From an uncultured Planctomycetales bacterium (GTDB lineage: Bacteria; Omnitrophota; Gorgyraeia; Zapsychrales; Fredricksoniimonadaceae), in assembly GCA_964483785.1 (NCBI GenBank), contig CAZACW010000002.1, forward strand, positions 16,666-80,665: a DNA stretch of 64,000 bases, given 5' to 3'. A model generated the notes under the pieces. It ran no database searches and was not told where the DNA came from. It worked only from the letters and a program-made list of their open reading frames with translations. Position numbers and translations under genes: made by a program. The stretch's first letter is position 1. Every line of letters starts with the position of its first letter. This document shows positions 1 through 64,000 of this stretch, piece by piece.

Positions 1-8
1 ATGTTTGG

Positions 9-1259
9 GTGGTGCCGCATTTGACCATGGGCCATGATCGAATGGGTCTGGGCTTCCTGACCACCTATCTGGCCGTGTTTTTCGTCGGCGCCCATTTGGT
101 CTGGAATATCAAAGATAAGATGTTGTCCAGCGCCCTGGCAGCGTCGAATTTCGGCAATCTGGCCCTTTACAGCGCCCTGTCCTACCCGCTGATATTCAGA
201 TTGTATTATGACCAGCGCTTTGAAATTATCCTGGCCGAGGGCATCATTTATCTTTTGTCCGCCTATCTTATCAAAAGGCTGGGTCAGCAAAAATTGTTTA
301 TCAGCGATATTGTGGCCGGAGTTTTTGCCGTCACCTACGCGCTGTCCTTGAAATTCGTCCCGTCAACGTCCATCATCCTTTGGCTGATCGAAGTCCCGTG
401 CTTATTGTTCATCAGCATTAATTTTAAGGAAAAGGTGTACAGGTATCTGGCCTATGCCCTGGCTGTGGTGGTCAGCTTGCGGATTTATGCCTTGCATCTC
501 TTCGGTCATTTGCCGGACATTGAATTTTTGTGGGCGGCGCTATCTATGGCCGGATGTTTCGGCATGACGCAGTATCTGTTGAAAGAAGAGGACAAAGACC
601 ACAGGGACGAGCTCTTTGACCAGCTTTTTTCCTTATCAGCGTGCCTTTATATGTTCAGCTGGATTTGGACCTGGGTCGATCAGCCTTACAAGTCCTTTGT
701 CATGTCCTTGCAAGGATGGATTTATCTGGTCATCGGCGCGCTTTTGAATCAAAGGCGCTTCAGGGCCTATGCCTATGCCGCGTTTGCAGGCTCAGTCCTC
801 ATATTTGTGATTGAACAGCTCTATGTCAATTCTGAAGTTTTGAAATGGTTTATCATAGGCTTTGATGTCTTGTCCATCCTGGGCTTATACCGCGTGGTCA
901 ATTATGTGAAGCAGAATTATCCCAAACATATTTTTATGGAATATGAGGAAGAGCTCGCCTTTGGCGCCGGGCTCATTGTTCTGGTTGATGCGATATTCCA
1001 ATATGCGGCGGCGCCATGGATATCATTGAGTTTGGGGTGTGCCAGCGTCGCCTTGATTTTAGCGGGCTTTGTCAGCGGTTTTAAAACCGAGCGTCTGGGG
1101 GGCATGGCCTTGCTGGCCCTGACCTTGGGCCGAGTCGTTTTAGTGGACCTCTCGGGCCTGGACATCATTTTTAAAATCATCACCTTGATTGTTTTGGGGA
1201 TCTTGTTTTTAGGTGTATCTTATGTCTATAACCGGTTCAACATTAAAAAGAACGAATAA
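9..1259 (+). CDS. Polytopic integral membrane protein (hypothetical). It may be 5'-truncated by the window edge or start at an internal ATG near 27.
   Basis: 416-aa ORF rich in hydrophobic helices throughout. I recognise no catalytic motifs. Confidence 0.5.
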   Translation: MVPHLTMGHDRMGLGFLTTYLAVFFVGAHLVWNIKDKMLSSALAASNFGNLALYSALSYPLIFRLYYDQRFEIILAEGIIYLLSAYLIKRLGQQKLFISDIVAGVFAVTYALSLKFVPSTSIILWLIEVPCLLFISINFKEKVYRYLAYALAVVVSLRIYALHLFGHLPDIEFLWAALSMAGCFGMTQYLLKEEDKDHRDELFDQLFSLSACLYMFSWIWTWVDQPYKSFVMSLQGWIYLVIGALLNQRRFRAYAYAAFAGSVLIFVIEQLYVNSEVLKWFIIGFDVLSILGLYRVVNYVKQNYPKHIFMEYEEELAFGAGLIVLVDAIFQYAAAPWISLSLGCASVALILAGFVSGFKTERLGGMALLALTLGRVVLVDLSGLDIIFKIITLIVLGILFLGVSYVYNRFNIKKNE

Positions 1260-1270
1260 AAGGAGCCAAG

Positions 1271-2089
1271 ATGGGATTTATAAAAAGATTGGCAAACGGC
1301 TGGAAATTGTCCCTGATCAGTTTCCAGTTGATTGACAGCCATAAAGAGCTGCTTTTGTTTCCCCTCTTATCCACGATCTCTTTGCTGGGCATGGGAGTGA
1401 GTTTTATCTTTTGCGCCGGCTCTTTTTCGGGTGGGTATGAAGGTTATCATGGATCGGGATCCGCGACCCAATATCTTTTATTATTGGCCTTCTATTTGAT
1501 CAATGCTTTTGTGACTATATTTTTTAATGTGGCCTTGATCCACTGTACCTTTAAGATATTGAAAGGGGAACAGGCGACAATCAGCGAAGGCGTGGCGTTC
1601 AGTTCGTCCCGCTTGAATTTAATATTATCTTGGTCCTTGGTATCTGCCACCGTCAATGTCGTATTAAAACTTATCGAGAAGCGCAGCATTCTTTTGACAG
1701 GCATGATTACAAGAATGTTCGGGATGCTCTGGTCACTGGCCACTTTTTTGGTCATTCCCGTGATGGTGTATGAAAATTTGGATGTTGGTGCCGCCATCAA
1801 GCGTTCTGCGCAGTTATTTAAGGAAACTTGGGGAGAAAACGTGGCAGCCGGGTTTAGTTTCGAGGCCATTGGATTTATTATATTCTTGGCATCATTCATT
1901 TGTTTAGGCAGTTTAATGCTTCCCAACCATTGGTTCCTTTATTTGGCTGTCATGGTCCTGGTCGGTTCAATCATCTACACGGTCATTTCTGCAGTTGAGA
2001 CCGTATTCTTGGCCATGATGTATCAATACGCGACAAAAGATCCGGTCGAAAAAGATGCGATGATGAAATTCGGGGACGTATTCAAATAA
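1271..2089 (+). CDS. Integral membrane protein (hypothetical)
   Basis: 272-aa ORF starting 12 nt after the previous gene, with multiple predicted transmembrane segments. Immediately upstream lies AAGGAG, a Shine-Dalgarno (SD) motif. Confidence 0.5.
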   Translation: MGFIKRLANGWKLSLISFQLIDSHKELLLFPLLSTISLLGMGVSFIFCAGSFSGGYEGYHGSGSATQYLLLLAFYLINAFVTIFFNVALIHCTFKILKGEQATISEGVAFSSSRLNLILSWSLVSATVNVVLKLIEKRSILLTGMITRMFGMLWSLATFLVIPVMVYENLDVGAAIKRSAQLFKETWGENVAAGFSFEAIGFIIFLASFICLGSLMLPNHWFLYLAVMVLVGSIIYTVISAVETVFLAMMYQYATKDPVEKDAMMKFGDVFK

Positions 2090-2127
2090 TGGGTCCGATT
2101 GCAACACATTGAAAGGTCGCTTTAGTT

Positions 2128-2156
2128 TGTTCGCTCCCAAAAGGCGTGTTATAATT
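2128..2156 (+). promoter_or_regulatory. Sigma70-like promoter (TTGTTC, 17-nt spacer, TATAAT) upstream of the toxin-antitoxin-like pair
   Basis: A perfect -10 hexamer TATAAT lies 17 nt downstream of a TTGNNN -35-like hexamer. The small ORF starts about 25 nt downstream. Confidence 0.35.
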
Positions 2157-2181
2157 TAGATGTTTTGGAAAGGATGAGATA

Positions 2182-2277
2182 ATGGAATCGATTAGAGAAG
2201 TCATGCTGGCGAGCGAATCCGTCCTTAAAAAAGATTGGGATCTCTCCCAAGAAGATAAGGCGTGGCAAGATATATAA
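2182..2277 (+). CDS. 31-codon small ORF (MESIREVMLASESVLKKDWDLSQEDKAWQDI), a candidate antitoxin partner of the downstream PIN gene
   Basis: Promoter directly upstream. It ends 25 nt before the PIN start, the canonical antitoxin-then-toxin order. It is short for an antitoxin and no family is recognised. Confidence 0.25.
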   Translation: MESIREVMLASESVLKKDWDLSQEDKAWQDI

Positions 2278-2302
2278 GGGTCATTTTTGATTAAGGATCA
2301 GT

Positions 2303-2755
2303 GTGAATAAAGAAAAGCTTTATTTCGATACATCTGTTCCAAGCGCGTATTATGATAAACGTACTAAAGAACGCATGGAATTGACCAAAGAATTTTGGGG
2401 AAAATTGAAAACGTATGAGCTTTATGTTTCAACCCTTGTTCTTGATTAATTGAATCAAGCTGATCCAGCAAGTTTAAAAAAGAATCTATTAGGCCTCGTT
2501 AATAAATGTGAAGTTTTGGAATTAGATGGAGAAGTTGAAGATTTAGCTGAAAAGTATGTAAAAGCGGGCATTTTGCCGCAAAAATATTTTAATGATGCTT
2601 TGCATATCGCCGTAGCCGTTGTGAATGGTATCAAATTTCTTGTGAGTTGGAACTTTAAGCATTTTGTGAATGTCAAGACACGTCATATGGTTAATTTGAT
2701 CAACCATCAGGAAGGTTATGGAGTTATTGAAATTATTGCGCCACCTGAACTTTAA
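2303..2755 (+). pseudogene. PIN-domain (VapC-like) toxin gene interrupted by an in-frame TAA at 2447-2449
   Basis: The GTG at 2303 opens VNKEKLYFDTSVPSAYYDKRTKERMELTKEFWGKLKTYELYVSTLVLD, then a stop. It continues in the same frame from TTG 2450 as LNQADPASLKK...FNDALHIAVAVVNG...IEIIAPPEL. The combined length of about 150 aa is that of an intact PIN domain, including the N-terminal acidic D-T-S motif. Confidence 0.6.
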
Positions 2756-2769
2756 AAGGAGGGATAAAT

Positions 2770-2949
2770 ATGTTTAATATTAATAAAGCCATTAAAGATT
2801 CTGGTCTTTCAAAATTAGAAATCACGCGCTTACAGAAGGAAATCAAGAAAGATTATCCCCATGACTCAATGTTATATGAATTGCATATGATCAGAGCATT
2901 GAGAGCAAAGAAGCTAAGAAGCAGTGTGTCAATCGCACATAAGGCTTAA
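2770..2949 (+). CDS. Small hypothetical protein (59 aa)
   Basis: A strong SD (AAGGAGG) lies 6 nt upstream of the ATG. This ORF is below the ORF-track length cutoff. It ends 5 nt before the DUF2442 gene. Confidence 0.35.
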   Translation: MFNINKAIKDSGLSKLEITRLQKEIKKDYPHDSMLYELHMIRALRAKKLRSSVSIAHKA

Positions 2950-2954
2950 TTGGA

Positions 2955-3242
2955 ATGATGCTTTATATAACCGAAGCCAAATATCTTGAAGATTATAAGA
3001 TCCGAGTTGTTTTCAATGACGGAAAACAAGGTGTGGCTGATTTATTTGATGCCTTGCGCGGACCGGTTTTCATTCCCCTTAAAGACAAGAAATTATTTGC
3101 GCAGCTATGTGTCGATAAAGAAATGGAAACGATTGCGTGGCCCAATGGGGAGGATCTCGCTCCGGAATATGTTTATTTTAGGGCTTTTAAAGATGTTCCT
3201 GAATTGCAGAAGCAGTTTCAAGAATGGGGGTATAAAGATTAA
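2955..3242 (+). CDS. DUF2442-family small protein
   Basis: 95-aa product MMLYITEAKYLEDYKIRVVFNDGKQG...WPNGEDLAPEYVY, typical of DUF2442. Confidence 0.55.
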   Translation: MMLYITEAKYLEDYKIRVVFNDGKQGVADLFDALRGPVFIPLKDKKLFAQLCVDKEMETIAWPNGEDLAPEYVYFRAFKDVPELQKQFQEWGYKD

Positions 3243-3282
3243 AAATGCCACCTTTGATAAAACGATGGGGCAAGGCCGCCTT

Positions 3283-6200
3283 TTAATACCCCAAATTAGG
3301 CCCGAGCCATTTTTCGGCGGCTTCCTTGGTCATGTTTTTGCGGCGGGCGTAGTCTAAGACCTGGTCCTGGGCGATTTTGCCGATGGCAAAATATTTGGAC
3401 TGCGGATGGGCCAGGTAAAAGCCGCAGACCGCGGCGGTGGGATACATCGCGAAGCTTTCCGTCAGGGTGATGCCGGTGTTTTGGGTGGCATCCAAAAGCC
3501 TGAACAAGGTCTCTTTCTCCGTATGATCAGGGCAGGCCGGATAACCCGGCGCCGGGCGGATACTGCGGTATTGGCCCAGGAGGATCTGTTCTTCGGTCAA
3601 ATGCTCGTCCTTGGCAAATCCCCACAGATTTTTGCGCACCATCTCATGCATCAATTCCGCAAAGGCCTCAGCCAGGCGGTCTGACACGGCCTTGGCCATG
3701 ATGCTTTTATAATCATCGTGGTCATCTTCAAATGTTTTGACCAAGGCATCCAGGCCGACACCCGTGGTCACGGCAAAGGCGCCGATATAATCCTTTACTC
3801 CGGATGATTTCGGCGCAATATAATCCGCGTGGGACAAGAGGGGCTGGGCCTCGCTGACCTTGATCTGCTGGCGCAGATTATACAAGACATCCAGCACTTC
3901 ACGCCGGTCATCGTTGGTATACAGCTCAATATCATCATCGACGGAATTGGCCGGGAAAAACCCGACCACGGCATTGGCCCGCAGGAGTTTTTTCTTGATG
4001 ATTTCATCCAAAAGCAAGTTGGCATCGTTATACACCCGCAGGGCCTCGGCGCCCAGCACAGGGTCTTTGAGGATCTGCGGGAATTTGCCCTTCAATTCCC
4101 AGGTGATGAAAAAGGGCGACCAGTCGATCTTTTGGCGGATCAGATTCAGATCAAAACCGGCAAAGACCTTTAAGCCCAGGAAGGACGGTTTGGTGATCTG
4201 GACTTTTTTCCAGTCGGTCGTCAGGCCTTGTTTACGGGCCTCGGCAATGGGTACAAAATTTTTGACGGATTGACGGCTGGCATGTTCCTGGCGCAGACGC
4301 TCGAATTCAACCCTGGTTTTTTCCACCAGTTCTTTTTTCAGCCGCGGTTCCATCAAACTGCGGCAGGCGCCCACACAGCGGGAAGCGTCCTTGCTGTGGA
4401 TCACCGGATGCTGATACGCGGGCGCGATCTTGACTGCTGTATGCGCCGGCGAGGTGGTGGCCCCGCCGATCATCAGGGGCAGGGTAAAGCCCAAGCGCTG
4501 CATTTCACCGGCCACATGCACCATTTCATCCAGGGAAGGAGTGATCAGGCCTGAAAGGCCGACCACATCCGCCTTTTGGTGTTTGGCGGTTTCCAGGATT
4601 TTGGCGCAGGGGACCATCACGCCCAGATCGATGATTTTAAATCCGTTGCAGGCCAGCACAACACCAACGATGTTTTTGCCGATATCATGCACATCGCCCT
4701 TGACCGTGGCCAGTACAACGGTGCCCGCGACCTTTCCGCCAGGGGCGGATCCGCCTGCGGCGGAGGCTTCCTGGCCCTTCTCTTTTTCAATGTATGGGCT
4801 TAAATAAGCCACGGCCTTTTTCATCACCCGGGCAGACTTGACCACCTGGGGCAAAAACAGTTTGCCTGAACCGAACAGATCGCCGACCACATTCATCCCG
4901 GCCATCAAGGGCCCCTCGATCACATCCAGGGGGCGTTTGGATTGGCGCCTGGCCTCTTCGGTATCCGCTTCGATAAAATCCACAATGCCTTTGACCAAGG
5001 CATGGGAGAGCCTTTCCTGCACCGGCCAAGAGCGCCAGGCCACATCTTCTTCCTTTTTTTCGCCCTTGGATTTCACGTTTTGGCTAAACGCTACCAGCCG
5101 CTCCGTGGCATCAGCCCGGCGGTTCTGCAGAACATCCTCGATCAACTCCAGAAGATCGCGGGGGATCTCGGCATAGACGCTGATCATGCCGGCATTCACA
5201 ATGCCCATATCCATGCCGGCCTGGATGGCGTGATACAGAAAAACGGAATGCATGGCCTCGCGCACCGGATCATTGCCGCGGAAGGAAAAGGAGACATTGG
5301 ACACCCCGCCGGAAATCAAACAGCCTGGGCAGGCTTCCTTGATTTGGCGGACGGCCTCAAAATAATCCTTGGCGTAATTATTGTGCTCTTCGATGCCGGT
5401 GGCCACGGCAAAGATATTGGGATCAAAGATGATGTCCTGGGGCGCAAAGCCGATCTCCTGGGTGAGGATCTTATACGCGCGCCGGCAGATGGCCACACGC
5501 CGCTCGACGCTGTCTGCCTGGCCCTGCTCATCAAAGGCCATGACCACGGCCGCGGCCCCGTAATACAAGACCTTTTGCGCCTGTTCCTTGAAAGGCGCTT
5601 CGCCTTCCTTGAGGCTGATGGAATTGACGATGGATTTGCCCTGCGCGCATTTTAAGCCAGCCTCAATCACCGGCCATTTGGAAGAGTCGATCATCAGCGG
5701 CACGCGGGCGATATCCGGTTCGGAGGCGATGAGATTCAAGAATTTGGTCATGGCCTCGACGGAATTGAGCATGGCCTCATCCATGTTCACGTCAATGATC
5801 TGCGCGCCGTTGTCCACCTGCTGGCGGGCCACGGCCAGCGCCTCATCGAATTGTCCGGCGATGATCAGCCGGGCGAATTGCTTGGAGCCGGTGACATTGG
5901 TGCGCTCGCCCACATTGATAAAATTGCTGTCCTTGCGCACGAGCAGGGGCTCAAGACCGGAAAATGAGCTCAAAGGCGTGAGGGAAGGCCGCTTCCTGGG
6001 TTGAAGGCCCTTGACCGCCTCAGCCATGGCCTGGATATGCGCCGGTGTTGTGCCGCAGCAGCCGCCGAGAATATTGAGAAAGCGGCTTTCAGCGAATTCC
6101 CTGACAATGGCGGACATTTCCCCGGCTTGCAGATCATAATCGCCGAAAGCATTGGGAAGCCCGGCATTGGGATAACAGCTGATGAAGCAATCCGCGATCC

Positions 6201-6996
6201 TGGAGAGCTCCTCGATGTAGGGCCGCATTTCCTTGGGGCCCAGGGCGCAATTTAACCCGACGGCCAATGGTTTGGCATGCTTGATGGATATCCAGAAAGC
6301 CTCGGTGGTCTGGCCGGACAGGGTGCGGCCCGAGGCATCGGTGATGGTGCCGGAAATGATCAAGGGCAGGCGGGTGCCGATCTGATCGGAAACCGTTGCA
6401 TACGCATAAATCGCGGCCTTGGCATTGAGCGTGTCAAAAATGGTTTCAATCAGGATCAGATCAACCCCGCCCTCGATCAGGCCTTTGAGCTGTTCGCTGT
6501 ACGCCTCAACCAGTTGGTCAAAGGTGATGCCGCGCAAGGCCGGATTATTCACATCCGGCGAAATGGAGGCGGTGCGCGTGGTGGGGCCGAGGGCGCCGGC
6601 CACAAAGCGCGGTTTGGCAGGATCAGCCTTGGTCATTTGCCGGGCGGCTTCCTTGGCCAATTTGGCCGCGGCCTTATTCAGCTCATGGACCAATCCTTCC
6701 ATTTTATAATCTGCCATGCTGATGCGATTGCTGTTGAATGTATTGGTCTCAATGATGTCAGCGCCTGCCGCCAAATATTGACGGTGAATGTCCTGGATAA
6801 TGGCAGGCTGGGTCAGGACCAGAAGATCGTTATTGCCTTTCAGATCCACCGGCCAGTCCTTGAAACGATCGCCGCGGTATTGCTGTTCATTGAGCTTGTG
6901 TTTTTGCACCATGGTGCCCATGGCCCCGTCCAGTATCAGGACGCGCTCTTTGAGCAAGCTTTGAAGCGCTTCAAATTGTTTGGCCAGGGGGGTCAT
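3283..6996 (-). CDS. metH: Cobalamin-dependent methionine synthase (5-methyltetrahydrofolate-homocysteine methyltransferase)
   Basis: 1237-aa product with homocysteine-binding, pterin-binding, B12-binding and AdoMet-activation regions in MetH order. The N-terminus reads [10 protein letters not shown]. Confidence 0.95.
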
Positions 6997-7874
6997 GGGT
7001 TTAAAGTTTTGAGGATCACATCCACCGGATGGATTTTATTGAGCGTATAAAAATGCAGGCCCGGCGCCCCGCCGGATAAAAGCCCCTGGGCTTGTTCGAT
7101 GCAGAATCTGGTCCCTGCCTCGAGGGTTTTGGCGCGGTCCTCGGCGATGGGCTTAAAAATCGCATGGACCCTGTCCGGAATCGATGCCCCGCACAGGGCG
7201 CAGAAGCGCACCAGCCCGGGATAATCCGTGATCGGCAAAATCCCGGGGATAATGCGGGTCCCAACGCCTAATTTTTTCAAGCGCGCCACATAGTCGAAAT
7301 AATCCTGGTTATCGAAAAATAGCTGGGTGATGACAAAATCCGCGCCGTGGGCGATTTTATTTTTGAGATACTGGGCGTCCAAATTACGGTCAGGGCAGAG
7401 CAGATGGCCCTCGGGAAAACCCGCCACCCCGATATTGAAATCACTGCCGAAATGCTCCCGGATATAGGCCACCAATTCGAAACTAAAGTTAAAATGCTCC
7501 GGCCCCGGCTTCCAGTCGGGATTCTCCTTTGGGGGGTCTCCTCTTAGGGCCAGCACATTGCAGATCTTGCGCTGTTTCATCTCCTGCAAAATGCCCTTGA
7601 TCTCATCCCTGGTATGCATGACGCAGGTGATATGGGCCATGGAAGGCACGCGCAGGTCATTTTGAATGTGGTCTACAATGTCCAGGGTCTTGGCCCTGCT
7701 CCCACCGCCGGCGCCGTAGGTGCAGGAGATGAAATCCGGCTTCAAGGCGCAGAAATCCGGGACCATTTTCAGGAATTTCAAATGGCCTTCCTCGGTTTTC
7801 GGCGGGAAAAACTCAAAGGAAAAGGTCCGGCCTTTTTCCTTGAATATATTTTGGATTTTGGACATGGGGGTCAT
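6993..7874 (-). CDS. metF: 5,10-methylenetetrahydrofolate reductase
   Basis: 293-aa product with the MetF signature near its N-terminus ([10 protein letters not shown]). It has a 4-nt overlap with metH. Confidence 0.9.
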
Positions 7875-9253
7875 TATATCTTATTTTGCTTGCTTTGGGA
7901 GGCTAATTTTTGGTCAGCCCAGAGGCCCAGGGCGATTAAATAGAGAGGGGCCAAAGGCAGGGCGTAGCGGGTGAGGATAAAGAAGAAGGCAAAGAACAGG
8001 ATATAGAGAAGGATGAGCCATCGGATGAAGGAGGCCAGCATGGACCCTGATTTGGGAGGCGCAAACCATAATCTGATCCAGGCAGCCAAGGACAGCAGGG
8101 ACATCAGGAAGCGCAGGGCATTATTCAACAGCTTCATATCATAAATTTTCTCAAGCCATGCAGGATACTCGACAAAGCCGATCTTGGTGGATTCCCAAAA
8201 GAACATTTTCAAGCCTTCGAGGGCGGTCAGGACAAAATACTGAAAAGGATTGTGCAGGGCCTGCTGGACCGAGGCCTTAAGCAAGGCGGTATTCATGGCT
8301 TCGGGCGGCAGGTTTTGGCCGATCATTTCAGTATTTTTAGCGTAGCCTAATCGATCAGATTCCTGAAAGGACCAGAAAGCGCAATCCTGCGCGCTGAAGT
8401 GGCTGGCGCAAACCCCTTCCCCGGGCACATAGGCCAGGCCCGCCGCGAATCTTTGAGGGGTCAGGGGCTCGACCCTGCGTGCGGTACTGCCGTAAAGGGC
8501 CCAGGCGCCGCGGTTGGTGACAGCGTAATGGCCGTTGTATTTGAGATTTAATCCTTTATAGGCCGTGATTGGGACATAGTAAAAGGCAAGGCCGGCGGCC
8601 AGGCCGAGCAAAAGGGGGATGATATGAAAGGAGCGCTGTCTGAGCATATTGACCGACGAGACCACGGCCCAAATTAGCAGATAGGCCGGGCTGATGCATT
8701 CAAACACTGCCTTGACCAAGGTCGCGGCCAGGAGCATGAAGCCCAATAAGGCGCCGTAGGCAATTGACCTTGGGATATCGTTTTTCGTCACCGCTTTCCA
8801 GGCCGCGTGGCTAAAGAGGATGATGCCCAGGACCAAGGGAAACGCGGCGATTTCCGAATAGAGGCTGAAGGCCGCGTTATTAAGGGCAGGTGAAACGGCC
8901 AGATAGGCCAGCACCAGGGCACAGATGCCTTCGCGGACTTTCAAATGGCGCAGAATGAGATAGGTCAGAAGCTGGGTCAAGAACATCAGGACCATGCCGA
9001 AGATGGCCATGAACTGGACATAGGCCCAGCCAGTCACCTGTTCCAGATGCATGGCAATGGAGATCAAAAAGGGATACAAAGGCTCGCGATTGGGCCCGGT
9101 TTTAAAATAGGCGATCCATCCGTCTGTATAGAGCAATTTCCCCAGCTCTTGATAGCCGATGGCATCAAAGGCAAGGATCATCTTGGTAGCCAGGCTCAGA
9201 TAGGTCCAGTAGGCGATGGAGAGGATAAAAACTATGACAGTCGGCATTTGCAT
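7874..9253 (-). CDS. Polytopic membrane protein resembling the GT-C superfamily of glycosyltransferases (PMT/ArnT-like)
   Basis: 459 aa with about 11 predicted transmembrane segments and an N-terminal loop containing DGW..Y..GPNREPLYPFLI, which resembles GT39/GT83 loop motifs. Its TAA stop shares one nucleotide with the metF ATG. Confidence 0.4.
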   Translation of the reverse strand: MQMPTVIVFILSIAYWTYLSLATKMILAFDAIGYQELGKLLYTDGWIAYFKTGPNREPLYPFLISIAMHLEQVTGWAYVQFMAIFGMVLMFLTQLLTYLILRHLKVREGICALVLAYLAVSPALNNAAFSLYSEIAAFPLVLGIILFSHAAWKAVTKNDIPRSIAYGALLGFMLLAATLVKAVFECISPAYLLIWAVVSSVNMLRQRSFHIIPLLLGLAAGLAFYYVPITAYKGLNLKYNGHYAVTNRGAWALYGSTARRVEPLTPQRFAAGLAYVPGEGVCASHFSAQDCAFWSFQESDRLGYAKNTEMIGQNLPPEAMNTALLKASVQQALHNPFQYFVLTALEGLKMFFWESTKIGFVEYPAWLEKIYDMKLLNNALRFLMSLLSLAAWIRLWFAPPKSGSMLASFIRWLILLYILFFAFFFILTRYALPLAPLYLIALGLWADQKLASQSKQNKI

Positions 9254-9272
9254 ACAATTATTTTAATACCAA

Positions 9273-9299
9273 CCATCACAACCCCGGGGGTTGTGATGG
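9273..9299. repeat. 27-nt GC-rich near-palindrome CCATCACAACCCCGGGGGTTGTGATGG (copy 1)
   Basis: Two 13-nt arms that are exact reverse complements flank a single central nucleotide. Read directly from the sequence. Confidence 0.9.
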
Positions 9300-9387
9300 T
9301 GTCTGCATTGTTTGTATCATATCAATATCGGACTTTTTAGACAAGTAGGGGATCAATTATGTAAGTTTGACATAACGCCATCTGTCG

Positions 9388-9537
9388 GAATGCAAGAATA
9401 TGTTTTTTCACCGCGACGCGCCCCCCAACCCCCCAAACGCGGCGCGTCGGAGCTACAAAAGAGAACATTTGTAAGCAGCTCCTGTGCGCCTGGGGGGAGA
9501 GCGCATCGCCTTATCAAAAACATATTCTTGCATTCCT
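9388..9537. repeat. 150-nt unit bounded by a 16-nt inverted repeat (GGAATGCAAGAATATG ... CATATTCTTGCATTCC). It encloses a GC-rich hairpin (CCGCGACGCGCC ... GGCGCGTCGG) with a C-rich loop.
   Basis: Reverse-complement matches read directly from the sequence. It lies between palindrome copies 1 and 2. Confidence 0.8.
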
Positions 9538-9544
9538 TAAAAAA

Positions 9545-9571
9545 CCATCACAACCCCCGGGGTTGTGATGG
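9545..9571. repeat. 27-nt near-palindrome CCATCACAACCCCCGGGGTTGTGATGG (copy 2, exact reverse complement of copy 1)
   Basis: Direct sequence match. It is followed 28 nt later by the consensus promoter. Confidence 0.9.
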
Positions 9572-9598
9572 TGGGGCGTGTATAATTTTTTATTTATA

Positions 9599-9626
9599 TT
9601 GACATGTTAAAGGCCGCTCTTATAAT
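9599..9626 (+). promoter_or_regulatory. Consensus sigma70 promoter (TTGACA, 16-nt spacer, TATAAT) heading the island
   Basis: A perfect -35 and a perfect -10. The first plus-strand gene of the island begins about 20 nt downstream. Confidence 0.5.
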
Positions 9627-9647
9627 GTTCATATATTGAACATTGCC

Positions 9648-10205
9648 ATGAATCCTCCTCAAGACTCCTTAGACGAACGGGAATTTGAATTGGTCAATAT
9701 CGTAGGCGCCGAACTCGGTGCCAATCAACGGGTTTTGTCCAAGCAATTGGATATTTCCCTTGGCATGACCAATATGCTGATCCGCCGTTTGGTCTCCAAG
9801 GGCTATATCCGCATCCGGCAGTTAAACAAGAAAAAGACCCAGTATATCCTCACCCCCAAAGGCTTTGCCGAAAAATACCAAAAATCCATCCGTTATACCT
9901 TAAAAACCATCCGCTCCATCGGCCTGATCCGCAATCAGTTAAACATCGTCATCCAGCGTCTTTATCAGGACGGGGAAAGGGTCTTTTTTATCCTCGGCAG
10001 TTCAGACCTGGCGGAATTGGTGGAAATGTCCCTTAGACAGCCCCAATGGGAGGGCGTGCAATTTAGCCGCGTGGAGGCAATTTCCGGCCATCCCGAAGGG
10101 GTGATCTTAATTTGCAGGGAGCAGGTCGAGGCTGTACCGTCAACCCCGGGCCGCTATGTCGATTTACTCAAGGAGCTGGCCAGCCAAAACAGGGAAGGAA
10201 TATGA
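9648..10205 (+). CDS. Winged-helix (MarR-like) transcriptional regulator
   Basis: About 185-aa product. Its N-terminal LSKQLDISLGMTNMLIRRLVSKGYIRI segment has HTH/wing character. An alternative TTG start lies at 9636. Confidence 0.5.
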   Translation: MNPPQDSLDEREFELVNIVGAELGANQRVLSKQLDISLGMTNMLIRRLVSKGYIRIRQLNKKKTQYILTPKGFAEKYQKSIRYTLKTIRSIGLIRNQLNIVIQRLYQDGERVFFILGSSDLAELVEMSLRQPQWEGVQFSRVEAISGHPEGVILICREQVEAVPSTPGRYVDLLKELASQNREGI

Positions 10206-12274
10206 TGATGCCAAAATCCGTTCCGGTTTCCTTTGTCGATTTTTCGCACACCGGCAAGACCATTGACACCCGGTTTTTCCCGTTGGGTGTGGCCTATGTG
10301 GCGGCCTATGCCAAGGAGCTGTTTAAGGAGCTCATCGACGTGGCCATTTACAAATATCCCAATGAATATTCCGCTTATTTGGACCAGACCATCCCCCAGG
10401 TGGCCTGCTTTTCCAATTTTTCCTGGAATTTCCGGCTGGGCTATGAATACGCGCGCCAGATCAAATTAAAATCCCCGCAGTCGATCACGGTCTTCGGCGG
10501 CCCCAATTACGGCCACCTGCCCCAAGAGCAGGAACAATTCCTCAAAGACCATCCCTACATCGATTTTTACATCGTGGAAGAAGGCGAATTCACTTTCGCC
10601 GCCCTGCTTAAGGAATTGATCGCGCGTGATTTTAACATCGATGCGCTCCTGCAGGACCGCCCCGGCCTGCCGGGGATCCATTATTTCAAGAACGGCTCAT
10701 TTACGCGCAATGACACCCAGCCGCGCATTCAGGAGCTGTCCGTGATCCCCTCGCCCATCCTCAACGGCATGATGGACAAATTTATCGCTGAAGAGTATAT
10801 CCCCATGATCCAGACCACCCGGGGCTGTCCCTATTCCTGCACCTTCTGCCATGACGGCAATGTGTACCAGAATAAACTGAAGCGTTTCCCCACGTCGCGC
10901 TACCAGGAGGAGATTGAATATATCGCCCGGCGCACCAAGGTGCCGCATCTGATGATCACGGACTTGAATTTCGGGATCTTTGAGGAGGATTTTGAGACCG
11001 CCCAGTTTATCGCAGAGATCAAAAAGAAATACCAATGGCCGCAGACCGTGGATTTGACCGCGGCCAAGAACAACAAGGAGCGCATCGGCCGCATCGTCGA
11101 GCTTTTCGGCAACACCTATCTCATGGGCGCCTCGGTGCAGTCCACGGACCCCGAGGTCCTGACCGCCATCAAAAGGTCCAATCTGCCCTTTGAGGAATTG
11201 GTGAGGATGGCCAAGAAATCCGCCCAATTCGGGGGCAACAGCTATTCCGAGGTGATTCTCTGCCTGCCGGGCGATTCCAAAAGGGCACATTTTAAGTCGG
11301 TCCTGGATTTGATGGACGGGCACATGGATGAGGTGCGCATGTACCAGTTCATTTTGCTCGCCGGCACCGCCGGCGGCTCCAACGAGGCCAGGCTGAAATA
11401 CGGGTATAAGACCAAATGGCGGGCCTTGCCGCGCTGTTTCGGCAAATACAAGATCTTCGGCCGGGAATTTCCCATCGCGGAAATCCATGAGGTCTGCATC
11501 GAGCACAAGACCATGAGCCATCAGGATTATTTGGACTGCCGCAAATTAAACCTGATCGTCGAGATTTTCAACAACGGCAAGGTCTTCGGCGAATTGTTCA
11601 GGTTCTCCGATTATCTGGGCATGTCCCGGGCCACCATCATCCAGGAAATTTACAACCGCGCCGTGAAAGACCAGGGGGAGATGGGGAAAATTTTCAGGGA
11701 TTTCGAGGAGAGCGAGGAAAAGAGCTTTTTCCCGTCGCGCCAGGCCCTGGAAGATTTTATTGCTGTACCGGAAAATATCGACCGCTATTTAAGGGGCGAG
11801 ATCGGCATCAATCAGATCATGACCTTTCGCGGGGAGGCGCTGTTGAACCATTTTGACTATAACGCCCGGCTGATCTTTGATGTGGTGCGCGATGAGCTTA
11901 AAAAGACCAATCAGTGGGACGAGGTCAAGGCCCTGTATTTGGATGAGCTGTGCGCCTACATCCTGGCCTGCCGCGGCGATCTTTTGAGCATCGACAAGGA
12001 GATCGTGAAAACCTGCCATTTTGATTTCGTCAAACTGTACCTGGACAATTTCACGGCCAATCCGAAGGACGTGATGGTCCAGGAAGGCATCCAGATCATC
12101 ATCGGGCATTCGCCTGAGCGGCGCAGGGAAATCGAGGAGAATTTGAAATTATACGGGCGTTCCGGCGAGGGCCTGGGCCATTACATGCAGCGCGGGAATA
12201 TTTTCAGGCTTTACCGCGAGCCGCGCTACGCACACGCGCCCATGCTGAAGGCCCAAGGGGCCGAGGTCAATTAA
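10202..12274 (+). CDS. Cobalamin-binding (class B) radical-SAM enzyme, probable methyltransferase
   Basis: The N-terminal Rossmann-like B12-binding region is followed by a CxxxCxxC cluster (TTRGCPYSCTFCHDG). The product is about 690 aa. The start overlaps the regulator's stop. Confidence 0.7.
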   Translation: MMMPKSVPVSFVDFSHTGKTIDTRFFPLGVAYVAAYAKELFKELIDVAIYKYPNEYSAYLDQTIPQVACFSNFSWNFRLGYEYARQIKLKSPQSITVFGGPNYGHLPQEQEQFLKDHPYIDFYIVEEGEFTFAALLKELIARDFNIDALLQDRPGLPGIHYFKNGSFTRNDTQPRIQELSVIPSPILNGMMDKFIAEEYIPMIQTTRGCPYSCTFCHDGNVYQNKLKRFPTSRYQEEIEYIARRTKVPHLMITDLNFGIFEEDFETAQFIAEIKKKYQWPQTVDLTAAKNNKERIGRIVELFGNTYLMGASVQSTDPEVLTAIKRSNLPFEELVRMAKKSAQFGGNSYSEVILCLPGDSKRAHFKSVLDLMDGHMDEVRMYQFILLAGTAGGSNEARLKYGYKTKWRALPRCFGKYKIFGREFPIAEIHEVCIEHKTMSHQDYLDCRKLNLIVEIFNNGKVFGELFRFSDYLGMSRATIIQEIYNRAVKDQGEMGKIFRDFEESEEKSFFPSRQALEDFIAVPENIDRYLRGEIGINQIMTFRGEALLNHFDYNARLIFDVVRDELKKTNQWDEVKALYLDELCAYILACRGDLLSIDKEIVKTCHFDFVKLYLDNFTANPKDVMVQEGIQIIIGHSPERRREIEENLKLYGRSGEGLGHYMQRGNIFRLYREPRYAHAPMLKAQGAEVN

Positions 12275-13273
12275 ATGGGCCAAAACGTTTTAGTGACAGG
12301 CGGGGCAGGGTTTATCGGCAGTCATGTGGTGGACCGTCTCTTAAGCGGCGGGCACAAGGTCACAGTCATCGATAATCTCTCAACCGGCCGCTGGGCGAAT
12401 ATCGAGCATCATCAGGCCAATCCGGATTTGACCTTTATCGAGGCGGATATCGCTGACTTTAACGCCATCGAAGGGCATTTTAAGGGCCAGCAGGTCGTTT
12501 TTCATCTGGCGGCCCTGGCAGATATTGTGCCGTCGATCGTCAACCCCCGGGGATATTATGCCGCCAATGTTTTAGGCACCATGCATGTACTGGAAGCTTC
12601 CAGGCTCCATGGGGTGGGCAGGTTTGTTTATACAGCTTCTTCATCGTGCTACGGCATTCCGGCCAAGGAGCATTACCCCACGGCGGAAACAGCGCCCATC
12701 CACACGGAATATCCTTACGCGCTGACCAAATACTTAGGAGAAACAACGGCCTTTCATTGGGCCAAGGTGTACAAACTGCCGGTGGTTTCTTTAAGACTTT
12801 TCAATGTTTACGGCCCGCGTGCGCGCACCTCAGGCACCTACGGCGCGGTGTTCGGCGTATTCCTGACCCAAAAGCTCAACGCCAAACCCTATACGGTGGT
12901 CGGCGACGGCCAACAGACCCGTGATTTCATCTATGTCAGCGACGTGGCCGAGGCTTTTGTTGCCGCCGGATTTTCCGCGGTGCAGGGAGCAATTTTCAAC
13001 GTAGGCACGGGCAAGCCGCAAAGCATCAATCATTTGGTGTCCCTGCTGGGAGGCGCAAAGGTGCATATCCCCAAAAGGCCGGGCGAGCCGGAATGCACCT
13101 GGGCGGATATCCGCAAGATCCAGGCCCAACTGGGTTTCACCCCCAAGGTCTCATTTGAAGACGGGGTGCAGAAAATTTTGAAACACATCGACTATTGGCG
13201 CGAGGCCCCGGTTTGGACGCCGCAGAGCATTCAGGAAGCGACCCAGGACTGGTTTAAATACCTCGTCCGGTAA
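12275..13273 (+). CDS. NAD-dependent nucleotide-sugar epimerase/dehydratase (extended SDR)
   Basis: GGAGFIGS glycine-rich NAD motif at the N-terminus and a YxxxK catalytic region. The product is 332 aa. Confidence 0.8.
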   Translation: MGQNVLVTGGAGFIGSHVVDRLLSGGHKVTVIDNLSTGRWANIEHHQANPDLTFIEADIADFNAIEGHFKGQQVVFHLAALADIVPSIVNPRGYYAANVLGTMHVLEASRLHGVGRFVYTASSSCYGIPAKEHYPTAETAPIHTEYPYALTKYLGETTAFHWAKVYKLPVVSLRLFNVYGPRARTSGTYGAVFGVFLTQKLNAKPYTVVGDGQQTRDFIYVSDVAEAFVAAGFSAVQGAIFNVGTGKPQSINHLVSLLGGAKVHIPKRPGEPECTWADIRKIQAQLGFTPKVSFEDGVQKILKHIDYWREAPVWTPQSIQEATQDWFKYLVR

Positions 13274-13312
13274 GCGATGATTATGGGCATTTGTTTGGTT
13301 CTTTTTGCTTCT

Positions 13313-13408
13313 CATCGGGTGGCCGAGGGAGGGGTCTACCCGCCGCGCGCAGGCTTTTGCGAGCACGGCGGGGAAACCCGAGGCCAGGACCCGATGAGTT
13401 GCTGAACA
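13313..13408 (+). other. Intergenic stem-loop (CTCATCGGGT ... ACCCGATGAG) enclosing about 75 nt of GC-rich sequence
   Basis: A 10-bp perfect inverted repeat lies in the 166-nt gap between the two epimerase genes. Confidence 0.3.
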
Positions 13409-13439
13409 GGATCGACTAAGGAAAGGACAATACACCATC

Positions 13440-14465
13440 ATGAACAAGATCAAGACGGTTTTAGTGACAGGCGGGGCCGGGTACGTCGGAGCGGTGCTGG
13501 TGCCGAAGCTTTTGGACAAAGGGTACACGGTCAAGGTGCTGGATTTGTACACCTATGGCGAGGATATTTTCGATGAGATCAAGGACAGGTCCAAGTTGGT
13601 CGAAATCAAGGGCGATATCTGCGACCAGGCCCTGCTGCGTCAATCTTTGCAAGGAACTGATGCGGTCATCCATCTGGCCTGCATTTCCAATGATCCTTCC
13701 TTTGAATTGAACCCGGAATTAAGTTTGAAGGTCAATTATGAGGCCTTTGAGCCCTTGGTCAAGATCAGCCGGGAAAGCGGGGTGAAGCGCTTCATTTACG
13801 CTTCCACCTGCAGCGTCTACGGCGTCAGCGACGCGCCCGAGGTGACCGAAGACCATCCGCTTCTGCCTATTACGGATTACAACAAGTATAAGGGCCTCTG
13901 CGAACCGATCTTGGCCCGCTACCAGTCCCCGGATTTTACCACCATCACCATCCGGCCGGCCACGGTCTGCGGCTATTCGCCCCGTCAGCGCTTTGATCTG
14001 ACGGTCAATATTCTGACTAATCATGCCTATCATAACAACCGCATCAAGGTCTTTGGCGGCAAGCAGGAGCGCCCCAATATCCATATCGGCGATATCACCA
14101 ACCTTTATGTGCAATTGTTGGAACTGCCCGAGGCCAAGATCGCCGGCAAGATCTACAACGCCGGCTTTCAAAACCGCGCGGTGGCGGATATCGCCCTCAT
14201 CGTGCAGAAGATCATGGCCCAGGAATTTCCGCAGAGGCCCCAGGCCGTGATCGAGACCGTGCCTTCGGATGATATCCGCTCCTACCGGATCTCCTCGGAG
14301 AAGATCAAAAGGGAGCTGGGGTTTGTGCCCGCATTTACCATCGAGGACGCGGTGAAGGACCTGATCAAAGCGTTGAAGGCTGGAAAATACCAGGACCCCA
14401 TGAACAATCCGCGCTATTTCAACATCAAGATGCTTAAATCCATGGAAGCGCAGGCCCAGGTTTAA
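13440..14465 (+). CDS. NAD-dependent nucleotide-sugar epimerase/dehydratase (extended SDR)
   Basis: TGGAGYVG motif. The product is 341 aa. Confidence 0.8.
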   Translation: MNKIKTVLVTGGAGYVGAVLVPKLLDKGYTVKVLDLYTYGEDIFDEIKDRSKLVEIKGDICDQALLRQSLQGTDAVIHLACISNDPSFELNPELSLKVNYEAFEPLVKISRESGVKRFIYASTCSVYGVSDAPEVTEDHPLLPITDYNKYKGLCEPILARYQSPDFTTITIRPATVCGYSPRQRFDLTVNILTNHAYHNNRIKVFGGKQERPNIHIGDITNLYVQLLELPEAKIAGKIYNAGFQNRAVADIALIVQKIMAQEFPQRPQAVIETVPSDDIRSYRISSEKIKRELGFVPAFTIEDAVKDLIKALKAGKYQDPMNNPRYFNIKMLKSMEAQAQV

Positions 14466-14475
14466 AGGACCCTTT

Positions 14476-16011
14476 ATGGACGAGAAAATCAGCAGAAAAA
14501 TCCTGCCGCTCAAAGAGCTGGCCAAACGCATCGAGGACAATAAGGCCAAGGGCCGCAAGGTGGTGCAGTGCCACGGGGTTTTTGACATCGTGCATCTGGG
14601 CCATGTGCGCCATTTTAACATGGCCAAAAAAGAGGGGGATGTCCTTTTGGTCACCCTCACCGCCGACCGTTTTGTCAAGCGGGGGCCGGGCCGGCCGATC
14701 TTCAATGAGGCCCTGCGCGCCGAGCATTTGGCCTCCTTGGCCATGGTGGATTTTGTCGGCATCATCGAGTCGGCGACGGCCACGGAATGCATCAAGATCC
14801 TCAAGCCCAATTTTTACGCCAAGGGCGTTGAATACAAAAACCACAGCCAGGACATCACGGGCAAGATCTCCGAGGAAGAAGAGGCCATCCAGTCCGTCGG
14901 CGGCAAGGTCGTCTACACCGATGATATCACCTTCAGCTCTTCCCAGATCATCAACTCGTACCTGGACGTGTTTCCTCAGCGGACCGTGCGCTATCTGCAG
15001 GCCATTGAGAAGCGTTTCCCCATTGAAACGATCATCGCCTCGATCGAGAAGATCAAAAGACTCAAGGCCCTGGTGATCGGGGATGCCATTATCGATGAGT
15101 ACCATTACTGCGTGCCCATGGGCAAGTCCTCCAAGGAACATTTGGTGGTCAACCGCTACACCTCCGAAGAGATGTTTGCCGGCGGAAGTCTGGCCACGGC
15201 CAATAATGTGGCCAGCATCTGCGGCCAGGTGGATTTGGTCACCATCCTGGGCCGGGAGAACACCAAGGAAGATTTCATCCGCAGCCGCCTGGCGCCCAAT
15301 GTCAAGCCGCGCTTCTTCTATCGGCCGGACACCAATACCATCATCAAGCGCCGTTTTGTCGGCGAGAACGCCAACCGCAAGCTCTTTGAAATCTGTTACA
15401 TGAAGGACAATGATATTGCCAGGAGGGAAGAATCCAATATCGCCCGGCACTTGGACAAGGTGATCGCGGATTATGATGTGGTGATCGTCTCGGATTTCGG
15501 CCACGGCCTTTTGACTAAGAATCTGATTGACCTGATCTGCGCCAAGTCCAAATACCTGGCGGTGAATGCCCAGACCAACAGCGCCAATATCGGCTTTAAT
15601 ATGGTCACCAAATATCCGCGGGCCAACTGCGTCTGCATCGACGAGCTGGAACTGCGCTTTGCCGCGCATGATAAATTCAACGATCTGCGCGAGCTGGCCA
15701 AGACCGTTTACAGCCAAATCGGCTGCCAATACATCATTGCCACCCGGGGCTCCTACGGGTCCCTGAGCTATTCCCAAGAGCATGGTTTCCATGAAACGCC
15801 GGCCTTTTCCTACCGTGTGGTGGATGCCATCGGCGCGGGGGACGCCTTTTTCGCCTTTGTGGCCCCGTGTTTTGCCAGCGGCATGCCGCAGGAACTGGTG
15901 TCCTTTATCGGCAACGCGGTGGGGTCCTTGGCTGTGCAGATCGTCTGCAACCGCGAACCGGTGAAGACCGTGGATTTGATCAAATTTATGACGAGATTGC
16001 TGAAATGCTAA
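14476..16011 (+). CDS. Bifunctional sugar-phosphate nucleotidyltransferase plus PfkB-family sugar kinase. It is HldE/RfaE-like but with the domain order reversed.
   Basis: The N-terminal HGVFDIVHLGH motif is the HxGH cytidylyl/adenylyltransferase motif. The C-terminus has the PfkB kinase GAGD motif (DAIGAGDAF). Confidence 0.65.
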   Translation: MDEKISRKILPLKELAKRIEDNKAKGRKVVQCHGVFDIVHLGHVRHFNMAKKEGDVLLVTLTADRFVKRGPGRPIFNEALRAEHLASLAMVDFVGIIESATATECIKILKPNFYAKGVEYKNHSQDITGKISEEEEAIQSVGGKVVYTDDITFSSSQIINSYLDVFPQRTVRYLQAIEKRFPIETIIASIEKIKRLKALVIGDAIIDEYHYCVPMGKSSKEHLVVNRYTSEEMFAGGSLATANNVASICGQVDLVTILGRENTKEDFIRSRLAPNVKPRFFYRPDTNTIIKRRFVGENANRKLFEICYMKDNDIARREESNIARHLDKVIADYDVVIVSDFGHGLLTKNLIDLICAKSKYLAVNAQTNSANIGFNMVTKYPRANCVCIDELELRFAAHDKFNDLRELAKTVYSQIGCQYIIATRGSYGSLSYSQEHGFHETPAFSYRVVDAIGAGDAFFAFVAPCFASGMPQELVSFIGNAVGSLAVQIVCNREPVKTVDLIKFMTRLLKC

Positions 16012-17132
16012 ACAAAATCAAAATTCCCTATACGCATTTGGGGGCCCAGCACGCTAGGATCAAGCAGAGGCTGATGGCGGCCGTGGAAGAGGTCTTGGAA
16101 AGCGGCAAATTCATCCTGGGCCCGCCGGTCGAGGCCTTTGAGGCCCGCTTCGCGTCATTGTGCGGCAGGAAATTTGCCGTCGGCGTCGGCAACGGCACGG
16201 ACGCCCTGGTCCTGGCCTTAAAAATTTTAGGCATCGGGCCCGGCGATGAAGTGATCACCGTGGCCAATACCTTTGTTTCAACGGTCAGCAGTATTGTGAT
16301 GGCAGGGGCAAGGCCGGTATTCGTCGATGTCCGGGACGATTACAATATCGACCCTGGTCTCGTCGAGAAGGCCATCACCCCTCGGACCAAGGCCATTTTA
16401 CCCGTGCATTTGACCGGCCGGCCGGCGGACATGGACCCGCTCATGGCCCTGGCCAGGCAGTACGGCTTGAAGGTGGTCGAAGACTGTGCCCAGGCCGTCG
16501 GCGCCCAGTATAAGGGCCAGAAGGTTGGCAGTTTCAGCGATATCGCGTGCTTTAGCCTTCATCCTTTGAAAATCCTCAATGCCTGCGGCGACGGCGGGGT
16601 GATGGTCACGGATAATCCGCAATATGAGGCTGCATGCAGGGTCCTGCGCGATAACGGCATGAAGGACCGCGGTGAATGCGCGGCCTTTTCCAGCAATTCC
16701 AGGCTGGACTCCATCCAGGCCGCCATTTTGCTGGTGAAAATGGATTATATCGAGGCCTGGACCCAGAAGAGAATCGCCAACGCGCAATTCTACCAGCAGG
16801 CCTTGGCCAAGATGGAGCATATCCATTGTCCGGCTGACCAGCCTTACGTAAAATCCGTATACTCGTCCTTTGTGATCCAGGCCAAGCAGCGCGATCAGCT
16901 TAAAAGTTTTCTCGAGGAGAAGGGGATCGCCACCAAGATCCATTATCCCATCCCTGTGCATTTACAGCCTGCGGCGCAAAGCCTTGGCTACAGGCAGGGG
17001 GATTTGCCGGTGACGGAAAAACAAGCCCGGCAAATCCTAAGCCTTCCGGTTTATCCGGAGTTGACCCAGGAAGAACTTAAAGAAATTGTCCGGTTATTGG
17101 GGGCATTTGATCTGGAGAAAGTCAACGCATGA
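16005..17132 (+). CDS. DegT/DnrJ/EryC1/StrS-family PLP-dependent sugar aminotransferase
   Basis: GxGDEVI motif, a conserved lysine region and a length of about 375 aa. The start overlaps the previous gene. Confidence 0.85.
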   Translation: MLNKIKIPYTHLGAQHARIKQRLMAAVEEVLESGKFILGPPVEAFEARFASLCGRKFAVGVGNGTDALVLALKILGIGPGDEVITVANTFVSTVSSIVMAGARPVFVDVRDDYNIDPGLVEKAITPRTKAILPVHLTGRPADMDPLMALARQYGLKVVEDCAQAVGAQYKGQKVGSFSDIACFSLHPLKILNACGDGGVMVTDNPQYEAACRVLRDNGMKDRGECAAFSSNSRLDSIQAAILLVKMDYIEAWTQKRIANAQFYQQALAKMEHIHCPADQPYVKSVYSSFVIQAKQRDQLKSFLEEKGIATKIHYPIPVHLQPAAQSLGYRQGDLPVTEKQARQILSLPVYPELTQEELKEIVRLLGAFDLEKVNA

Positions 17133-18232
17133 AGGTGCCTTATTCGTATTTAAAAGAGCAATTCGCCGATATCAGCCCGTATTTAAACGGGATGAAAAAA
17201 TTGGTGCGAAGCGAGGATTTGACCCTGGGCAAGCCGGTCGGCGAGTTTGAAGGCCGCTTCGCCAAACTTACGGGCCTGCCCTATGCTGTGGGTGTTAGCA
17301 CCGGCACGGACGCGCTGATTTTGTCGTTGAAAATTTTAGGCATCGGGCCCGGGGATGAGGTGATCACCACCCCCAATACCTTTATCGCGACAGTGGGGGC
17401 CATTGCCATGACCGGCGCCAGGCCGGTGTTTGTGGATAATAACGACGAGCATACGATCGACGCGGATAAAATCGAGCGGGCCATAACCCGCCGCACCAAG
17501 GCCATCCTGCCCGTGCATTTAAGCGGAACGCCGGCGGATATGCCGGCCATCATGACCATTGCCCGCCGTCACGGCCTGCATGTCGTGGAGGACGCGGCCC
17601 AGGCCATCCTGGCCTCCATTGACGGCAAGCATGTCGGCTCCTGGGGAGCGGCCGCGGGTTTCAGCCTTCATCCGTTGAAAAATTTGAACGTCTGGGGCGA
17701 CGGAGGCATGATTGTGACGCGCTCCAAGTCCCTGTACCGGAAACTAAGGCTGCTGCGCAATCACGGCTTGGTCAGCCGGGACAAGGTGGAATTCTTCGGC
17801 CATAATTGCCGCCTGGATTCCCTGCAAGCCGTGATCGCCAACCGCCTGATCACGCAGGCCCATGCGATCACCCAGCGGCGCATACGCCATGCCGAGTTTT
17901 ATGACCGCGCGTTAAGTTCCTTGTCCGGGGCCATCAAGGTGCCGCCCCGGCGCAAGAACGTGCAGAGGGTCTACCATACCTATGTCATCCATGCCAGGCG
18001 CCGCGATGCGTTGTTAAAATATCTGCTGGCCAAGGGCATCAGCGCCAAGGTGCATTATCCGATACCCTTGCACCTGCAAAAGGCGGCCAGGTATTTGGGT
18101 TATAAAAAAGGGGATTTTCCCGTCTGTGAAGCGCATTGCAGGGACATCATCACCCTGCCGGTGCACCAGCATCTGACCCAGGGTCAGCTGGATTATGTGA
18201 AGGACTGCATCCATCGGTTTTACCGAAGCTGA
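17129..18232 (+). CDS. DegT/DnrJ/EryC1/StrS-family sugar aminotransferase (second paralogue)
   Basis: Same family motifs as the first DegT gene. It has a 4-nt overlap with the upstream gene. Confidence 0.85.
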   Translation: MKVPYSYLKEQFADISPYLNGMKKLVRSEDLTLGKPVGEFEGRFAKLTGLPYAVGVSTGTDALILSLKILGIGPGDEVITTPNTFIATVGAIAMTGARPVFVDNNDEHTIDADKIERAITRRTKAILPVHLSGTPADMPAIMTIARRHGLHVVEDAAQAILASIDGKHVGSWGAAAGFSLHPLKNLNVWGDGGMIVTRSKSLYRKLRLLRNHGLVSRDKVEFFGHNCRLDSLQAVIANRLITQAHAITQRRIRHAEFYDRALSSLSGAIKVPPRRKNVQRVYHTYVIHARRRDALLKYLLAKGISAKVHYPIPLHLQKAARYLGYKKGDFPVCEAHCRDIITLPVHQHLTQGQLDYVKDCIHRFYRS

Positions 18233-18250
18233 TTGTTGGGAGCCAAGGCC

Positions 18251-19324
18251 ATGAATACATCGTTAGCAGATAACAGCCAGTTGAGCGAAGAGCAGGTGAT
18301 CAAGGCGGCCCAGGAAGGCCTGGGGCAGAAGGTGCTGGCTGTTTCTAAAATCGGCAAGGGCAGAAACAGCAAGGTCTACCAGATTACATGCCCCGACGGG
18401 CAGTATGCGGCCAAATTTTATTTTCAACATGCTTCCGATACCCGTGACCGCATGGGCACGGAATACGGGAGTTTTTCATTTTTGTGGGAACAAGGCTTGC
18501 GGGTGGTGCCCAGGCCCGTGGCCTTGATCAAGTCCCAGGGCTGCGCCTTTTATGAATTTATTTGCGGTTCATCCATGGCCGGGGACAAGACCAAGGCAGA
18601 CGTGGATGCTGCCGCGGATTTTTTGGAAACCCTGGCCCGCTTGTCCGCCAAGGCCCAGAGCGGGGAATTTGCCGCGGCCTCGGCCGCCTGTTTCAGTTTC
18701 AATGATTGCGTGCAGAACATCCAGGGCCGGCTAGACCGCATCCAGATCCAGCAGGGCGCAGGGGAATATGATCTGCTGCACCGGTATCTGAGGGAAGAAT
18801 TCATCCCCTTGTTTAAGACAGTGTCCGCATGGTCCCTGGCTCATCTCCAGGAACAGGGGATCACCGGGGATCAGATCATCCCCAGGACGTACCAGACCTT
18901 GAGCCCGTCGGATTTTGGTTTCCACAATGCCCTGCGCCAAAGCGAAGGCAGGATCGTATTTTTGGATTTTGAATATTTCGGCTGGGATGATCCGGCTAAA
19001 ATGACCGCGGATTTTCTTTGGCACCCTAATCCCGCGATGAATTTGAAGGAAGACCTGAAAAACCATTTTGTCCGGCGCATGGCCGCGATTTTCGGCAAGG
19101 ACCCGCATTTTAAAACAAGATTGCAATGGCTTTATCCTGTCTTTGGCCTGATGTGGTCCTTGATCTGTTTAAACGAATTCATCACCGTGGACGCCCAGCG
19201 CCGCGGTTTTGCCCAGCCCCAGGTCAAAAACAGCAGCGCGGTGCGGCTGCAGCAGCTGGATGAGGCCAAACGCGTCAGCGACAAGATCAAACGCAGTTAT
19301 TTGGATTTTCCTTATGCCTACTAA
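18251..19324 (+). CDS. Phosphotransferase-family kinase with an APH/choline-kinase-like fold
   Basis: Brenner-like motif region (DFGFHNAL) and a DFEYFGWDD metal-binding motif. An alternative TTG start lies at 18233. Confidence 0.55.
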   Translation: MNTSLADNSQLSEEQVIKAAQEGLGQKVLAVSKIGKGRNSKVYQITCPDGQYAAKFYFQHASDTRDRMGTEYGSFSFLWEQGLRVVPRPVALIKSQGCAFYEFICGSSMAGDKTKADVDAAADFLETLARLSAKAQSGEFAAASAACFSFNDCVQNIQGRLDRIQIQQGAGEYDLLHRYLREEFIPLFKTVSAWSLAHLQEQGITGDQIIPRTYQTLSPSDFGFHNALRQSEGRIVFLDFEYFGWDDPAKMTADFLWHPNPAMNLKEDLKNHFVRRMAAIFGKDPHFKTRLQWLYPVFGLMWSLICLNEFITVDAQRRGFAQPQVKNSSAVRLQQLDEAKRVSDKIKRSYLDFPYAY

Positions 19325-20129
19325 GTTAGACGCCAGGTCCAGGCAGTTGCGCTGGAAAATTGTGGACATATTAAAGGCCAGCCGCGCCGGCCATGTCGGC
19401 GCCGCCTTTTCTTTAGTGGAGATTTTGCGGGTCTTATACGACGATGTTTTGCGTTTCGACCCCCAAGACCCGCATTGGCCCCAGAGGGACCGCTGCATCT
19501 TAAGCAAGGGGCACGGCTGTCTGGCCCTGTATGTGATGCTGGCGGACAAAGGTTTTTTCCCTGAGGCGCATCTGTGGAGATTCACCGCGGCCGACGGCCT
19601 TTTAGGCGGGCACCCGGAACACAAGGTCCCAGGAGTGGAGGCCTCGACCGGCAGTCTCGGTCATGGCTTTTCCATTGGGGTGGGCATGGCCATCAACGCG
19701 CGGTATGAGCAAAGCAGCTCCCGCGTCTTTGTGGTCATCGGCGACGGGGAATCCAACGAAGGCTCGATTTGGGAAGCGGCCCTGTGCTCAGCCAAACATA
19801 AGCTGGACCAGCTGACCGTGATGGTGGACTATAACAAGCACCAATCCTATGGTCCGACCAAGGAGGTCCTGGACATGGAACCTTTTGCGGATAAATGGCG
19901 GGCCTTTGGCTTCGCTGTCCGGGAATGCGACGGGCATGATGTGGAGGCGCTTAAACGCACTTTGGAGGCGCTTCCTTTTGAGCCGGGCAAGCCCAATGCC
20001 GTTATCTGCCATACGGTCAAGGGCAAGGGTGTCAGTTATGTGGAAAATAATTTGAAATGGCATCACCGCAGTAAAATGACCGACGAGGAGATCGACGGTT
20101 TGTTTAAGGCCTTGGAGGCCGAGGTTTAA
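19314..20129 (+). CDS. Transketolase, N-terminal (TPP-binding) subunit
   Basis: GHxGxxxS-like region and the GDGE TPP motif (VVIGDGESNEG). Confidence 0.85.
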   Translation: MPTKLDARSRQLRWKIVDILKASRAGHVGAAFSLVEILRVLYDDVLRFDPQDPHWPQRDRCILSKGHGCLALYVMLADKGFFPEAHLWRFTAADGLLGGHPEHKVPGVEASTGSLGHGFSIGVGMAINARYEQSSSRVFVVIGDGESNEGSIWEAALCSAKHKLDQLTVMVDYNKHQSYGPTKEVLDMEPFADKWRAFGFAVRECDGHDVEALKRTLEALPFEPGKPNAVICHTVKGKGVSYVENNLKWHHRSKMTDEEIDGLFKALEAEV

Positions 20130-20132
20130 GTC

Positions 20133-21071
20133 ATGCGCAAAACAGCGTTAGACCAGGTTTATGCATTGGCCCGCCAGGATGGGCGCATTTTTTTCATCGG
20201 CTCAGATTTGGGCTGCGGCACCCTGCAGAAATTTAAGGAAGAGATGCCGGGGCGTTTTTTGATGGAGGGTGTGAGCGAAGCCATGTGGGCCGCGCTGGCT
20301 GCCGGATTGGCCTTGGAAGGTAGGTTTGTATATCTACACACCATCGCCAGCGTTTTTAGCCGCCCCTGTTTTGTGCGAATTGGCCTGGAGCTGGCCCTGC
20401 ACAGGGCCAGGGTCCGTTTGATCGCCAAGGGCGGGGGGCTGGTGTACGCGCCGCTGGGGCCCACCCATTTGGCCATCGATGATCTGGCCATTTTGCGCGC
20501 GGTGCCGGGCATGGCCGTGGCAGCGCCCTGCGATGCTGATGAGATGAAGCGGCTGATGCCTCTGACCGTGGAACATCCAGGGCCGGTGTACATCCGCCTG
20601 GCCAAGGGAGGGGACATCATTGTTTCTTCAGACCGCGTGCCTTTGCAATTCGGCAAGGCCCTTGCAGTGCGCGAAGGCAGGGACGCCTTGATCGTGACCA
20701 CGGGCGTCACCCTGCAGATGGCTTTAAAGGCGGCGGATGTGCTGGCCAACGAGGGCCTGGAAGTGGGAGTACTGCATATGCCCTTTATCAAGCCCTTTGA
20801 TCAAGAGGCCTTGCTGCGTTTTGCAGAACAAACTTCCAATATCATCACCGTGGAAGAACATCTGGTGACCGGCGGCCTGGGCAGTGCCGTGGCCGAGGTG
20901 CTGATGGAAGCCAATTTCGATGCGCCGAAAAATTTCCGCCGCATCGGCATTCCCGACGCCTTTGCCGAAAGTTACGGGAACCAGCAGGCCCTGATGGCCC
21001 GGTACGGGATCACGGCCGAAAACATTTGTGCGGTTGTCAAACATTTGCGTCATCTGAAAATGGCGGTATAA
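20133..21071 (+). CDS. Transketolase, C-terminal (pyrimidine-binding) subunit
   Basis: Typical split-Tkt partner of 312 aa, starting 4 nt after the N-terminal subunit. Confidence 0.85.
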   Translation: MRKTALDQVYALARQDGRIFFIGSDLGCGTLQKFKEEMPGRFLMEGVSEAMWAALAAGLALEGRFVYLHTIASVFSRPCFVRIGLELALHRARVRLIAKGGGLVYAPLGPTHLAIDDLAILRAVPGMAVAAPCDADEMKRLMPLTVEHPGPVYIRLAKGGDIIVSSDRVPLQFGKALAVREGRDALIVTTGVTLQMALKAADVLANEGLEVGVLHMPFIKPFDQEALLRFAEQTSNIITVEEHLVTGGLGSAVAEVLMEANFDAPKNFRRIGIPDAFAESYGNQQALMARYGITAENICAVVKHLRHLKMAV

Positions 21072-21084
21072 GTCAACATAGGTT

Positions 21085-21141
21085 CCACCACAACCCCCGG
21101 GGTTGTGGTGGTAACCATCACAACCCCGGGGGTTGTGATGG
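21085..21141. repeat. Tandem pair of the 27-nt near-palindrome (copy 3 variant CCACCACAACCCCCGGGGTTGTGGTGG, copy 4 canonical). It is followed by the CATATTCTTGCATTCC motif.
   Basis: Direct sequence match. The variant copy carries compensating changes on both arms (T to C paired with A to G), so pairing is preserved. Confidence 0.9.
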
Positions 21142-21212
21142 TCACATATTCTTGCATTCCTTGAAGAATAGGGAATATGTCGAACAAGCAACAGTTTCTC
21201 AAGGAGGTTGAG

Positions 21213-21875
21213 ATGGGCCGGATGCTGGAATTTTTTACACCCTTGCACAAAAGGACCAAGCGCAATTATATCGAGCGCATGATGAACAAAAAGGTCGAGT
21301 GCATGAACAAGGCATGTGAGTATGAATTCGATTATTGGGACGGGGACCGCAGCTGCGGTTACGGCGGCTATAAATACGACGGCCGCTGGAAACCCGTGGC
21401 CCAAAAATTGATCGACACCTACGGGATCAAGGACGGTTTCAAGATCCTGGACGTGGGCTGCGGCAAGGCGCATTTGTTGTACGAGATCAAGCAATTGCTG
21501 CCGAAGGTCGAGGTGACCGGCATCGATATTTCCAGGCACGGGTTGAGCGATGCGCCGGAGGCCGTCCGCCCGTTTTTGGTCCGGCACCGGGCCCAGGACC
21601 CCTATCCCTGGGGCAATCAGCATTTTGACCTGGTGATCAGCCTGGGTACTTTACACAATCTGCACATTTACGAATTGGAAACAGCGCTCAAGGAAATCGA
21701 GCGCGTGGGCAAGGCAAAATACATCATGGTGGAAGGCTACCGCAACAAGGAAGAACTTTTTAATTTGGAATGCTGGGCCTTGACCGCGGTGTCCTTTTAT
21801 GAGCCGCAGGCCTGGATCTGGCTGTACCGCCATTTCGGCTACAGCGGCGATTACGAATTCATTTATTTTGAATAA
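21213..21875 (+). CDS. Class I SAM-dependent methyltransferase
   Basis: VLDVGCGKA glycine-rich SAM motif. A strong SD (AAGGAGG) lies 5 nt before this ATG. The ORF track's 21177 start runs into the repeat. Confidence 0.7.
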   Translation: MGRMLEFFTPLHKRTKRNYIERMMNKKVECMNKACEYEFDYWDGDRSCGYGGYKYDGRWKPVAQKLIDTYGIKDGFKILDVGCGKAHLLYEIKQLLPKVEVTGIDISRHGLSDAPEAVRPFLVRHRAQDPYPWGNQHFDLVISLGTLHNLHIYELETALKEIERVGKAKYIMVEGYRNKEELFNLECWALTAVSFYEPQAWIWLYRHFGYSGDYEFIYFE

Positions 21876-21884
21876 GAGGAGATT

Positions 21885-22922
21885 ATGAAAGCAGCGATTT
21901 TAGCGGAATTGAACAAACCCCTGGTGCTGGCGGACATTGCCCTGCCGCAGCGGCTGGCTTTCGGCCAGGTCCGGGTGAAAATTTTTTACAGCGGCATCTG
22001 CGGGGCCCAGCTCAATGAGATCGAGGGGGCCAAGGGCCCGGACAAATTCCTGCCGCATCTCTTGGGCCACGAAGGCTCAGGGACCGTCGTGGACGTGGGG
22101 CCGGGCGTCAAGACGGTCAAGAAGGACGATCATGTGGTCCTGCACTGGCGCCCCAGCAACGGCATCCAGTCCGAGACGCCCGCCTATGACTGGCAGGGCC
22201 GCAAGGTCAACGCGGGCTGGGTCACCACCTTCAACGAAGAGGCCGTGATTTCCGAAAACCGCCTGACACCTATTCCTAAGGACTTTGATCTGCGCTTAGC
22301 ACCCCTGTTCGGCTGTGCGGTGACCACGGCCATGGGCGTTGTCAATAATGACGCGCGCCTCAAGATCGGACAGTCCGTCGTGATTTTTGGCGCCGGCGGG
22401 GTGGGGCTGAACATCGTGCAGGCCGCGGCCATGGTTTCAGCCCATCCCATCGTGGCCATTGATCTGTTCGATGAAAAATTGGACATGGCCAAAAAATTCG
22501 GCGCCACCCATGTGCTGAATTCCAAAAAAACGCCTGGGGTGGCTTCCTGGGTCGCGCAGTACATCCCCAAGGGCCTGGCGGACGTGGTGATCTACACCAC
22601 CGGCAATGCCCGCGTGATCGAGCTGGCCTATGAGCTCACCCATCCCGACGGGAAGACCATCCTGGTGGGCGTGCCGCTCAAGGGGGAAAATATTTCCATT
22701 TATTCCCTGCCCCTGCATTTTAACAAGGTGCTCAAAGGCTCGCACGGCGGCAGCAGCGAACCTCATTTGGACATTCCGCGCTATGTGGCCCTGTGCCAGT
22801 CAGGGAAGATGACCCTGGAAGGCCTGGTGACGGATGAATTTCCCTTGTCCAAGATCAATGAGGCCCTGGATAAGGTGCGCAGCGGCCAGAGCGGGCGGGT
22901 GATCATCAATATGAAGGCCTGA
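21885..22922 (+). CDS. Zinc-dependent alcohol/polyol dehydrogenase (MDR family)
   Basis: GHEGSG zinc-ligand motif and the GAGGVG Rossmann motif. Confidence 0.8.
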   Translation: MKAAILAELNKPLVLADIALPQRLAFGQVRVKIFYSGICGAQLNEIEGAKGPDKFLPHLLGHEGSGTVVDVGPGVKTVKKDDHVVLHWRPSNGIQSETPAYDWQGRKVNAGWVTTFNEEAVISENRLTPIPKDFDLRLAPLFGCAVTTAMGVVNNDARLKIGQSVVIFGAGGVGLNIVQAAAMVSAHPIVAIDLFDEKLDMAKKFGATHVLNSKKTPGVASWVAQYIPKGLADVVIYTTGNARVIELAYELTHPDGKTILVGVPLKGENISIYSLPLHFNKVLKGSHGGSSEPHLDIPRYVALCQSGKMTLEGLVTDEFPLSKINEALDKVRSGQSGRVIINMKA

Positions 22923-22935
22923 CAAAGAACACAAG

Positions 22936-24054
22936 ATGAAAACCGAACAAGTCCAACACAAAATGCATGTACGCTTTCGGGACCTGGGCATCAAAGACCC
23001 TGGGCTTACAAAAGAATTACTGCAGGCTGTTGAGCAGGTCCTGACCCACGGACGTTTTATTCTGGGGCCGGAAGTGGAAATTTTTGAAAACCAGATCGCG
23101 GCCTGGTGCCAGCGCAAATACGCGGTGGGCATGAATTCAGGGACAGATGCGCTTTACCTGGCCCTGCGGGCCTTGGGGATCGGCCCAGGGGATGAAGTGA
23201 TCACAACGCCTTTGTCCTGGATCGCCACTGTGAATGCCATTGTCCTGACCGGCGCCACACCGGTTTTTGTGGATATTGCCGAAGACCTAAACATCGACGC
23301 CGGTCTGATTGAAGAAGCGGTCACGCCCAAAACAAAGGCGATTGTGCCGGTGCATTTCACCGGCAGGATCTGCGATATGCCGCGTATTATGGGCATTGCC
23401 AAACGCCGCAAGCTCTATGTTGTGGAAGACGCGGCCCAGGCCTTTGGGGCCAGCATTCCGGAAGGGCCGGCAGGTTCGTTCGGGGACATCAGTTGTTTCA
23501 GCATCAATCCCATGAAGGTCTTGTGCGCCTACGGCGAGGCCGGGGCTGTGGTGACGGACGACGCGCAATTAAGGGACAAGCTTTCTTCCTTGCGTTACGC
23601 GGGGACGGTCAACCGGGAAGACTGCCATATGCCAAGCTTAAACGGCCGCATCGATACCATCCAGGCAGCCATGATTTCCATTAACCTGAAATATTTAAAA
23701 GACAAGATCAAACGGCGCCAGGACATAGCGCGGCGTTACGATGCCGCGCTTCAAAAGACGGTCATCTGCCCTGCGCCTTCCCCAGGCTGTCACATTTATT
23801 ATTCCTACAGCATTTTGAGCGGGCGCCGTGATGAACTTAAGCAGTACCTGCAAAACCACGGCATTGAAACCAAGATCCAGCACCCGATCCTGATGCCGTA
23901 TCACACGGCGTACCGGGGGAAATTTCCGGCGAAGATCCCGGCGGCTGAGCGCCTGGTGCAGAAATTGCTGTGTCTGCCCAATGATGAGGGCTTGTCCAAT
24001 GCGCAGGTTGATTATGTCATTGACCGCATCCAGGAATTCTATAAGGTGAATTGA
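22936..24054 (+). CDS. DegT/DnrJ/EryC1/StrS-family sugar aminotransferase (third paralogue)
   Basis: GIGPGDEVITT motif and the family architecture. The product is 372 aa. Confidence 0.85.
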   Translation: MKTEQVQHKMHVRFRDLGIKDPGLTKELLQAVEQVLTHGRFILGPEVEIFENQIAAWCQRKYAVGMNSGTDALYLALRALGIGPGDEVITTPLSWIATVNAIVLTGATPVFVDIAEDLNIDAGLIEEAVTPKTKAIVPVHFTGRICDMPRIMGIAKRRKLYVVEDAAQAFGASIPEGPAGSFGDISCFSINPMKVLCAYGEAGAVVTDDAQLRDKLSSLRYAGTVNREDCHMPSLNGRIDTIQAAMISINLKYLKDKIKRRQDIARRYDAALQKTVICPAPSPGCHIYYSYSILSGRRDELKQYLQNHGIETKIQHPILMPYHTAYRGKFPAKIPAAERLVQKLLCLPNDEGLSNAQVDYVIDRIQEFYKVN

Positions 24055-24585
24055 ATGAAGATCAAGCCGTTTAACGAAGAGGTGTTTTACACCGACGAGG
24101 AAGTGACCAAGGTCAACCAGCAGGACGTGGCCTGGCTTAAAAGCAAGGCCCTGGCCAATCCGCGCCGCCGGGCGCGGCTCTGCGCCCATCCCGGCATCCA
24201 GGATGTCTTGCATGAGATGCTGATCGTCCATGTCCGGGACGCCTATGTCCAGCCGCACAAGCACCCTCACAAAAGCGAGTCCTTTCACATCATCGAAGGC
24301 CGCTTGAAGGTCGTTATTTTCAGCGAGTCCGGCAAGATCACGGAAATCATCGAGATGGGTGAGTATCTTTCGGGCCTGCGTTTCTATTACCGTCTGGCCC
24401 GCGGCCTTTTTCATACCGTTGTCCCTGCCTCCGAGACCGTGGTTTATCATGAAGTCACCAACGGCCCGTTTGACAGGGCAGACACCGTGTTTGCCGGCTG
24501 GGCGCCGGCGGAAAATGAAATCCAGGCCCAGGCCGGATTTTTGAAGGATTTAAAGCAGAAAGCAACGATGGGAGCAAACGTATGA
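24055..24585 (+). CDS. WbuC-family cupin-fold metalloprotein
   Basis: The N-terminal pattern SKALANPRRRARLCAHP...HEMLIVH..YVQPHKH matches the WbuC signature. Confidence 0.7.
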   Translation: MKIKPFNEEVFYTDEEVTKVNQQDVAWLKSKALANPRRRARLCAHPGIQDVLHEMLIVHVRDAYVQPHKHPHKSESFHIIEGRLKVVIFSESGKITEIIEMGEYLSGLRFYYRLARGLFHTVVPASETVVYHEVTNGPFDRADTVFAGWAPAENEIQAQAGFLKDLKQKATMGANV

Positions 24586-25835
24586 GCCAAGCCTATAAAC
24601 GCAGCACCTGCCGCCTGTGCGGCAAGCATGATTTTGAGAAAGTCCTGGAATTGACCCCCACGCCGCCGGCGGATGAATATGTTGCTAAAGAGCGGCTGAA
24701 CAAAATCCAGAAAACCTATCCCATTGACCTTTATCTCTGCCGTTCTTGCGGGGTCACCCAGCTTTTGGATGTGATCGATACCGACGAGGTGTACCTGAAT
24801 TATACCTATGAAACGGTGAGCTCCTTCGGCCTGGTCAAGCATTTTGAAGACTATGCCAGAGAAGTGATGGACAAATTCAAGCCGAAATTAGGCGGCCTGG
24901 TCCTGGATATCGGCAGCAACGACGGGTCTTTGTTGAAATATTTCAAGGACTTAGGGATGAAAATCCTCGGCATTGACCCTACACCTTCGATCGTCCAAAA
25001 AGCCAATGCCAACGGGATCCCGACCCTCGAAGCTTTTTTCAGCGAGGCCTATGCCCATCAGTTCAAGAAGGAGCACGGCAGCGCGGCGGTGATCACCTGC
25101 AACAACCTGGTTGCGGACATTGACAATTTAATGGATTTGATCAAAGGGGTCCGCGCCTTGATGGCCCCGGATTCCATTTTCGTTTTTGAAAGTTTTTATC
25201 TGGTGGACCAAATCCAGAACTTAGTCTGGGATTTTACCTATCACGAGCATTTTTCTTATTTTACGGTCAAGCCCCTGCAGTCCTTTTTCGCGGCCCAGGG
25301 CATGGAATTGATCGATGCCCAGCGCGTGTGGACCAAGGGCGGGTCAGTGCGCTATACCATCCAGCTTAAAGGCGGCCCCCGCAAGGCCTTGCCCAGCGTC
25401 GAAGAGTTGATTCAATATGAAGCCGGCATCGGCGCCCAAACGCCGGAGATTTTCAAAGAGTATAGGCAGAGGATTGAAAAGGCCAAACAGGAGCTGACTG
25501 CTCTGCTTAAGGACCTTAAAGCCAGGAAGAAAACCTTTGCCGGGTTCGGGGCCTCGGCCACGTCCACGACCTTGATCCACCACTATGATTTGGGGGACAA
25601 GATTGATTTCATCGCCGATGATTTCAAGGCCAAACAGAACCTTTTCAGCCCGGGTTTCCATATCCCGGTCTATCATCCGGACGAGATCTACAAAAGAAAA
25701 CCCGATTACATCATCATGCTGGCCTGGCGGTATTACGAGCCGATCATGAAAAACCACCAGCGTTATTTAGAGGACGGGGGCCAGTTTATCATCCCCTTGC
25801 CACGGCTTAAGGTCATATCCAAGGAGACAAAATGA
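24582..25835 (+). CDS. Sugar C-methyltransferase (TylC3/NovU-like) with an N-terminal zinc ribbon
   Basis: CRLCG...CRSCG zinc-binding pairs are followed by a SAM methyltransferase core (VLDIGSNDG) and a C-methyltransferase C-terminal region. Confidence 0.7.
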   Translation: MSQAYKRSTCRLCGKHDFEKVLELTPTPPADEYVAKERLNKIQKTYPIDLYLCRSCGVTQLLDVIDTDEVYLNYTYETVSSFGLVKHFEDYAREVMDKFKPKLGGLVLDIGSNDGSLLKYFKDLGMKILGIDPTPSIVQKANANGIPTLEAFFSEAYAHQFKKEHGSAAVITCNNLVADIDNLMDLIKGVRALMAPDSIFVFESFYLVDQIQNLVWDFTYHEHFSYFTVKPLQSFFAAQGMELIDAQRVWTKGGSVRYTIQLKGGPRKALPSVEELIQYEAGIGAQTPEIFKEYRQRIEKAKQELTALLKDLKARKKTFAGFGASATSTTLIHHYDLGDKIDFIADDFKAKQNLFSPGFHIPVYHPDEIYKRKPDYIIMLAWRYYEPIMKNHQRYLEDGGQFIIPLPRLKVISKETK

Positions 25836-26836
25836 GCTTACCGAATAGACCCCTGCGGGGACAGGAGGCCGTCCGCTACCTCGAGCAAAAATTAAAGTTT
25901 TCGCATGAGGAGCTGACCGCCTATCCCAAGTACATCATGATCGAAACCGTCAATTTCTGCAACGCGGAATGCATCATGTGCGGGATCGATTTTGACAAGA
26001 AGGTCAAGTCCGTGATGAAGGACGAACTTTATAACAAAATTTTAAACGATATTGTCGAACATAAGGACCAGATCGAGAAGGTCATGCTGTATCTGGACTG
26101 CGAACCCCTTTTGGACAAGAAATTGCCCGGCCGCATCGCCCTGATGAAACAGGGGGGGGTCAAAAAAATCAACATTTCCACCAACGCCGCCCTGCTGGAT
26201 GAGAAAAGGGGGACAGCCATCATCAACGCGGGCCTGGATGAGATCTACATCAACCTGGATTCCCTGCACAAGGACAGGTTTGAGGCCATCCGCAAGGGGC
26301 TGAAATTCGAGGAGGTGCACCAGAATATCCTCAATTTTATCCCGTTAAGGAACCGGCTTAACCCTAATATGGTGATCCGCATCCAGATGATTTTGCAGGA
26401 GATGAATGCCGACGAGGGGGACGCCTGCCTCGCGTATTGGAAACCGAAATTAAACCCTCAGGACCAGATCATCGTGCAAAAGGCCCATAACTGGGCGCGT
26501 TTTGTCAACACCAAGAGTTTCGGGGATGAATTCACCATCAACAATATCCCCTGCATCGGGCCTTTCGGGACTTTTTGCATCCATGTGGACGGGACTGTGG
26601 GGCTGTGCAGCATGGACACCGAGCCCAAGGGGGCCACAGGCGAGGGCATCGGCAGTGTCGCCGAGAAAACGATCGCACAGGTCTGGACAGGTGAGCCGGT
26701 CCAAAGGGTGAGGCAGGTCCATATCGCGGGCGAGCGCTGCGGGATTAAATTATGCGACGGCTGCACCTTGTGGCGGGAGGACAAGCATATCCTCGAGGAC
26801 ATTGTCAAGCCGCAAAGCTTGTGCCAACAGCCTTAA
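25832..26836 (+). CDS. Radical-SAM enzyme with a C-terminal SPASM/twitch cysteine-rich domain
   Basis: The CNAECIMC motif is a CxxxCxxC cluster. Additional Cys clusters follow near the C-terminus (CIGPFGTFCIH...CSMD...CGIKLCDGC). Confidence 0.7.
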   Translation: MSLPNRPLRGQEAVRYLEQKLKFSHEELTAYPKYIMIETVNFCNAECIMCGIDFDKKVKSVMKDELYNKILNDIVEHKDQIEKVMLYLDCEPLLDKKLPGRIALMKQGGVKKINISTNAALLDEKRGTAIINAGLDEIYINLDSLHKDRFEAIRKGLKFEEVHQNILNFIPLRNRLNPNMVIRIQMILQEMNADEGDACLAYWKPKLNPQDQIIVQKAHNWARFVNTKSFGDEFTINNIPCIGPFGTFCIHVDGTVGLCSMDTEPKGATGEGIGSVAEKTIAQVWTGEPVQRVRQVHIAGERCGIKLCDGCTLWREDKHILEDIVKPQSLCQQP

Positions 26837-26841
26837 AAAAT

Positions 26842-27645
26842 ATGATGAACAAAGAACATGTGCTGATGATCGGCGCCAGTAAGGGCAGCGGGCGCATCAG
26901 CGCGCAAACGCTGGCCCAGGCAGGTTATCAGGTGTCTGTGATCAGCCGCAGGCCGCCGCAGGAAAAAATCGACGGTGCCCGGCATTGGTCTGCGGACATC
27001 ACCAAGCCCGCCCTTTTTGCGGAAACGCTTGAGGCCATTGTCCGCCAGGCAGGGCCGTTGCATCATCTGATTTTTTGCCATCAATTCAGGGGCGAAGGCG
27101 ATGCCTGGGCAGGGCAGATTGAAACCAGTTTGACCGCAGTCAAGCGCGTGATCGAATCTGCCGTGGATCATTTCGCGCCGGCCAGGGGCGGCAGTACCAT
27201 TGTCATCGTCAGCTCCATCTGCGGCCGCTTGATCGCCGTGGAACAGCCGGTGGGCTATCATGTGGCCAAGGCAGGATTGGAACAGATGGTGCGCTATTAC
27301 GCCATGGCCCTGGGCCGCAAAGGGATCAGGGTCAATGCCGTTGCCCCGAACTCGGTGTTGAAGGCGGAAAACCGGGATTTTTACAAGCGCAACAAGGAAC
27401 TTTATGATCTGTACGCTAAAATCCTGCCCTTGGGCAGGATGGTGAGTTCGGAAGATGTGGCGGGCGCGATCGCCTTTTTGTGCGGCCCCCCGTCGAGCGG
27501 CATCACCGGCCAGACCCTGGTCATCGACGGAGGGATGTCCCTGCAGGACCATGAGGGCATGGCGCGATCGCTTATGTCCTTAGACCAAATCCAGCTGACT
27601 AAAAAAAACCATAAACCTGTGCATGCCGCGGCCGATGAAAAATAA
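26842..27645 (+). CDS. Short-chain dehydrogenase/reductase (classical SDR)
   Basis: Glycine-rich MIGASKGSG motif and a YxxxK region (YHVAKAG). Confidence 0.7.
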   Translation: MMNKEHVLMIGASKGSGRISAQTLAQAGYQVSVISRRPPQEKIDGARHWSADITKPALFAETLEAIVRQAGPLHHLIFCHQFRGEGDAWAGQIETSLTAVKRVIESAVDHFAPARGGSTIVIVSSICGRLIAVEQPVGYHVAKAGLEQMVRYYAMALGRKGIRVNAVAPNSVLKAENRDFYKRNKELYDLYAKILPLGRMVSSEDVAGAIAFLCGPPSSGITGQTLVIDGGMSLQDHEGMARSLMSLDQIQLTKKNHKPVHAAADEK

Positions 27646-28819
27646 ATTAATGCCCATCCTGGAATACTATCAAAGCCGGCAGATCAATCCGGTGCCTATC
27701 GGCATTGAAGATCCCAAAACATGGGAAACCCATTGCATCAGGCGCCAAAATCTTTATGAGAGGCATTTGAAAATTCCTATTCCGATGTTCCGCGGCCGTT
27801 CGGTGATCGAGTTCGGGTGCAATTCCGGCGAGAATGCTTTATACCTGGCCTCCGCAGGCGCCCTGCTGACCCTGGTGGAGCCCAATGAGCAGGTGCTGCC
27901 GCGTTTGCGCGCTTTATTCGAGCGTTTTCATCTGCAGGGGCAGATCAAGGCCCTGGCTGCCACGGACATCGCGGCCTTCAAGCCGCAGGAACAATACGAT
28001 ATCATGCTCGCCGAAGGTTTTCTGACCATGATCCCTGACCGCGGCCGGATGTTGTTGAAAATCTGCTCCCTGCTTAAGCCCGGAGGTTTCGGCGTGATTT
28101 CCTTCGATGACCGCTACGGAGAGATGTTTGAGATCATCCGGCAGACGGTGTTTCGCCGGGTCTGCCGCGCCAGAGGCCTTGCTGACCTGCATAGCGCAGA
28201 GGCTCTGGCCGCGGCCAAGGAATTATTCGAAGAGGATTTCACCCGGATCAACAGCTCCCGGCCGTTTAAGGCCTGGTGGCAGGATGTGCTTTTGAATCCC
28301 TATGTGTCGTGGGAACATCTGGGGACCTATCATGAATTTGTAGCCTTGCTGCAGGAGGCCGGCTGTGAAGTCCATGCCACCTCGCCGCTTTGGTCCCAGA
28401 TGGACCATGGCTCCTGGTATAAAAATGTGGCGGGCCCTCAGGAAAGGCATCACCGGTTTTTGGAGGATTTTTATAAGGCCTTTCCTTTTTTGCTGACCGG
28501 CCTGCCTTTTTTGGCTGAGCGCATGGAGCCGGCCAAGCCGCAGGAAGTGGAGGCTGTTTCGGATTTCATCAAGGCCCTTTCCGCTTATAATTTTGCGGAC
28601 AGTCCATTTGAGTCCATCGCTTATCCGCCGTTGATGGACCGGTATTTTGCCTCAAGCCCATGCGCGGAATTGAAAAAATTGAATACAGAAATCAAGGCCC
28701 TGCTGTCTTTGTTGGGCCGTGACCCTCAGGCGGCCATCGGCTTTTACAAGCAGACGGAATTTTTGCAACGCGCATGGGGCATGGCCGGCCCCTATATCAG
28801 TTTTAAAAAACTCACATGA
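27623..28819 (+). CDS. Class I SAM-dependent methyltransferase
   Basis: VIEFGCNSGENA motif. Alternative ATG starts lie at 27635 and 27641. Confidence 0.6.
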   Translation: MPRPMKNKLMPILEYYQSRQINPVPIGIEDPKTWETHCIRRQNLYERHLKIPIPMFRGRSVIEFGCNSGENALYLASAGALLTLVEPNEQVLPRLRALFERFHLQGQIKALAATDIAAFKPQEQYDIMLAEGFLTMIPDRGRMLLKICSLLKPGGFGVISFDDRYGEMFEIIRQTVFRRVCRARGLADLHSAEALAAAKELFEEDFTRINSSRPFKAWWQDVLLNPYVSWEHLGTYHEFVALLQEAGCEVHATSPLWSQMDHGSWYKNVAGPQERHHRFLEDFYKAFPFLLTGLPFLAERMEPAKPQEVEAVSDFIKALSAYNFADSPFESIAYPPLMDRYFASSPCAELKKLNTEIKALLSLLGRDPQAAIGFYKQTEFLQRAWGMAGPYISFKKLT

Positions 28820-30282
28820 ACACGACCCAGGTCCAGGAGAAGAAAATAAGCTCGGCAGCCCCGCTGAAATTTTCCGATATCAAGGAACCGGATCTTTTTG
28901 CCCTGGTTTTTTATAAGGGCGGCGGCACCAAGCTTTTTCACAGTTATCTCGATTCCCATCCGGAAATCTACAATATCCCGGCCTTTCCCTTGCTGTATTT
29001 TTATCCGCACTGGAGGCAATGGCAGGAACAATACCAGGAAGTCTGGGACTGGGAGACCATCATCCATATTTTCTGCCTCAAGCACGCTTCGGTGATCAAT
29101 TCCAGCAAGATCCCGGGCTTAAGCGGTTTGGCGGGCCTGGGCGAAGGCCAAAACGAGAACATCGCCATCGACGGGGAGGAGTTCCGGCGCCATCTCAAAA
29201 ATCTTCTGCGCGAAGAGCCGGTGCGCCGCAGGACCTTTTTATTGTCCGTCTTTTACGCCTACGCGCTGTGCAAGGGCGAGGACCTCACCACCAAGAAGGC
29301 CATGCTGTGGCACCATCACATGATCCCTTACCTGGAAGATTTCCTGAGCGATTTTCCCGACGCCAAGATCATGGGGATGATCAGGGACCCCAGGATCAAG
29401 ATCTACTCCATGGTCCAGCAGGACATCAAGACCGACCTGATCAAGCTCAGCCTCACCGATGCCATGATTTACCGCTCGAACGTGTTTTACCAGCAGATCA
29501 AGGTCCTTTTGATAACGACCCTGCATTTCTTGCGCCTCAAGGTCCCGGGCGGGGTTTATTTTGTGCGGCATGAGGACTTGGCCTCAGACCTTTCCCGGGT
29601 GATGAAAAGGGTGGCGGATCTGACCGGCATCAAGTTCCAGGATTCCATGCTGGAATGCACCTTCGACGGGAAATTATGGTGGGGGCATGAGATCCATGCC
29701 ATGCCCAAGGTGGGGCAGGCCGCCTCCGACGCTGAAAGGGCCAAGAAAATGTCGCAGGAGGCCTTAAAGAGGGTGCTCTCAACCTCCTGGCAGAAACAAA
29801 AGCCCGGCTGGGAAATTTTTGTCCTGGAAGGGCTGGACTATGATTTTCTCAAAGAATACGGCTATACGCCGCTGTATTACAAACAGGACACCTGGGGGGA
29901 AAGGCTGGCGCTGTGTGCCGCGGTCTGGGTCCCTTTTAGGATGGAGATCGAAGACACCTGGTTTTATTTAAACCCGGCCAACCATATCAAACTCATTACC
30001 GCGGCCTGGCAGGAAGCGACGGGCACTCTCAAGCGCAAATATTACGGCTTTAGCGCCACGTATCTTTTCAAGCACAGTTATAAGGCCTTTCATCTATGGA
30101 ACAAGCCGTGGCTCGTTCAAAAAATAGAGCGGGTCCCGGTGCTTAATGTCATCTACACCTATTTGCGCTTTTGGCTGGCCATCTGTCTTTTGCCTTTGCT
30201 GTATCTGCGGCGCATCGCCCTGTTTTATTACATTTTTTTCCGCCGCCTTTTCAAGGGGTCTTTCCTGGCCGCACAAATTTAA
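28816..30282 (+). CDS. Sulfotransferase-family protein with a C-terminal hydrophobic tail
   Basis: YKGGGTKLF is a 5'-phosphosulfate-binding K-x-G-T-like motif and MIRDPRIKIYS is a 3'-phosphate-binding RDP motif. The last about 60 aa are hydrophobic. Confidence 0.6.
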   Translation: MNTTQVQEKKISSAAPLKFSDIKEPDLFALVFYKGGGTKLFHSYLDSHPEIYNIPAFPLLYFYPHWRQWQEQYQEVWDWETIIHIFCLKHASVINSSKIPGLSGLAGLGEGQNENIAIDGEEFRRHLKNLLREEPVRRRTFLLSVFYAYALCKGEDLTTKKAMLWHHHMIPYLEDFLSDFPDAKIMGMIRDPRIKIYSMVQQDIKTDLIKLSLTDAMIYRSNVFYQQIKVLLITTLHFLRLKVPGGVYFVRHEDLASDLSRVMKRVADLTGIKFQDSMLECTFDGKLWWGHEIHAMPKVGQAASDAERAKKMSQEALKRVLSTSWQKQKPGWEIFVLEGLDYDFLKEYGYTPLYYKQDTWGERLALCAAVWVPFRMEIEDTWFYLNPANHIKLITAAWQEATGTLKRKYYGFSATYLFKHSYKAFHLWNKPWLVQKIERVPVLNVIYTYLRFWLAICLLPLLYLRRIALFYYIFFRRLFKGSFLAAQI

Positions 30283-30300
30283 AACGCAGGGAGGTAAGGT

Positions 30301-30816
30301 TTGATCCAGCGCAACATGACCTTATGGCTGACCGGACGTCCTTGTTCCGGCAAAACCAGCATATCGAAACAGCTGAAAATGGAATTGGCCAGCCGCGGGA
30401 TCCACGCGGTCTGCATGGACGGAGACGCGGTGCGCCATGGCTTAAACAAGGACCTGGGCTTCTCGCCCCAAGACCGTCAGGAAAATCTGCGGCGCGTGGC
30501 CCATGTCTGCGAACTTTTTAACGCCAACGGGATTTTTGTCATCGCCGCCTTTGTCTCGCCGACCAATGATTTGAGGGAGATGGTCAGGGGCCTCATCACC
30601 CATTTTAAATTGTGCTATGTGTCCTGCCCTTTGGAAGCGGCGGAGGCGCGGGATGTCAAAGGCATGTATAAAAAAGCCCGCTTGGGCATCATCAAAGAAT
30701 TCACCGGCATTTCGGCGCCGTTCGAAGAGCCGGGCCATCCCGAGATCGTGGTGGAATCCAGCCAAGCAACAGCCGCTGAATGCGTCAAGCGGATCATGGA
30801 CAAACTCGAGCAATGA
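30301..30816 (+). CDS. cysC: Adenylyl-sulfate (APS) kinase
   Basis: P-loop LTGRPCSGKTS plus APS-kinase core motifs. The product is 171 aa with a TTG start. An SD-like GGGAGG lies 8 nt upstream. Confidence 0.85.
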   Translation: MIQRNMTLWLTGRPCSGKTSISKQLKMELASRGIHAVCMDGDAVRHGLNKDLGFSPQDRQENLRRVAHVCELFNANGIFVIAAFVSPTNDLREMVRGLITHFKLCYVSCPLEAAEARDVKGMYKKARLGIIKEFTGISAPFEEPGHPEIVVESSQATAAECVKRIMDKLEQ

Positions 30817-31613
30817 CCATGGCCTTAAAACAGGGATCGGAGTTATTGATGGAGGCGCTGGCCGTAAGCAAGCAGGCTGGTGAGGCCATTCTCGGCATTT
30901 ATGACAAGGGATTTGAGACATCCTTCAAGGACGATCAATCGCCCTTGACCTCGGCAGACACAGCCTCCCATGCGGTGATCCTGCGCGGGTTGCGGGCCTT
31001 GACGCCGGAGCTTCCTGTTTTTTCGGAAGAATCAGAATCCATCGCGTATGCAACCAGGCGGCTATGGAAGGAATACTGGCTGGTGGACCCGCTCGACGGC
31101 ACCAAGGAATTCATCAAGCGAAACGGAGAATTCACCGTCAATATCGCCTTGATCAGGGAGTGCCGGCCGGTACTTGGGGTGGTTTATGCCCCGGCATTGG
31201 GAGTCGCGTATTTTGCCCGGCAGGGTCAGGGGGCTTTTAAGCAGGGCAAGTCCGGAGAAATCAGCCCAATCGCCGTTGACCAAGACACGGGCCGGGGATT
31301 GAACATAGTGGCCAGCCGTTCCCATCAGGGCCAGGAAGATGCGTTTTTAAAACGATTGGGCGCCCACACTTGTTTGAACATGGGCTCATCGCTGAAATTT
31401 TGCCTGGTGGCTGAGGGCCGGGCCCATCTTTATCCGCGTTTTTTACCCACCAGCGAGTGGGACACGGCCGCGGCCCAGTGTGTCGCCGAGGAAGCAGGCG
31501 CGGCGGTCACGGATTTGCAGGGACAGAGGCTTTTGTATAACAAAGAAAATCTGCTCAATCCTTTTTTTGTGGCCAGTAGTTTGCCCAAGGAGCAATGGAT
31601 GCAGGCCCTATGA
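30813..31613 (+). CDS. cysQ: 3'(2'),5'-bisphosphate nucleotidase (PAP phosphatase)
   Basis: Inositol-monophosphatase-fold motifs WLVDPLDGTKEF and the C-terminal EWDTAAAQ. The ATGA start overlaps the cysC stop. Confidence 0.8.
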   Translation: MTMALKQGSELLMEALAVSKQAGEAILGIYDKGFETSFKDDQSPLTSADTASHAVILRGLRALTPELPVFSEESESIAYATRRLWKEYWLVDPLDGTKEFIKRNGEFTVNIALIRECRPVLGVVYAPALGVAYFARQGQGAFKQGKSGEISPIAVDQDTGRGLNIVASRSHQGQEDAFLKRLGAHTCLNMGSSLKFCLVAEGRAHLYPRFLPTSEWDTAAAQCVAEEAGAAVTDLQGQRLLYNKENLLNPFFVASSLPKEQWMQAL

Positions 31614-32917
31614 AAGATTCCGGAATCCAACAACACTCGGCCCTGGCAACCCGCGAGAATGTCTGGGAGAATATCCGTTCAGGGAAAAAGCTCCATTTAG
31701 CCGAGATCATCAGCAGGCAATGGAAACAGATTCAGCAGGGAGGGGTTGGTGTCTGGTGCAAGAAATTTTGGATGATGCTGATGGTCGTGCTGGCCCTGCC
31801 CGTGGCCTTGATCATCCGTCTGGTCAGGCCCTTTATCCTTATCCGTTTTGGGGACCTTAATGCCACCCGTCTGGGGCATTTTGCCACGAACACGGCCCTG
31901 TATACGGCCTATCGTCATTGTTCACGCTCAAATACACTCGACATCTTCTATTATACGACGCCGATTTCCAATCATCAGATGAAGAAGATGTGGGACAGGA
32001 CCCTGCTCATCTGCCCCCTGGCCCGCTGGTGGGAAAAAGCCAATATGGTCCTTCCTGGAGCCAAGGCCCATATCATCAGAGAACATTTGGACGGCAGGGA
32101 TGCCCGGGGAGTTTATGAAAAGTCCCCCATCCCGGTCTCCTTTAGCGCCGATGAAGAAAAGCAGGCGCAGGAAGCCCTTGGCCGCTTAGGCCTGCCTAAG
32201 GGAGCTTTTTTTGTCTGCTTTCATGCCCGCAGCCCGGTTTACCTTGATAAATATCTGCCCCAATTCGACCACCGCTACCATGATTTCCGGGATTCAGATA
32301 TCATGACTTATCAAATGGCTGTCCAGGAACTGATACGTCGAGGGTATTATTGCATCCGCATGGGGATGAATGAACCGGACCCGTTTCCCCTTCAAGACCC
32401 CAAACTGATCGATTATGCGATTTTAGGCCGGGATGAATTATTGGACATCTATCTGCCGGCCAAATGCCATTTCTTTTTAGGGACAGCCTGCGGGCTGACC
32501 TCCATTCCCCGCCTGTTCAAGAGGCCGATTGCCTGGGTCAATTATATTCCTTTAAGTCTGGCACACAGCTGGGACAGCCGATCCTATTTCATCCCTAAAA
32601 AAATTTGGTTAAAGTCAGAGAAAAGATTCTTGAATTTCAAGGAAATGCTCTCTCCTCCCTGGAGTAATGAACGGGTGAACATCAATTTTGAGGAAGCGGG
32701 GATTGAACCTGTCAACAATACGCCGCAAGAGATTGCTGACCTGGCCAGGGAAGTCGAGGAGCGATTAGGCGGCCGCTGGAAGGCCTCTTCTCAAGACGAG
32801 GCCATGCAGGAGAAATTTTGGTCCCTTTTTCGTAAGGACCGCATTTATCACGATGTGATCAGGGCCAGGATCGGCACCCAATTTTTGCGGGACCATCAAC
32901 ACTTGCTGGAGGCTTAA
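31595..32917 (+). CDS. Hypothetical protein, possibly a TIGR04372-type surface-carbohydrate glycosyltransferase
   Basis: A 440-aa soluble-looking protein with one N-terminal hydrophobic segment. Only its position in the glycan locus supports the call. An alternative start lies at 31610. Confidence 0.3.
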   Translation: MDAGPMKDSGIQQHSALATRENVWENIRSGKKLHLAEIISRQWKQIQQGGVGVWCKKFWMMLMVVLALPVALIIRLVRPFILIRFGDLNATRLGHFATNTALYTAYRHCSRSNTLDIFYYTTPISNHQMKKMWDRTLLICPLARWWEKANMVLPGAKAHIIREHLDGRDARGVYEKSPIPVSFSADEEKQAQEALGRLGLPKGAFFVCFHARSPVYLDKYLPQFDHRYHDFRDSDIMTYQMAVQELIRRGYYCIRMGMNEPDPFPLQDPKLIDYAILGRDELLDIYLPAKCHFFLGTACGLTSIPRLFKRPIAWVNYIPLSLAHSWDSRSYFIPKKIWLKSEKRFLNFKEMLSPPWSNERVNINFEEAGIEPVNNTPQEIADLAREVEERLGGRWKASSQDEAMQEKFWSLFRKDRIYHDVIRARIGTQFLRDHQHLLEA

Positions 32918-32929
32918 GAAGGGTCGACG

Positions 32930-34702
32930 ATGAAAGTTTTTCAATTTAGCAAAGAATTATTTGCCAAATACCCCAGGTATTGCCTTATCAGCATTGCCTT
33001 AAACGTCGCCCTCAGTTTTTTTGCGGTCTGCTCCTTGTTCAGCCTCGGACCTATTGTTGACCTTTATATCCATCCCGACCGATTGTCCCAGCTGAGCCCC
33101 TTGACCCAGAAGGTCATTCATGTGATGGGCTTTTTCCATATGCCTGTAAACCTGAAAAGTTGGCTGTTTGTATTTATGGCCTTTGTCACGGTCAGCTGCG
33201 TTTTCCAGGTTTTAGGCTGGCAATCCGTCCTGGCCTTGAAATATACCGTCCAAAAAGACATTATCCTGGGCTCGTTTGAAGATTTTTTCAATGCCAGGTG
33301 GCCTTTTTTCAGCAGCAGCGAGCACGGCACCCTGTACAACACTTTTTATCGGGAACTTAATCAATTGGGCAATGCCTTCAGCGCCATGGGGCAGGCCTTT
33401 GCCGGGATCGTGCAGGTGGTCATCCTCTTAGTCGTTCCGTTTTTGATTTCATGGCAGGTCACGCTGTTGTCCTTAAGCGCGGGGCTGGCTTTTTCCTCGG
33501 TTTTTTTGTTGATCGGCTCATGGGCCTATAGGCTGGGTAAAAAAAATACGGAGGTCTCCAACAGGCTGACGGCCCTGATCCATGAGAGCATCAGCGGGGC
33601 CAAGCTGGTCTTGGGATACAGCAATCAAAAACGCCTGCTCGCCGATACCCAGGAAGCCTACCAGGCCATTGTCAGGCCGGCCATTGAGACACAGGTCTTG
33701 AATTATGCCATTGTCATCGCTTACCGGCCTTTGGGGGTGGTCGTCGTGGTTGTGGCGATCATCGCTTCCAGTTTTTTTGCCGTTCCTATTTCGGACATTG
33801 CGGTCCTGTTTTTGGCCTTGTTTCAGGTGATGATCTCTTTGGGCAATGTGATGGGACAAAAAAACACCATCATGAACCTGATCCCCAGTTACGAACAGAT
33901 CATGAGGCTTAGAATGAAAGCGCAGAGCATGCGCCAGCCTACCGGGGAAAGGCCATTCACCGGTCTGCATGTGGACATTCAGATGAGGGATATCTCCTTT
34001 TCCCATCCCGGGCACCCCAAGGTTTTGGACGGGATCCAGGTGACCATTCCCAAGGGCCGGATGATCGCCTTTGTCGGCAAATCCGGGGCTGGAAAGTCGA
34101 CCTTGATTGACATGCTGATGGGCTTTTATCAACCTGAATCCGGGGGGATATGGGTGGACGGGATCAACCTGTTTGACCTTGACATAGCTACCTACCGCCG
34201 CAGGCTCGGCTATGTTCCCCAGGAGAGCCAGTTGTTTGACATGAGTATCAGGGACAATTTAAGATGGGTTTCTCCTCAGGCCAGCCGCCAGGACATTGAA
34301 AATGCCTGCCGCCAGGCGTATGCCCATGAATTCATTGAAAAGATGCCCCAACACTATGATACCGTTGTCGGGAACAGAGGTGTCCGCCTTTCCGGCGGCC
34401 AGATCCAGCGCCTGGCTTTGGCCAGGGCCTTTTTGCGCAATCCGGATATCCTTATTTTGGATGAGGCCACCAGTTCTTTGGACAGCCATTCCGAACAATT
34501 GATCCAGAGGGCGATTGAGAATTTCGCGCAACAATCGACGGTGGTCATCGTGGCCCACCGGCTCACCACGATCAAAAAGGCGGATTTGATTTATGTCCTG
34601 CATGAGGGCAGGGTGATCGAACAGGGCGGCTACAATGACCTGGCGGAGCAAAACGGCATGTTCGCGGGCATGGTCCAATTGCAGGAATTGGGGTTGAATT
34701 GA
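32930..34702 (+). CDS. ABC exporter, fused permease plus ATPase (MsbA/lipid-linked-glycan exporter type)
   Basis: Six-transmembrane-helix N-terminal half, then Walker A (GKSGAGKST), the ABC signature (LSGGQIQR) and Walker B (ILILDEAT). Confidence 0.9.
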   Translation: MKVFQFSKELFAKYPRYCLISIALNVALSFFAVCSLFSLGPIVDLYIHPDRLSQLSPLTQKVIHVMGFFHMPVNLKSWLFVFMAFVTVSCVFQVLGWQSVLALKYTVQKDIILGSFEDFFNARWPFFSSSEHGTLYNTFYRELNQLGNAFSAMGQAFAGIVQVVILLVVPFLISWQVTLLSLSAGLAFSSVFLLIGSWAYRLGKKNTEVSNRLTALIHESISGAKLVLGYSNQKRLLADTQEAYQAIVRPAIETQVLNYAIVIAYRPLGVVVVVVAIIASSFFAVPISDIAVLFLALFQVMISLGNVMGQKNTIMNLIPSYEQIMRLRMKAQSMRQPTGERPFTGLHVDIQMRDISFSHPGHPKVLDGIQVTIPKGRMIAFVGKSGAGKSTLIDMLMGFYQPESGGIWVDGINLFDLDIATYRRRLGYVPQESQLFDMSIRDNLRWVSPQASRQDIENACRQAYAHEFIEKMPQHYDTVVGNRGVRLSGGQIQRLALARAFLRNPDILILDEATSSLDSHSEQLIQRAIENFAQQSTVVIVAHRLTTIKKADLIYVLHEGRVIEQGGYNDLAEQNGMFAGMVQLQELGLN

Positions 34703-34728
34703 TATGCATTCGAGCGTAAGGAGTGAAG

Positions 34729-35706
34729 ATGCGTAAGGTCCTGATTACAGGGGCGGGGGGTTTTATCGGTTCGCATTTGACGGAACTCTGCGTGAAGCAG
34801 GGGGTCAAGGTGCGCGCCATGGTCCATTACAACGCGAAGAACCATTGGGGCTGGCTCGAGGATTCCCCGGTCAAAAACAAGATCGAGGTCGTCTGCGGCG
34901 ATGTGCGGGACTATGATTTTGTCTTTAATCAGCTTAAAGGCTGCGACACGGTCTTTCACCTGGCGGCCTTGATCGGCATTCCGTATTCCTATATTTCTCC
35001 CATGGCCTATATCAAGACCAACGTGGAAGGGACCTATAATGTCCTTCAAGCGGGCAAGGACAGGGGCACCAAGAATTTGGTCCTCACCTCGACGAGCGAG
35101 ACCTACGGGAGCGCGCAATATGTGCCCATCGACGAGAAGCACCCGGCCAATGCCCAGTCCCCTTATGCGGCCACCAAGGTCGCGGCTGACCAGCTGGCCT
35201 TGAGTTTCCATCGTTCCTTCGGCCTTCCGGTCAAGATCGTGCGGCCTTTCAATACCTATGGCCCGCGCCAATCCGCCCGGGCCATCATTCCCACCGTGAT
35301 CACCCAGATCCTCAACGGCAAAAACACCCTGCACTTGGGCAATCTGGGTCCGAGCAGGGACCTGACCTTTGTAGAAGACACCGCCAAAGGTTTTTGGGCC
35401 GCGGCCAAGGCGCCCTGTGCCGGCGAGGTGCTCAATCTTGGGATGAATGAGGAAATCACGGTCGCTGAATTAAGCCGGTTGATCGCAGGGCTGATGCAAA
35501 CAAAGATCCGCATCCGGCAGGAGAGGGTCAGGGTGCGCGCCTCTTCCAGCGAGGTCAGCCGGCTGCGCTGTGATAACCGCAAGATGAGAAGCCTTACGGG
35601 CTGGAAGCCGCAGTTCAGCCTGGAACAAGGCCTGCGCAAAACCATTGAATGGTTTAAAAAGCCCGGGACATTGTCCCTTTATAAGGCGGAATTGTATAAT
35701 GTCTAA
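34729..35706 (+). CDS. NAD-dependent nucleotide-sugar epimerase/dehydratase (extended SDR)
   Basis: ITGAGGFIGSH motif and a YAATK catalytic region. An SD (AGGAG) lies 5 nt upstream. Confidence 0.8.
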   Translation: MRKVLITGAGGFIGSHLTELCVKQGVKVRAMVHYNAKNHWGWLEDSPVKNKIEVVCGDVRDYDFVFNQLKGCDTVFHLAALIGIPYSYISPMAYIKTNVEGTYNVLQAGKDRGTKNLVLTSTSETYGSAQYVPIDEKHPANAQSPYAATKVAADQLALSFHRSFGLPVKIVRPFNTYGPRQSARAIIPTVITQILNGKNTLHLGNLGPSRDLTFVEDTAKGFWAAAKAPCAGEVLNLGMNEEITVAELSRLIAGLMQTKIRIRQERVRVRASSSEVSRLRCDNRKMRSLTGWKPQFSLEQGLRKTIEWFKKPGTLSLYKAELYNV

Positions 35707-36841
35707 ACCCATTGAAATGGATGCCCCTTGTCTGGGGGAGGCCGAGAAGAAATATCTGAGTAAGGCCATTGATTCCGGCTTTGTTTCGTCGGCCGGCCCT
35801 TTTGTCCCTGAATTTGAAGCCAAGGTGGCGGCCTTTTTAAAGGTCTCCTCAGCCGTGGCCCTGCAAAGCGGCACAGCCGCGATCCACATGGCCCTGGTGG
35901 CCGCAGGCATCGGACCAGGGGACGAGGTGATTGTGCCTTCCTTGACTTTCGCGGCGACCGTCAATCCCATTTTATATGTGGGCGCGGTGCCGGTGATCGT
36001 GGATGTTGATCCCGCGACATGGAATATCGATCCTGTCAAAATCAAGGCGGCCCTGACTAAAAAGACCCAGGCCATCATCCCAGTGCATGTCTACGGCAAT
36101 CCCTGCGCCATGGATGAAATCATGGGCCTGGCGGCCCGGCACGGGTTTGCCGTCATCGAAGATGCAACGGAAAGCCTGGGCGCGGAATTTTTGGGAAAAC
36201 CCGCCGGCACCTTCGGTGATTTCGGCTGTTTGAGTTTTAATGGCAATAAAACCATCACCACCGGGGGAGGCGGCATGCTCGTCGGACAAGAGACCCAGCG
36301 CCTGGAACATGTCCGTTACCTGGCCAATCAGGCCAAGGACAAGGTCCAGCCGGGCTTTCATGCGGAAATGGGATTTAATTACCGCATGACCAACATCGAA
36401 GCGGCCTTGGGCCTGGCCCAATGCGGGAACATCGAGGCTTTTCTGGCCCGAAAAAGGAATTTCAGAAAAATCTATGAAAAGGCCCTGTTGCCCGTCAAAG
36501 GGGTAGGTTTCCAGGATAAACTGGACAATGCTGAGCCAAGCTGCTGGCTGACCTGCCTGCGTCTGCCTCAAGCGGTTCCATTAGGCCCCTTGATGGAGGC
36601 CTTACGGCAGAAGCATATCCCCACCAGAAGGGTGTTCATGCCTTTGCCTCAGATGCCTTATTTGAAGACATATGCCAAGGAATGTCCCCAGGCACAGGAC
36701 ATTTTTGAACATGGCCTTTGCCTGCCGTCTTCAACCATGAACACAGAAAAAGATATTGAGCAGGCGGCTGAAATTATCCGAAAGGTGATTGAAACATGCC
36801 TTCCCCATGGGTCCCCTTGCGTTTCAACAAAAACAATTTGA
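35699..36841 (+). CDS. DegT-family sugar aminotransferase (fourth paralogue, LegC/PglE/PseC-like)
   Basis: GIGPGDEVIVPSLTF motif and a GNKTITTGGGG region. Its start overlaps the epimerase stop. Confidence 0.85.
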   Translation: MSKPIEMDAPCLGEAEKKYLSKAIDSGFVSSAGPFVPEFEAKVAAFLKVSSAVALQSGTAAIHMALVAAGIGPGDEVIVPSLTFAATVNPILYVGAVPVIVDVDPATWNIDPVKIKAALTKKTQAIIPVHVYGNPCAMDEIMGLAARHGFAVIEDATESLGAEFLGKPAGTFGDFGCLSFNGNKTITTGGGGMLVGQETQRLEHVRYLANQAKDKVQPGFHAEMGFNYRMTNIEAALGLAQCGNIEAFLARKRNFRKIYEKALLPVKGVGFQDKLDNAEPSCWLTCLRLPQAVPLGPLMEALRQKHIPTRRVFMPLPQMPYLKTYAKECPQAQDIFEHGLCLPSSTMNTEKDIEQAAEIIRKVIETCLPHGSPCVSTKTI

Positions 36842-37239
36842 CCAAGTGGATGTGGATGTGCCAGCATCACGAGCATTTGGTCTGCGGCCGCAAGGTGGAC
36901 ATAGGCGCCTTCACCTATATCAATGCCAAGCACGGGGTGCATTTGGGGGATGAGGTGCAAATCGGGTCTCACTGTTCCTTGTATTCCGTCTCATCTATCG
37001 ACGGCAAGAAGGGGCCCATTACAATCGGCAAAAATTCCAGGATCGGGTCGCACTGCACCGTGATGCCGGGGATCACCATCGGGGACAATGCGGTCATCGG
37101 CGCCCATTCCTTTGTGAATAAAGACATCCCCTCCAATGCAACCGCATGGGGCGTGCCGGCCAGGGTCCAAAATAAAAAGCAGGGCAAGGCCAAGAACCGT
37201 GACGGACGGCACAAAGCCAAGGACCGTGAAAGAGACTGA
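36796..37239 (+). CDS. Hexapeptide-repeat (left-handed beta-helix) sugar N-acetyltransferase (PglD/LegH-like)
   Basis: Tandem [LIV]G-x-x-x-x hexapeptide repeats (IGSHCSL...IGKNSRIGSHCTV...IGDNAVIGAHS). The start codon is uncertain between 36796 and 36853. Confidence 0.65.
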   Translation: MPSPWVPLRFNKNNLTKWMWMCQHHEHLVCGRKVDIGAFTYINAKHGVHLGDEVQIGSHCSLYSVSSIDGKKGPITIGKNSRIGSHCTVMPGITIGDNAVIGAHSFVNKDIPSNATAWGVPARVQNKKQGKAKNRDGRHKAKDRERD

Positions 37240-38318
37240 TGGAGCGCTATAAAAAAATACAGATCAGACCGGGCTTCAGCATCAAACAGGCCTTTCAGCA
37301 CATGGATGCCATGGGTGAAAAGACCCTCGTGGTCATTGATGAAGGGCAGGCGATCCTAGGCACGGTCTCGGACGGCGATATCCGCCGCTGGATATTGAAA
37401 GGCCGGGAATTAAATGACAAGGTGACCTGTGTCCTCAATCCCCGTCCCGTACTGTTGAAGGAGGGCTTTGCCGGGCAAGAGGCGAAGGACCTGTTTTTAA
37501 AACACAAGATCGAATGCCTCCCGGTGGCGGATGCCGCCAACCGGATGGTGTCCTGCGTGTTTTGGGCCGACCTGTTTGAAAAAAAGCAGATTGTCTCCCA
37601 TGCCCTGAAGCTGCCCGTGGTGATCATGGCCGGCGGCGAGGGCGTCCGGCTGCACCCTTTCACCAAGATATTGCCCAAACCCTTGATGCCCATCGGCGAG
37701 AAGCCGATCATTGAAGTGATCATCGACCGTTTTCTGGAATACGGCTGCGAAGATTTTTACCTGTCCCTGAATTATAAATCGAATTTGATCAAGGCGTATT
37801 TCAATGATTTTGAGCACCGGTATAAAATCAATTATGTGCAGGAAAGCAAGCCTTTGGGCACGGCCGGGGGCCTTCATCTGTTAAGAAACAAGATCAAAAA
37901 GACCTTGTTCGTCAGCAATTGCGACATCCTCATCGAGGCGGATTACGCGGACGTCTTGAAATTCCACCGCCAGAAGAACAACAAAATCACCCTTGTCACC
38001 TCCATGAAAAATATGACCATCCCTTACGGGGTCTGCCGCATCCAGAACGGCGGGATTTTAAAAGGCATCCGCGAAAAGCCTGAATATGATTTCCTGGTCA
38101 ATACCGGGATGTATGTGCTGGAGCCATCGGTCCTGAAACAAATCCCTTCCAGCCGCTATTACAATATTACGGATTTGATCAATCATTATCTTTCCCTCGG
38201 GGAAAAAGTCGGGGCCTATCCGGTATCGGAAAAGTCCTGGCTGGACATCGGGCAGATAGAAGTGCTGCATGAAGCGCTGAAAAAATTTGAGCTCAGGGAA
38301 AGGGCGGCGGATGTCTAA
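37239..38318 (+). CDS. CBS-domain sugar-phosphate nucleotidyltransferase (PtmE-like)
   Basis: An N-terminal CBS pair is followed by a GGxGxRL nucleotidyltransferase motif (MAGGEGVRLHP). Confidence 0.75.
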   Translation: MERYKKIQIRPGFSIKQAFQHMDAMGEKTLVVIDEGQAILGTVSDGDIRRWILKGRELNDKVTCVLNPRPVLLKEGFAGQEAKDLFLKHKIECLPVADAANRMVSCVFWADLFEKKQIVSHALKLPVVIMAGGEGVRLHPFTKILPKPLMPIGEKPIIEVIIDRFLEYGCEDFYLSLNYKSNLIKAYFNDFEHRYKINYVQESKPLGTAGGLHLLRNKIKKTLFVSNCDILIEADYADVLKFHRQKNNKITLVTSMKNMTIPYGVCRIQNGGILKGIREKPEYDFLVNTGMYVLEPSVLKQIPSSRYYNITDLINHYLSLGEKVGAYPVSEKSWLDIGQIEVLHEALKKFELRERAADV

Positions 38319-39315
38319 GGTCCTGATCATTGCCGAGGCCGGCGTTAATCACAATGGGTCACTGAAATCCGCCTTGAAATTGGTGGACGCGGCGGCCATG
38401 GCCGGTGCGGATGCCGTCAAATTCCAGACCTTTGAGGCCCATGCCGTTGTTTCCAAATTCGCGCCGAAGGCCCGCTACCAGATTCAAGCCACAGGCAAGG
38501 AGGGCAATCAGCTGCAGATGATCCAACAACTGCAGCTGGGTCCCGAGGCGCATAAGATCCTGCAGGCCCATTGCCGCCGAAGGAAAATCATGTTTCTTTC
38601 CACGCCTTTTGATGCGGCCAGCATTGATCTGTTAAACGGGCTGGGCCTAAAGATCTTTAAAATCCCTTCAGGAGAAATCACCAATCTTCCCTATTTGCGC
38701 AAAATCGGGGCCTTAAGGAAAAAGATCATCCTCTCGACGGGAATGGCGGATCTGCGGGAAATCCGGGAAGCGCTCAGGATATTGACGGCGGCCGGCACCA
38801 GGAAAGCGCAGATCACCCTGCTGCATTGCAACAGCGCCTATCCATCGCCATTTAAGGATGCGAATCTTTTGGCCATCCCCCGGATGAAATCAGCCCTGGG
38901 CATGGAGATCGGCTATTCTGATCATACCTTGGGGATCGAAGCGGCCGCGGCAGCCGTGGCCCTGGGCGCTGTCATTATCGAAAAGCACCTGACCCTTGAT
39001 AAGCGCTTACCGGGTCCAGACCACAAGGCCAGCCTTGACCCGGCTGAGTTGAGGGCCTTGGTCAAAGCTGTCCGGAATGTCGAATCCGCGCTGGGCTCCG
39101 GCATCAAAAGGCCTTCACCGTCGGAAACGGCCAATATCACCCATGTCCGCAAGAGCATCATTGCCTCCAGGGACATCGGCAGGGGGGAACGGTTCAATGA
39201 AGAAAACCTGACGGTCAAAAGGCCAGGCACCGGCCTTAGCCCCATGCAATGGGACAGGGTCATAGGCCGCAAGGCCGTCAAAGCGTTTCATCAAGATGAA
39301 TTGATCAAGCTATAA
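38311..39315 (+). CDS. neuB: Nonulosonic-acid synthase (NeuB/LegI/PseI family) with a C-terminal SAF domain
   Basis: The N-terminal KVLIIAEAGVNHNGSL segment matches the family signature. The C-terminal antifreeze-like domain is present. Confidence 0.85.
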   Translation: MSKVLIIAEAGVNHNGSLKSALKLVDAAAMAGADAVKFQTFEAHAVVSKFAPKARYQIQATGKEGNQLQMIQQLQLGPEAHKILQAHCRRRKIMFLSTPFDAASIDLLNGLGLKIFKIPSGEITNLPYLRKIGALRKKIILSTGMADLREIREALRILTAAGTRKAQITLLHCNSAYPSPFKDANLLAIPRMKSALGMEIGYSDHTLGIEAAAAAVALGAVIIEKHLTLDKRLPGPDHKASLDPAELRALVKAVRNVESALGSGIKRPSPSETANITHVRKSIIASRDIGRGERFNEENLTVKRPGTGLSPMQWDRVIGRKAVKAFHQDELIKL

Positions 39316-39319
39316 GCCT

Positions 39320-40507
39320 ATGCACAAAAGAACTATCGCGGTTGTCACCGGTTCCAGGGCCGATTACGGCCATCTGTATTGGCTGTTGCGTGCCATTGAG
39401 GAAGATCCGCGTCTCAAACTGAAGATTTTGGTGACTGGACCGCATCTGTCCAGTACCTTTGGCTCGACGTGGAAACAGATCACCCGGGATGGCTTCAAGA
39501 TTGCCGCCAAAATTCCTGTACTAAGCCGGGATAATTCCATGGCCTCCACAGCCGCTGCTGTCGGCCGCGGATGCATCGGCTTCAGCCGTGTCCTTGACAA
39601 GGACCGGCCGGACATGCTGGTGGTCTTGGGCGACCGGTTTGAAATTTTGGCGGCTGTTGTTGCGGCGTATATCCTGAACATCCCCATTGTCCATCTGCAT
39701 GGGGGGGAAGCCACACAGGGCGTCATGGACGAAGGGATCCGTCATGCCATCACCAAGATGTCTTCCCTGCACGGAACCGCGACTAAGACCTACAGGCATA
39801 GGGTCATTCAAATGGGGGAAGATCCACGACGGGTTTTTAACCTGGGGGCCGCAGGCTTAGACCATATCTATCGGATGGATTTGCTCAGCAAGGATGCGTT
39901 GTACCAAGGTTTGGGCCTGGATCTGCGGGAAAAAACCCTGCTTGTCACCTTCCATCCCATGACACGGGAGCGTTCTTCCACTGCCAAGCAGGTCCAACAA
40001 TTGCTTTTGGCCGTGGCCTCCAGCGGCTGCCAGGCCGTGTTCACCAAGGCCAATGCAGACCCTGAGGGCCTGATCATCAACCGTGCCCTGGCCCTCTTTT
40101 GCCGGAGGGACCCATCACGGTATAAATTCATTGATAATATGGGTCAGCTTCTCTATTATAGTGCGCTTAAACATATGGATGCCATGGTGGGCAATTCTTC
40201 CAGCGGCATGGTGGAAGCCCCTTCCTTTCATATGCCGGTGGTCAATATCGGTGACCGTCAGGACGGCAGGATCAAGGCCGCCAATGTGCTCGATGTGGAT
40301 TGCGTGAGTGCACAGATCACAAGGGCCATCCGACTGGCTTTTAGCCCAAGGTTCAGGCGTTCATTAAAATCCCTAAAAAATCCTTATGACCGCTTTCGGG
40401 ACGGCAAAACCAGCCTGCGCCTTAAGGAAATATTGCGCAAGCTCAGCCTGGATGAGAGCTTGATCAAGAAAAAATTTTATGCCATAAAGAATTTCAGCGT
40501 CGATTGA
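39320..40507 (+). CDS. neuC: UDP-N-acetylglucosamine 2-epimerase, hydrolysing type (NeuC/LegG)
   Basis: The N-terminal IAVVTGSRADYG segment is characteristic of the NeuC family. The product is 395 aa. Confidence 0.8.
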   Translation: MHKRTIAVVTGSRADYGHLYWLLRAIEEDPRLKLKILVTGPHLSSTFGSTWKQITRDGFKIAAKIPVLSRDNSMASTAAAVGRGCIGFSRVLDKDRPDMLVVLGDRFEILAAVVAAYILNIPIVHLHGGEATQGVMDEGIRHAITKMSSLHGTATKTYRHRVIQMGEDPRRVFNLGAAGLDHIYRMDLLSKDALYQGLGLDLREKTLLVTFHPMTRERSSTAKQVQQLLLAVASSGCQAVFTKANADPEGLIINRALALFCRRDPSRYKFIDNMGQLLYYSALKHMDAMVGNSSSGMVEAPSFHMPVVNIGDRQDGRIKAANVLDVDCVSAQITRAIRLAFSPRFRRSLKSLKNPYDRFRDGKTSLRLKEILRKLSLDESLIKKKFYAIKNFSVD

Positions 40508-40512
40508 GGAGC

Positions 40513-41388
40513 ATGATGAAAAACATCAGGATCATTCCGCGTCTGGACATCAAGGGGCCCAATTTGGTCAAGGGCATCCATTTGGAAGGCCTGCGTGTCT
40601 TGGGCCGGCCCCAGGACTTTGCCCGGCATTATTATGAGGCCGGCGCGGATGAATTGATTTATATGGACGTGGTGGCCAGCCTTTATAACCGCAACAGCCT
40701 GCATGATATCATCACCAAGACCGCCAAGGAAATTTTCATTCCCTTGACAGTGGGAGGAGGATTGAGAACCATCGAGGATATCCGCCGGGTCTTAAGGGCC
40801 GGTGCGGACAAGGTTTCATTAAACACAGCGGCCATAAGTCATCCGGATTTTATCCGTGAGGCCGCGCGCATGTTCGGCTCCTCCACCATTGTCGTGGCCA
40901 TTGAGGCCATCCGTCAGCCCGATGGCCGGTACCTGGCGTATACAGACAATGCCCGGGAATACACAGGGGTGGAAGTGCTGGCCTGGGCCGGGAAGGTCCA
41001 GGAGCTGGGCGCCGGTGAAATCCTTTTGACCTCGGTGGACCGTGAAGGCACGGGCACAGGATATGACCTGGAGCTGATCAGGTCCGTGGCTGAAGCTGTC
41101 TCCATTCCGGTCATTGCCTCCGGCGGGCCAGGGCAATTGAACGATATCCAGAAGGCCATCCTGCAGGGAAAGGCGGATGCCGTGGCGGTTGCCTCCATGC
41201 TCCATTACGAAACCATCAAGCATCTGCGGGCGGATTTGGATTCCTATCAAGAGGGCAATGTGGAATTTTTAAAAAGCGGCCGGGAATTCACCAAATGCCG
41301 GCCCTGCTCCATTTTGCAGATCAAGCAATATTTAAACCAGCAGGATATTCCCTGCCGGTATCAGCCTAAGGAAGCTGTTCATGTTTGA
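40513..41388 (+). CDS. HisF-like cyclase subunit (WbuZ-type, amidine formation on N-acetyl sugars)
   Basis: TIM-barrel HisF motifs ([20 protein letters not shown]). It is located next to the HisH-like and WbuX-like genes. Confidence 0.75.
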
Positions 41389-42064
41389 AGCGGACAAGCA
41401 TAAGGTCGCCATCGTTGATTACGGGCTGGGCAATTTGTTCAGCGTCCAGTATGCCTGCCGTGCGGTCGGTCTGGAGTGCATCATCACCCATGACAGGGAA
41501 CTGATCCAAAGGTCCGCAGGCATCATCCTTCCGGGGGTCGGGGCCTTTGGAGATGCCATGGCCAATTTGAAGAAACTGGATTTGGTCGGCGTGCTCAAGG
41601 ATTGCGTGCACATGCACAAGCCCTTTTTCGGCATCTGTTTGGGCATGCAGTTATTGCTTTCCCAAAGTGAGGAATTCGGGATTCATCCGGGGCTGGACAT
41701 CATCCGCGGCAAGGTGATCAGGTTTGACCAGGGTCGAGACCAGCGGGCTGTCAAGATCCCTCAAGTGGGGTGGAACCGCATCCGCATCAATCCCGGCCAT
41801 CCCGGGGCCAAGGAAGGACTGCTCAAGGGAATACACGATGAGGAGTTTATGTATTTTGTCCATTCTTATTATGCCGTCCCGGAAGATGAAAATTTGGTCC
41901 TGACTAAGACCTCGTACGAAGGCATTGCGTATTGTTCCTCCTTCCTGAAAGATTCGGTCTTGGCCGTGCAATTTCATCCGGAAAAGAGCGGGTCCGAGGG
42001 GTTAAAATTTTATCAAAATTGGGCCCATCTGGTCCATGCCGGCAAGGAGCTGGTCAACCCATGA
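41381..42064 (+). CDS. HisH-like glutamine amidotransferase subunit (WbuY-type)
   Basis: Class I GATase with the catalytic GICLGMQ cysteine motif and a C-terminal HPE triad. Confidence 0.8.
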   Translation: MFEADKHKVAIVDYGLGNLFSVQYACRAVGLECIITHDRELIQRSAGIILPGVGAFGDAMANLKKLDLVGVLKDCVHMHKPFFGICLGMQLLLSQSEEFGIHPGLDIIRGKVIRFDQGRDQRAVKIPQVGWNRIRINPGHPGAKEGLLKGIHDEEFMYFVHSYYAVPEDENLVLTKTSYEGIAYCSSFLKDSVLAVQFHPEKSGSEGLKFYQNWAHLVHAGKELVNP

Positions 42065-43269
42065 CAACAGCATTGGAAGTCAAATACGGCCTGCCGGCGA
42101 CGGTGGTTTTTTGCAAGCACTGCGTGATGTCCAACCAGCGGCCGACCTCGGCGGTGGAATTCAAGCACACGATCAACAGCCGCAAGAACACCCTGCATAT
42201 CCATGAAGACGGGATATGTGATGCCTGCTCTTATGCAAAAGAGAAGCTTAAGATCGACTGGAAAAAGCGCGAGGAAGAGCTGCTGCGGCTGCTGGACAAA
42301 TACCGCCGCAAGGATGGGCATTATGACTGCCTTGTGCCCGGCAGCGGCGGCAAGGACAGCGCCTATCAGGCCCATGTGCTCAAATACAAGTACGGGATGC
42401 ATCCTTTGACCGTCACCTGGTCGCCCCTGATGTATACGGATTACGGCTATAAGAATTTCAGGAATTGGCTGGATATCGGCGGTTTTGACAATATCAGCTT
42501 TTACCGCAACGGCAAGGTGATGAAATTATTGACAAGGCTTGGCATCGAAAATCTTTTGCATCCTTTTCAGACCTTTATTTTGGGGCAGAAAAACCTGGGC
42601 CCCAAACTGGCTGCCCAATTCGGCATCCCGCTGGTGTTTTACGGGGAGTGCGAGGCTGAATACGGCAATCCCATTGCGGACAACACCCGCTCCTTGAGGG
42701 ACAAATCCTACCATACCTTCAAAAACATCGATGACGTTTACCTGGGAGGCATTTCCGTCAGGGAGTTGAAGGAGCGCCACCACATCGACATGGAAGAGCT
42801 GATGTGCTTTCTGCCGGCGGACGCGGCCCAGCTGGAAAAAGCGGCCGTGGAGGTCCATTATTTGGGCTATTACCTGAAATGGACGCCGGAGGAGGTCTAT
42901 TATTATGCCGTGGAAAATACCGGATTCCAGGCGCGGCCTTTCCGGTCCCAGGGCACCTACAGCAAATACAACAGCATTGATGACAAAATCGATGATCTGC
43001 ACTACTATACCTTATACATCAAATTTGGGCTTGGCCGGGCCACCTATGACGCTTCCCAGGAAATCCGCAACAACCACATCACCCGTGAAGAAGGGGTGGC
43101 CCTGGTCAAGAAATTCGACGGTGAATTTCCGGACAGATATTTCCGCGAGGTCATGGAGTATATCGGCATGAAGCCGGAAAAGTTCATGGAGCTCTGCGAC
43201 CAGTTCCGCTCGCCGCATCTCTGGGAGCAGGTTGACGGTCAATGGAAATTACGTTACACTGTTTGGTAA
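42061..43269 (+). CDS. N-acetyl sugar amidotransferase (WbuX/PseA-like PP-loop ATPase)
   Basis: PP-loop SGGKDS motif and a length of about 400 aa. Its stop overlaps the HisH-like gene. Confidence 0.75.
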   Translation: MTTALEVKYGLPATVVFCKHCVMSNQRPTSAVEFKHTINSRKNTLHIHEDGICDACSYAKEKLKIDWKKREEELLRLLDKYRRKDGHYDCLVPGSGGKDSAYQAHVLKYKYGMHPLTVTWSPLMYTDYGYKNFRNWLDIGGFDNISFYRNGKVMKLLTRLGIENLLHPFQTFILGQKNLGPKLAAQFGIPLVFYGECEAEYGNPIADNTRSLRDKSYHTFKNIDDVYLGGISVRELKERHHIDMEELMCFLPADAAQLEKAAVEVHYLGYYLKWTPEEVYYYAVENTGFQARPFRSQGTYSKYNSIDDKIDDLHYYTLYIKFGLGRATYDASQEIRNNHITREEGVALVKKFDGEFPDRYFREVMEYIGMKPEKFMELCDQFRSPHLWEQVDGQWKLRYTVW

Positions 43270-43284
43270 GATGAGGAGGGGACC

Positions 43285-43458
43285 ATGGAAGAACAATTGC
43301 TTAAAGGTAATTTCAAGGTCAAACATCCCGTGAAGCAGAAGCCCAAGAAGGACGCTCCGACCTTTTTGGAAGAATACAAGAAAAAGGCCATGGGCTCGAT
43401 CGGAGGCAGCATGGTCTACATGGAGCGCGGCCAGATGACCTGGGACGGAGACCAATAG
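43285..43458 (+). CDS. 57-aa small protein (MEEQLLKGNFKVKHPVKQKPKKDAPTFLEEYKKKAMGSIGGSMVYMERGQMTWDGDQ)
   Basis: A perfect SD (GAGGAGGGG) lies 5 nt upstream of the ATG. The ORF sits in the 192-nt gap of an otherwise overlapping gene array and is below the ORF-track cutoff. Confidence 0.5.
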   Translation: MEEQLLKGNFKVKHPVKQKPKKDAPTFLEEYKKKAMGSIGGSMVYMERGQMTWDGDQ

Positions 43459-43461
43459 CCC

Positions 43462-44484
43462 ATGAAAGCCCAGGCCGTTGGCCCTTTTGAGCGCGTTGTT
43501 GAAGAAATAGCCCAGGTGGGGTTCAAGCACCACCGCCAGACGCTGCTGGAGCATGCCCTTATCAACGCGCCGCAGGCTAAGCAATCCATCAAGGACCTGC
43601 CTGACTTAAAAGGCCCGAAGGCCCGATCAGCTATCGTCATCAGCGCCGGACCCAGCGTCCACCGTCAACACTCTTTAAAGCGCATCAAGGACTTAAACTA
43701 TCCGGGCACGCTGATCTGTGTCGACGGAGCTTTTATCGCGGCCTTGAAAGCCGGCCTCATCCCGGATTTTGTCATGGCCTTGGACCCCCATCGCCGCAGG
43801 CCGGTGCGCTGGTTCGGGGACCATGATTTTGAGAAAAATACGGCGGATGATGATTATTTTGCCCGCCAGGATTTGGACGTCGAATTTCGCAAAAATACCA
43901 TCGCCCAGAACAAGCTCCACATTGAGCTGGTGAATACTTACGGCCCGAAAACCAAGGCCATTGTGGCTTCCTGCGCAGCGGCCAACGTCGTCGGGCGCAT
44001 CCAAGAAAGCGGCATGGACGCCTACTGGTGGAACCCCTTGGTGGATGATCCGCACACCCCGGGAAGCATCACCCGCGCCATGTATGATATCAACCGCCTG
44101 CCCTGCCTGAATACCGGAGGCAATGTCGGCACCGCGGCCTGGGTCTTTGCGGATTCTTTCTTAAAAATCCCTGAGATCGCCCTGGTCGGCATGGATTTCG
44201 GCTATTACGGGGACCTGCCCTTCGAGAAGACCCAGACCTTTTATGAGCTGCACCAGTATCTGCAGAACGCGGAATCCGTGGAGTCCTTGTTCGTGGAATA
44301 TGACTTTCCGTTGACCGGCGAAACATTTTATACGGACCCGACGTATTATTGGTACCGGAAAAATTTTCTGGAACTTTTTTTGCTGGCGCGCGGCCGCACG
44401 TATAATTGCACCGAAGGCGGCACCCTCTTTCATGAGAAGATGCCCTGCCTTTCCCTTGACGATTTTATCCAACGCCACCTTTAA
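43462..44484 (+). CDS. DUF115 (MptE-like) domain protein, a candidate Maf-type nonulosonic-acid transferase
   Basis: The pattern AIVISAGPSV...LICVDGAF...DFVMALDPH matches the DUF115 core shared by Campylobacter motility-accessory-factor (Maf) proteins. Confidence 0.45.
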   Translation: MKAQAVGPFERVVEEIAQVGFKHHRQTLLEHALINAPQAKQSIKDLPDLKGPKARSAIVISAGPSVHRQHSLKRIKDLNYPGTLICVDGAFIAALKAGLIPDFVMALDPHRRRPVRWFGDHDFEKNTADDDYFARQDLDVEFRKNTIAQNKLHIELVNTYGPKTKAIVASCAAANVVGRIQESGMDAYWWNPLVDDPHTPGSITRAMYDINRLPCLNTGGNVGTAAWVFADSFLKIPEIALVGMDFGYYGDLPFEKTQTFYELHQYLQNAESVESLFVEYDFPLTGETFYTDPTYYWYRKNFLELFLLARGRTYNCTEGGTLFHEKMPCLSLDDFIQRHL

Positions 44485-44496
44485 CCCAGGGGACCC

Positions 44497-46080
44497 ATGG
44501 CCAAAATCCTGATGATCAATCCAGTGGTGAGGGAAGAAGACGATCCCAAGCATATCCCCTACGGCATTGCCCTGCTGGCGGCCATTGCCGTCGAAAAAGG
44601 GCATCTCGTCCAGATTTACGACGAGAACGCCTGGCGCAAAGGCCTGGAGGTGGTGGAGCAGGTCTGCCGGGCCGATGATTGGGACGTGATCGCCATCGGC
44701 GGATTGACGACAACCTACGGTTCCATCAAGAAAATCCTTCAAATATGCCGCAAGGTCTGTCCCCAGGCCTTCATCGTGGCCGGCGGCGGATTCTTGACCA
44801 GCATGCCCAAGGAAATGCTCTCCTGGCTGCCGGAAATCGATATCGGCATCATGGGAGAGGCTTTTGCCACATGGCCTGATATCCTTGAAAAGATAGACCG
44901 CAAGGACCTTGATTTCTCCAAGACCTTAGGGGTCTGTTTCCGCGCTCAAGACGGCAAGGTCACCATCACCAACGTGCGGTCCAATATCCATGACCTGGAT
45001 GTCCTGCCGTATCCGGCCTGGGACCTGCTGCCCTTGGAGATATACTTTAAAAATTCCAGCACCACCTACTCCGAAGCCGGCTTTCTGGCCAAGCGGCGCA
45101 TCGATGTGATGGGCTCCTTAGGCTGCAGCCTGATCTGCAAATTCTGCTGGCATTTGGGTACCACCGGCGACATGGTGGTGGAAAAAGACGAGAAGGGCGA
45201 GAATGATGTCCGTTTCACCTACGGCCGCAATATCCGCTATCACAGCCCGCGCTACATTGTCAACATGGTCAAGACCCTCAGGGACAAATACCAGGTGGAT
45301 TTTGTCAGTTTTATCGATGAAAATTTGATGACTATGGACGTGGCCAGCGGCCGCACCTGGCTTAAAGAACTGTGCGCCTTGTGGATCGAGGAAGGGCTGC
45401 AGCCGACGTCCCGGCGCGACGGTGTCCCGGACAATGAGAACAAGGGGGGCGTGTTCTGGGCCGGGACCAGCCATGCCAGCCTTTCCAACAAGGAAATCCT
45501 GCAGATCATGTACAAGGCCGGCTGTTCCCATCTGGTCTACGGCATTGAGTCCTTTGATCCGGTGATCCTCAAAAATTTGGGCAAGGGCGTCAACCAAAAC
45601 CATAATTTGAACGCCCCGCGGATCTGCATGGAAACCGGCATCATCCCCATCCCCAACATCATCATTGGCTTCCCCCTGGAAACATTCCAAAGCGTGCGCA
45701 CCACCATCGAATGCCTGATCAAACTGGGCATTCACTGCAAGCCGCATTTTGCCACACCCTACCCAGGCTCCGAGTGGTATTATGCCTACAAGGAGTCGAT
45801 CCTGGAGCAATACAACGGCGATCTGGAGAAGTTCATCATGGACTTGGGCGATGCCTCCAAAATTTCAGCTGTGATTTCCCATCAATTCTCGCCCATGCAG
45901 CTTTTGGGCCTGCAGCAGATTGTGATGCAGCGGGACCTGAGGCTGTTGGCATTGGCGGAAAAGCATTGGGGCAAGGCTGATGAGCTGGTGCGGCCCCTGG
46001 CCGTGCCCCGGGAGTCCTTCAACATTGTCAAGGCCAAGGTCAAGGCGCCGATGGAAGAAGAGACCAAGGCTTCCTTATAA
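44497..46080 (+). CDS. Cobalamin-binding (class B) radical-SAM enzyme (second copy)
   Basis: An N-terminal B12-binding Rossmann region is followed by a CxxxCxxC cluster (GCSLICKFCWH). The product is 527 aa. Confidence 0.7.
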   Translation: MAKILMINPVVREEDDPKHIPYGIALLAAIAVEKGHLVQIYDENAWRKGLEVVEQVCRADDWDVIAIGGLTTTYGSIKKILQICRKVCPQAFIVAGGGFLTSMPKEMLSWLPEIDIGIMGEAFATWPDILEKIDRKDLDFSKTLGVCFRAQDGKVTITNVRSNIHDLDVLPYPAWDLLPLEIYFKNSSTTYSEAGFLAKRRIDVMGSLGCSLICKFCWHLGTTGDMVVEKDEKGENDVRFTYGRNIRYHSPRYIVNMVKTLRDKYQVDFVSFIDENLMTMDVASGRTWLKELCALWIEEGLQPTSRRDGVPDNENKGGVFWAGTSHASLSNKEILQIMYKAGCSHLVYGIESFDPVILKNLGKGVNQNHNLNAPRICMETGIIPIPNIIIGFPLETFQSVRTTIECLIKLGIHCKPHFATPYPGSEWYYAYKESILEQYNGDLEKFIMDLGDASKISAVISHQFSPMQLLGLQQIVMQRDLRLLALAEKHWGKADELVRPLAVPRESFNIVKAKVKAPMEEETKASL

Positions 46081-47025
46081 TTGTCGACCATGAACATCGT
46101 GATCTTTGGTTTGGGTTCAATCGGCCGGCGCCATGCCGGGATTTTGCGCAAGCATTTTTCCCATGATCTGGCTGCCTTTCGCAGCCGCAGGTCAGGAGCC
46201 CGGCGCCCTGTGGCGGGGATCAGAGAAATCTATACATGGCAGGAGCTGGAAGCTTTCAGGCCTGATGCGGCCTTTATCACCAACCCGACGTATTTGCACA
46301 TTCCAACCGCCCTGCGCTGCGCCGGCTTAGGCATGCACCTGTTCATTGAAAAACCTCTTTCCCACTCTCTGGAGGGGATCGCCCGGCTGGGCCGAATTTG
46401 CCGTCGCAAGAAACTGAGCTGTTATGTGGCCTACGGCCTGCGTTTTCATTCGGTGGTCCAGCGCCTGCGCCAAAAAATTAAGGGCAAAAAAATTGCGCAT
46501 GTGCGCATCGTCTGCTCATCCTATCTGCCGGACTGGCGTCAGGGGCCGCAGGCCAGGCAGGCCTACTCAGGCAAGGCCAAGGAGGGAGGGGGCGTGCTCT
46601 TGGATCTGTCCCATGAATTCGATTATATCCGGTATTTATTCGGTGATTTTAAGATCAGGTCCGGCGTCTTTGCCAGGGCCGGCAAGGTTTCTGTGGATGC
46701 TGAGGACTTTGCGGATGTGTTAATGACTGCGTCCCGCGCGCCGCACATCAATATGCATATCAATTATCTAAGCCGCAGTCAGGAACGGCGCATCGTGATT
46801 GACCATGATAAAGGCACCATCACCGCAGACTTGCTGCGCCAAACGCTGGAGATCAGGGAAGGCCGCAGGCTGAAGATTGAGCGGCTCAAAGGAAGCAGGG
46901 ATGATTATTTGAAAAAACAGACGAGGTATTTTTTCGGCCATATCGGCCGGCCTGGCCTTATGAATGATTGGCAGGAAGCCGGGGATACCTTGGCCAAGAT
47001 TTTAGAGTTCAAGCGCCATGCGTGA
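46081..47025 (+). CDS. Gfo/Idh/MocA-family NAD(P)-dependent oxidoreductase (PtmF-like)
   Basis: IFGLGSIGRRH Rossmann motif. An alternative ATG lies at 46090. Confidence 0.75.
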   Translation: MSTMNIVIFGLGSIGRRHAGILRKHFSHDLAAFRSRRSGARRPVAGIREIYTWQELEAFRPDAAFITNPTYLHIPTALRCAGLGMHLFIEKPLSHSLEGIARLGRICRRKKLSCYVAYGLRFHSVVQRLRQKIKGKKIAHVRIVCSSYLPDWRQGPQARQAYSGKAKEGGGVLLDLSHEFDYIRYLFGDFKIRSGVFARAGKVSVDAEDFADVLMTASRAPHINMHINYLSRSQERRIVIDHDKGTITADLLRQTLEIREGRRLKIERLKGSRDDYLKKQTRYFFGHIGRPGLMNDWQEAGDTLAKILEFKRHA

Positions 47026-47734
47026 AAAAATCCTTTTGACCATATGTGCCAGGAAGGGCTCAAAAGGGGTCAAGAACAAAAACATCAGGGACCTTTGCGG
47101 CCGGCCTTTGATCGCCCATTCCATCCGTCAGGCCTTGTCCTGGGGCAAGGCGGACAAGGTCATTTGCACGACGGATTCCGAGGCCATTGCCGCCATAGCC
47201 CGCCAATGCGGGGCCGAGGTGCCTTTTATGAGGCCGGCGCATTTGGCCACGGACTCCATCGGCAAGCTCCCTGTCCTGCAGCATGCCCTGCGCGAGACCG
47301 AGCGCCTGACCGGCGAACGGTTTGATGTTTTGCTGGACTTAGACAGCACTGCTCCGGTGAGGACCGTCCAGGACATAGACAAGGCCCTGAAGATTTTCAA
47401 GCAAAGCAAGGCCAAGTCCGTCTTCAGTGTGACCCCATGCCGCAAAAATCCCTATTTCAACATGGTGGAGACCGATGCAAGAGGGTATTATCGTCTGGTC
47501 AAGAAATTGAAAAATCCTTTTATGAGCCGGCAAGCCGCGCCCAGGGTCTATGACCTGAACGCCTCCATTTATGTGTACAGCCGCCAATACCTTTTGGATC
47601 CCAAAACCAAGACACCGGTGTCCGACAGGTCCAAGGTGCTGGTGATGGAGGAATGGTCGGCCTTTGACATTGACCATGAGTCTGATTTTCAATTTATTGA
47701 ATTTTTGGTCAACAAAGGATTGGTCAAACTATGA
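47018..47734 (+). CDS. neuA: CMP-nonulosonic-acid synthetase (acylneuraminate cytidylyltransferase family; NeuA/LegF/PseF)
   Basis: The N-terminal ICARKGSKGVKNKN segment matches the family signature. The product is 238 aa. Confidence 0.8.
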   Translation: MREKILLTICARKGSKGVKNKNIRDLCGRPLIAHSIRQALSWGKADKVICTTDSEAIAAIARQCGAEVPFMRPAHLATDSIGKLPVLQHALRETERLTGERFDVLLDLDSTAPVRTVQDIDKALKIFKQSKAKSVFSVTPCRKNPYFNMVETDARGYYRLVKKLKNPFMSRQAAPRVYDLNASIYVYSRQYLLDPKTKTPVSDRSKVLVMEEWSAFDIDHESDFQFIEFLVNKGLVKL

Positions 47735-48519
47735 TCGATTACCGCCGCATGTTTTCGCTCGCCGGCAAGGCCGTGGTGGTGACCGGAGGCTGCGGCTTGC
47801 TGGGCCGTGAAATCGTGACTGCCTTGGCCCAGGCCGGGGCCAGGGTCGTGATCGCGGACATTAATGCCAAGCAGGGACGGCAGCTGGCCAAGATATTGGG
47901 GCAGGAAGGCCTGAAGGTCTTTTACTGTCCTTTGGACATCACGGCTATCAAAGATCTCAAGGCCAACATGCAAACGCTCTTCCGCCGGCAGGGCCCCATT
48001 CACGGCTGGATCAATTGCGCCTATCCCAGGACCAAGGATTGGGGGGCCAAGGCCGAGCATATCCGCTCAAGGTCCTGGCAAAAAAACATCGACATGCATT
48101 TGAATGCGTATGCCTTAAGTTCCCTCTATGCCGCCCAGGCCCTCAAGAAAACCAAAGGATGCATCATCAATTTAGGGTCCATTTACGGGTCAGTGGGTCC
48201 GGATTTCAGCATCTATGAAGATACCAAGATGACCATGCCTGCCGCCTATGCAGCGATCAAGGGCGGCATCGACAGCATGGGCCGGTACCTGGCTTCGTAT
48301 GTCGGGCCCTTTGGCGTCAGGGTGGCCACGGTCTGCCCCGGCGGAATTTATGACGGTCAAGATCCCTCCTTCGTCAAGAAATACGCGGCCAAAACCTGCC
48401 TCAAGCGCATGGCCAAGGCCCAGGAAGTGGCCTCGGTCGTGGCCTTTCTCGTCTCAGACGCTGCTTCTTATATTACAGGGGCCACCATTATGGTGGATGG
48501 GGGTTGGACAGCTGTTTAG
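47731..48519 (+). CDS. Short-chain dehydrogenase/reductase (PtmA-like)
   Basis: VVVTGGCGLLG glycine-rich motif and a YAAIKGG catalytic YxxxK region. Confidence 0.75.
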   Translation: MIDYRRMFSLAGKAVVVTGGCGLLGREIVTALAQAGARVVIADINAKQGRQLAKILGQEGLKVFYCPLDITAIKDLKANMQTLFRRQGPIHGWINCAYPRTKDWGAKAEHIRSRSWQKNIDMHLNAYALSSLYAAQALKKTKGCIINLGSIYGSVGPDFSIYEDTKMTMPAAYAAIKGGIDSMGRYLASYVGPFGVRVATVCPGGIYDGQDPSFVKKYAAKTCLKRMAKAQEVASVVAFLVSDAASYITGATIMVDGGWTAV

Positions 48520-50108
48520 GCGCCGGTGAAGTGGTCGGTGGCCAGGTTGCCGGTCTCCCGGTCGATGCAATACCAAATGCCGTTGTAATTGGTGGTCTGG
48601 TGCTCGAACCAGATCACGCCTGCCTCACGGATATGCGGCCAGCAATCCTTGAAAATATCGTCCCCGTGGATCACCGCAACTCCATTTAAAACACGGATCG
48701 GGTAATGGTTGATCACATGCTCGGTGCCGGTGTCTGTAAAGATCCGCAGGGTGATGGTATTGTCCGGGTTGGTGGCGCAGCCGCCGGCCGTGATAATGGC
48801 GTAATCATTGCGGAAGGCCTTGAAAATCGGCGCCATTTTCAGGCAGCGGTAGGATTTCGGCTGCGGGTTGGAATCATTGTACAGGCCATAGGATGATTCG
48901 GTGTGGGTCTGGTCAGCCAGGCGATTTGAGCCCCGGTAATACACATGCACGTAACAGATCGGTTTGACGGCAAATTCATTCACATCACGCTTGAATTCCA
49001 CCACACAATTGACGCTGCCCTGGATGTCTTCCTTTGCGAAAACCTTGGCCAGATCGCATCCTGATTGATCATCCTGAAAAACGACGTCCCGGCTGGAAAT
49101 CAGCGCGCCGTCTTCCGTGAACAGCTTCAGGGTCATGGCCTCTACGGGGAAACCGATTTCATCCTCGCTGATGCGCAGCAGGGGCGCGTTGTGTTTAAAA
49201 TTCGGTATGTAAAAGCCGGTGGTGCAAGGATGAGGATGACGGTTGGCGGATGGCGTATTTTTGATATTGCGCCGGTTGCTGTTGCAATTGTCATGCCAGA
49301 TGGCCAGGGGAATGCCGTCTCCGTCATGGATGATGCAAAAGCCGTTGGCCCCTTTCAAGGGGGATTTAGTCTGGGCCACGGTGAACAATGCCTTGGGGCC
49401 GACAGCCTCAATGTCCTGCCGGGAACCGGCGAAATTGGACAGATAGGCCATGTGGCCGTCGGGCAGATAACCGCGGTAACAGAGGCTCGTGCGCGGCAAA
49501 TAGGACTTTAACGGCGCTGGGATGGAATGTACGCCGGCCATCAGCCCCTTGGCCTGGTCATGGAAAAAGACAAAGAACCTAAATTCGTTTTCCGGGGTCT
49601 TGAGGCGCGGATGAAAGACTTCTAAAAGCACGATACCTTGCTCCGGCAGGGCCGCGGCATCAGCCTCATGGCCGATAGTATTGAAATATTTCACTTCATT
49701 GGGCTTGAACACATACTGTTTGGACCAAAAATGCTCATTTTCCTTCATGATGGAGAGGCGGATCAAAAGAGGGTCCCGGATGCTGTAATTGCGCTGGCAA
49801 AAATTAAACAGCAGGATATGGGTGATGCCTTTTCGGAAAGGGACATAGGCACTGACAAAGGCCGAAGCAGCATCAGGCACCATATCTTCGGGACTGGTCT
49901 GCCCGTAGTAGGCCGAGAACAGGGTGGGCATGAATTTTTCCGGCGGGATGATCTTGGCTTGAGGATATTGTTTGAGGTAATGCGCCTGCAGGACCCGGTT
50001 GTAATAGGGCGGGCAGGCCTTGAAGTATTTGACGGCCAGCTCATTGGTTTTTTCCAGGCCGATCCATTTCGAGAGCAATTCGATTTTTGACATAAAGATT
50101 TCCTTCAA
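48516..50108 (-). CDS. Large hypothetical protein (530 aa) on the opposite strand. I recognise no domain.
   Basis: An uninterrupted ORF convergent with the upstream array, with an AT-rich promoter region on its 5' side. No motif is recognised. Confidence 0.5.
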   Translation of the reverse strand: MKEIFMSKIELLSKWIGLEKTNELAVKYFKACPPYYNRVLQAHYLKQYPQAKIIPPEKFMPTLFSAYYGQTSPEDMVPDAASAFVSAYVPFRKGITHILLFNFCQRNYSIRDPLLIRLSIMKENEHFWSKQYVFKPNEVKYFNTIGHEADAAALPEQGIVLLEVFHPRLKTPENEFRFFVFFHDQAKGLMAGVHSIPAPLKSYLPRTSLCYRGYLPDGHMAYLSNFAGSRQDIEAVGPKALFTVAQTKSPLKGANGFCIIHDGDGIPLAIWHDNCNSNRRNIKNTPSANRHPHPCTTGFYIPNFKHNAPLLRISEDEIGFPVEAMTLKLFTEDGALISSRDVVFQDDQSGCDLAKVFAKEDIQGSVNCVVEFKRDVNEFAVKPICYVHVYYRGSNRLADQTHTESSYGLYNDSNPQPKSYRCLKMAPIFKAFRNDYAIITAGGCATNPDNTITLRIFTDTGTEHVINHYPIRVLNGVAVIHGDDIFKDCWPHIREAGVIWFEHQTTNYNGIWYCIDRETGNLATDHFTGA

Positions 50109-50219
50109 TAAGGCGGGGTTGATTTAATTGTAGTACACTTTTTTTTAAATGTAAAAATATAATTCGCTTTTAAGTTGCGACCTTTTAAATTTCTTGTTTT
50201 TCTGTTAATATCAACGCCT

Positions 50220-52364
50220 ATGGTCCAAAATCAAAGTTTTCCGAAGTCGATTTATGTCGAGTTATTGACCCTTCGACTTTGGCTGGACAGCTTGGCCCCT
50301 CTCCTGCGGCGGCTCGGCCGGAAAAATCCTTCCTTAAAACCCTGTTGTTATGTTTTTGATGCCACCTGGCCGGGCTTGATGCTGGCCCGCTGGACCGCCA
50401 AGCAGGAGGGGTTTGTGGTCCAAAAATTGGATTTTCAGATCACGGATGTCCGGGATGAACAAGGCCGCTTCGCTTATTGGCGCGCGGCCCATCAGGACAT
50501 GATTGAAATCCAGCAGCTGATGCTGTCATCCGAAATATTTCATTCCTTCACCCGAGATTTAGATCCCGCTTCCAATGCGCGTTATTACCTGGCCAAGGTC
50601 CCGGTGTATATTTATGATTTTTACGGGCATGAAAAATATGCCCAGGCCTGGCACGTGGCGATGATGGCCCAGATTGCCGGATGGCACGGCCGCCGGCAGC
50701 ACCCGCCTGCGACGGAGTATCAACTGTTTATCATTGAACGTCCCTGGATGGATGTCCTTCGGCAATATCTGCGGTCCCATGGCGGGCATTTGGCATCGCT
50801 TGGCCCCGTGCAGTTAAGGCGCTGGGCATGGTCAAAGCTTTTTGCCAAATTTAAAAAATTAAATTTCCGGATGGCGGCCGGCCTGGTCCGGCGCAAAATT
50901 TTTGACTTCAAGCTCCGGCGCGGCCTGGCCCGGTCCAAGCCGTATTTTGCGCCGGAGAAAGCCAGGATCATGACGGAATTTTGCGGCCAGTTGAATTTCG
51001 ACGATCCTGTTTTACATAGCGATCTTTTTTTCTGCGATGGAAAAAACCTTTCCTATGAAGATTTGCTGGTGACCTTTAATCTGTCCAAATCACCCATCGA
51101 CGCTCAAAGATACGGGCTGTTAGAATCCCATCACCTGGCTGCCGTGGCCATGTCCCCGCAAGCCTCGGTGGTGGATCCGTCCCTGATCGAGGTTTTCCGT
51201 CCCCAGCGGCACAATAGCACCCTACCCTTGGAGGCGCAGGAGAGCAGTGCGGAATATCGGGTATTGCGGGGTTTGCGGGAAGATTATTGCCGGACCAAGG
51301 AGCAATGGTCCCAATTTTTTAAGCGTTATAATATCAAACTGCACAACAGCTGGATCAATTATGACCCTGCTCAAATGGCCATGGCCGAGGCCTTGGCTGA
51401 ATTAGGGGGGATTTCCTGCATTTACCAGCGTTCTTATGAGCCCCATCCCTGTCCCCAGCTTGCTGTCTGCACGGACATCATCTTCAGTTTTGCCCCGGTG
51501 AAATACGAGGCCATGCGTGCCAATTACGGCCGCTTCCGTTATCACGCGGCCGTGGGTTATGTGGGCGATTACCGTTTTGGGCCGTCTCAATCCATGGCCA
51601 TGGACCTGCGCCGTAAAATCCAGGCCCATGGGGCCCAACAGATCATTGCCTATTTCGACGAGAATACCATTGATGACGGCCGCTGGTATATGGGGCATAA
51701 ACTGTTGAGGGACAATTACCGCTTCTGGTTGGAACAATTATTGAAATTCCCTACCCTTGGCCTGATCTTTAAACCCAAGGTGCCCAGCACCCTGCCCCGT
51801 CGGCTTGGAGAAGTCCACGGGCTTTTGCAGGAAGCGGAAAAGACCGGACGTTGTTATGTGTTCAGGGAAGGCCAGATGCAGGGCCTTTACCCTCCGGCTG
51901 TGGCGGCCCTGGCTGCGGACATGGCCATCCACGATTCCATCATCTCCGGCACGGCGGGCATGGAATCCGCCTTGGCCGGCGTGCCGACCTTGATCATGGA
52001 CCTGGAAGGATGGCCTCCCAGCCCCTTGCATCAATTGGGCAAGGATGTTGTTTTCAAGGATTGGCCGCAGGCCTGGCAGGCCTGCCAAAATTATTTCAAG
52101 GATCCTAAAACCTACAGGCATATCGGGGATTGGTCATCCTATAAGCAGGAACTGGACCCCTATCAGGACGGGAAGGCCGTTGAACGTTTGAGTGAATGCC
52201 TGAAATGGATGCTGGAAGGCCTGCGCGCCGGCCGGCATCGGGACGCGGTGATGGATGAGGTCATGGAGCGATTTGCACAGAAGTGGGGGAAGGACAAGGT
52301 CCAATCAGGAGACCATCACAACCCCCGGGGTTGTGATGGTCCATCACAACCCCGGGGGTTGTGA
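50220..52364 (+). CDS. Large hypothetical protein with a GT-B-like C-terminal half. The C-terminal 20 codons are encoded by the palindromic repeat.
   Basis: The C-terminal ISGTAGMESALAGVPTL segment resembles the GT-B acceptor-domain Gly-rich/E/A-G-xP motif. The start is chosen at the first ATG outside the AT-rich region, with an alternative at 50175. The stop lies inside repeat copy 6. Confidence 0.45.
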   Translation: MVQNQSFPKSIYVELLTLRLWLDSLAPLLRRLGRKNPSLKPCCYVFDATWPGLMLARWTAKQEGFVVQKLDFQITDVRDEQGRFAYWRAAHQDMIEIQQLMLSSEIFHSFTRDLDPASNARYYLAKVPVYIYDFYGHEKYAQAWHVAMMAQIAGWHGRRQHPPATEYQLFIIERPWMDVLRQYLRSHGGHLASLGPVQLRRWAWSKLFAKFKKLNFRMAAGLVRRKIFDFKLRRGLARSKPYFAPEKARIMTEFCGQLNFDDPVLHSDLFFCDGKNLSYEDLLVTFNLSKSPIDAQRYGLLESHHLAAVAMSPQASVVDPSLIEVFRPQRHNSTLPLEAQESSAEYRVLRGLREDYCRTKEQWSQFFKRYNIKLHNSWINYDPAQMAMAEALAELGGISCIYQRSYEPHPCPQLAVCTDIIFSFAPVKYEAMRANYGRFRYHAAVGYVGDYRFGPSQSMAMDLRRKIQAHGAQQIIAYFDENTIDDGRWYMGHKLLRDNYRFWLEQLLKFPTLGLIFKPKVPSTLPRRLGEVHGLLQEAEKTGRCYVFREGQMQGLYPPAVAALAADMAIHDSIISGTAGMESALAGVPTLIMDLEGWPPSPLHQLGKDVVFKDWPQAWQACQNYFKDPKTYRHIGDWSSYKQELDPYQDGKAVERLSECLKWMLEGLRAGRHRDAVMDEVMERFAQKWGKDKVQSGDHHNPRGCDGPSQPRGL

Positions 52365-52377
52365 TGGTCTCCTGATC
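52303..52377. repeat. Tandem pair of the 27-nt near-palindrome (copies 5 and 6) nested inside a further inverted repeat (CAGGAGA ... TCTCCTG). The whole 75-nt stretch is one near-perfect palindrome.
   Basis: Direct sequence match. Copy 6 is the exact reverse complement of copy 5. Only the single central nucleotide breaks the overall symmetry. Confidence 0.9.
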
Positions 52378-52385
52378 AAAAACAT

Positions 52386-54185
52386 ATGGCGCAGATTTTT
52401 GTTATTCATGATCCTGCCTATTTCAAGGCCTCGGCCCTGGATTGTATCGTTTTGCCGACGGAGCAGGGCCTGGATGCATTATTGTCCAAGGGCCTGATTG
52501 GCCCCTTACAGGTTCCAGCTTATACCGAGAAAGAACGCTCGGCCTTTATCCAGGATTATACGGCCTTGATCGCCTCCCTAAATGCCCGTTTTAAGGACCA
52601 GTTTCTCTGGTGGGCCACGGACCTTTCTTCCAAAAACAGCTATGTTTGTCCTGTCCCTGACCTGGTCCAGGAATTGCTGATGATTGAAAGAAGTCTTTCA
52701 GCCTGTCCGGATCAGCCCTTGTTGATTGCAGGCCCTTCCATCGCCATCGAGCCGTCCTTGTCCAAACTCCTGGCCAAATGCAACCGCAGTCTGGTTTGGC
52801 CAAAGGCTGACTGGGAAAGACAAAAGCTCATGGCCCTTGGCGCGGCCCGGTCCTTGATAAGGCTATTGGTGAGGGCTGTGCGTTTTTATGCCAGATCGTT
52901 CTTGTCCCGCAGGGCCTTGTCCGAAACAGCGGGCCGCTGGCTTGACCCTCAAAAAAATTTTTACGTGATCAAGACCTTTTCCTATCCCAGCTCCTGGGAC
53001 AAAGAAGGCGCTTACACGGACGCGTTTTTCGGCCCCTTGCCGAAACATCTTGCTGCATCCAACCAGGTGCTGATTTTAAGTTACCATTGGCATTGTTTTG
53101 GGGAATTTATAAAGCGCCTCAAGCAGGAAACGGCCTGGAAGATCCTTCCGGTGGAATTCTTTATCAATGGCGGTGATGTTTTCCGCGCCGTGATCAGGAT
53201 TTTAAGTTTCAGAATTGAGCTCAAGGAGCCGGTCTTGTTCAAGGACCTGGATGTGACGGATCTCATCCGTTTCGAGTTGGCCAGGACCCTCAACGGCATC
53301 CAGATCTTCCAGCTTTTGCATTACGATGCCCTTCGTCATCTCATCCGGCAGGTGCCGCTGAAGGATTTTCTCATGACCTTTGAGAACAATCCATGGGAGA
53401 GGATGTGCCTGATGGCCTTGCGCAAGCACAGCCCGTCGACCAAGCTTTTGGGTTACCAGCATTCCGTGGTGCCCCAGGCGGCCTTGAATATGTTTGTCCA
53501 TCCTAATGAAAAGAACATCGTGCCGCTGCCGGACAGGATCCTGACAACCGGCGAGCTGTCCCGCGGCATTCTCAGGGCATACGGGGATTACGGGCAGGTG
53601 CCCATTCTCAGCAGCTGCGCCCTGCGTTATGAATATTTATTTGCCGCCGGGCCGAAGGCGCGCTCTAAATCCCAGGGGCATCTTTTGCTGGTGTTAGACG
53701 GGGTTGACCAGACGTTTCAGATGCTGCAGTATGTGTTAAAAGAAATCAGAGGGGCAGAGGGCTGCCGGTTGAGGATCAGGTGCCACCCGGCGCTGCCATG
53801 GTCTTTGCTGACAAGGAAACACCCCATGGACATGGCTTGTCTGTCCCAGGTGGAAATCTCCAAGGAGAGCCTGGCCCAAGACCTGGAGTGGGCCGACGTG
53901 CTGATGTACTGGCAAAGCGCGGTTGTGCTGGAAGCTGTCAGCCGGGGGATCCCGGCTGTCAATTTCAGGCCTGAAGGCCTGTTAAGCTATGATCCATTGT
54001 TTCTGACCGATGCCTTTCAATGGACGGTCACGCCGCAGGAGAGGCTCTTGGCCGCCCTCAAGGCCGTCGAGGCCATGGATGACCGGGAATTCCGGCGCAG
54101 AGCCGATGCGGCCTCGGCCTGGGTGCGCAGTTATTTCCATCCCGTGACCCCTCAAAGCCTGGCCTTATTTGAAATTGACGGGTAG
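52386..54185 (+). CDS. Large hypothetical protein (599 aa), possibly GT-B-like
   Basis: The C-terminal VLEAVSRGIPAVNF segment resembles a GT-B motif. It starts 19 nt after the repeat pair. Confidence 0.35.
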   Translation: MAQIFVIHDPAYFKASALDCIVLPTEQGLDALLSKGLIGPLQVPAYTEKERSAFIQDYTALIASLNARFKDQFLWWATDLSSKNSYVCPVPDLVQELLMIERSLSACPDQPLLIAGPSIAIEPSLSKLLAKCNRSLVWPKADWERQKLMALGAARSLIRLLVRAVRFYARSFLSRRALSETAGRWLDPQKNFYVIKTFSYPSSWDKEGAYTDAFFGPLPKHLAASNQVLILSYHWHCFGEFIKRLKQETAWKILPVEFFINGGDVFRAVIRILSFRIELKEPVLFKDLDVTDLIRFELARTLNGIQIFQLLHYDALRHLIRQVPLKDFLMTFENNPWERMCLMALRKHSPSTKLLGYQHSVVPQAALNMFVHPNEKNIVPLPDRILTTGELSRGILRAYGDYGQVPILSSCALRYEYLFAAGPKARSKSQGHLLLVLDGVDQTFQMLQYVLKEIRGAEGCRLRIRCHPALPWSLLTRKHPMDMACLSQVEISKESLAQDLEWADVLMYWQSAVVLEAVSRGIPAVNFRPEGLLSYDPLFLTDAFQWTVTPQERLLAALKAVEAMDDREFRRRADAASAWVRSYFHPVTPQSLALFEIDG

Positions 54186-54212
54186 GGACCCTTCCTTTAC
54201 AATGACTCAACC

Positions 54213-54818
54213 ATGGACAATCATTTAAGTTTGAGCGCCAAAATCCTCCGGGAAATCAAGGACTATGGCCTATGGCTCCTGCAGGGCGTGCCCGGGGCGC
54301 TCGGCGTCAAATTAAGGCGCTTGTGCTTACGGCCCTGTTTTTTCAAATGCGGGGCCGGCTTAGTCATGGCCAAAGATTGCGTGGTCAAAGGCTTTAAAAA
54401 GATCACCTTAGGGGACCATGTCAGCTTCGGCCCCTGGACCCAGGTCTATGCCGAGGGCACCGAGGGAGGGATTGAGATCGGCGATCATGTCTCCACCAAT
54501 GCCAATGTGATGATCAATGCCGACAACGGCGGGTCCATTAAAATCGGAGACCATGTCATGATCGGGCCCAATGTGGTGCTGCGGGCCTCCAACCACCATT
54601 TTGCCCGGAAAGACATGACCATAGACGCCCAAGGCCATCAGCCGGGGTCCATCGTCATCAAGGAGGATGTGTGGCTCGGTGCCAATGTGGTTGTTGTGCC
54701 CAATGTCGTGATCGGACAAGGGGCGATCGTCGGGGCCGGGGCCGTGGTGACCAAGGATGTCGAAGATTACACCATTGTCGGCGGAGTTCCTGCCAAGAAA
54801 ATCGGGGTCAGAGATTAG
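54213..54818 (+). CDS. Hexapeptide-repeat O-acetyltransferase (maltose/galactoside acetyltransferase-like)
   Basis: Repeats IGDHVSTNANVMINA...IGDHVMIGPNVVL...VWLGANVVVVPNVVIGQGAIVGAGAVV. Confidence 0.75.
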   Translation: MDNHLSLSAKILREIKDYGLWLLQGVPGALGVKLRRLCLRPCFFKCGAGLVMAKDCVVKGFKKITLGDHVSFGPWTQVYAEGTEGGIEIGDHVSTNANVMINADNGGSIKIGDHVMIGPNVVLRASNHHFARKDMTIDAQGHQPGSIVIKEDVWLGANVVVVPNVVIGQGAIVGAGAVVTKDVEDYTIVGGVPAKKIGVRD

Positions 54819-54819
54819 C

Positions 54820-56418
54820 ATGTCAAGATACGCGCTTACCAGCCTTATCCTGGTCCTGGTCTTTTTGGGGATTTGGTTTGCGCGGGCCTCCAGCTTCGGC
54901 ATTTATGGAGATGAGACATTTCACCTCAGCTGGGCCGAGGGCATAGCCCGTACGGGTTCCTGCCATTTTGCCTGGGACACGGCCCTGGATCAACCCATCC
55001 CCAAGGACCTCAAAGAAAATCACGGCTTATTGCCCACCTATCTGTTCAGCTTGTCCTTTCATTTTCCCGTTGACCATGTCCTGTGGAGCCGATTCGTATG
55101 CTTGATCTTCACCCTGGCCACGTACGGGACCATCCTCTATTATTTCCGCCGAAGAGGCATGCTGACGGCGCAGCGCCTTTTTGTTTGGACGGCCTTGTTT
55201 TTCGGCTCTGCCGTTATTTTGGATCTGTCCTATTACATCCGCACCTATGCCATCCTGGGCACAGCCACGGCCTTGATCTTGATCCTGTACTGGGAAGGCC
55301 TGATGCGTTTGCAGCAAAATCAGAGGCAGGCATGCATCCGGCTGTGGGCCTTGGGCATGCTCCTGTTTCTTGTGACCGTGATTGACCAATGGCAGATTGA
55401 ACAAATCCCGGCCTTGGTTTTCGGGGTATTGACCGGTATTCTTTATTTGGATCCGCAACATAAGAGTTTATTGAATGGTTTTAAAAAATGGATTGGGTGG
55501 ATTTTATGGGGCCTGATTTTATTTTCCCCCCTTTTGATCCAGAATTACCAAATCCTAAAGTGGATCAAATTGCAGAATACCCAGGTTTTTATCCCCCAGC
55601 ACCATTCCAGTTTCTGGGACAATCTGGTAGGGTGGCTTCGTTTTGTCCTGGGGATCAACGTCGGGCTTTTATCCCTGGACTGGGCCTTGCGGTCCATGGA
55701 AAAACTGAGCTTTGACAGATGGATCTTCATCAACGGCTTGTTCACAGCCATTGTCTGCCTTCTTTACAACAGTGTGCTGCATGTATTTTTTCCGAAATAT
55801 GTTTATCTGCCGCTTTTGATGATGCTGATCGGCTGGGCCGGGTTTTGGGAAGATTTTTTAAAGCAGACAAAATTGAAATCCTGGGCCCTGGTGCTTTACC
55901 TGCTGGTCAATGGGCTGATGTCCTGGGTCAATGTGTATGAACACAGCAATGTCGGCCGGCCCATCCATTGGCTGCACAGCCATCTGGACCCGCATGATGT
56001 GCTTTTGGTCTCCCAAGTCAACGATGATATACTTCGGTTTGAAGGCAGAGGGCTGTTGTCCCGCGCCCATACCGTGGACCCGAGCCAAAACATGCAGGAC
56101 ATTACTGATCTGAAGCAATATATAGCCGGCCATGCCCAGGGGAAAATCTATTATTTGTATGTGGACCATTATGCGTTTCGCCGGTGGCTTTGCCTCATGA
56201 CGATCGGCAAGGACCTTTACCCTCCCATTGATCTTTTTGCCTATTTAAGGGACCGTATTCCTTCCTCGGGCGTGATGCCGGGATTAAGGCAATGCGGCCT
56301 GATGGTCTTTGACCGTACCGAATTGTTGAATGGCCTGGACCATCTGCTGCAACAAGGTTTTGAAACCAAGCCAAGCTTTCATTTGCGTCAGTTATGGAGG
56401 CATTTTTTTAAGTATTGA
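54820..56418 (+). CDS. Polytopic membrane protein (GT-C-like glycosyltransferase, polymerase or ligase candidate)
   Basis: 532 aa with at least 10 transmembrane segments. It starts 2 nt after the acetyltransferase. Confidence 0.4.
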   Translation: MSRYALTSLILVLVFLGIWFARASSFGIYGDETFHLSWAEGIARTGSCHFAWDTALDQPIPKDLKENHGLLPTYLFSLSFHFPVDHVLWSRFVCLIFTLATYGTILYYFRRRGMLTAQRLFVWTALFFGSAVILDLSYYIRTYAILGTATALILILYWEGLMRLQQNQRQACIRLWALGMLLFLVTVIDQWQIEQIPALVFGVLTGILYLDPQHKSLLNGFKKWIGWILWGLILFSPLLIQNYQILKWIKLQNTQVFIPQHHSSFWDNLVGWLRFVLGINVGLLSLDWALRSMEKLSFDRWIFINGLFTAIVCLLYNSVLHVFFPKYVYLPLLMMLIGWAGFWEDFLKQTKLKSWALVLYLLVNGLMSWVNVYEHSNVGRPIHWLHSHLDPHDVLLVSQVNDDILRFEGRGLLSRAHTVDPSQNMQDITDLKQYIAGHAQGKIYYLYVDHYAFRRWLCLMTIGKDLYPPIDLFAYLRDRIPSSGVMPGLRQCGLMVFDRTELLNGLDHLLQQGFETKPSFHLRQLWRHFFKY

Positions 56419-56452
56419 AATTATATAGAGTATAGAGGTATAATCATCCATT

Positions 56453-57250
56453 TTGGGGGGGTTGGGGTTGGGTAATGCGAACATTAAATACTCCGGTCTT
56501 GGGCTTGCGCAGTTTTTTACGGGGTATAGGGATAAATGGGAGGATTTTTATCCTTCTGAGCATTGGGCCTTTGAAAAGATCATTGCTATACGGAAAACGT
56601 TCGGCCGCGTCCTGGATGTGGGCTGCGGGATGGGGGGGCTGGGCTTAGGCCTGTCCAGCCGCTGTCCAATGCGGTCCTATCTTGGGGTGGACATCAATGC
56701 CCAGGTGATTGCAGCGGCCCAGACACTCAAAGCCCGCTTTAAGGTCCCTGCGCAATTCAAATGCTGCGATATTCTCGAGGCCAAGGGGGTCCCCAAGGCA
56801 GCCTTTGATACGGTCTTTTCCTTAAGCTGTGCGGACTGGAACATTGAGACCGGCAAAATCATCGGACGCTGCTGGCAATATGTCAAACCCGGCGGATTTT
56901 TTGTGATCTCTTTAAGGCTTTCACCGGGGCCGGGGATCAATAATATCAAAAAAAGTTATCAGCCCTTTGCCTGGGACGAAAAGGGCAGGCCGGCGGAAAT
57001 CGCCAATTATGTTGTTTTTAATGCAGGGGCATTTTGGCGGATGGTGGAAGGGTTTCAACCGAGACCTTCCCATGTTTACGGCTACGGCTACTGGGGGCCG
57101 CCGTCCAAAACAGCTGTTACGCCGTATAAGAAATTAGTTTTTGGGGTTATCGTCATTCAGAAAATTTTATCGAGGGCCAGGCCGGGCCCCATTGAAGCCC
57201 ATTTGAATTTTCCGTTGGACCTTTTTCATCACGCGCAAGGACAAACATGA
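56453..57250 (+). CDS. Class I SAM-dependent methyltransferase
   Basis: VLDVGCGMGGLG motif. The start is uncertain (non-ATG). A TATAAT-containing region lies at 56430-56445. Confidence 0.55.
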   Translation: MGGLGLGNANIKYSGLGLAQFFTGYRDKWEDFYPSEHWAFEKIIAIRKTFGRVLDVGCGMGGLGLGLSSRCPMRSYLGVDINAQVIAAAQTLKARFKVPAQFKCCDILEAKGVPKAAFDTVFSLSCADWNIETGKIIGRCWQYVKPGGFFVISLRLSPGPGINNIKKSYQPFAWDEKGRPAEIANYVVFNAGAFWRMVEGFQPRPSHVYGYGYWGPPSKTAVTPYKKLVFGVIVIQKILSRARPGPIEAHLNFPLDLFHHAQGQT

Positions 57251-58317
57251 TTGAACCGAAAAAACATCTGAAAGAACTGACACGGACACCCATCACGCCG
57301 GAAGACCGCATCGGCCGGGTGCACCGCTTAGACCGCAACGAGCGCACAACGCCTTTTCCTAAGGAACATTTACAGAATATTCTAAGCTCCATCACCGTCG
57401 ATGAAATGGTGGCCTATCCTGAAGTGGAGCCTTTTTACCATAAGCTGGCCGACTGGCTGAAGGTCAAACGGGAAGAATTGCTGGTGGCCAGCGGCTCGGA
57501 CACCTCGATCAAGATGGTCTTTGAAGTCTATGTGCAGGAAGGGGACGAGGTGGTGGTGATTTCCCCCACCTACGGCATGTACGTGGTGTATTGCCGGATG
57601 TTCGGCGCCAAGGCCGTGGAAATTTTTTATAACCCGGATTTGTCCCTTCCCATCGAACGTGTCCTCTCTGCCATAACGCCTAAGACAAAACTCGTGACCA
57701 TTGCCAACCCGAACCACACCGGCACCGTGATCCCCGAGGAGGATTTGATCCGGGTGATCAAGGCCGCCCACCAGGTCAATGCCCTGGTCCTGATCGATGA
57801 GGCTTATTATCATTTTTATCCTCAGACCATGGCCGGCCATATCCATCAATATGATAACCTGATCATCATCCGCACCTTTTCCAAGGGCTTCGGCATTGCG
57901 CCCTTGCGCGTCGGCTACACCATCAGCAATACCGAAATCATCCAACAGCTTTACAAGGTCAAGCAGACCCATGATATCACCGTGGTCTCAGCCAAGGCCG
58001 GCGCCTATCTGCTGGACCATCTGCAGATCATGACCGATTATGTCCAGGAGGTTGACCGGGCCAAGGCAGTTTTATACAAGCGCCTGCCGGCCATGGGATT
58101 TGACGTGCTGCATAGCCATGCGAATTTTGTCTTTTTCAAATGCCCCTCGGGGACCGACGGCAAAAAACTTTTGGCTGATCTACAGGACATGCATATCATC
58201 CTCAAAGGGCCTTTTAACCAGTCCCCTTTCACCGGCCATTTGCGGGTCACGGTGGGCAGTGTCGAGCAGATGAACATGGTCTGTGACCAGATCCAACAAC
58301 TGATACGAAAGGCATGA
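57247..58317 (+). CDS. Class II PLP aminotransferase (HisC/CobD-like)
   Basis: Fold-type I aminotransferase pattern, including the PLP-lysine region IIRTFSKGFG. Confidence 0.7.
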   Translation: MIEPKKHLKELTRTPITPEDRIGRVHRLDRNERTTPFPKEHLQNILSSITVDEMVAYPEVEPFYHKLADWLKVKREELLVASGSDTSIKMVFEVYVQEGDEVVVISPTYGMYVVYCRMFGAKAVEIFYNPDLSLPIERVLSAITPKTKLVTIANPNHTGTVIPEEDLIRVIKAAHQVNALVLIDEAYYHFYPQTMAGHIHQYDNLIIIRTFSKGFGIAPLRVGYTISNTEIIQQLYKVKQTHDITVVSAKAGAYLLDHLQIMTDYVQEVDRAKAVLYKRLPAMGFDVLHSHANFVFFKCPSGTDGKKLLADLQDMHIILKGPFNQSPFTGHLRVTVGSVEQMNMVCDQIQQLIRKA

Positions 58318-59333
58318 TGAAGGCAGCCATCATAGGCCTGGGTTGGCAGGGGATGCGGCATTACCAGGCCCTGAAAGAATTAGGCGTCGAGCTGGCCTGT
58401 GTCGTGGACCTTAATCCCGAGGCCGCGGCCAAAAGGGTCCCTGAATTTCCGGCCGAGCGTATCTATACCAAGGCTGAGGAGGCTTTTCAAGCGCATGCTC
58501 CTGACGCGGTCATCATCGCCACGCACAGCGCGGCCCGCCTCCAGGCCGTGCGTGATACCCTGGCGGCCGGCGTCAAAAAGATTTTTTTGGAAAAGCCCAT
58601 GGCCACGACGTACAAGGACTGCCTGCAGATGAAGCGCCTGGCCCGTGAGGCAGGGTGTTTGCTGGTCGTCAATCATTTGCGCAGGTTCAGTCCCAATTAT
58701 CATCAGTTAAAGCAGGTCATTGCACAAGGGGCGATCGGCAAGGTCCGGCATCTGTATGCCCAGGCCGGTTCCGTGGGTTTGGGCAATGAAGGCACGCATA
58801 TCATCGACAAAATGCGTTTTTGTCTGGATGCGGACATAGCCTGGGTCATGGGATTCGTGGACCAAACCGGGACGCCCAATCCCCGCGGCCCCCAGTACAA
58901 AGACCCGGGCGGCTGGGGCATGATGCAGTTTAAGGACGGCACGCGCGCCTTTATCGACACCTGCGAAGACACGGGGGTTCCGCCGGTATTGGAGATTGTG
59001 GGCACCTACGGCCGGATCATCATCGAGGAATTGAACAATCATTGGGCGATTTTGGCCCGCGGCGCAGAAGACCGTAATCTGCCGCTGACCAAAATTTTGA
59101 CGCCCCTTAAGGCCGTGCCGGTTTTTCCCACCCTGCCGTGGGACGTGAAGGAATTTACCAAGATGGGCCTGCAAGAATTGATTTTCCACAATAAGGTCAG
59201 CTGCAGCGCCGAGGACGGCTGTCACGCGATCGAGGCTGTGGTGGCTCTGCACGCTTCGCACCAAAAGGGCGGCCGCAAAATCGACCTGCCCTTAGCCGAA
59301 GAATTCCACGCCTTGGAGGTGGCCTGGGCATGA
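58314..59333 (+). CDS. Gfo/Idh/MocA-family oxidoreductase
   Basis: The N-terminal AIIGLGWQGMRH motif matches the family pattern. Confidence 0.75.
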   Translation: MMKAAIIGLGWQGMRHYQALKELGVELACVVDLNPEAAAKRVPEFPAERIYTKAEEAFQAHAPDAVIIATHSAARLQAVRDTLAAGVKKIFLEKPMATTYKDCLQMKRLAREAGCLLVVNHLRRFSPNYHQLKQVIAQGAIGKVRHLYAQAGSVGLGNEGTHIIDKMRFCLDADIAWVMGFVDQTGTPNPRGPQYKDPGGWGMMQFKDGTRAFIDTCEDTGVPPVLEIVGTYGRIIIEELNNHWAILARGAEDRNLPLTKILTPLKAVPVFPTLPWDVKEFTKMGLQELIFHNKVSCSAEDGCHAIEAVVALHASHQKGGRKIDLPLAEEFHALEVAWA

Positions 59334-60115
59334 GAGACGAGTATAAAAACAAAAAGGTGGTCGGCGTCATTCCGGCGAGAATGGCGTCTTCGCGTTTTCA
59401 CGGTAAGCCCCTGGCCAAGATCCTGGGCAAGGAAATGGTCCAATGGGTCTATGAGATCTGCATGGGCTGCAAGCTCTTGAAAGAGGTCTATGTGGCCACG
59501 GACCATGAGGATATCCGCCGGTTTTGCGCAGATAAGGGCATCCGCCATCTGATGACCGCTGAAGAACATAAAAACTGCTCGGAACGCTCCAATGAGGTGT
59601 GCCAGAGATTGAAAGCGGATTATGTGGTGGAAATCCAGGGTGATGAGCCGACCTTGCTTCCGTCGGACATTGATGATTTCATCGACCGCGCCTTTGATTT
59701 CTCTGCCTTCGACATTGTCACCCAATACGCGGACATTACGCAAGACGAGGCCCATGATCCGCATAATGTCAAGATCGTCCTGGGGCAGGAAGGCCGCGCC
59801 CTGTTTTTTTCGCGCTGTCCCGTTCCCTGCAATTTCAAAAAGCGTCAGCCTCAATATTACAAACAGGTGGGCTTGTTTTTATGGCCGGCCGCAGCCATTA
59901 AACGTTTTGCTGAAACACCCAAAAGCTATTTGGAAAGCATCGAAGACACGCACATGCTGCGCATGATCGAAAACGGTTTTGATATCCGCCTCGTGCATAC
60001 CCAGATCAAAAATGTGGGCGTGGATGTGCCGGAAGATGTGCCGGAGGCGGAAGCATTTTTAAGGCAGCGCCAGGCAGCCGGCGCAGGAGCCAAGGACAAA
60101 AGCTATGTCCGATAA
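59330..60115 (+). CDS. kdsB: KdsB-family cytidylyltransferase (CMP-Kdo-synthetase-like)
   Basis: The N-terminal VVGVIPARMASSRFHGKPL segment and the GDEP motif (EIQGDEPTL). Confidence 0.7.
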   Translation: MRDEYKNKKVVGVIPARMASSRFHGKPLAKILGKEMVQWVYEICMGCKLLKEVYVATDHEDIRRFCADKGIRHLMTAEEHKNCSERSNEVCQRLKADYVVEIQGDEPTLLPSDIDDFIDRAFDFSAFDIVTQYADITQDEAHDPHNVKIVLGQEGRALFFSRCPVPCNFKKRQPQYYKQVGLFLWPAAAIKRFAETPKSYLESIEDTHMLRMIENGFDIRLVHTQIKNVGVDVPEDVPEAEAFLRQRQAAGAGAKDKSYVR

Positions 60116-61145
60116 GACCTTCAAATGCGCCATCATCGGTTACGGCTATATGGGCGAAATCCGCCGGGCCGTGATCGAGCGCCATCCCGGTCTTGAGCTG
60201 GTGGGGATCGGCGAGCCTGACCCGCAGATCGCCAAAAAAATCAGCGGCTATCCGGTATTTGAGCATTGGGAAGATCTGCTTAAAAACCCCCTGGACCTGG
60301 TCTTTGTCTGCACGCCCAATATCCATACGCCGGGCACCGTGGTCCGCTGCCTGGAGGCCGGCAAACATGTCTTTTGCGAAAAGCCTCCGGGAAGAAATCT
60401 TCAGGATATCGCCGCTATCCGCCAGGCCGAAGGGAAAGGGAATTTGAAACTGATGTTCGGCTTCAATCACCGCTGGCACCCGGGCATCCTGAAGGCCAAG
60501 GCCATGGTGGACAGCGGCCGTTTCGGACGGATCTTGAACATGCGCGGGCTCTACGGCAAATCCGGCGGGGTGCAGTTCCGTCATTCCTGGAGAAACAACA
60601 AGGACATTGCCGGCGGCGGCATTCTGCTGGACCAGGGCATCCATATGCTGGACTTGTTCCGCTTTTTCGGCGGGGAATACCAGGACATCAAGTGCTCGGC
60701 CTCCAGCGCTTTTTGGCAGTTCGACGTCGAAGACAATGCCTACGTGATTTTGCACAATCCCAACGGCATCAGCGCCACCCTGCATTCCTCAGCCACCTTT
60801 TGGAAACACACCTTTAAAATCGACATCACCTTGGACGGCGGGTATATCACGGTGGAAGGCTTTTTGTCCAAGTCCGGTAGTTACGGCCGCGAGCAATTGG
60901 TCGCGGCCAAACGCCAATTCGAGGACGAGTCCGAGGCCGTGGGCAATCCGGCCGAGGAAATCACCTATTTTGACCGGGACCTCTCCTGGGACCTGGAAGT
61001 CGCTGAATTTGTCAAATGCGTCCAGGAGAACAAACCCGTGGTCTCAGGCTCTTCCCTGGACGCCTACAAGGTCATGGACATCATCACCAAGGCATACCAG
61101 GACGCCGGGGTCCTGGCCGCCCAACCCATCAGGACAAGATCATGA
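60105..61145 (+). CDS. Gfo/Idh/MocA-family oxidoreductase
   Basis: CAIIGYGYMGEIRR motif and the EKP motif (VFCEKPPG). Confidence 0.75.
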   Translation: MSDKTFKCAIIGYGYMGEIRRAVIERHPGLELVGIGEPDPQIAKKISGYPVFEHWEDLLKNPLDLVFVCTPNIHTPGTVVRCLEAGKHVFCEKPPGRNLQDIAAIRQAEGKGNLKLMFGFNHRWHPGILKAKAMVDSGRFGRILNMRGLYGKSGGVQFRHSWRNNKDIAGGGILLDQGIHMLDLFRFFGGEYQDIKCSASSAFWQFDVEDNAYVILHNPNGISATLHSSATFWKHTFKIDITLDGGYITVEGFLSKSGSYGREQLVAAKRQFEDESEAVGNPAEEITYFDRDLSWDLEVAEFVKCVQENKPVVSGSSLDAYKVMDIITKAYQDAGVLAAQPIRTRS

Positions 61146-62149
61146 GAAATATCGTCATTCTGGATGACTTTCATCAAAGCGATTTCAAGCCCGCGGACCT
61201 TTTGAAGCAGTACATGCAGATGCTGTCCACCGACGTGTTCCGGTATCTGGTGGACGGCCAGAAGCTCGTGGAAACATCCTGCCCGGCCTGCGCCAGCGCC
61301 TCCTCGGTCAAGACCTTTGAGCGCTACCGCCTGACCTATCGCCAGTGCCAGGCCTGCGATACCCTCTATATTTCTCCGCGGCCCTCGGATGAACAGATCC
61401 ATCAGTTTTATTTGAACGCGCCCAGCTGCAAGTTTTGGAGGGAACAGCTCTCCGAAGCTTCGCGCGTCAAGCGCACGGAAAAAATCATCAAGCCCCGCCT
61501 GGAATGGGTGCTGGATTCCGCGGCGGAATATTGCCCCGCGGCCAAACATTGGGCGGACATTCACGCGGCCCAGTGGCGCTATGTGCAGGCCATGGCCGAA
61601 GCCTCCAGGCTCACGCATAAAACCCTGGTCAATCCCTATTGCCAGCTTAAAAGTACGGAAGGGATGGCGGTGGTCCGGGAGCCCTGGTGGCAGGCCGCCT
61701 TGTCCCAGCCGGCGGATATCGTCACGATTTTTGAGATCATAGACCAGGCGTCCAGGCCGTCGGACCTGCTGGCCTCGGTCAGGAACATGCTTGCCAGCGG
61801 CGGGCTGTGTTTTATGACCTGCATTCTTGCCTCGGGGTTTGATGTCAAGGAATTGGGCGTCAATGCGCAGAACATTTATCCGCCGGACCGGCTCAATTGT
61901 TTTTCCGTCAAAGGGATCAAGTCCCTGATCGACCGCCACGGCTTTGAGTGCTTGGAGCTTAGCACGCCGGGCATCCTGGACATCGAGATCGTGGCCAAGG
62001 CCTTGAAGGACAATCCTCAGCTGGCACTTTCGGCCTTTATCAAGGATTTGGTGCTGAATCAGCCGGATGAAGTCAAACGTTCCTTCCAGGAATTTTTGCA
62101 GGCCAATTTGCTCAGTTCCTATGGACGGATTTTAATCAGGAAAATTTAA
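61142..62149 (+). CDS. Methyltransferase-like protein with an N-terminal zinc ribbon (CPAC...CQAC)
   Basis: Two CxxC pairs are followed by a Rossmann-like core. Its ATGA start overlaps the upstream stop. Confidence 0.45.
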   Translation: MRNIVILDDFHQSDFKPADLLKQYMQMLSTDVFRYLVDGQKLVETSCPACASASSVKTFERYRLTYRQCQACDTLYISPRPSDEQIHQFYLNAPSCKFWREQLSEASRVKRTEKIIKPRLEWVLDSAAEYCPAAKHWADIHAAQWRYVQAMAEASRLTHKTLVNPYCQLKSTEGMAVVREPWWQAALSQPADIVTIFEIIDQASRPSDLLASVRNMLASGGLCFMTCILASGFDVKELGVNAQNIYPPDRLNCFSVKGIKSLIDRHGFECLELSTPGILDIEIVAKALKDNPQLALSAFIKDLVLNQPDEVKRSFQEFLQANLLSSYGRILIRKI

Positions 62150-62150
62150 C

Positions 62151-62759
62151 ATGGACTATATCCGGCGTTATCTTCAAGAAGCAGGGCAGATTTTAAACAG
62201 CATCGACCAGCAGCGGATCGAGCAGATGATTGAAATCTTGCTCGGCGTGCGCGCGCAAGGGGGCCGCTTGTTTTTTTTGGGCGTGGGCGGCAGCGCCGGC
62301 AACTGTTCGCACGCGGTGAATGATTTCCGCAAGATCGGCGGCTTTGAGGCCTACACGCCGGCGGACAATGTCTCGGAATTGACGGCCCGCACCAATGATG
62401 AGGGCTGGGACACCGCCTTTGCCGCCTGGCTCAAAGGCTCGCGCCTGCGCGCGGGCGACTGCGTCTGGGTCTTTTCCGTCGGCGGGGGCAGCCGGGAGAA
62501 AAACGTGAGCGCCAATTTGGTCTATGCCCTGGATTACGCCAAGGCCCAGAAGGCCAAAATCATCGGCGTGGTGGGCCGCGACGGAGGCTACACGGCCAAG
62601 CTCGCCGATGCCTGCGTGATCGTCCCTCCGGCGGCCGCGGACACCGTCACGCCGCACGCGGAATCTTTTCAGGCCGTGATCTGGCACTTGATCGTTTCCG
62701 AGCCGCGGATCATGCAGATGAGCAATAAATGGGAATCCTTGGGCGTTTCCCCACGATAG
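62151..62759 (+). CDS. gmhA: Phosphoheptose (sedoheptulose-7-phosphate) isomerase, SIS domain
   Basis: RLFFLGVGGSAGNCSHAVND is the SIS-domain signature of GmhA. Confidence 0.8.
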   Translation: MDYIRRYLQEAGQILNSIDQQRIEQMIEILLGVRAQGGRLFFLGVGGSAGNCSHAVNDFRKIGGFEAYTPADNVSELTARTNDEGWDTAFAAWLKGSRLRAGDCVWVFSVGGGSREKNVSANLVYALDYAKAQKAKIIGVVGRDGGYTAKLADACVIVPPAAADTVTPHAESFQAVIWHLIVSEPRIMQMSNKWESLGVSPR

Positions 62760-62767
62760 GAGTTGCG

Positions 62768-63445
62768 ATGGCTATATTTTTAGACAGCAGCAAACTGGAA
62801 GAGATTAAAAAATACAAGGCCATGGGCATTGTACGGGGCATCACCACCAACCCTTCCATTTTATGGAAGGAAGGGGTCACCGGCGGCATGGCCGGGGTCA
62901 AGGCCCGCATCATCGAGATCGCCAAGCTGGTGGACCCCTTGCCGGTGTCCACCGAAGTGATGACCAATGACCCGCCAGAGATGATGAAGCAGGCCAGGGA
63001 TTTCGCTTCTTGGGCCCGCAATATCAACGTCAAAATCACCATCCACGGCCCCAACGGCGAGCTGGACAATCTGGCCCTGGTGCATGAGCTGGAAACCAAG
63101 GCCAATATCCGCGTCAATGTCACGGCCATGATGAGCGCCCAGCAATGCCTGCTGGCGGCCCTGGCCGGCGCCTCGTATGTCTCGCTCTTCGCCGGACGCG
63201 TCAACAATATGGGCTATGACGCAATCCATGAGATCAGGCTTTTGCGGTCCTTGCTGGATGCGCACAAACTCAAGGCCCAGATCATCGCCGCCTCCACCCG
63301 CGAGATTTTGAATGTGGTGCAATGGCTGGAGGCCGGGGCGCATATCGTCACCGTCCTGCCTGCTTTTCTCGACGGCATGATCGTGCACCCGTATTCCAAG
63401 GAAACCGTCAAGATGTTCTTAGAGGATGCCGCTAAAAACAAATAA
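62768..63445 (+). CDS. Transaldolase / fructose-6-phosphate aldolase family (short TalC/FSA type)
   Basis: The N-terminal AIFLDSS..EEIKKY...GITTNPS segment. The ATG is preceded by an SD-like GGAG. Confidence 0.75.
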   Translation: MAIFLDSSKLEEIKKYKAMGIVRGITTNPSILWKEGVTGGMAGVKARIIEIAKLVDPLPVSTEVMTNDPPEMMKQARDFASWARNINVKITIHGPNGELDNLALVHELETKANIRVNVTAMMSAQQCLLAALAGASYVSLFAGRVNNMGYDAIHEIRLLRSLLDAHKLKAQIIAASTREILNVVQWLEAGAHIVTVLPAFLDGMIVHPYSKETVKMFLEDAAKNK

Positions 63446-64000
63446 TGCCGTTTGCCAGCGTTACCGCGCCCTCATCCTGGATTTTGACGGTGTTTTAGTC
63501 GAGTCGAATGCCGTCAAGGACAAGGCCTTTGCCCTGGTCTTCGCGGATCATCCCGGACATTTGCAAGAGATCATGGAGTATCACCGCGGGACCAGTTTGA
63601 TCCGGTTTGAGAAATTCCGCCATATCGTTGAAAACATCTTGAGGCGGCCGTATACGCCCCAGCTGCAGGATGAACTGGCCGCTCAATTTTCACAGTATTG
63701 CATCCAGGAAGTTTCAGCCTGTCCCTGGGTCAAAGGCGCGGCGGAATTCCTGGAGGCCTTTTCCCGGCACAGGCCGTTGTACTTAGTCTCCATCAATCCG
63801 ATGGAGGATTTGAAGGAAATATTGGCCCGCCGCGGATTGACGGCGTATTTTAAAAAAGTCTACGCGGCCCGCGCCAGCAAAACGCCCCAGCTTAAGGAAA
63901 TCCTGGCAGAGGAAAACATGGCCTCGAGCGAAGCTGTTTTTATCGGGGATTCCCTCAACGATTATCACAGCGCCCGGGAGGCGGGGATGGATTTTATCGG
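63426..64000 (+). CDS. HAD-superfamily phosphatase (GmhB-like candidate), 3'-partial at the window edge
   Basis: The DxD motif I (ILDFDGVL) lies near the N-terminus and the later GDS.ND motif is also present. The ORF runs off the window end. Confidence 0.6.
   Translation, partial: MPLKTNNAVCQRYRALILDFDGVLVESNAVKDKAFALVFADHPGHLQEIMEYHRGTSLIRFEKFRHIVENILRRPYTPQLQDELAAQFSQYCIQEVSACPWVKGAAEFLEAFSRHRPLYLVSINPMEDLKEILARRGLTAYFKKVYAARASKTPQLKEILAEENMASSEAVFIGDSLNDYHSAREAGMDFI

Follow-up and report, generated by a model that had tools for sequence, protein, structure and literature searches.

Activation of Kdo is carried out by the CMP-Kdo synthetases (EC 2.7.7.38) KdsB, for LPS, and KpsU, for capsule. 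In Shewanella, the Kdo8N pathway places the oxidase KdnB and the aminotransferase KdnA before KdsB. Sugar amination by a Gfo-family dehydrogenase paired with an aminotransferase is also found in NtdC/NtdA/NtdB (kanosamine), GnnA/GnnB, WlbA/WlbC and RifL/RifK/RifM, where NtdB and RifM are HAD phosphatases acting on a sugar phosphate. Finally, lincosamide octose formation involves the transaldolase LmbR and the isomerase LmbN.

The block considered here lies in a window of 64,000 nucleotides, the whole stretch of DNA analysed. Its module probably produces an acidic sugar that contains nitrogen and is destined for a surface polysaccharide. With the Kdo8N pathway, it has in common the logic of oxidizing, transaminating and CMP-activating an ulosonic acid. 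However, as the earlier note stated, the enzymes are non-homologous, since Pfam assigns those of the block to the Gfo/Idh/MocA and HisC-like class I/II families. Moreover, three enzymes are found in addition (an isomerase, a 2-hydroxyacid dehydrogenase and a phosphatase), and the cytidylyltransferase belongs to a clade of its own. The proposed analogy with 8-amino-Kdo is unproven; nothing in the block shows Kdo to be the substrate or the amine to sit at C8. As in the Ntd, Gnn, Wlb and Rif systems, the Gfo-family dehydrogenase adjoins a PLP aminotransferase, and the HAD phosphatase may parallel the NtdB/RifM step. In contrast, the aminotransferases of these systems are of the DegT/DnrJ type and their products are UDP-linked or free, whereas here the aminotransferase is HisC-type and the end product is proposed to be CMP-activated. 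To our knowledge, the sugar aminotransferases of comparable pathways all belong to the DegT family rather than to the HisC family, which counts against the reading favoured below. The short transaldolase next to a SIS-family isomerase recalls LmbR and LmbN. Nevertheless, this pair is accessory here, being absent from the closest relative (L005) as well as from L002 and L003, and it is not followed by a GDP-type nucleotidyltransferase or kinase. The literature gave no match.

Organization and conservation of the operon

Profile searches of the window with Pfam and NCBIfam bear out the six plus-strand open reading frames described earlier, with their positions and families: a KdsB-family cytidylyltransferase matched by CTP_transf_3 and KdsB models, a Gfo/Idh/MocA gene on each side of it, and a class I/II PLP aminotransferase ahead (Table 1). 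The same gene order, with orthologues 46-85% identical, is found in at least 11 independent contigs, which argues that the genes are real and not chance reading frames. Neighbouring genes share 4-20 nt at their ends, as expected of an operon. The block is a genuine operon and is conserved among uncultured bacteria.

Table 1. Features of the module and of its 5' neighbourhood (window coordinates)
Coordinates	Strand	Feature	Basis
50175..52364	+	Conserved protein, ~700 aa, partner of the GT-B-fold protein	Synteny
52386..54185	+	Conserved GT-B-fold protein, candidate transferase	AlphaFold2 pLDDT 93.8; Foldseek
54213..54818	+	Hexapeptide-repeat acetyltransferase	Pfam Hexapep
56453..57250	+	Class I SAM-dependent methyltransferase, opening the conserved methyltransferase-aminotransferase-(Gfo)-cytidylyltransferase unit	Pfam Methyltransf_25/11/31
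57247..58317	+	HisC-like class I/II PLP aminotransferase, clade-specific	Aminotran_1_2, 163 bits
58314..59333	+	Gfo/Idh/MocA oxidoreductase GfoA1, extra dehydrogenase	Pfam GFO_IDH_MocA
59330..60115	+	KdsB/KpsU-family cytidylyltransferase, distinct clade (KdsB*)	CTP_transf_3, 140 bits
60105..61145	+	Gfo/Idh/MocA oxidoreductase GfoB	Pfam GFO_IDH_MocA and C-terminal domains
61142..62149	+	Zinc-ribbon, methyltransferase-fold protein MT2, 335 aa	Weak Methyltransf_23
62151..62759	+	SIS_2 (GmhA-like) sugar-phosphate isomerase SIS1, accessory	Pfam SIS_2; gmhA model, 50 bits
62768..63445	+	Short-type transaldolase, accessory	TAL_FSA, 132 bits
63426..64000	+	HAD-IA phosphatase, truncated at the window end (complete in L001, 7022-7702)	Pfam HAD_2/Hydrolase

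The limits of the block had to be revised. Positions 56453-62149 cover only the left half of the operon, which is long and, instead of ending at 62149, runs on through the SIS, transaldolase and HAD genes. A public contig of 14,141 bp shares 7,596 bp with the window without a difference and carries nine more genes past the window end, among which two SDRs, a second isomerase, the PGDH-like 2-hydroxyacid dehydrogenase, an acetyltransferase, a radical-SAM enzyme and a GT2. Likewise, the start of the MT2 gene, formerly set at 61016, is placed at 61142 because all homologues have about 335 aa and because this start overlaps the preceding stop by 4 nt. The surroundings are those of a polysaccharide cluster (GT2, Wzy-like, Wzx-like and ABC genes). 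Nonulosonic-acid genes adjoin the module in most loci; they were not found in L009 (about 6 kb available upstream) or in L094 (10 kb on each side).

A distinct clade of KdsB-type cytidylyltransferases

The cytidylyltransferase scores 246 bits on KdsB models versus 22 on PseF, which assigns it to the KdsB/KpsU type rather than to the NeuA/LegF/PseF type. Among solved structures, E. coli KpsU (1gq9, 143 bits) is the best match. Like KdsB and KpsU, it matches the Pfam family over its full length and has the P-loop and the residues Q96, D98 and D225 that bind the metal and the sugar. In fact, no ligand of catalysis, metal or CTP has been lost (R10, R15, K19, Q96, D98 and D225 in KpsU numbering), their roles being taken from published work (PMC2901514; PMC12199768), where Q96 hydrogen-bonds the ring hydroxyl of Kdo (PMC12199768).

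However, the enzyme departs from KdsB and KpsU in several ways. With NCBIfam, it passes the cutoff of the NF003952 subfamily (246.6 versus 193) and stays below that of the kdsB equivalog TIGR00466 (130.1 versus 155.2). In the phylogeny, it falls outside the other KdsBs in a monophyletic clade of its own (KdsB*; bootstrap 100/100), with 58% identity within the clade against 35% to other KdsBs. Seven residues are fixed in this clade (E94, F162, W178, A180, D199, T200 and H201), and a residue alignment shows this signature to be absent from ordinary KdsB, KpsU and the aldolase-type relatives described below. Four of them are switches at otherwise invariant positions (N94E, K/R162F, R/K180A and E/D201H). 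Most of the signature falls in the C-terminal domain, which binds Kdo (PMC3149649), the pocket positions being deduced from motifs. Loss of two basic residues and gain of acidic ones would suit a cationic amino substituent. The partner gene differs too, being an aminotransferase rather than kdsA/kdsC or kpsC/kpsS. A search for kdsA, suggested earlier, found no KdsA homologue in the 70.5 kb available here nor in 8 related loci; kdsA is present in 10 of 80 metagenome KdsB loci scanned. The separate clade, the changed signature and the lack of a nearby kdsA indicate that KdsB* is not an ordinary housekeeping KdsB.

The aminotransferase and the dehydrogenases

The best model of the aminotransferase is hisC TIGR01141, with 248.9 bits, below the cutoff of 276.55; it retains the PLP lysine together with the active-site motifs of HisC. 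At 44% identity or more, it has about 95 cluster representatives, of which the named ones are solely Omnitrophica MAGs. The aminotransferase adjoins KdsB*, or lies one Gfo away, in every clade locus having enough flanking sequence: the window, L002, L003, L005, L006, L008, L009, L013, L015, L094 and a JGI contig. It was not found in any of the 77 KdsB loci outside the clade, about 62 of which carry none of the partner genes of the module. No his genes were found near it, the HisF/HisH-like pair at 40.5-42 kb being the partner of a WbuX amidotransferase. Judged from its sequence and surroundings, it is not a housekeeping HisC. It is nevertheless very HisC-like and, against the reading favoured below, could equally form with the PGDH-like dehydrogenase and the phosphatase an amino-acid branch of the SerA/SerC/SerB or PdxB/SerC kind.

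Two Gfo/Idh/MocA enzymes accompany it, both having inositol 2-dehydrogenase as top-scoring model. GfoA1 has orthologues in L005 (80%), L094 (66%) and L009 (42%) and is replaced by an unrelated Gfo lineage, GfoA2, in L002, L003 and L008. Eight of the 9 informative loci have such an extra Gfo. GfoA1 is restricted to aminotransferase-containing modules and, across loci, the aminotransferase, usually with the extra Gfo, occurs only beside the KdsB* clade. This fits an oxidize-then-transaminate step feeding a CMP-activated sugar acid. GfoB is 40-67% identical across L002, L003, L008, L009, L010, L040, L045 and L068, and 52% identical to its L094 counterpart. The solved structures most closely related to it are those of secondary-alcohol dehydrogenases for pyranoses and inositol.

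Accessory genes and sister modules

The earlier note described two flanking methyltransferases. The first is a class I SAM-dependent enzyme with orthologues (52-69%) directly 5' of the aminotransferase in L003, L005, L006, L013 and L094. MT2 has the announced zinc ribbon (CPAC...CQAC) and homologues in L005, L010, L040, L068 and L094, but the family alignment shows its SAM-binding motif I to be degenerate family-wide, with loss of the GxGxG loop, so that its designation as a methyltransferase is uncertain. SIS1 is 60-68% identical to transaldolase-adjacent genes in L040 and L068 and is missing in L005. The transaldolase, the start of which is matched by an exact public gene call, is closer to the transaldolases 1vpx, 3r8r and 3s0c (1e-30) than to FSA (1e-12); it has the Schiff-base Lys, and Phe at the Tyr position of FSA. 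The HAD-IA phosphatase has orthologues in L005 and L040 and a full-length gene call in L001.

Upstream, the GT-B-fold protein has Foldseek matches to GT-B glycosyltransferases (E 1e-10 to 1e-7) and a weak match to TIGR04326. Neither it nor the ~700-aa protein has a Pfam match or a PDB sequence match. The former is syntenic in L002, L003, L005, L013 and the JGI contig, always 5' of the module in the closest relatives; orthologues of the latter, 38-44% identical, hold the same position in L002, L003, L005 and L013. In L002 (44% identity), L003 and the JGI contig, the module itself includes a homologue of the hexapeptide acetyltransferase, an enzyme that may N- or O-acetylate the sugar.

Uncharacterized sister modules of an aldolase type (L010, L040, L045, L052, L068, L091 and a Leisingera plasmid variant) share with the block the GfoB orthogroup, the 2-hydroxyacid dehydrogenase, MT2, SIS, HAD, SDRs and the transaldolase, L040 being collinear with the window from 60105 on (43-68% identity). 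However, in place of the aminotransferase they have a class II pyruvate aldolase of the HpcH/HpaI family. Their KdsB-like enzymes lie outside the KdsB* clade and keep D201 and, in most cases, K/R162.

Possible pathways

Several explanations may be envisaged. The one we favour, tentatively and just short of an even chance, is a dedicated pathway whose product, a second acidic sugar activated with CMP, would enter a surface polysaccharide beside a neighbouring legionaminic-acid-type sugar. The aminated ulosonic acid proposed earlier is plausible, and not refuted, because the aminotransferase and the signature track the KdsB* clade and are lacking in non-clade relatives; the identity of the product and the source of its skeleton are unproven. 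An alternative that follows Kdo8N exactly, the analogy drawn in the earlier note, would have free Kdo or Kdo-8-phosphate from the housekeeping kdsABCD pathway oxidized by Gfo, transaminated and activated by KdsB* as a paralogue, the other genes serving in supply or decoration. The module indeed lacks a skeleton-forming aldolase, the Gfo and aminotransferase pair correlates with the KdsB* clade, the catalytic site and Q96 are kept, and SIS and HAD could fill the roles of KpsF and KdsC. We nevertheless consider this unlikely: the SIS is GmhA-type and not KdsD/KpsF-type, the HAD is of type IA with no KdsC-family match found, the block lacks both an Fe-ADH of the KdnB type and an aminotransferase of the DegT type, and the 2-hydroxyacid dehydrogenase, conserved in every module, would have no role. 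Together, conserved partners that the earlier note did not include, namely the isomerase, this dehydrogenase and the phosphatase or AroB-like phospho-lyase, with the transaldolase in the window, argue for sugar-phosphate chemistry inside the module rather than simple tailoring of free Kdo.

The branch of SerA/SerC/SerB or PdxB/SerC logic would start from a phosphorylated hydroxy-acid and yield an amino acid or amino-polyol decorating a sugar, possibly the neighbouring legionaminic-type acid, and KdsB* would then act on a nitrogen-free sugar acid. HisC-type enzymes aminate a carbonyl adjoining CH2-O-phosphate, which suits this proposal, as do the best model of the dehydrogenase (phosphoglycerate dehydrogenase, 220.8 bits), the presence of HAD-type and IMPase-type phosphatases among the loci and the frequent vicinity of nonulosonic-acid genes. 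It remains doubtful, and ranks after Kdo tailoring. The dehydrogenase also occurs in the aldolase-type modules devoid of aminotransferase, so that its pairing with the aminotransferase is not obligatory; the latter is instead physically linked to KdsB*, whose clade-specific pocket signature tracks it; and the available flanks of L009 and L094 showed no nonulosonic-acid genes. It is improbable that KdsB* has moved to a non-ulosonic acceptor, such as an aminocyclitol made by an AroB-like cyclase and an inositol-dehydrogenase-like Gfo, or a phosphate ester giving a CDP-linked head group. The inositol 2-dehydrogenase scores of both Gfo enzymes, the AroB-like "cyclizing phospho-lyase" and IMPase-like genes of sister loci and the several changed KdsB residues would agree with it; yet the residues positioning the sugar 2-OH and the metals are all intact, the AroB-like gene is missing from the window, L002, L005 and L008, and we know of no CTP_transf_3 member making CDP-linked products. 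As to a chance meeting of an LPS housekeeping KdsB with a normal HisC, the aminotransferase score does come near the hisC cutoff, but this idea is close to refuted by a pairing that persists at identities as low as 46% across 11 or more contigs, in glycan clusters every time, by the separate clade with its own signature, by the failure to find kdsA or his genes nearby and by the absence of these partners from most other KdsB loci.

In the dedicated pathway, the skeleton may come from either of two routes, the module having no kdsA, neuB-type or HpcH aldolase. Kdo-8-phosphate could be borrowed from the housekeeping pathway. Otherwise, on chemical reasoning, the GmhA-like SIS would isomerize a ketose phosphate, assisted in this window by the transaldolase; GfoB would then oxidize C1 and the PGDH-like dehydrogenase C2, giving a 2-keto acid. 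Against this second route, the closest solved relatives of GfoB oxidize ring secondary alcohols and not C1. A Gfo/Idh/MocA dehydrogenase would make a ketone, to which the HisC-like aminotransferase would add nitrogen, most likely on a phosphorylated intermediate. The HAD phosphatase would then remove the phosphate; elsewhere an IMPase-like phosphatase would do so, or an AroB-like phospho-lyase (TIGR04425) with an SDR would eliminate it. We infer this step because the HAD, IMPase-like, and SDR plus AroB-like genes substitute for one another across loci. KdsB* would couple CMP, through the anomeric hydroxyl, to a 2-ulosonic acid that resembles Kdo without being plain Kdo, the class I methyltransferase and the acetyltransferase would decorate the sugar, and the GT-B-fold protein encoded 5' of the block would be a candidate for its transfer.

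A distinct clade of KdsB/KpsU-type cytidylyltransferases

The cytidylyltransferase at the centre of the block had been assigned to the KdsB family in the earlier note, and profile scores agree: KdsB models reach 246 bits against 22 for PseF, placing the enzyme in the KdsB/KpsU type rather than in the NeuA/LegF/PseF type. The CTP_transf_3 domain is full-length (PF02348, 140.1 bits, profile positions 2-217 of 217) and the closest solved structure is that of E. coli capsule KpsU. The enzyme lies above the subfamily cutoff of NF003952 (246.6 > 193), under that of NF009905 (246.5 < 255), and under the KdsB equivalog cutoffs (TIGR00466, 130.1 < 155.2; NF003948, 154.8 < 281). Database homologues are separated by an identity gap, about 68 cluster representatives being at least 46% identical to it and all others at most 43%. 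In a neighbour-joining tree rooted on the NeuA-like enzyme of the window, the clade of this cytidylyltransferase is monophyletic (100/100 bootstraps) and stands apart from the other KdsBs, with a mean identity of 58% inside the clade and of 35% to other KdsBs. Its named members are all uncultured Omnitrophica or Planctomycetales MAGs. A scan of genome contigs returned two relatives only, one Planctomycetales MAG and one Omnitrophota MAG, and the plasmid and phage collections searched contained no member of the clade.

Ligands of CTP, of the metal and of the sugar hydroxyls have been described for this family, here in KpsU numbering (PMC2901514; PMC12199768). R10, R15, K19, Q96, D98, and D225 are all kept in the window enzyme. 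Across the 67-member clade, R15, K19, Q96, and D98 are invariant (67/67), D225 is found in 63/67 members and R10 in 65/67, the remaining two being alignment gaps. The full-length domain and its ligands are shared with the CMP-Kdo synthetases KdsB and KpsU. N94, K/R162, R/K180, and E/D201, which other KdsBs conserve in the sugar-binding region, are replaced. The clade signature consists of E94, F162, W178, A180, D199, T200, and H201, where other KdsBs carry N, K/R, F/Y, R/K, S/D, an aliphatic residue, and E/D, respectively. E94 is present in 67/67 clade members, F162 in 65/67, H201 in 64/67, and A180 in 58/67; position 201 is acidic in 50/50 of the other KdsBs compared. The C-terminal domain of KdsB binds Kdo (PMC3149649), and the majority of the signature positions map to this domain, as judged with a partial list of Kdo contacts (PMC12199768; PMC2901514; PMC3149649). 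The signature corresponds to the loss of two basic side chains and the gain of acidic ones. It may be imagined from these substitutions that the pocket has adapted to an amine-bearing sugar acid.

The genomic link of CMP-Kdo synthetases with kdsA/kdsC/waaA or kps is not observed for the clade. Neither the 70.5 kb here nor any of 8 related loci yielded a KdsA homologue in a search whose positive control worked. Among 80 metagenome KdsB loci, 10 had such a homologue close by, and Capsule_synth neighbours were seen solely for the non-clade P0069.

The companion aminotransferase and a recurring core

At every clade locus with sufficient flanks, a HisC-like aminotransferase adjoins the cytidylyltransferase gene or sits one Gfo gene off. 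This holds for the window, L002 (Omnitrophica MAG), L003/L004, a JGI contig, L005 (Planctomycetales MAG, 78%), L006, L013, L015, L008 (56% identity), L009 (46% identity), and L094-L096, the last group being made up of two closed contigs (4.46 Mb and 4.08 Mb) and a further contig of 327 kb. A six-part core recurs: the aminotransferase, the clade cytidylyltransferase, the orthogroup of the second Gfo/Idh/MocA oxidoreductase of the window (GfoB), a GmhA-like SIS protein, a 2-hydroxyacid dehydrogenase, and one phosphate-removal enzyme. The last slot is filled by a HAD phosphatase, by an IMPase-like phosphatase, or by an SDR together with an AroB-like "cyclizing phospho-lyase" (TIGR04425, 397.7 bits). 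Of the informative loci, 8/9 also carry a second Gfo, which belongs to one or the other of two unrelated lineages.

The window aminotransferase falls under the cutoff of the hisC equivalog TIGR01141 (Table) and far under those of the remaining hisC models. It has no match to PF01041 (DegT/DnrJ/EryC1) and belongs to the HisC-like Aminotran_1_2 proteins. When aligned to E. coli HisC (1fg3), it retains the SK(G/A)F lysine that carries PLP, DEAY, (S/N)PN(N/H), and the C-terminal LR(I/V)TVG arginine, while the ILRD arginine of HisC is replaced by Lys; we take the roles of these residues to be those seen in HisC structures. Its neighbours are glycan genes, and the setting among his genes that the earlier note envisaged as part of a refutation is not observed. 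The HisF/HisH-like genes of the window accompany WbuX (345 bits) and form with it a sugar amidotransferase trio. HisC-type enzymes aminate a carbonyl adjoining CH2-O-phosphate. Such chemistry would fit the constant presence of a phosphatase or phospho-lyase alongside the aminotransferase.

Gene content and extent of the operon

The six + strand ORFs reported earlier and their family assignments are all borne out by Pfam/NCBIfam profile scores (Table). Their starts and stops overlap by 4-11 nt throughout, indicating an operon-like arrangement. The start proposed at 61016 for the last gene (MT2) has to be moved to 61142, following the public gene call and all homologues. The earlier delimitation of the block (56453-62149) holds for the genes present but not for its end, since a GmhA-like SIS protein (SIS1), a transaldolase, and a HAD phosphatase follow directly. 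The remaining operon is supplied by L001, a public contig of 14,141 bp that shares 7,596 bp with the window without a difference. Past the window end it encodes two SDRs, a second GmhA-like SIS protein (SIS2), a PGDH-like 2-hydroxyacid dehydrogenase, a hexapeptide acetyltransferase, a radical-SAM/SPASM enzyme, a GT2, and one additional gene. In SIS2, the metal and catalytic positions of GmhA are still His/Asp/Glu/His. The transaldolase possesses the Schiff-base lysine and has Phe at the position of the fructose-6-phosphate aldolase Tyr. The hexapeptide acetyltransferase is called as 127 aa after a 195-nt gap, its L003 homologue having 192 aa; probably, its start is mis-called or its N-terminus truncated.

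Positions of the features discussed (window coordinates unless a locus is named)
Feature	Position	Strand	Remark
B12-dependent methionine synthase and methylenetetrahydrofolate reductase	3283-7874	-
Third sugar-modifying gene set	10112-34702
Cytidylyltransferase-like domain fused to PfkB kinase	14476-16011		in third set
Split transketolase	19209-21071		in third set
HisF-like, HisH-like, WbuX genes	40504-43269		HisF/HisH-like pair 40504-42064
530-aa ORF	48516-50108	-
729-aa protein	50175-52364
599-aa protein	52386-54185
553-aa polytopic membrane protein	54757-56418
Class I methyltransferase	56453-57250	+	profile match
HisC-like class I/II aminotransferase	57247-58317	+	hisC model 248.9 bits, cutoff 276.55
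Gfo/Idh/MocA oxidoreductase, first	58314-59333	+	profile match
KdsB-type cytidylyltransferase	59330-60115	+	profile match
Gfo/Idh/MocA oxidoreductase, second (GfoB)	60105-61145	+	profile match
Zinc-ribbon methyltransferase-like protein MT2	61142-62149	+	CPAC...CQAC ribbon
GmhA-like SIS protein SIS1	62151-62759		directly downstream of MT2
Transaldolase, short type	62768-63445		downstream of SIS1
HAD phosphatase			downstream of transaldolase, interrupted by window end
195-nt gap and hexapeptide acetyltransferase	L001 10778-11356		past window end
Sister module	L010 6210-12076
Sister module	L040 2151-11115
Sister module	L068 3047-11285
Aldolase, KdsB-like enzyme, HAD hydrolase	L093 7371-10373		Leisingera sp. 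M527 plasmid

Aldolase-type sister modules

Control loci were taken from a generic KdsB-motif scan of metagenomes, mostly returning ordinary KdsBs. At about 62/77 of the non-clade metagenome KdsB loci, the partner genes are wholly absent. At a minority (L010, L040, L045, L052, L065, L068, L091), a sister module is found, containing an HpcH/HpaI class II pyruvate aldolase, a KdsB-like enzyme, and a 2-hydroxyacid dehydrogenase, to which many add GfoB, MT2, SIS, HAD, SDRs, and transaldolase. No aminotransferase occurs in these loci. L040 is collinear with the window from 60105 on (43-68% identity) but has the aldolase, and its own KdsB-like gene takes the place of SIS2. The sister KdsB-like enzymes retain D201 and, in most cases, K/R162; hence the pocket signature tracks the aminotransferase. 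The sister module, of which a literature search found no published description, has the appearance of a route to a 3-deoxy-ulosonic acid that does not depend on KdsA. A plasmid of the cultured roseobacter Leisingera sp. M527 (NZ_CP081038.1) pairs a KdsB paralogue with an aldolase of a third kind: its polysaccharide cluster encodes a protein with an "aldolase catalytic domain" next to a KdsB-like enzyme and a HAD hydrolase.

MT2 had been described as methyltransferase-like with a zinc ribbon. The ribbon is there, but the glycine-rich SAM loop (GxGxG) is missing in every homologue examined, making the activity of MT2 uncertain. The family is yet kept in both module types, and it may have a non-methylating role.

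Possible pathways and rival explanations

The module is most economically read as a pathway dedicated to making a second CMP-activated sugar acid, Kdo-like and nitrogen-bearing. A Gfo and the HisC-like aminotransferase would carry out the amination, probably while the intermediate is phosphorylated; phosphate removal and then CMP activation would follow. The 2-keto acid could be borrowed Kdo-8-phosphate, or could be made in the module by an isomerase, a Gfo and a 2-hydroxyacid dehydrogenase acting in turn. Members of the latter family interconvert aldonates and 2-keto-aldonates. A fuller version without aldolase may be envisaged, in which a ketose phosphate would be isomerised by the GmhA-like enzyme, then oxidised at C1 by the shared Gfo and at C2 by the PGDH-like dehydrogenase. 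The resulting 3-hydroxy-2-ulosonate phosphate would be aminated beside the phosphate by the HisC-type enzyme, dephosphorylated, and linked to CMP by the clade cytidylyltransferase. We consider this version improbable.

The analogy with 8-amino-Kdo formation is limited at the oxidation step: the Kdo 8-oxidase KdnB is of the Fe-dependent alcohol-dehydrogenase type, a domain not found among the genes of the block, whereas the dehydrogenases here are Gfo/Idh/MocA, SDR, and 2-Hacid_dh proteins. The paired coding of Gfo-plus-aminotransferase sugar amination systems is matched by adjacent overlapping genes, but with a HisC-like aminotransferase instead of a DegT/DnrJ/EryC1 one. The transaldolase and SIS protein, a fixed pair in higher-sugar formation of the LmbR/LmbN type, are found together in the window, L040, and L068, but L002, L003, and L005, which are clade loci, have neither. 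SIS1 and the transaldolase are accessory; L005, which lacks them, is the closest relative.

Alternatively, the dehydrogenase, the aminotransferase, and the phosphatase may form an amino-acid-like side-chain branch, or the clade cytidylyltransferase may have shifted to a non-ulosonic acceptor. Histidinol or serine synthesis and an aminoshikimate-like branch were considered as further possible readings of the module. It might also be a decayed mosaic from which the aldolase was lost. This idea is weakened by the conservation of aldolase-free versions at 46-80% identity over many contigs.

CMP-activated sugars are very few (sialic and other nonulosonic acids, Kdo, and Kdn) and they influence host and phage recognition of bacterial surfaces. 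A literature search found no description of the present gene combination, a probable variant of the known CMP-ulosonic-acid pathways with a distinct KdsB clade and a HisC-like aminotransferase. A cytidylyltransferase clade locked to this aminotransferase in uncultured PVC-group bacteria, together with the aldolase-bearing sister module, points to at least one unrecognised acidic sugar, possibly made without KdsA-type synthases. If true, the aldolase-free route would add a new class of CMP-activated amino sugar acids and a new way of making them, spread widely among Omnitrophota- and Planctomycetota-like bacteria. Automatic annotation would label the two enzymes "KdsB" and "HisC", thereby inflating the apparent LPS and histidine-pathway content of MAGs.

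Surroundings and transferase candidates

Upstream of the block lies a GDP-GlcNAc-type legionaminic-acid pathway with its own PseF/NeuA-like CMP synthetase and the WbuX/HisF/HisH trio, which forms the acetamidino group of a legionaminic-type sugar and does not consist of histidine genes. With the further sugar-modifying set upstream, this pathway makes the window one very large surface-glycan locus, and not a histidine or LPS-core region.

Two large conserved proteins (729 and 599 aa), which precede the module in its closest relatives as well, match no Pfam family and no PDB sequence. The model of the 599-aa protein (pLDDT 93.8) matches GT-B glycosyltransferases, with an extra N-terminal region, and its sequence weakly matches TIGR04326. 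On this predicted fold, it is a plausible candidate for transferring one of the two CMP-activated sugars. Between an acetyltransferase and the methyltransferase, the 553-aa membrane protein, with no family match, could be a polymerase, a ligase, or a membrane glycosyltransferase. The lone 530-aa ORF, with no match in Pfam or NCBIfam, breaks the one-directional array between the two CMP-sugar blocks.

Besides its fused cytidylyltransferase-like enzyme and split transketolase, the third sugar-modifying set includes a B12-radical-SAM enzyme, two epimerase/dehydratases, three DegT aminotransferases, an APH-like kinase, a Zn-ADH, a sugar C-methyltransferase, a radical-SAM/SPASM enzyme, a sulfotransferase, an IMPase-like phosphatase, and an ABC exporter. 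The genes of methionine synthase and methylenetetrahydrofolate reductase lie just upstream of this glycan locus, which contains many SAM-, radical-SAM-, and B12-dependent enzymes.
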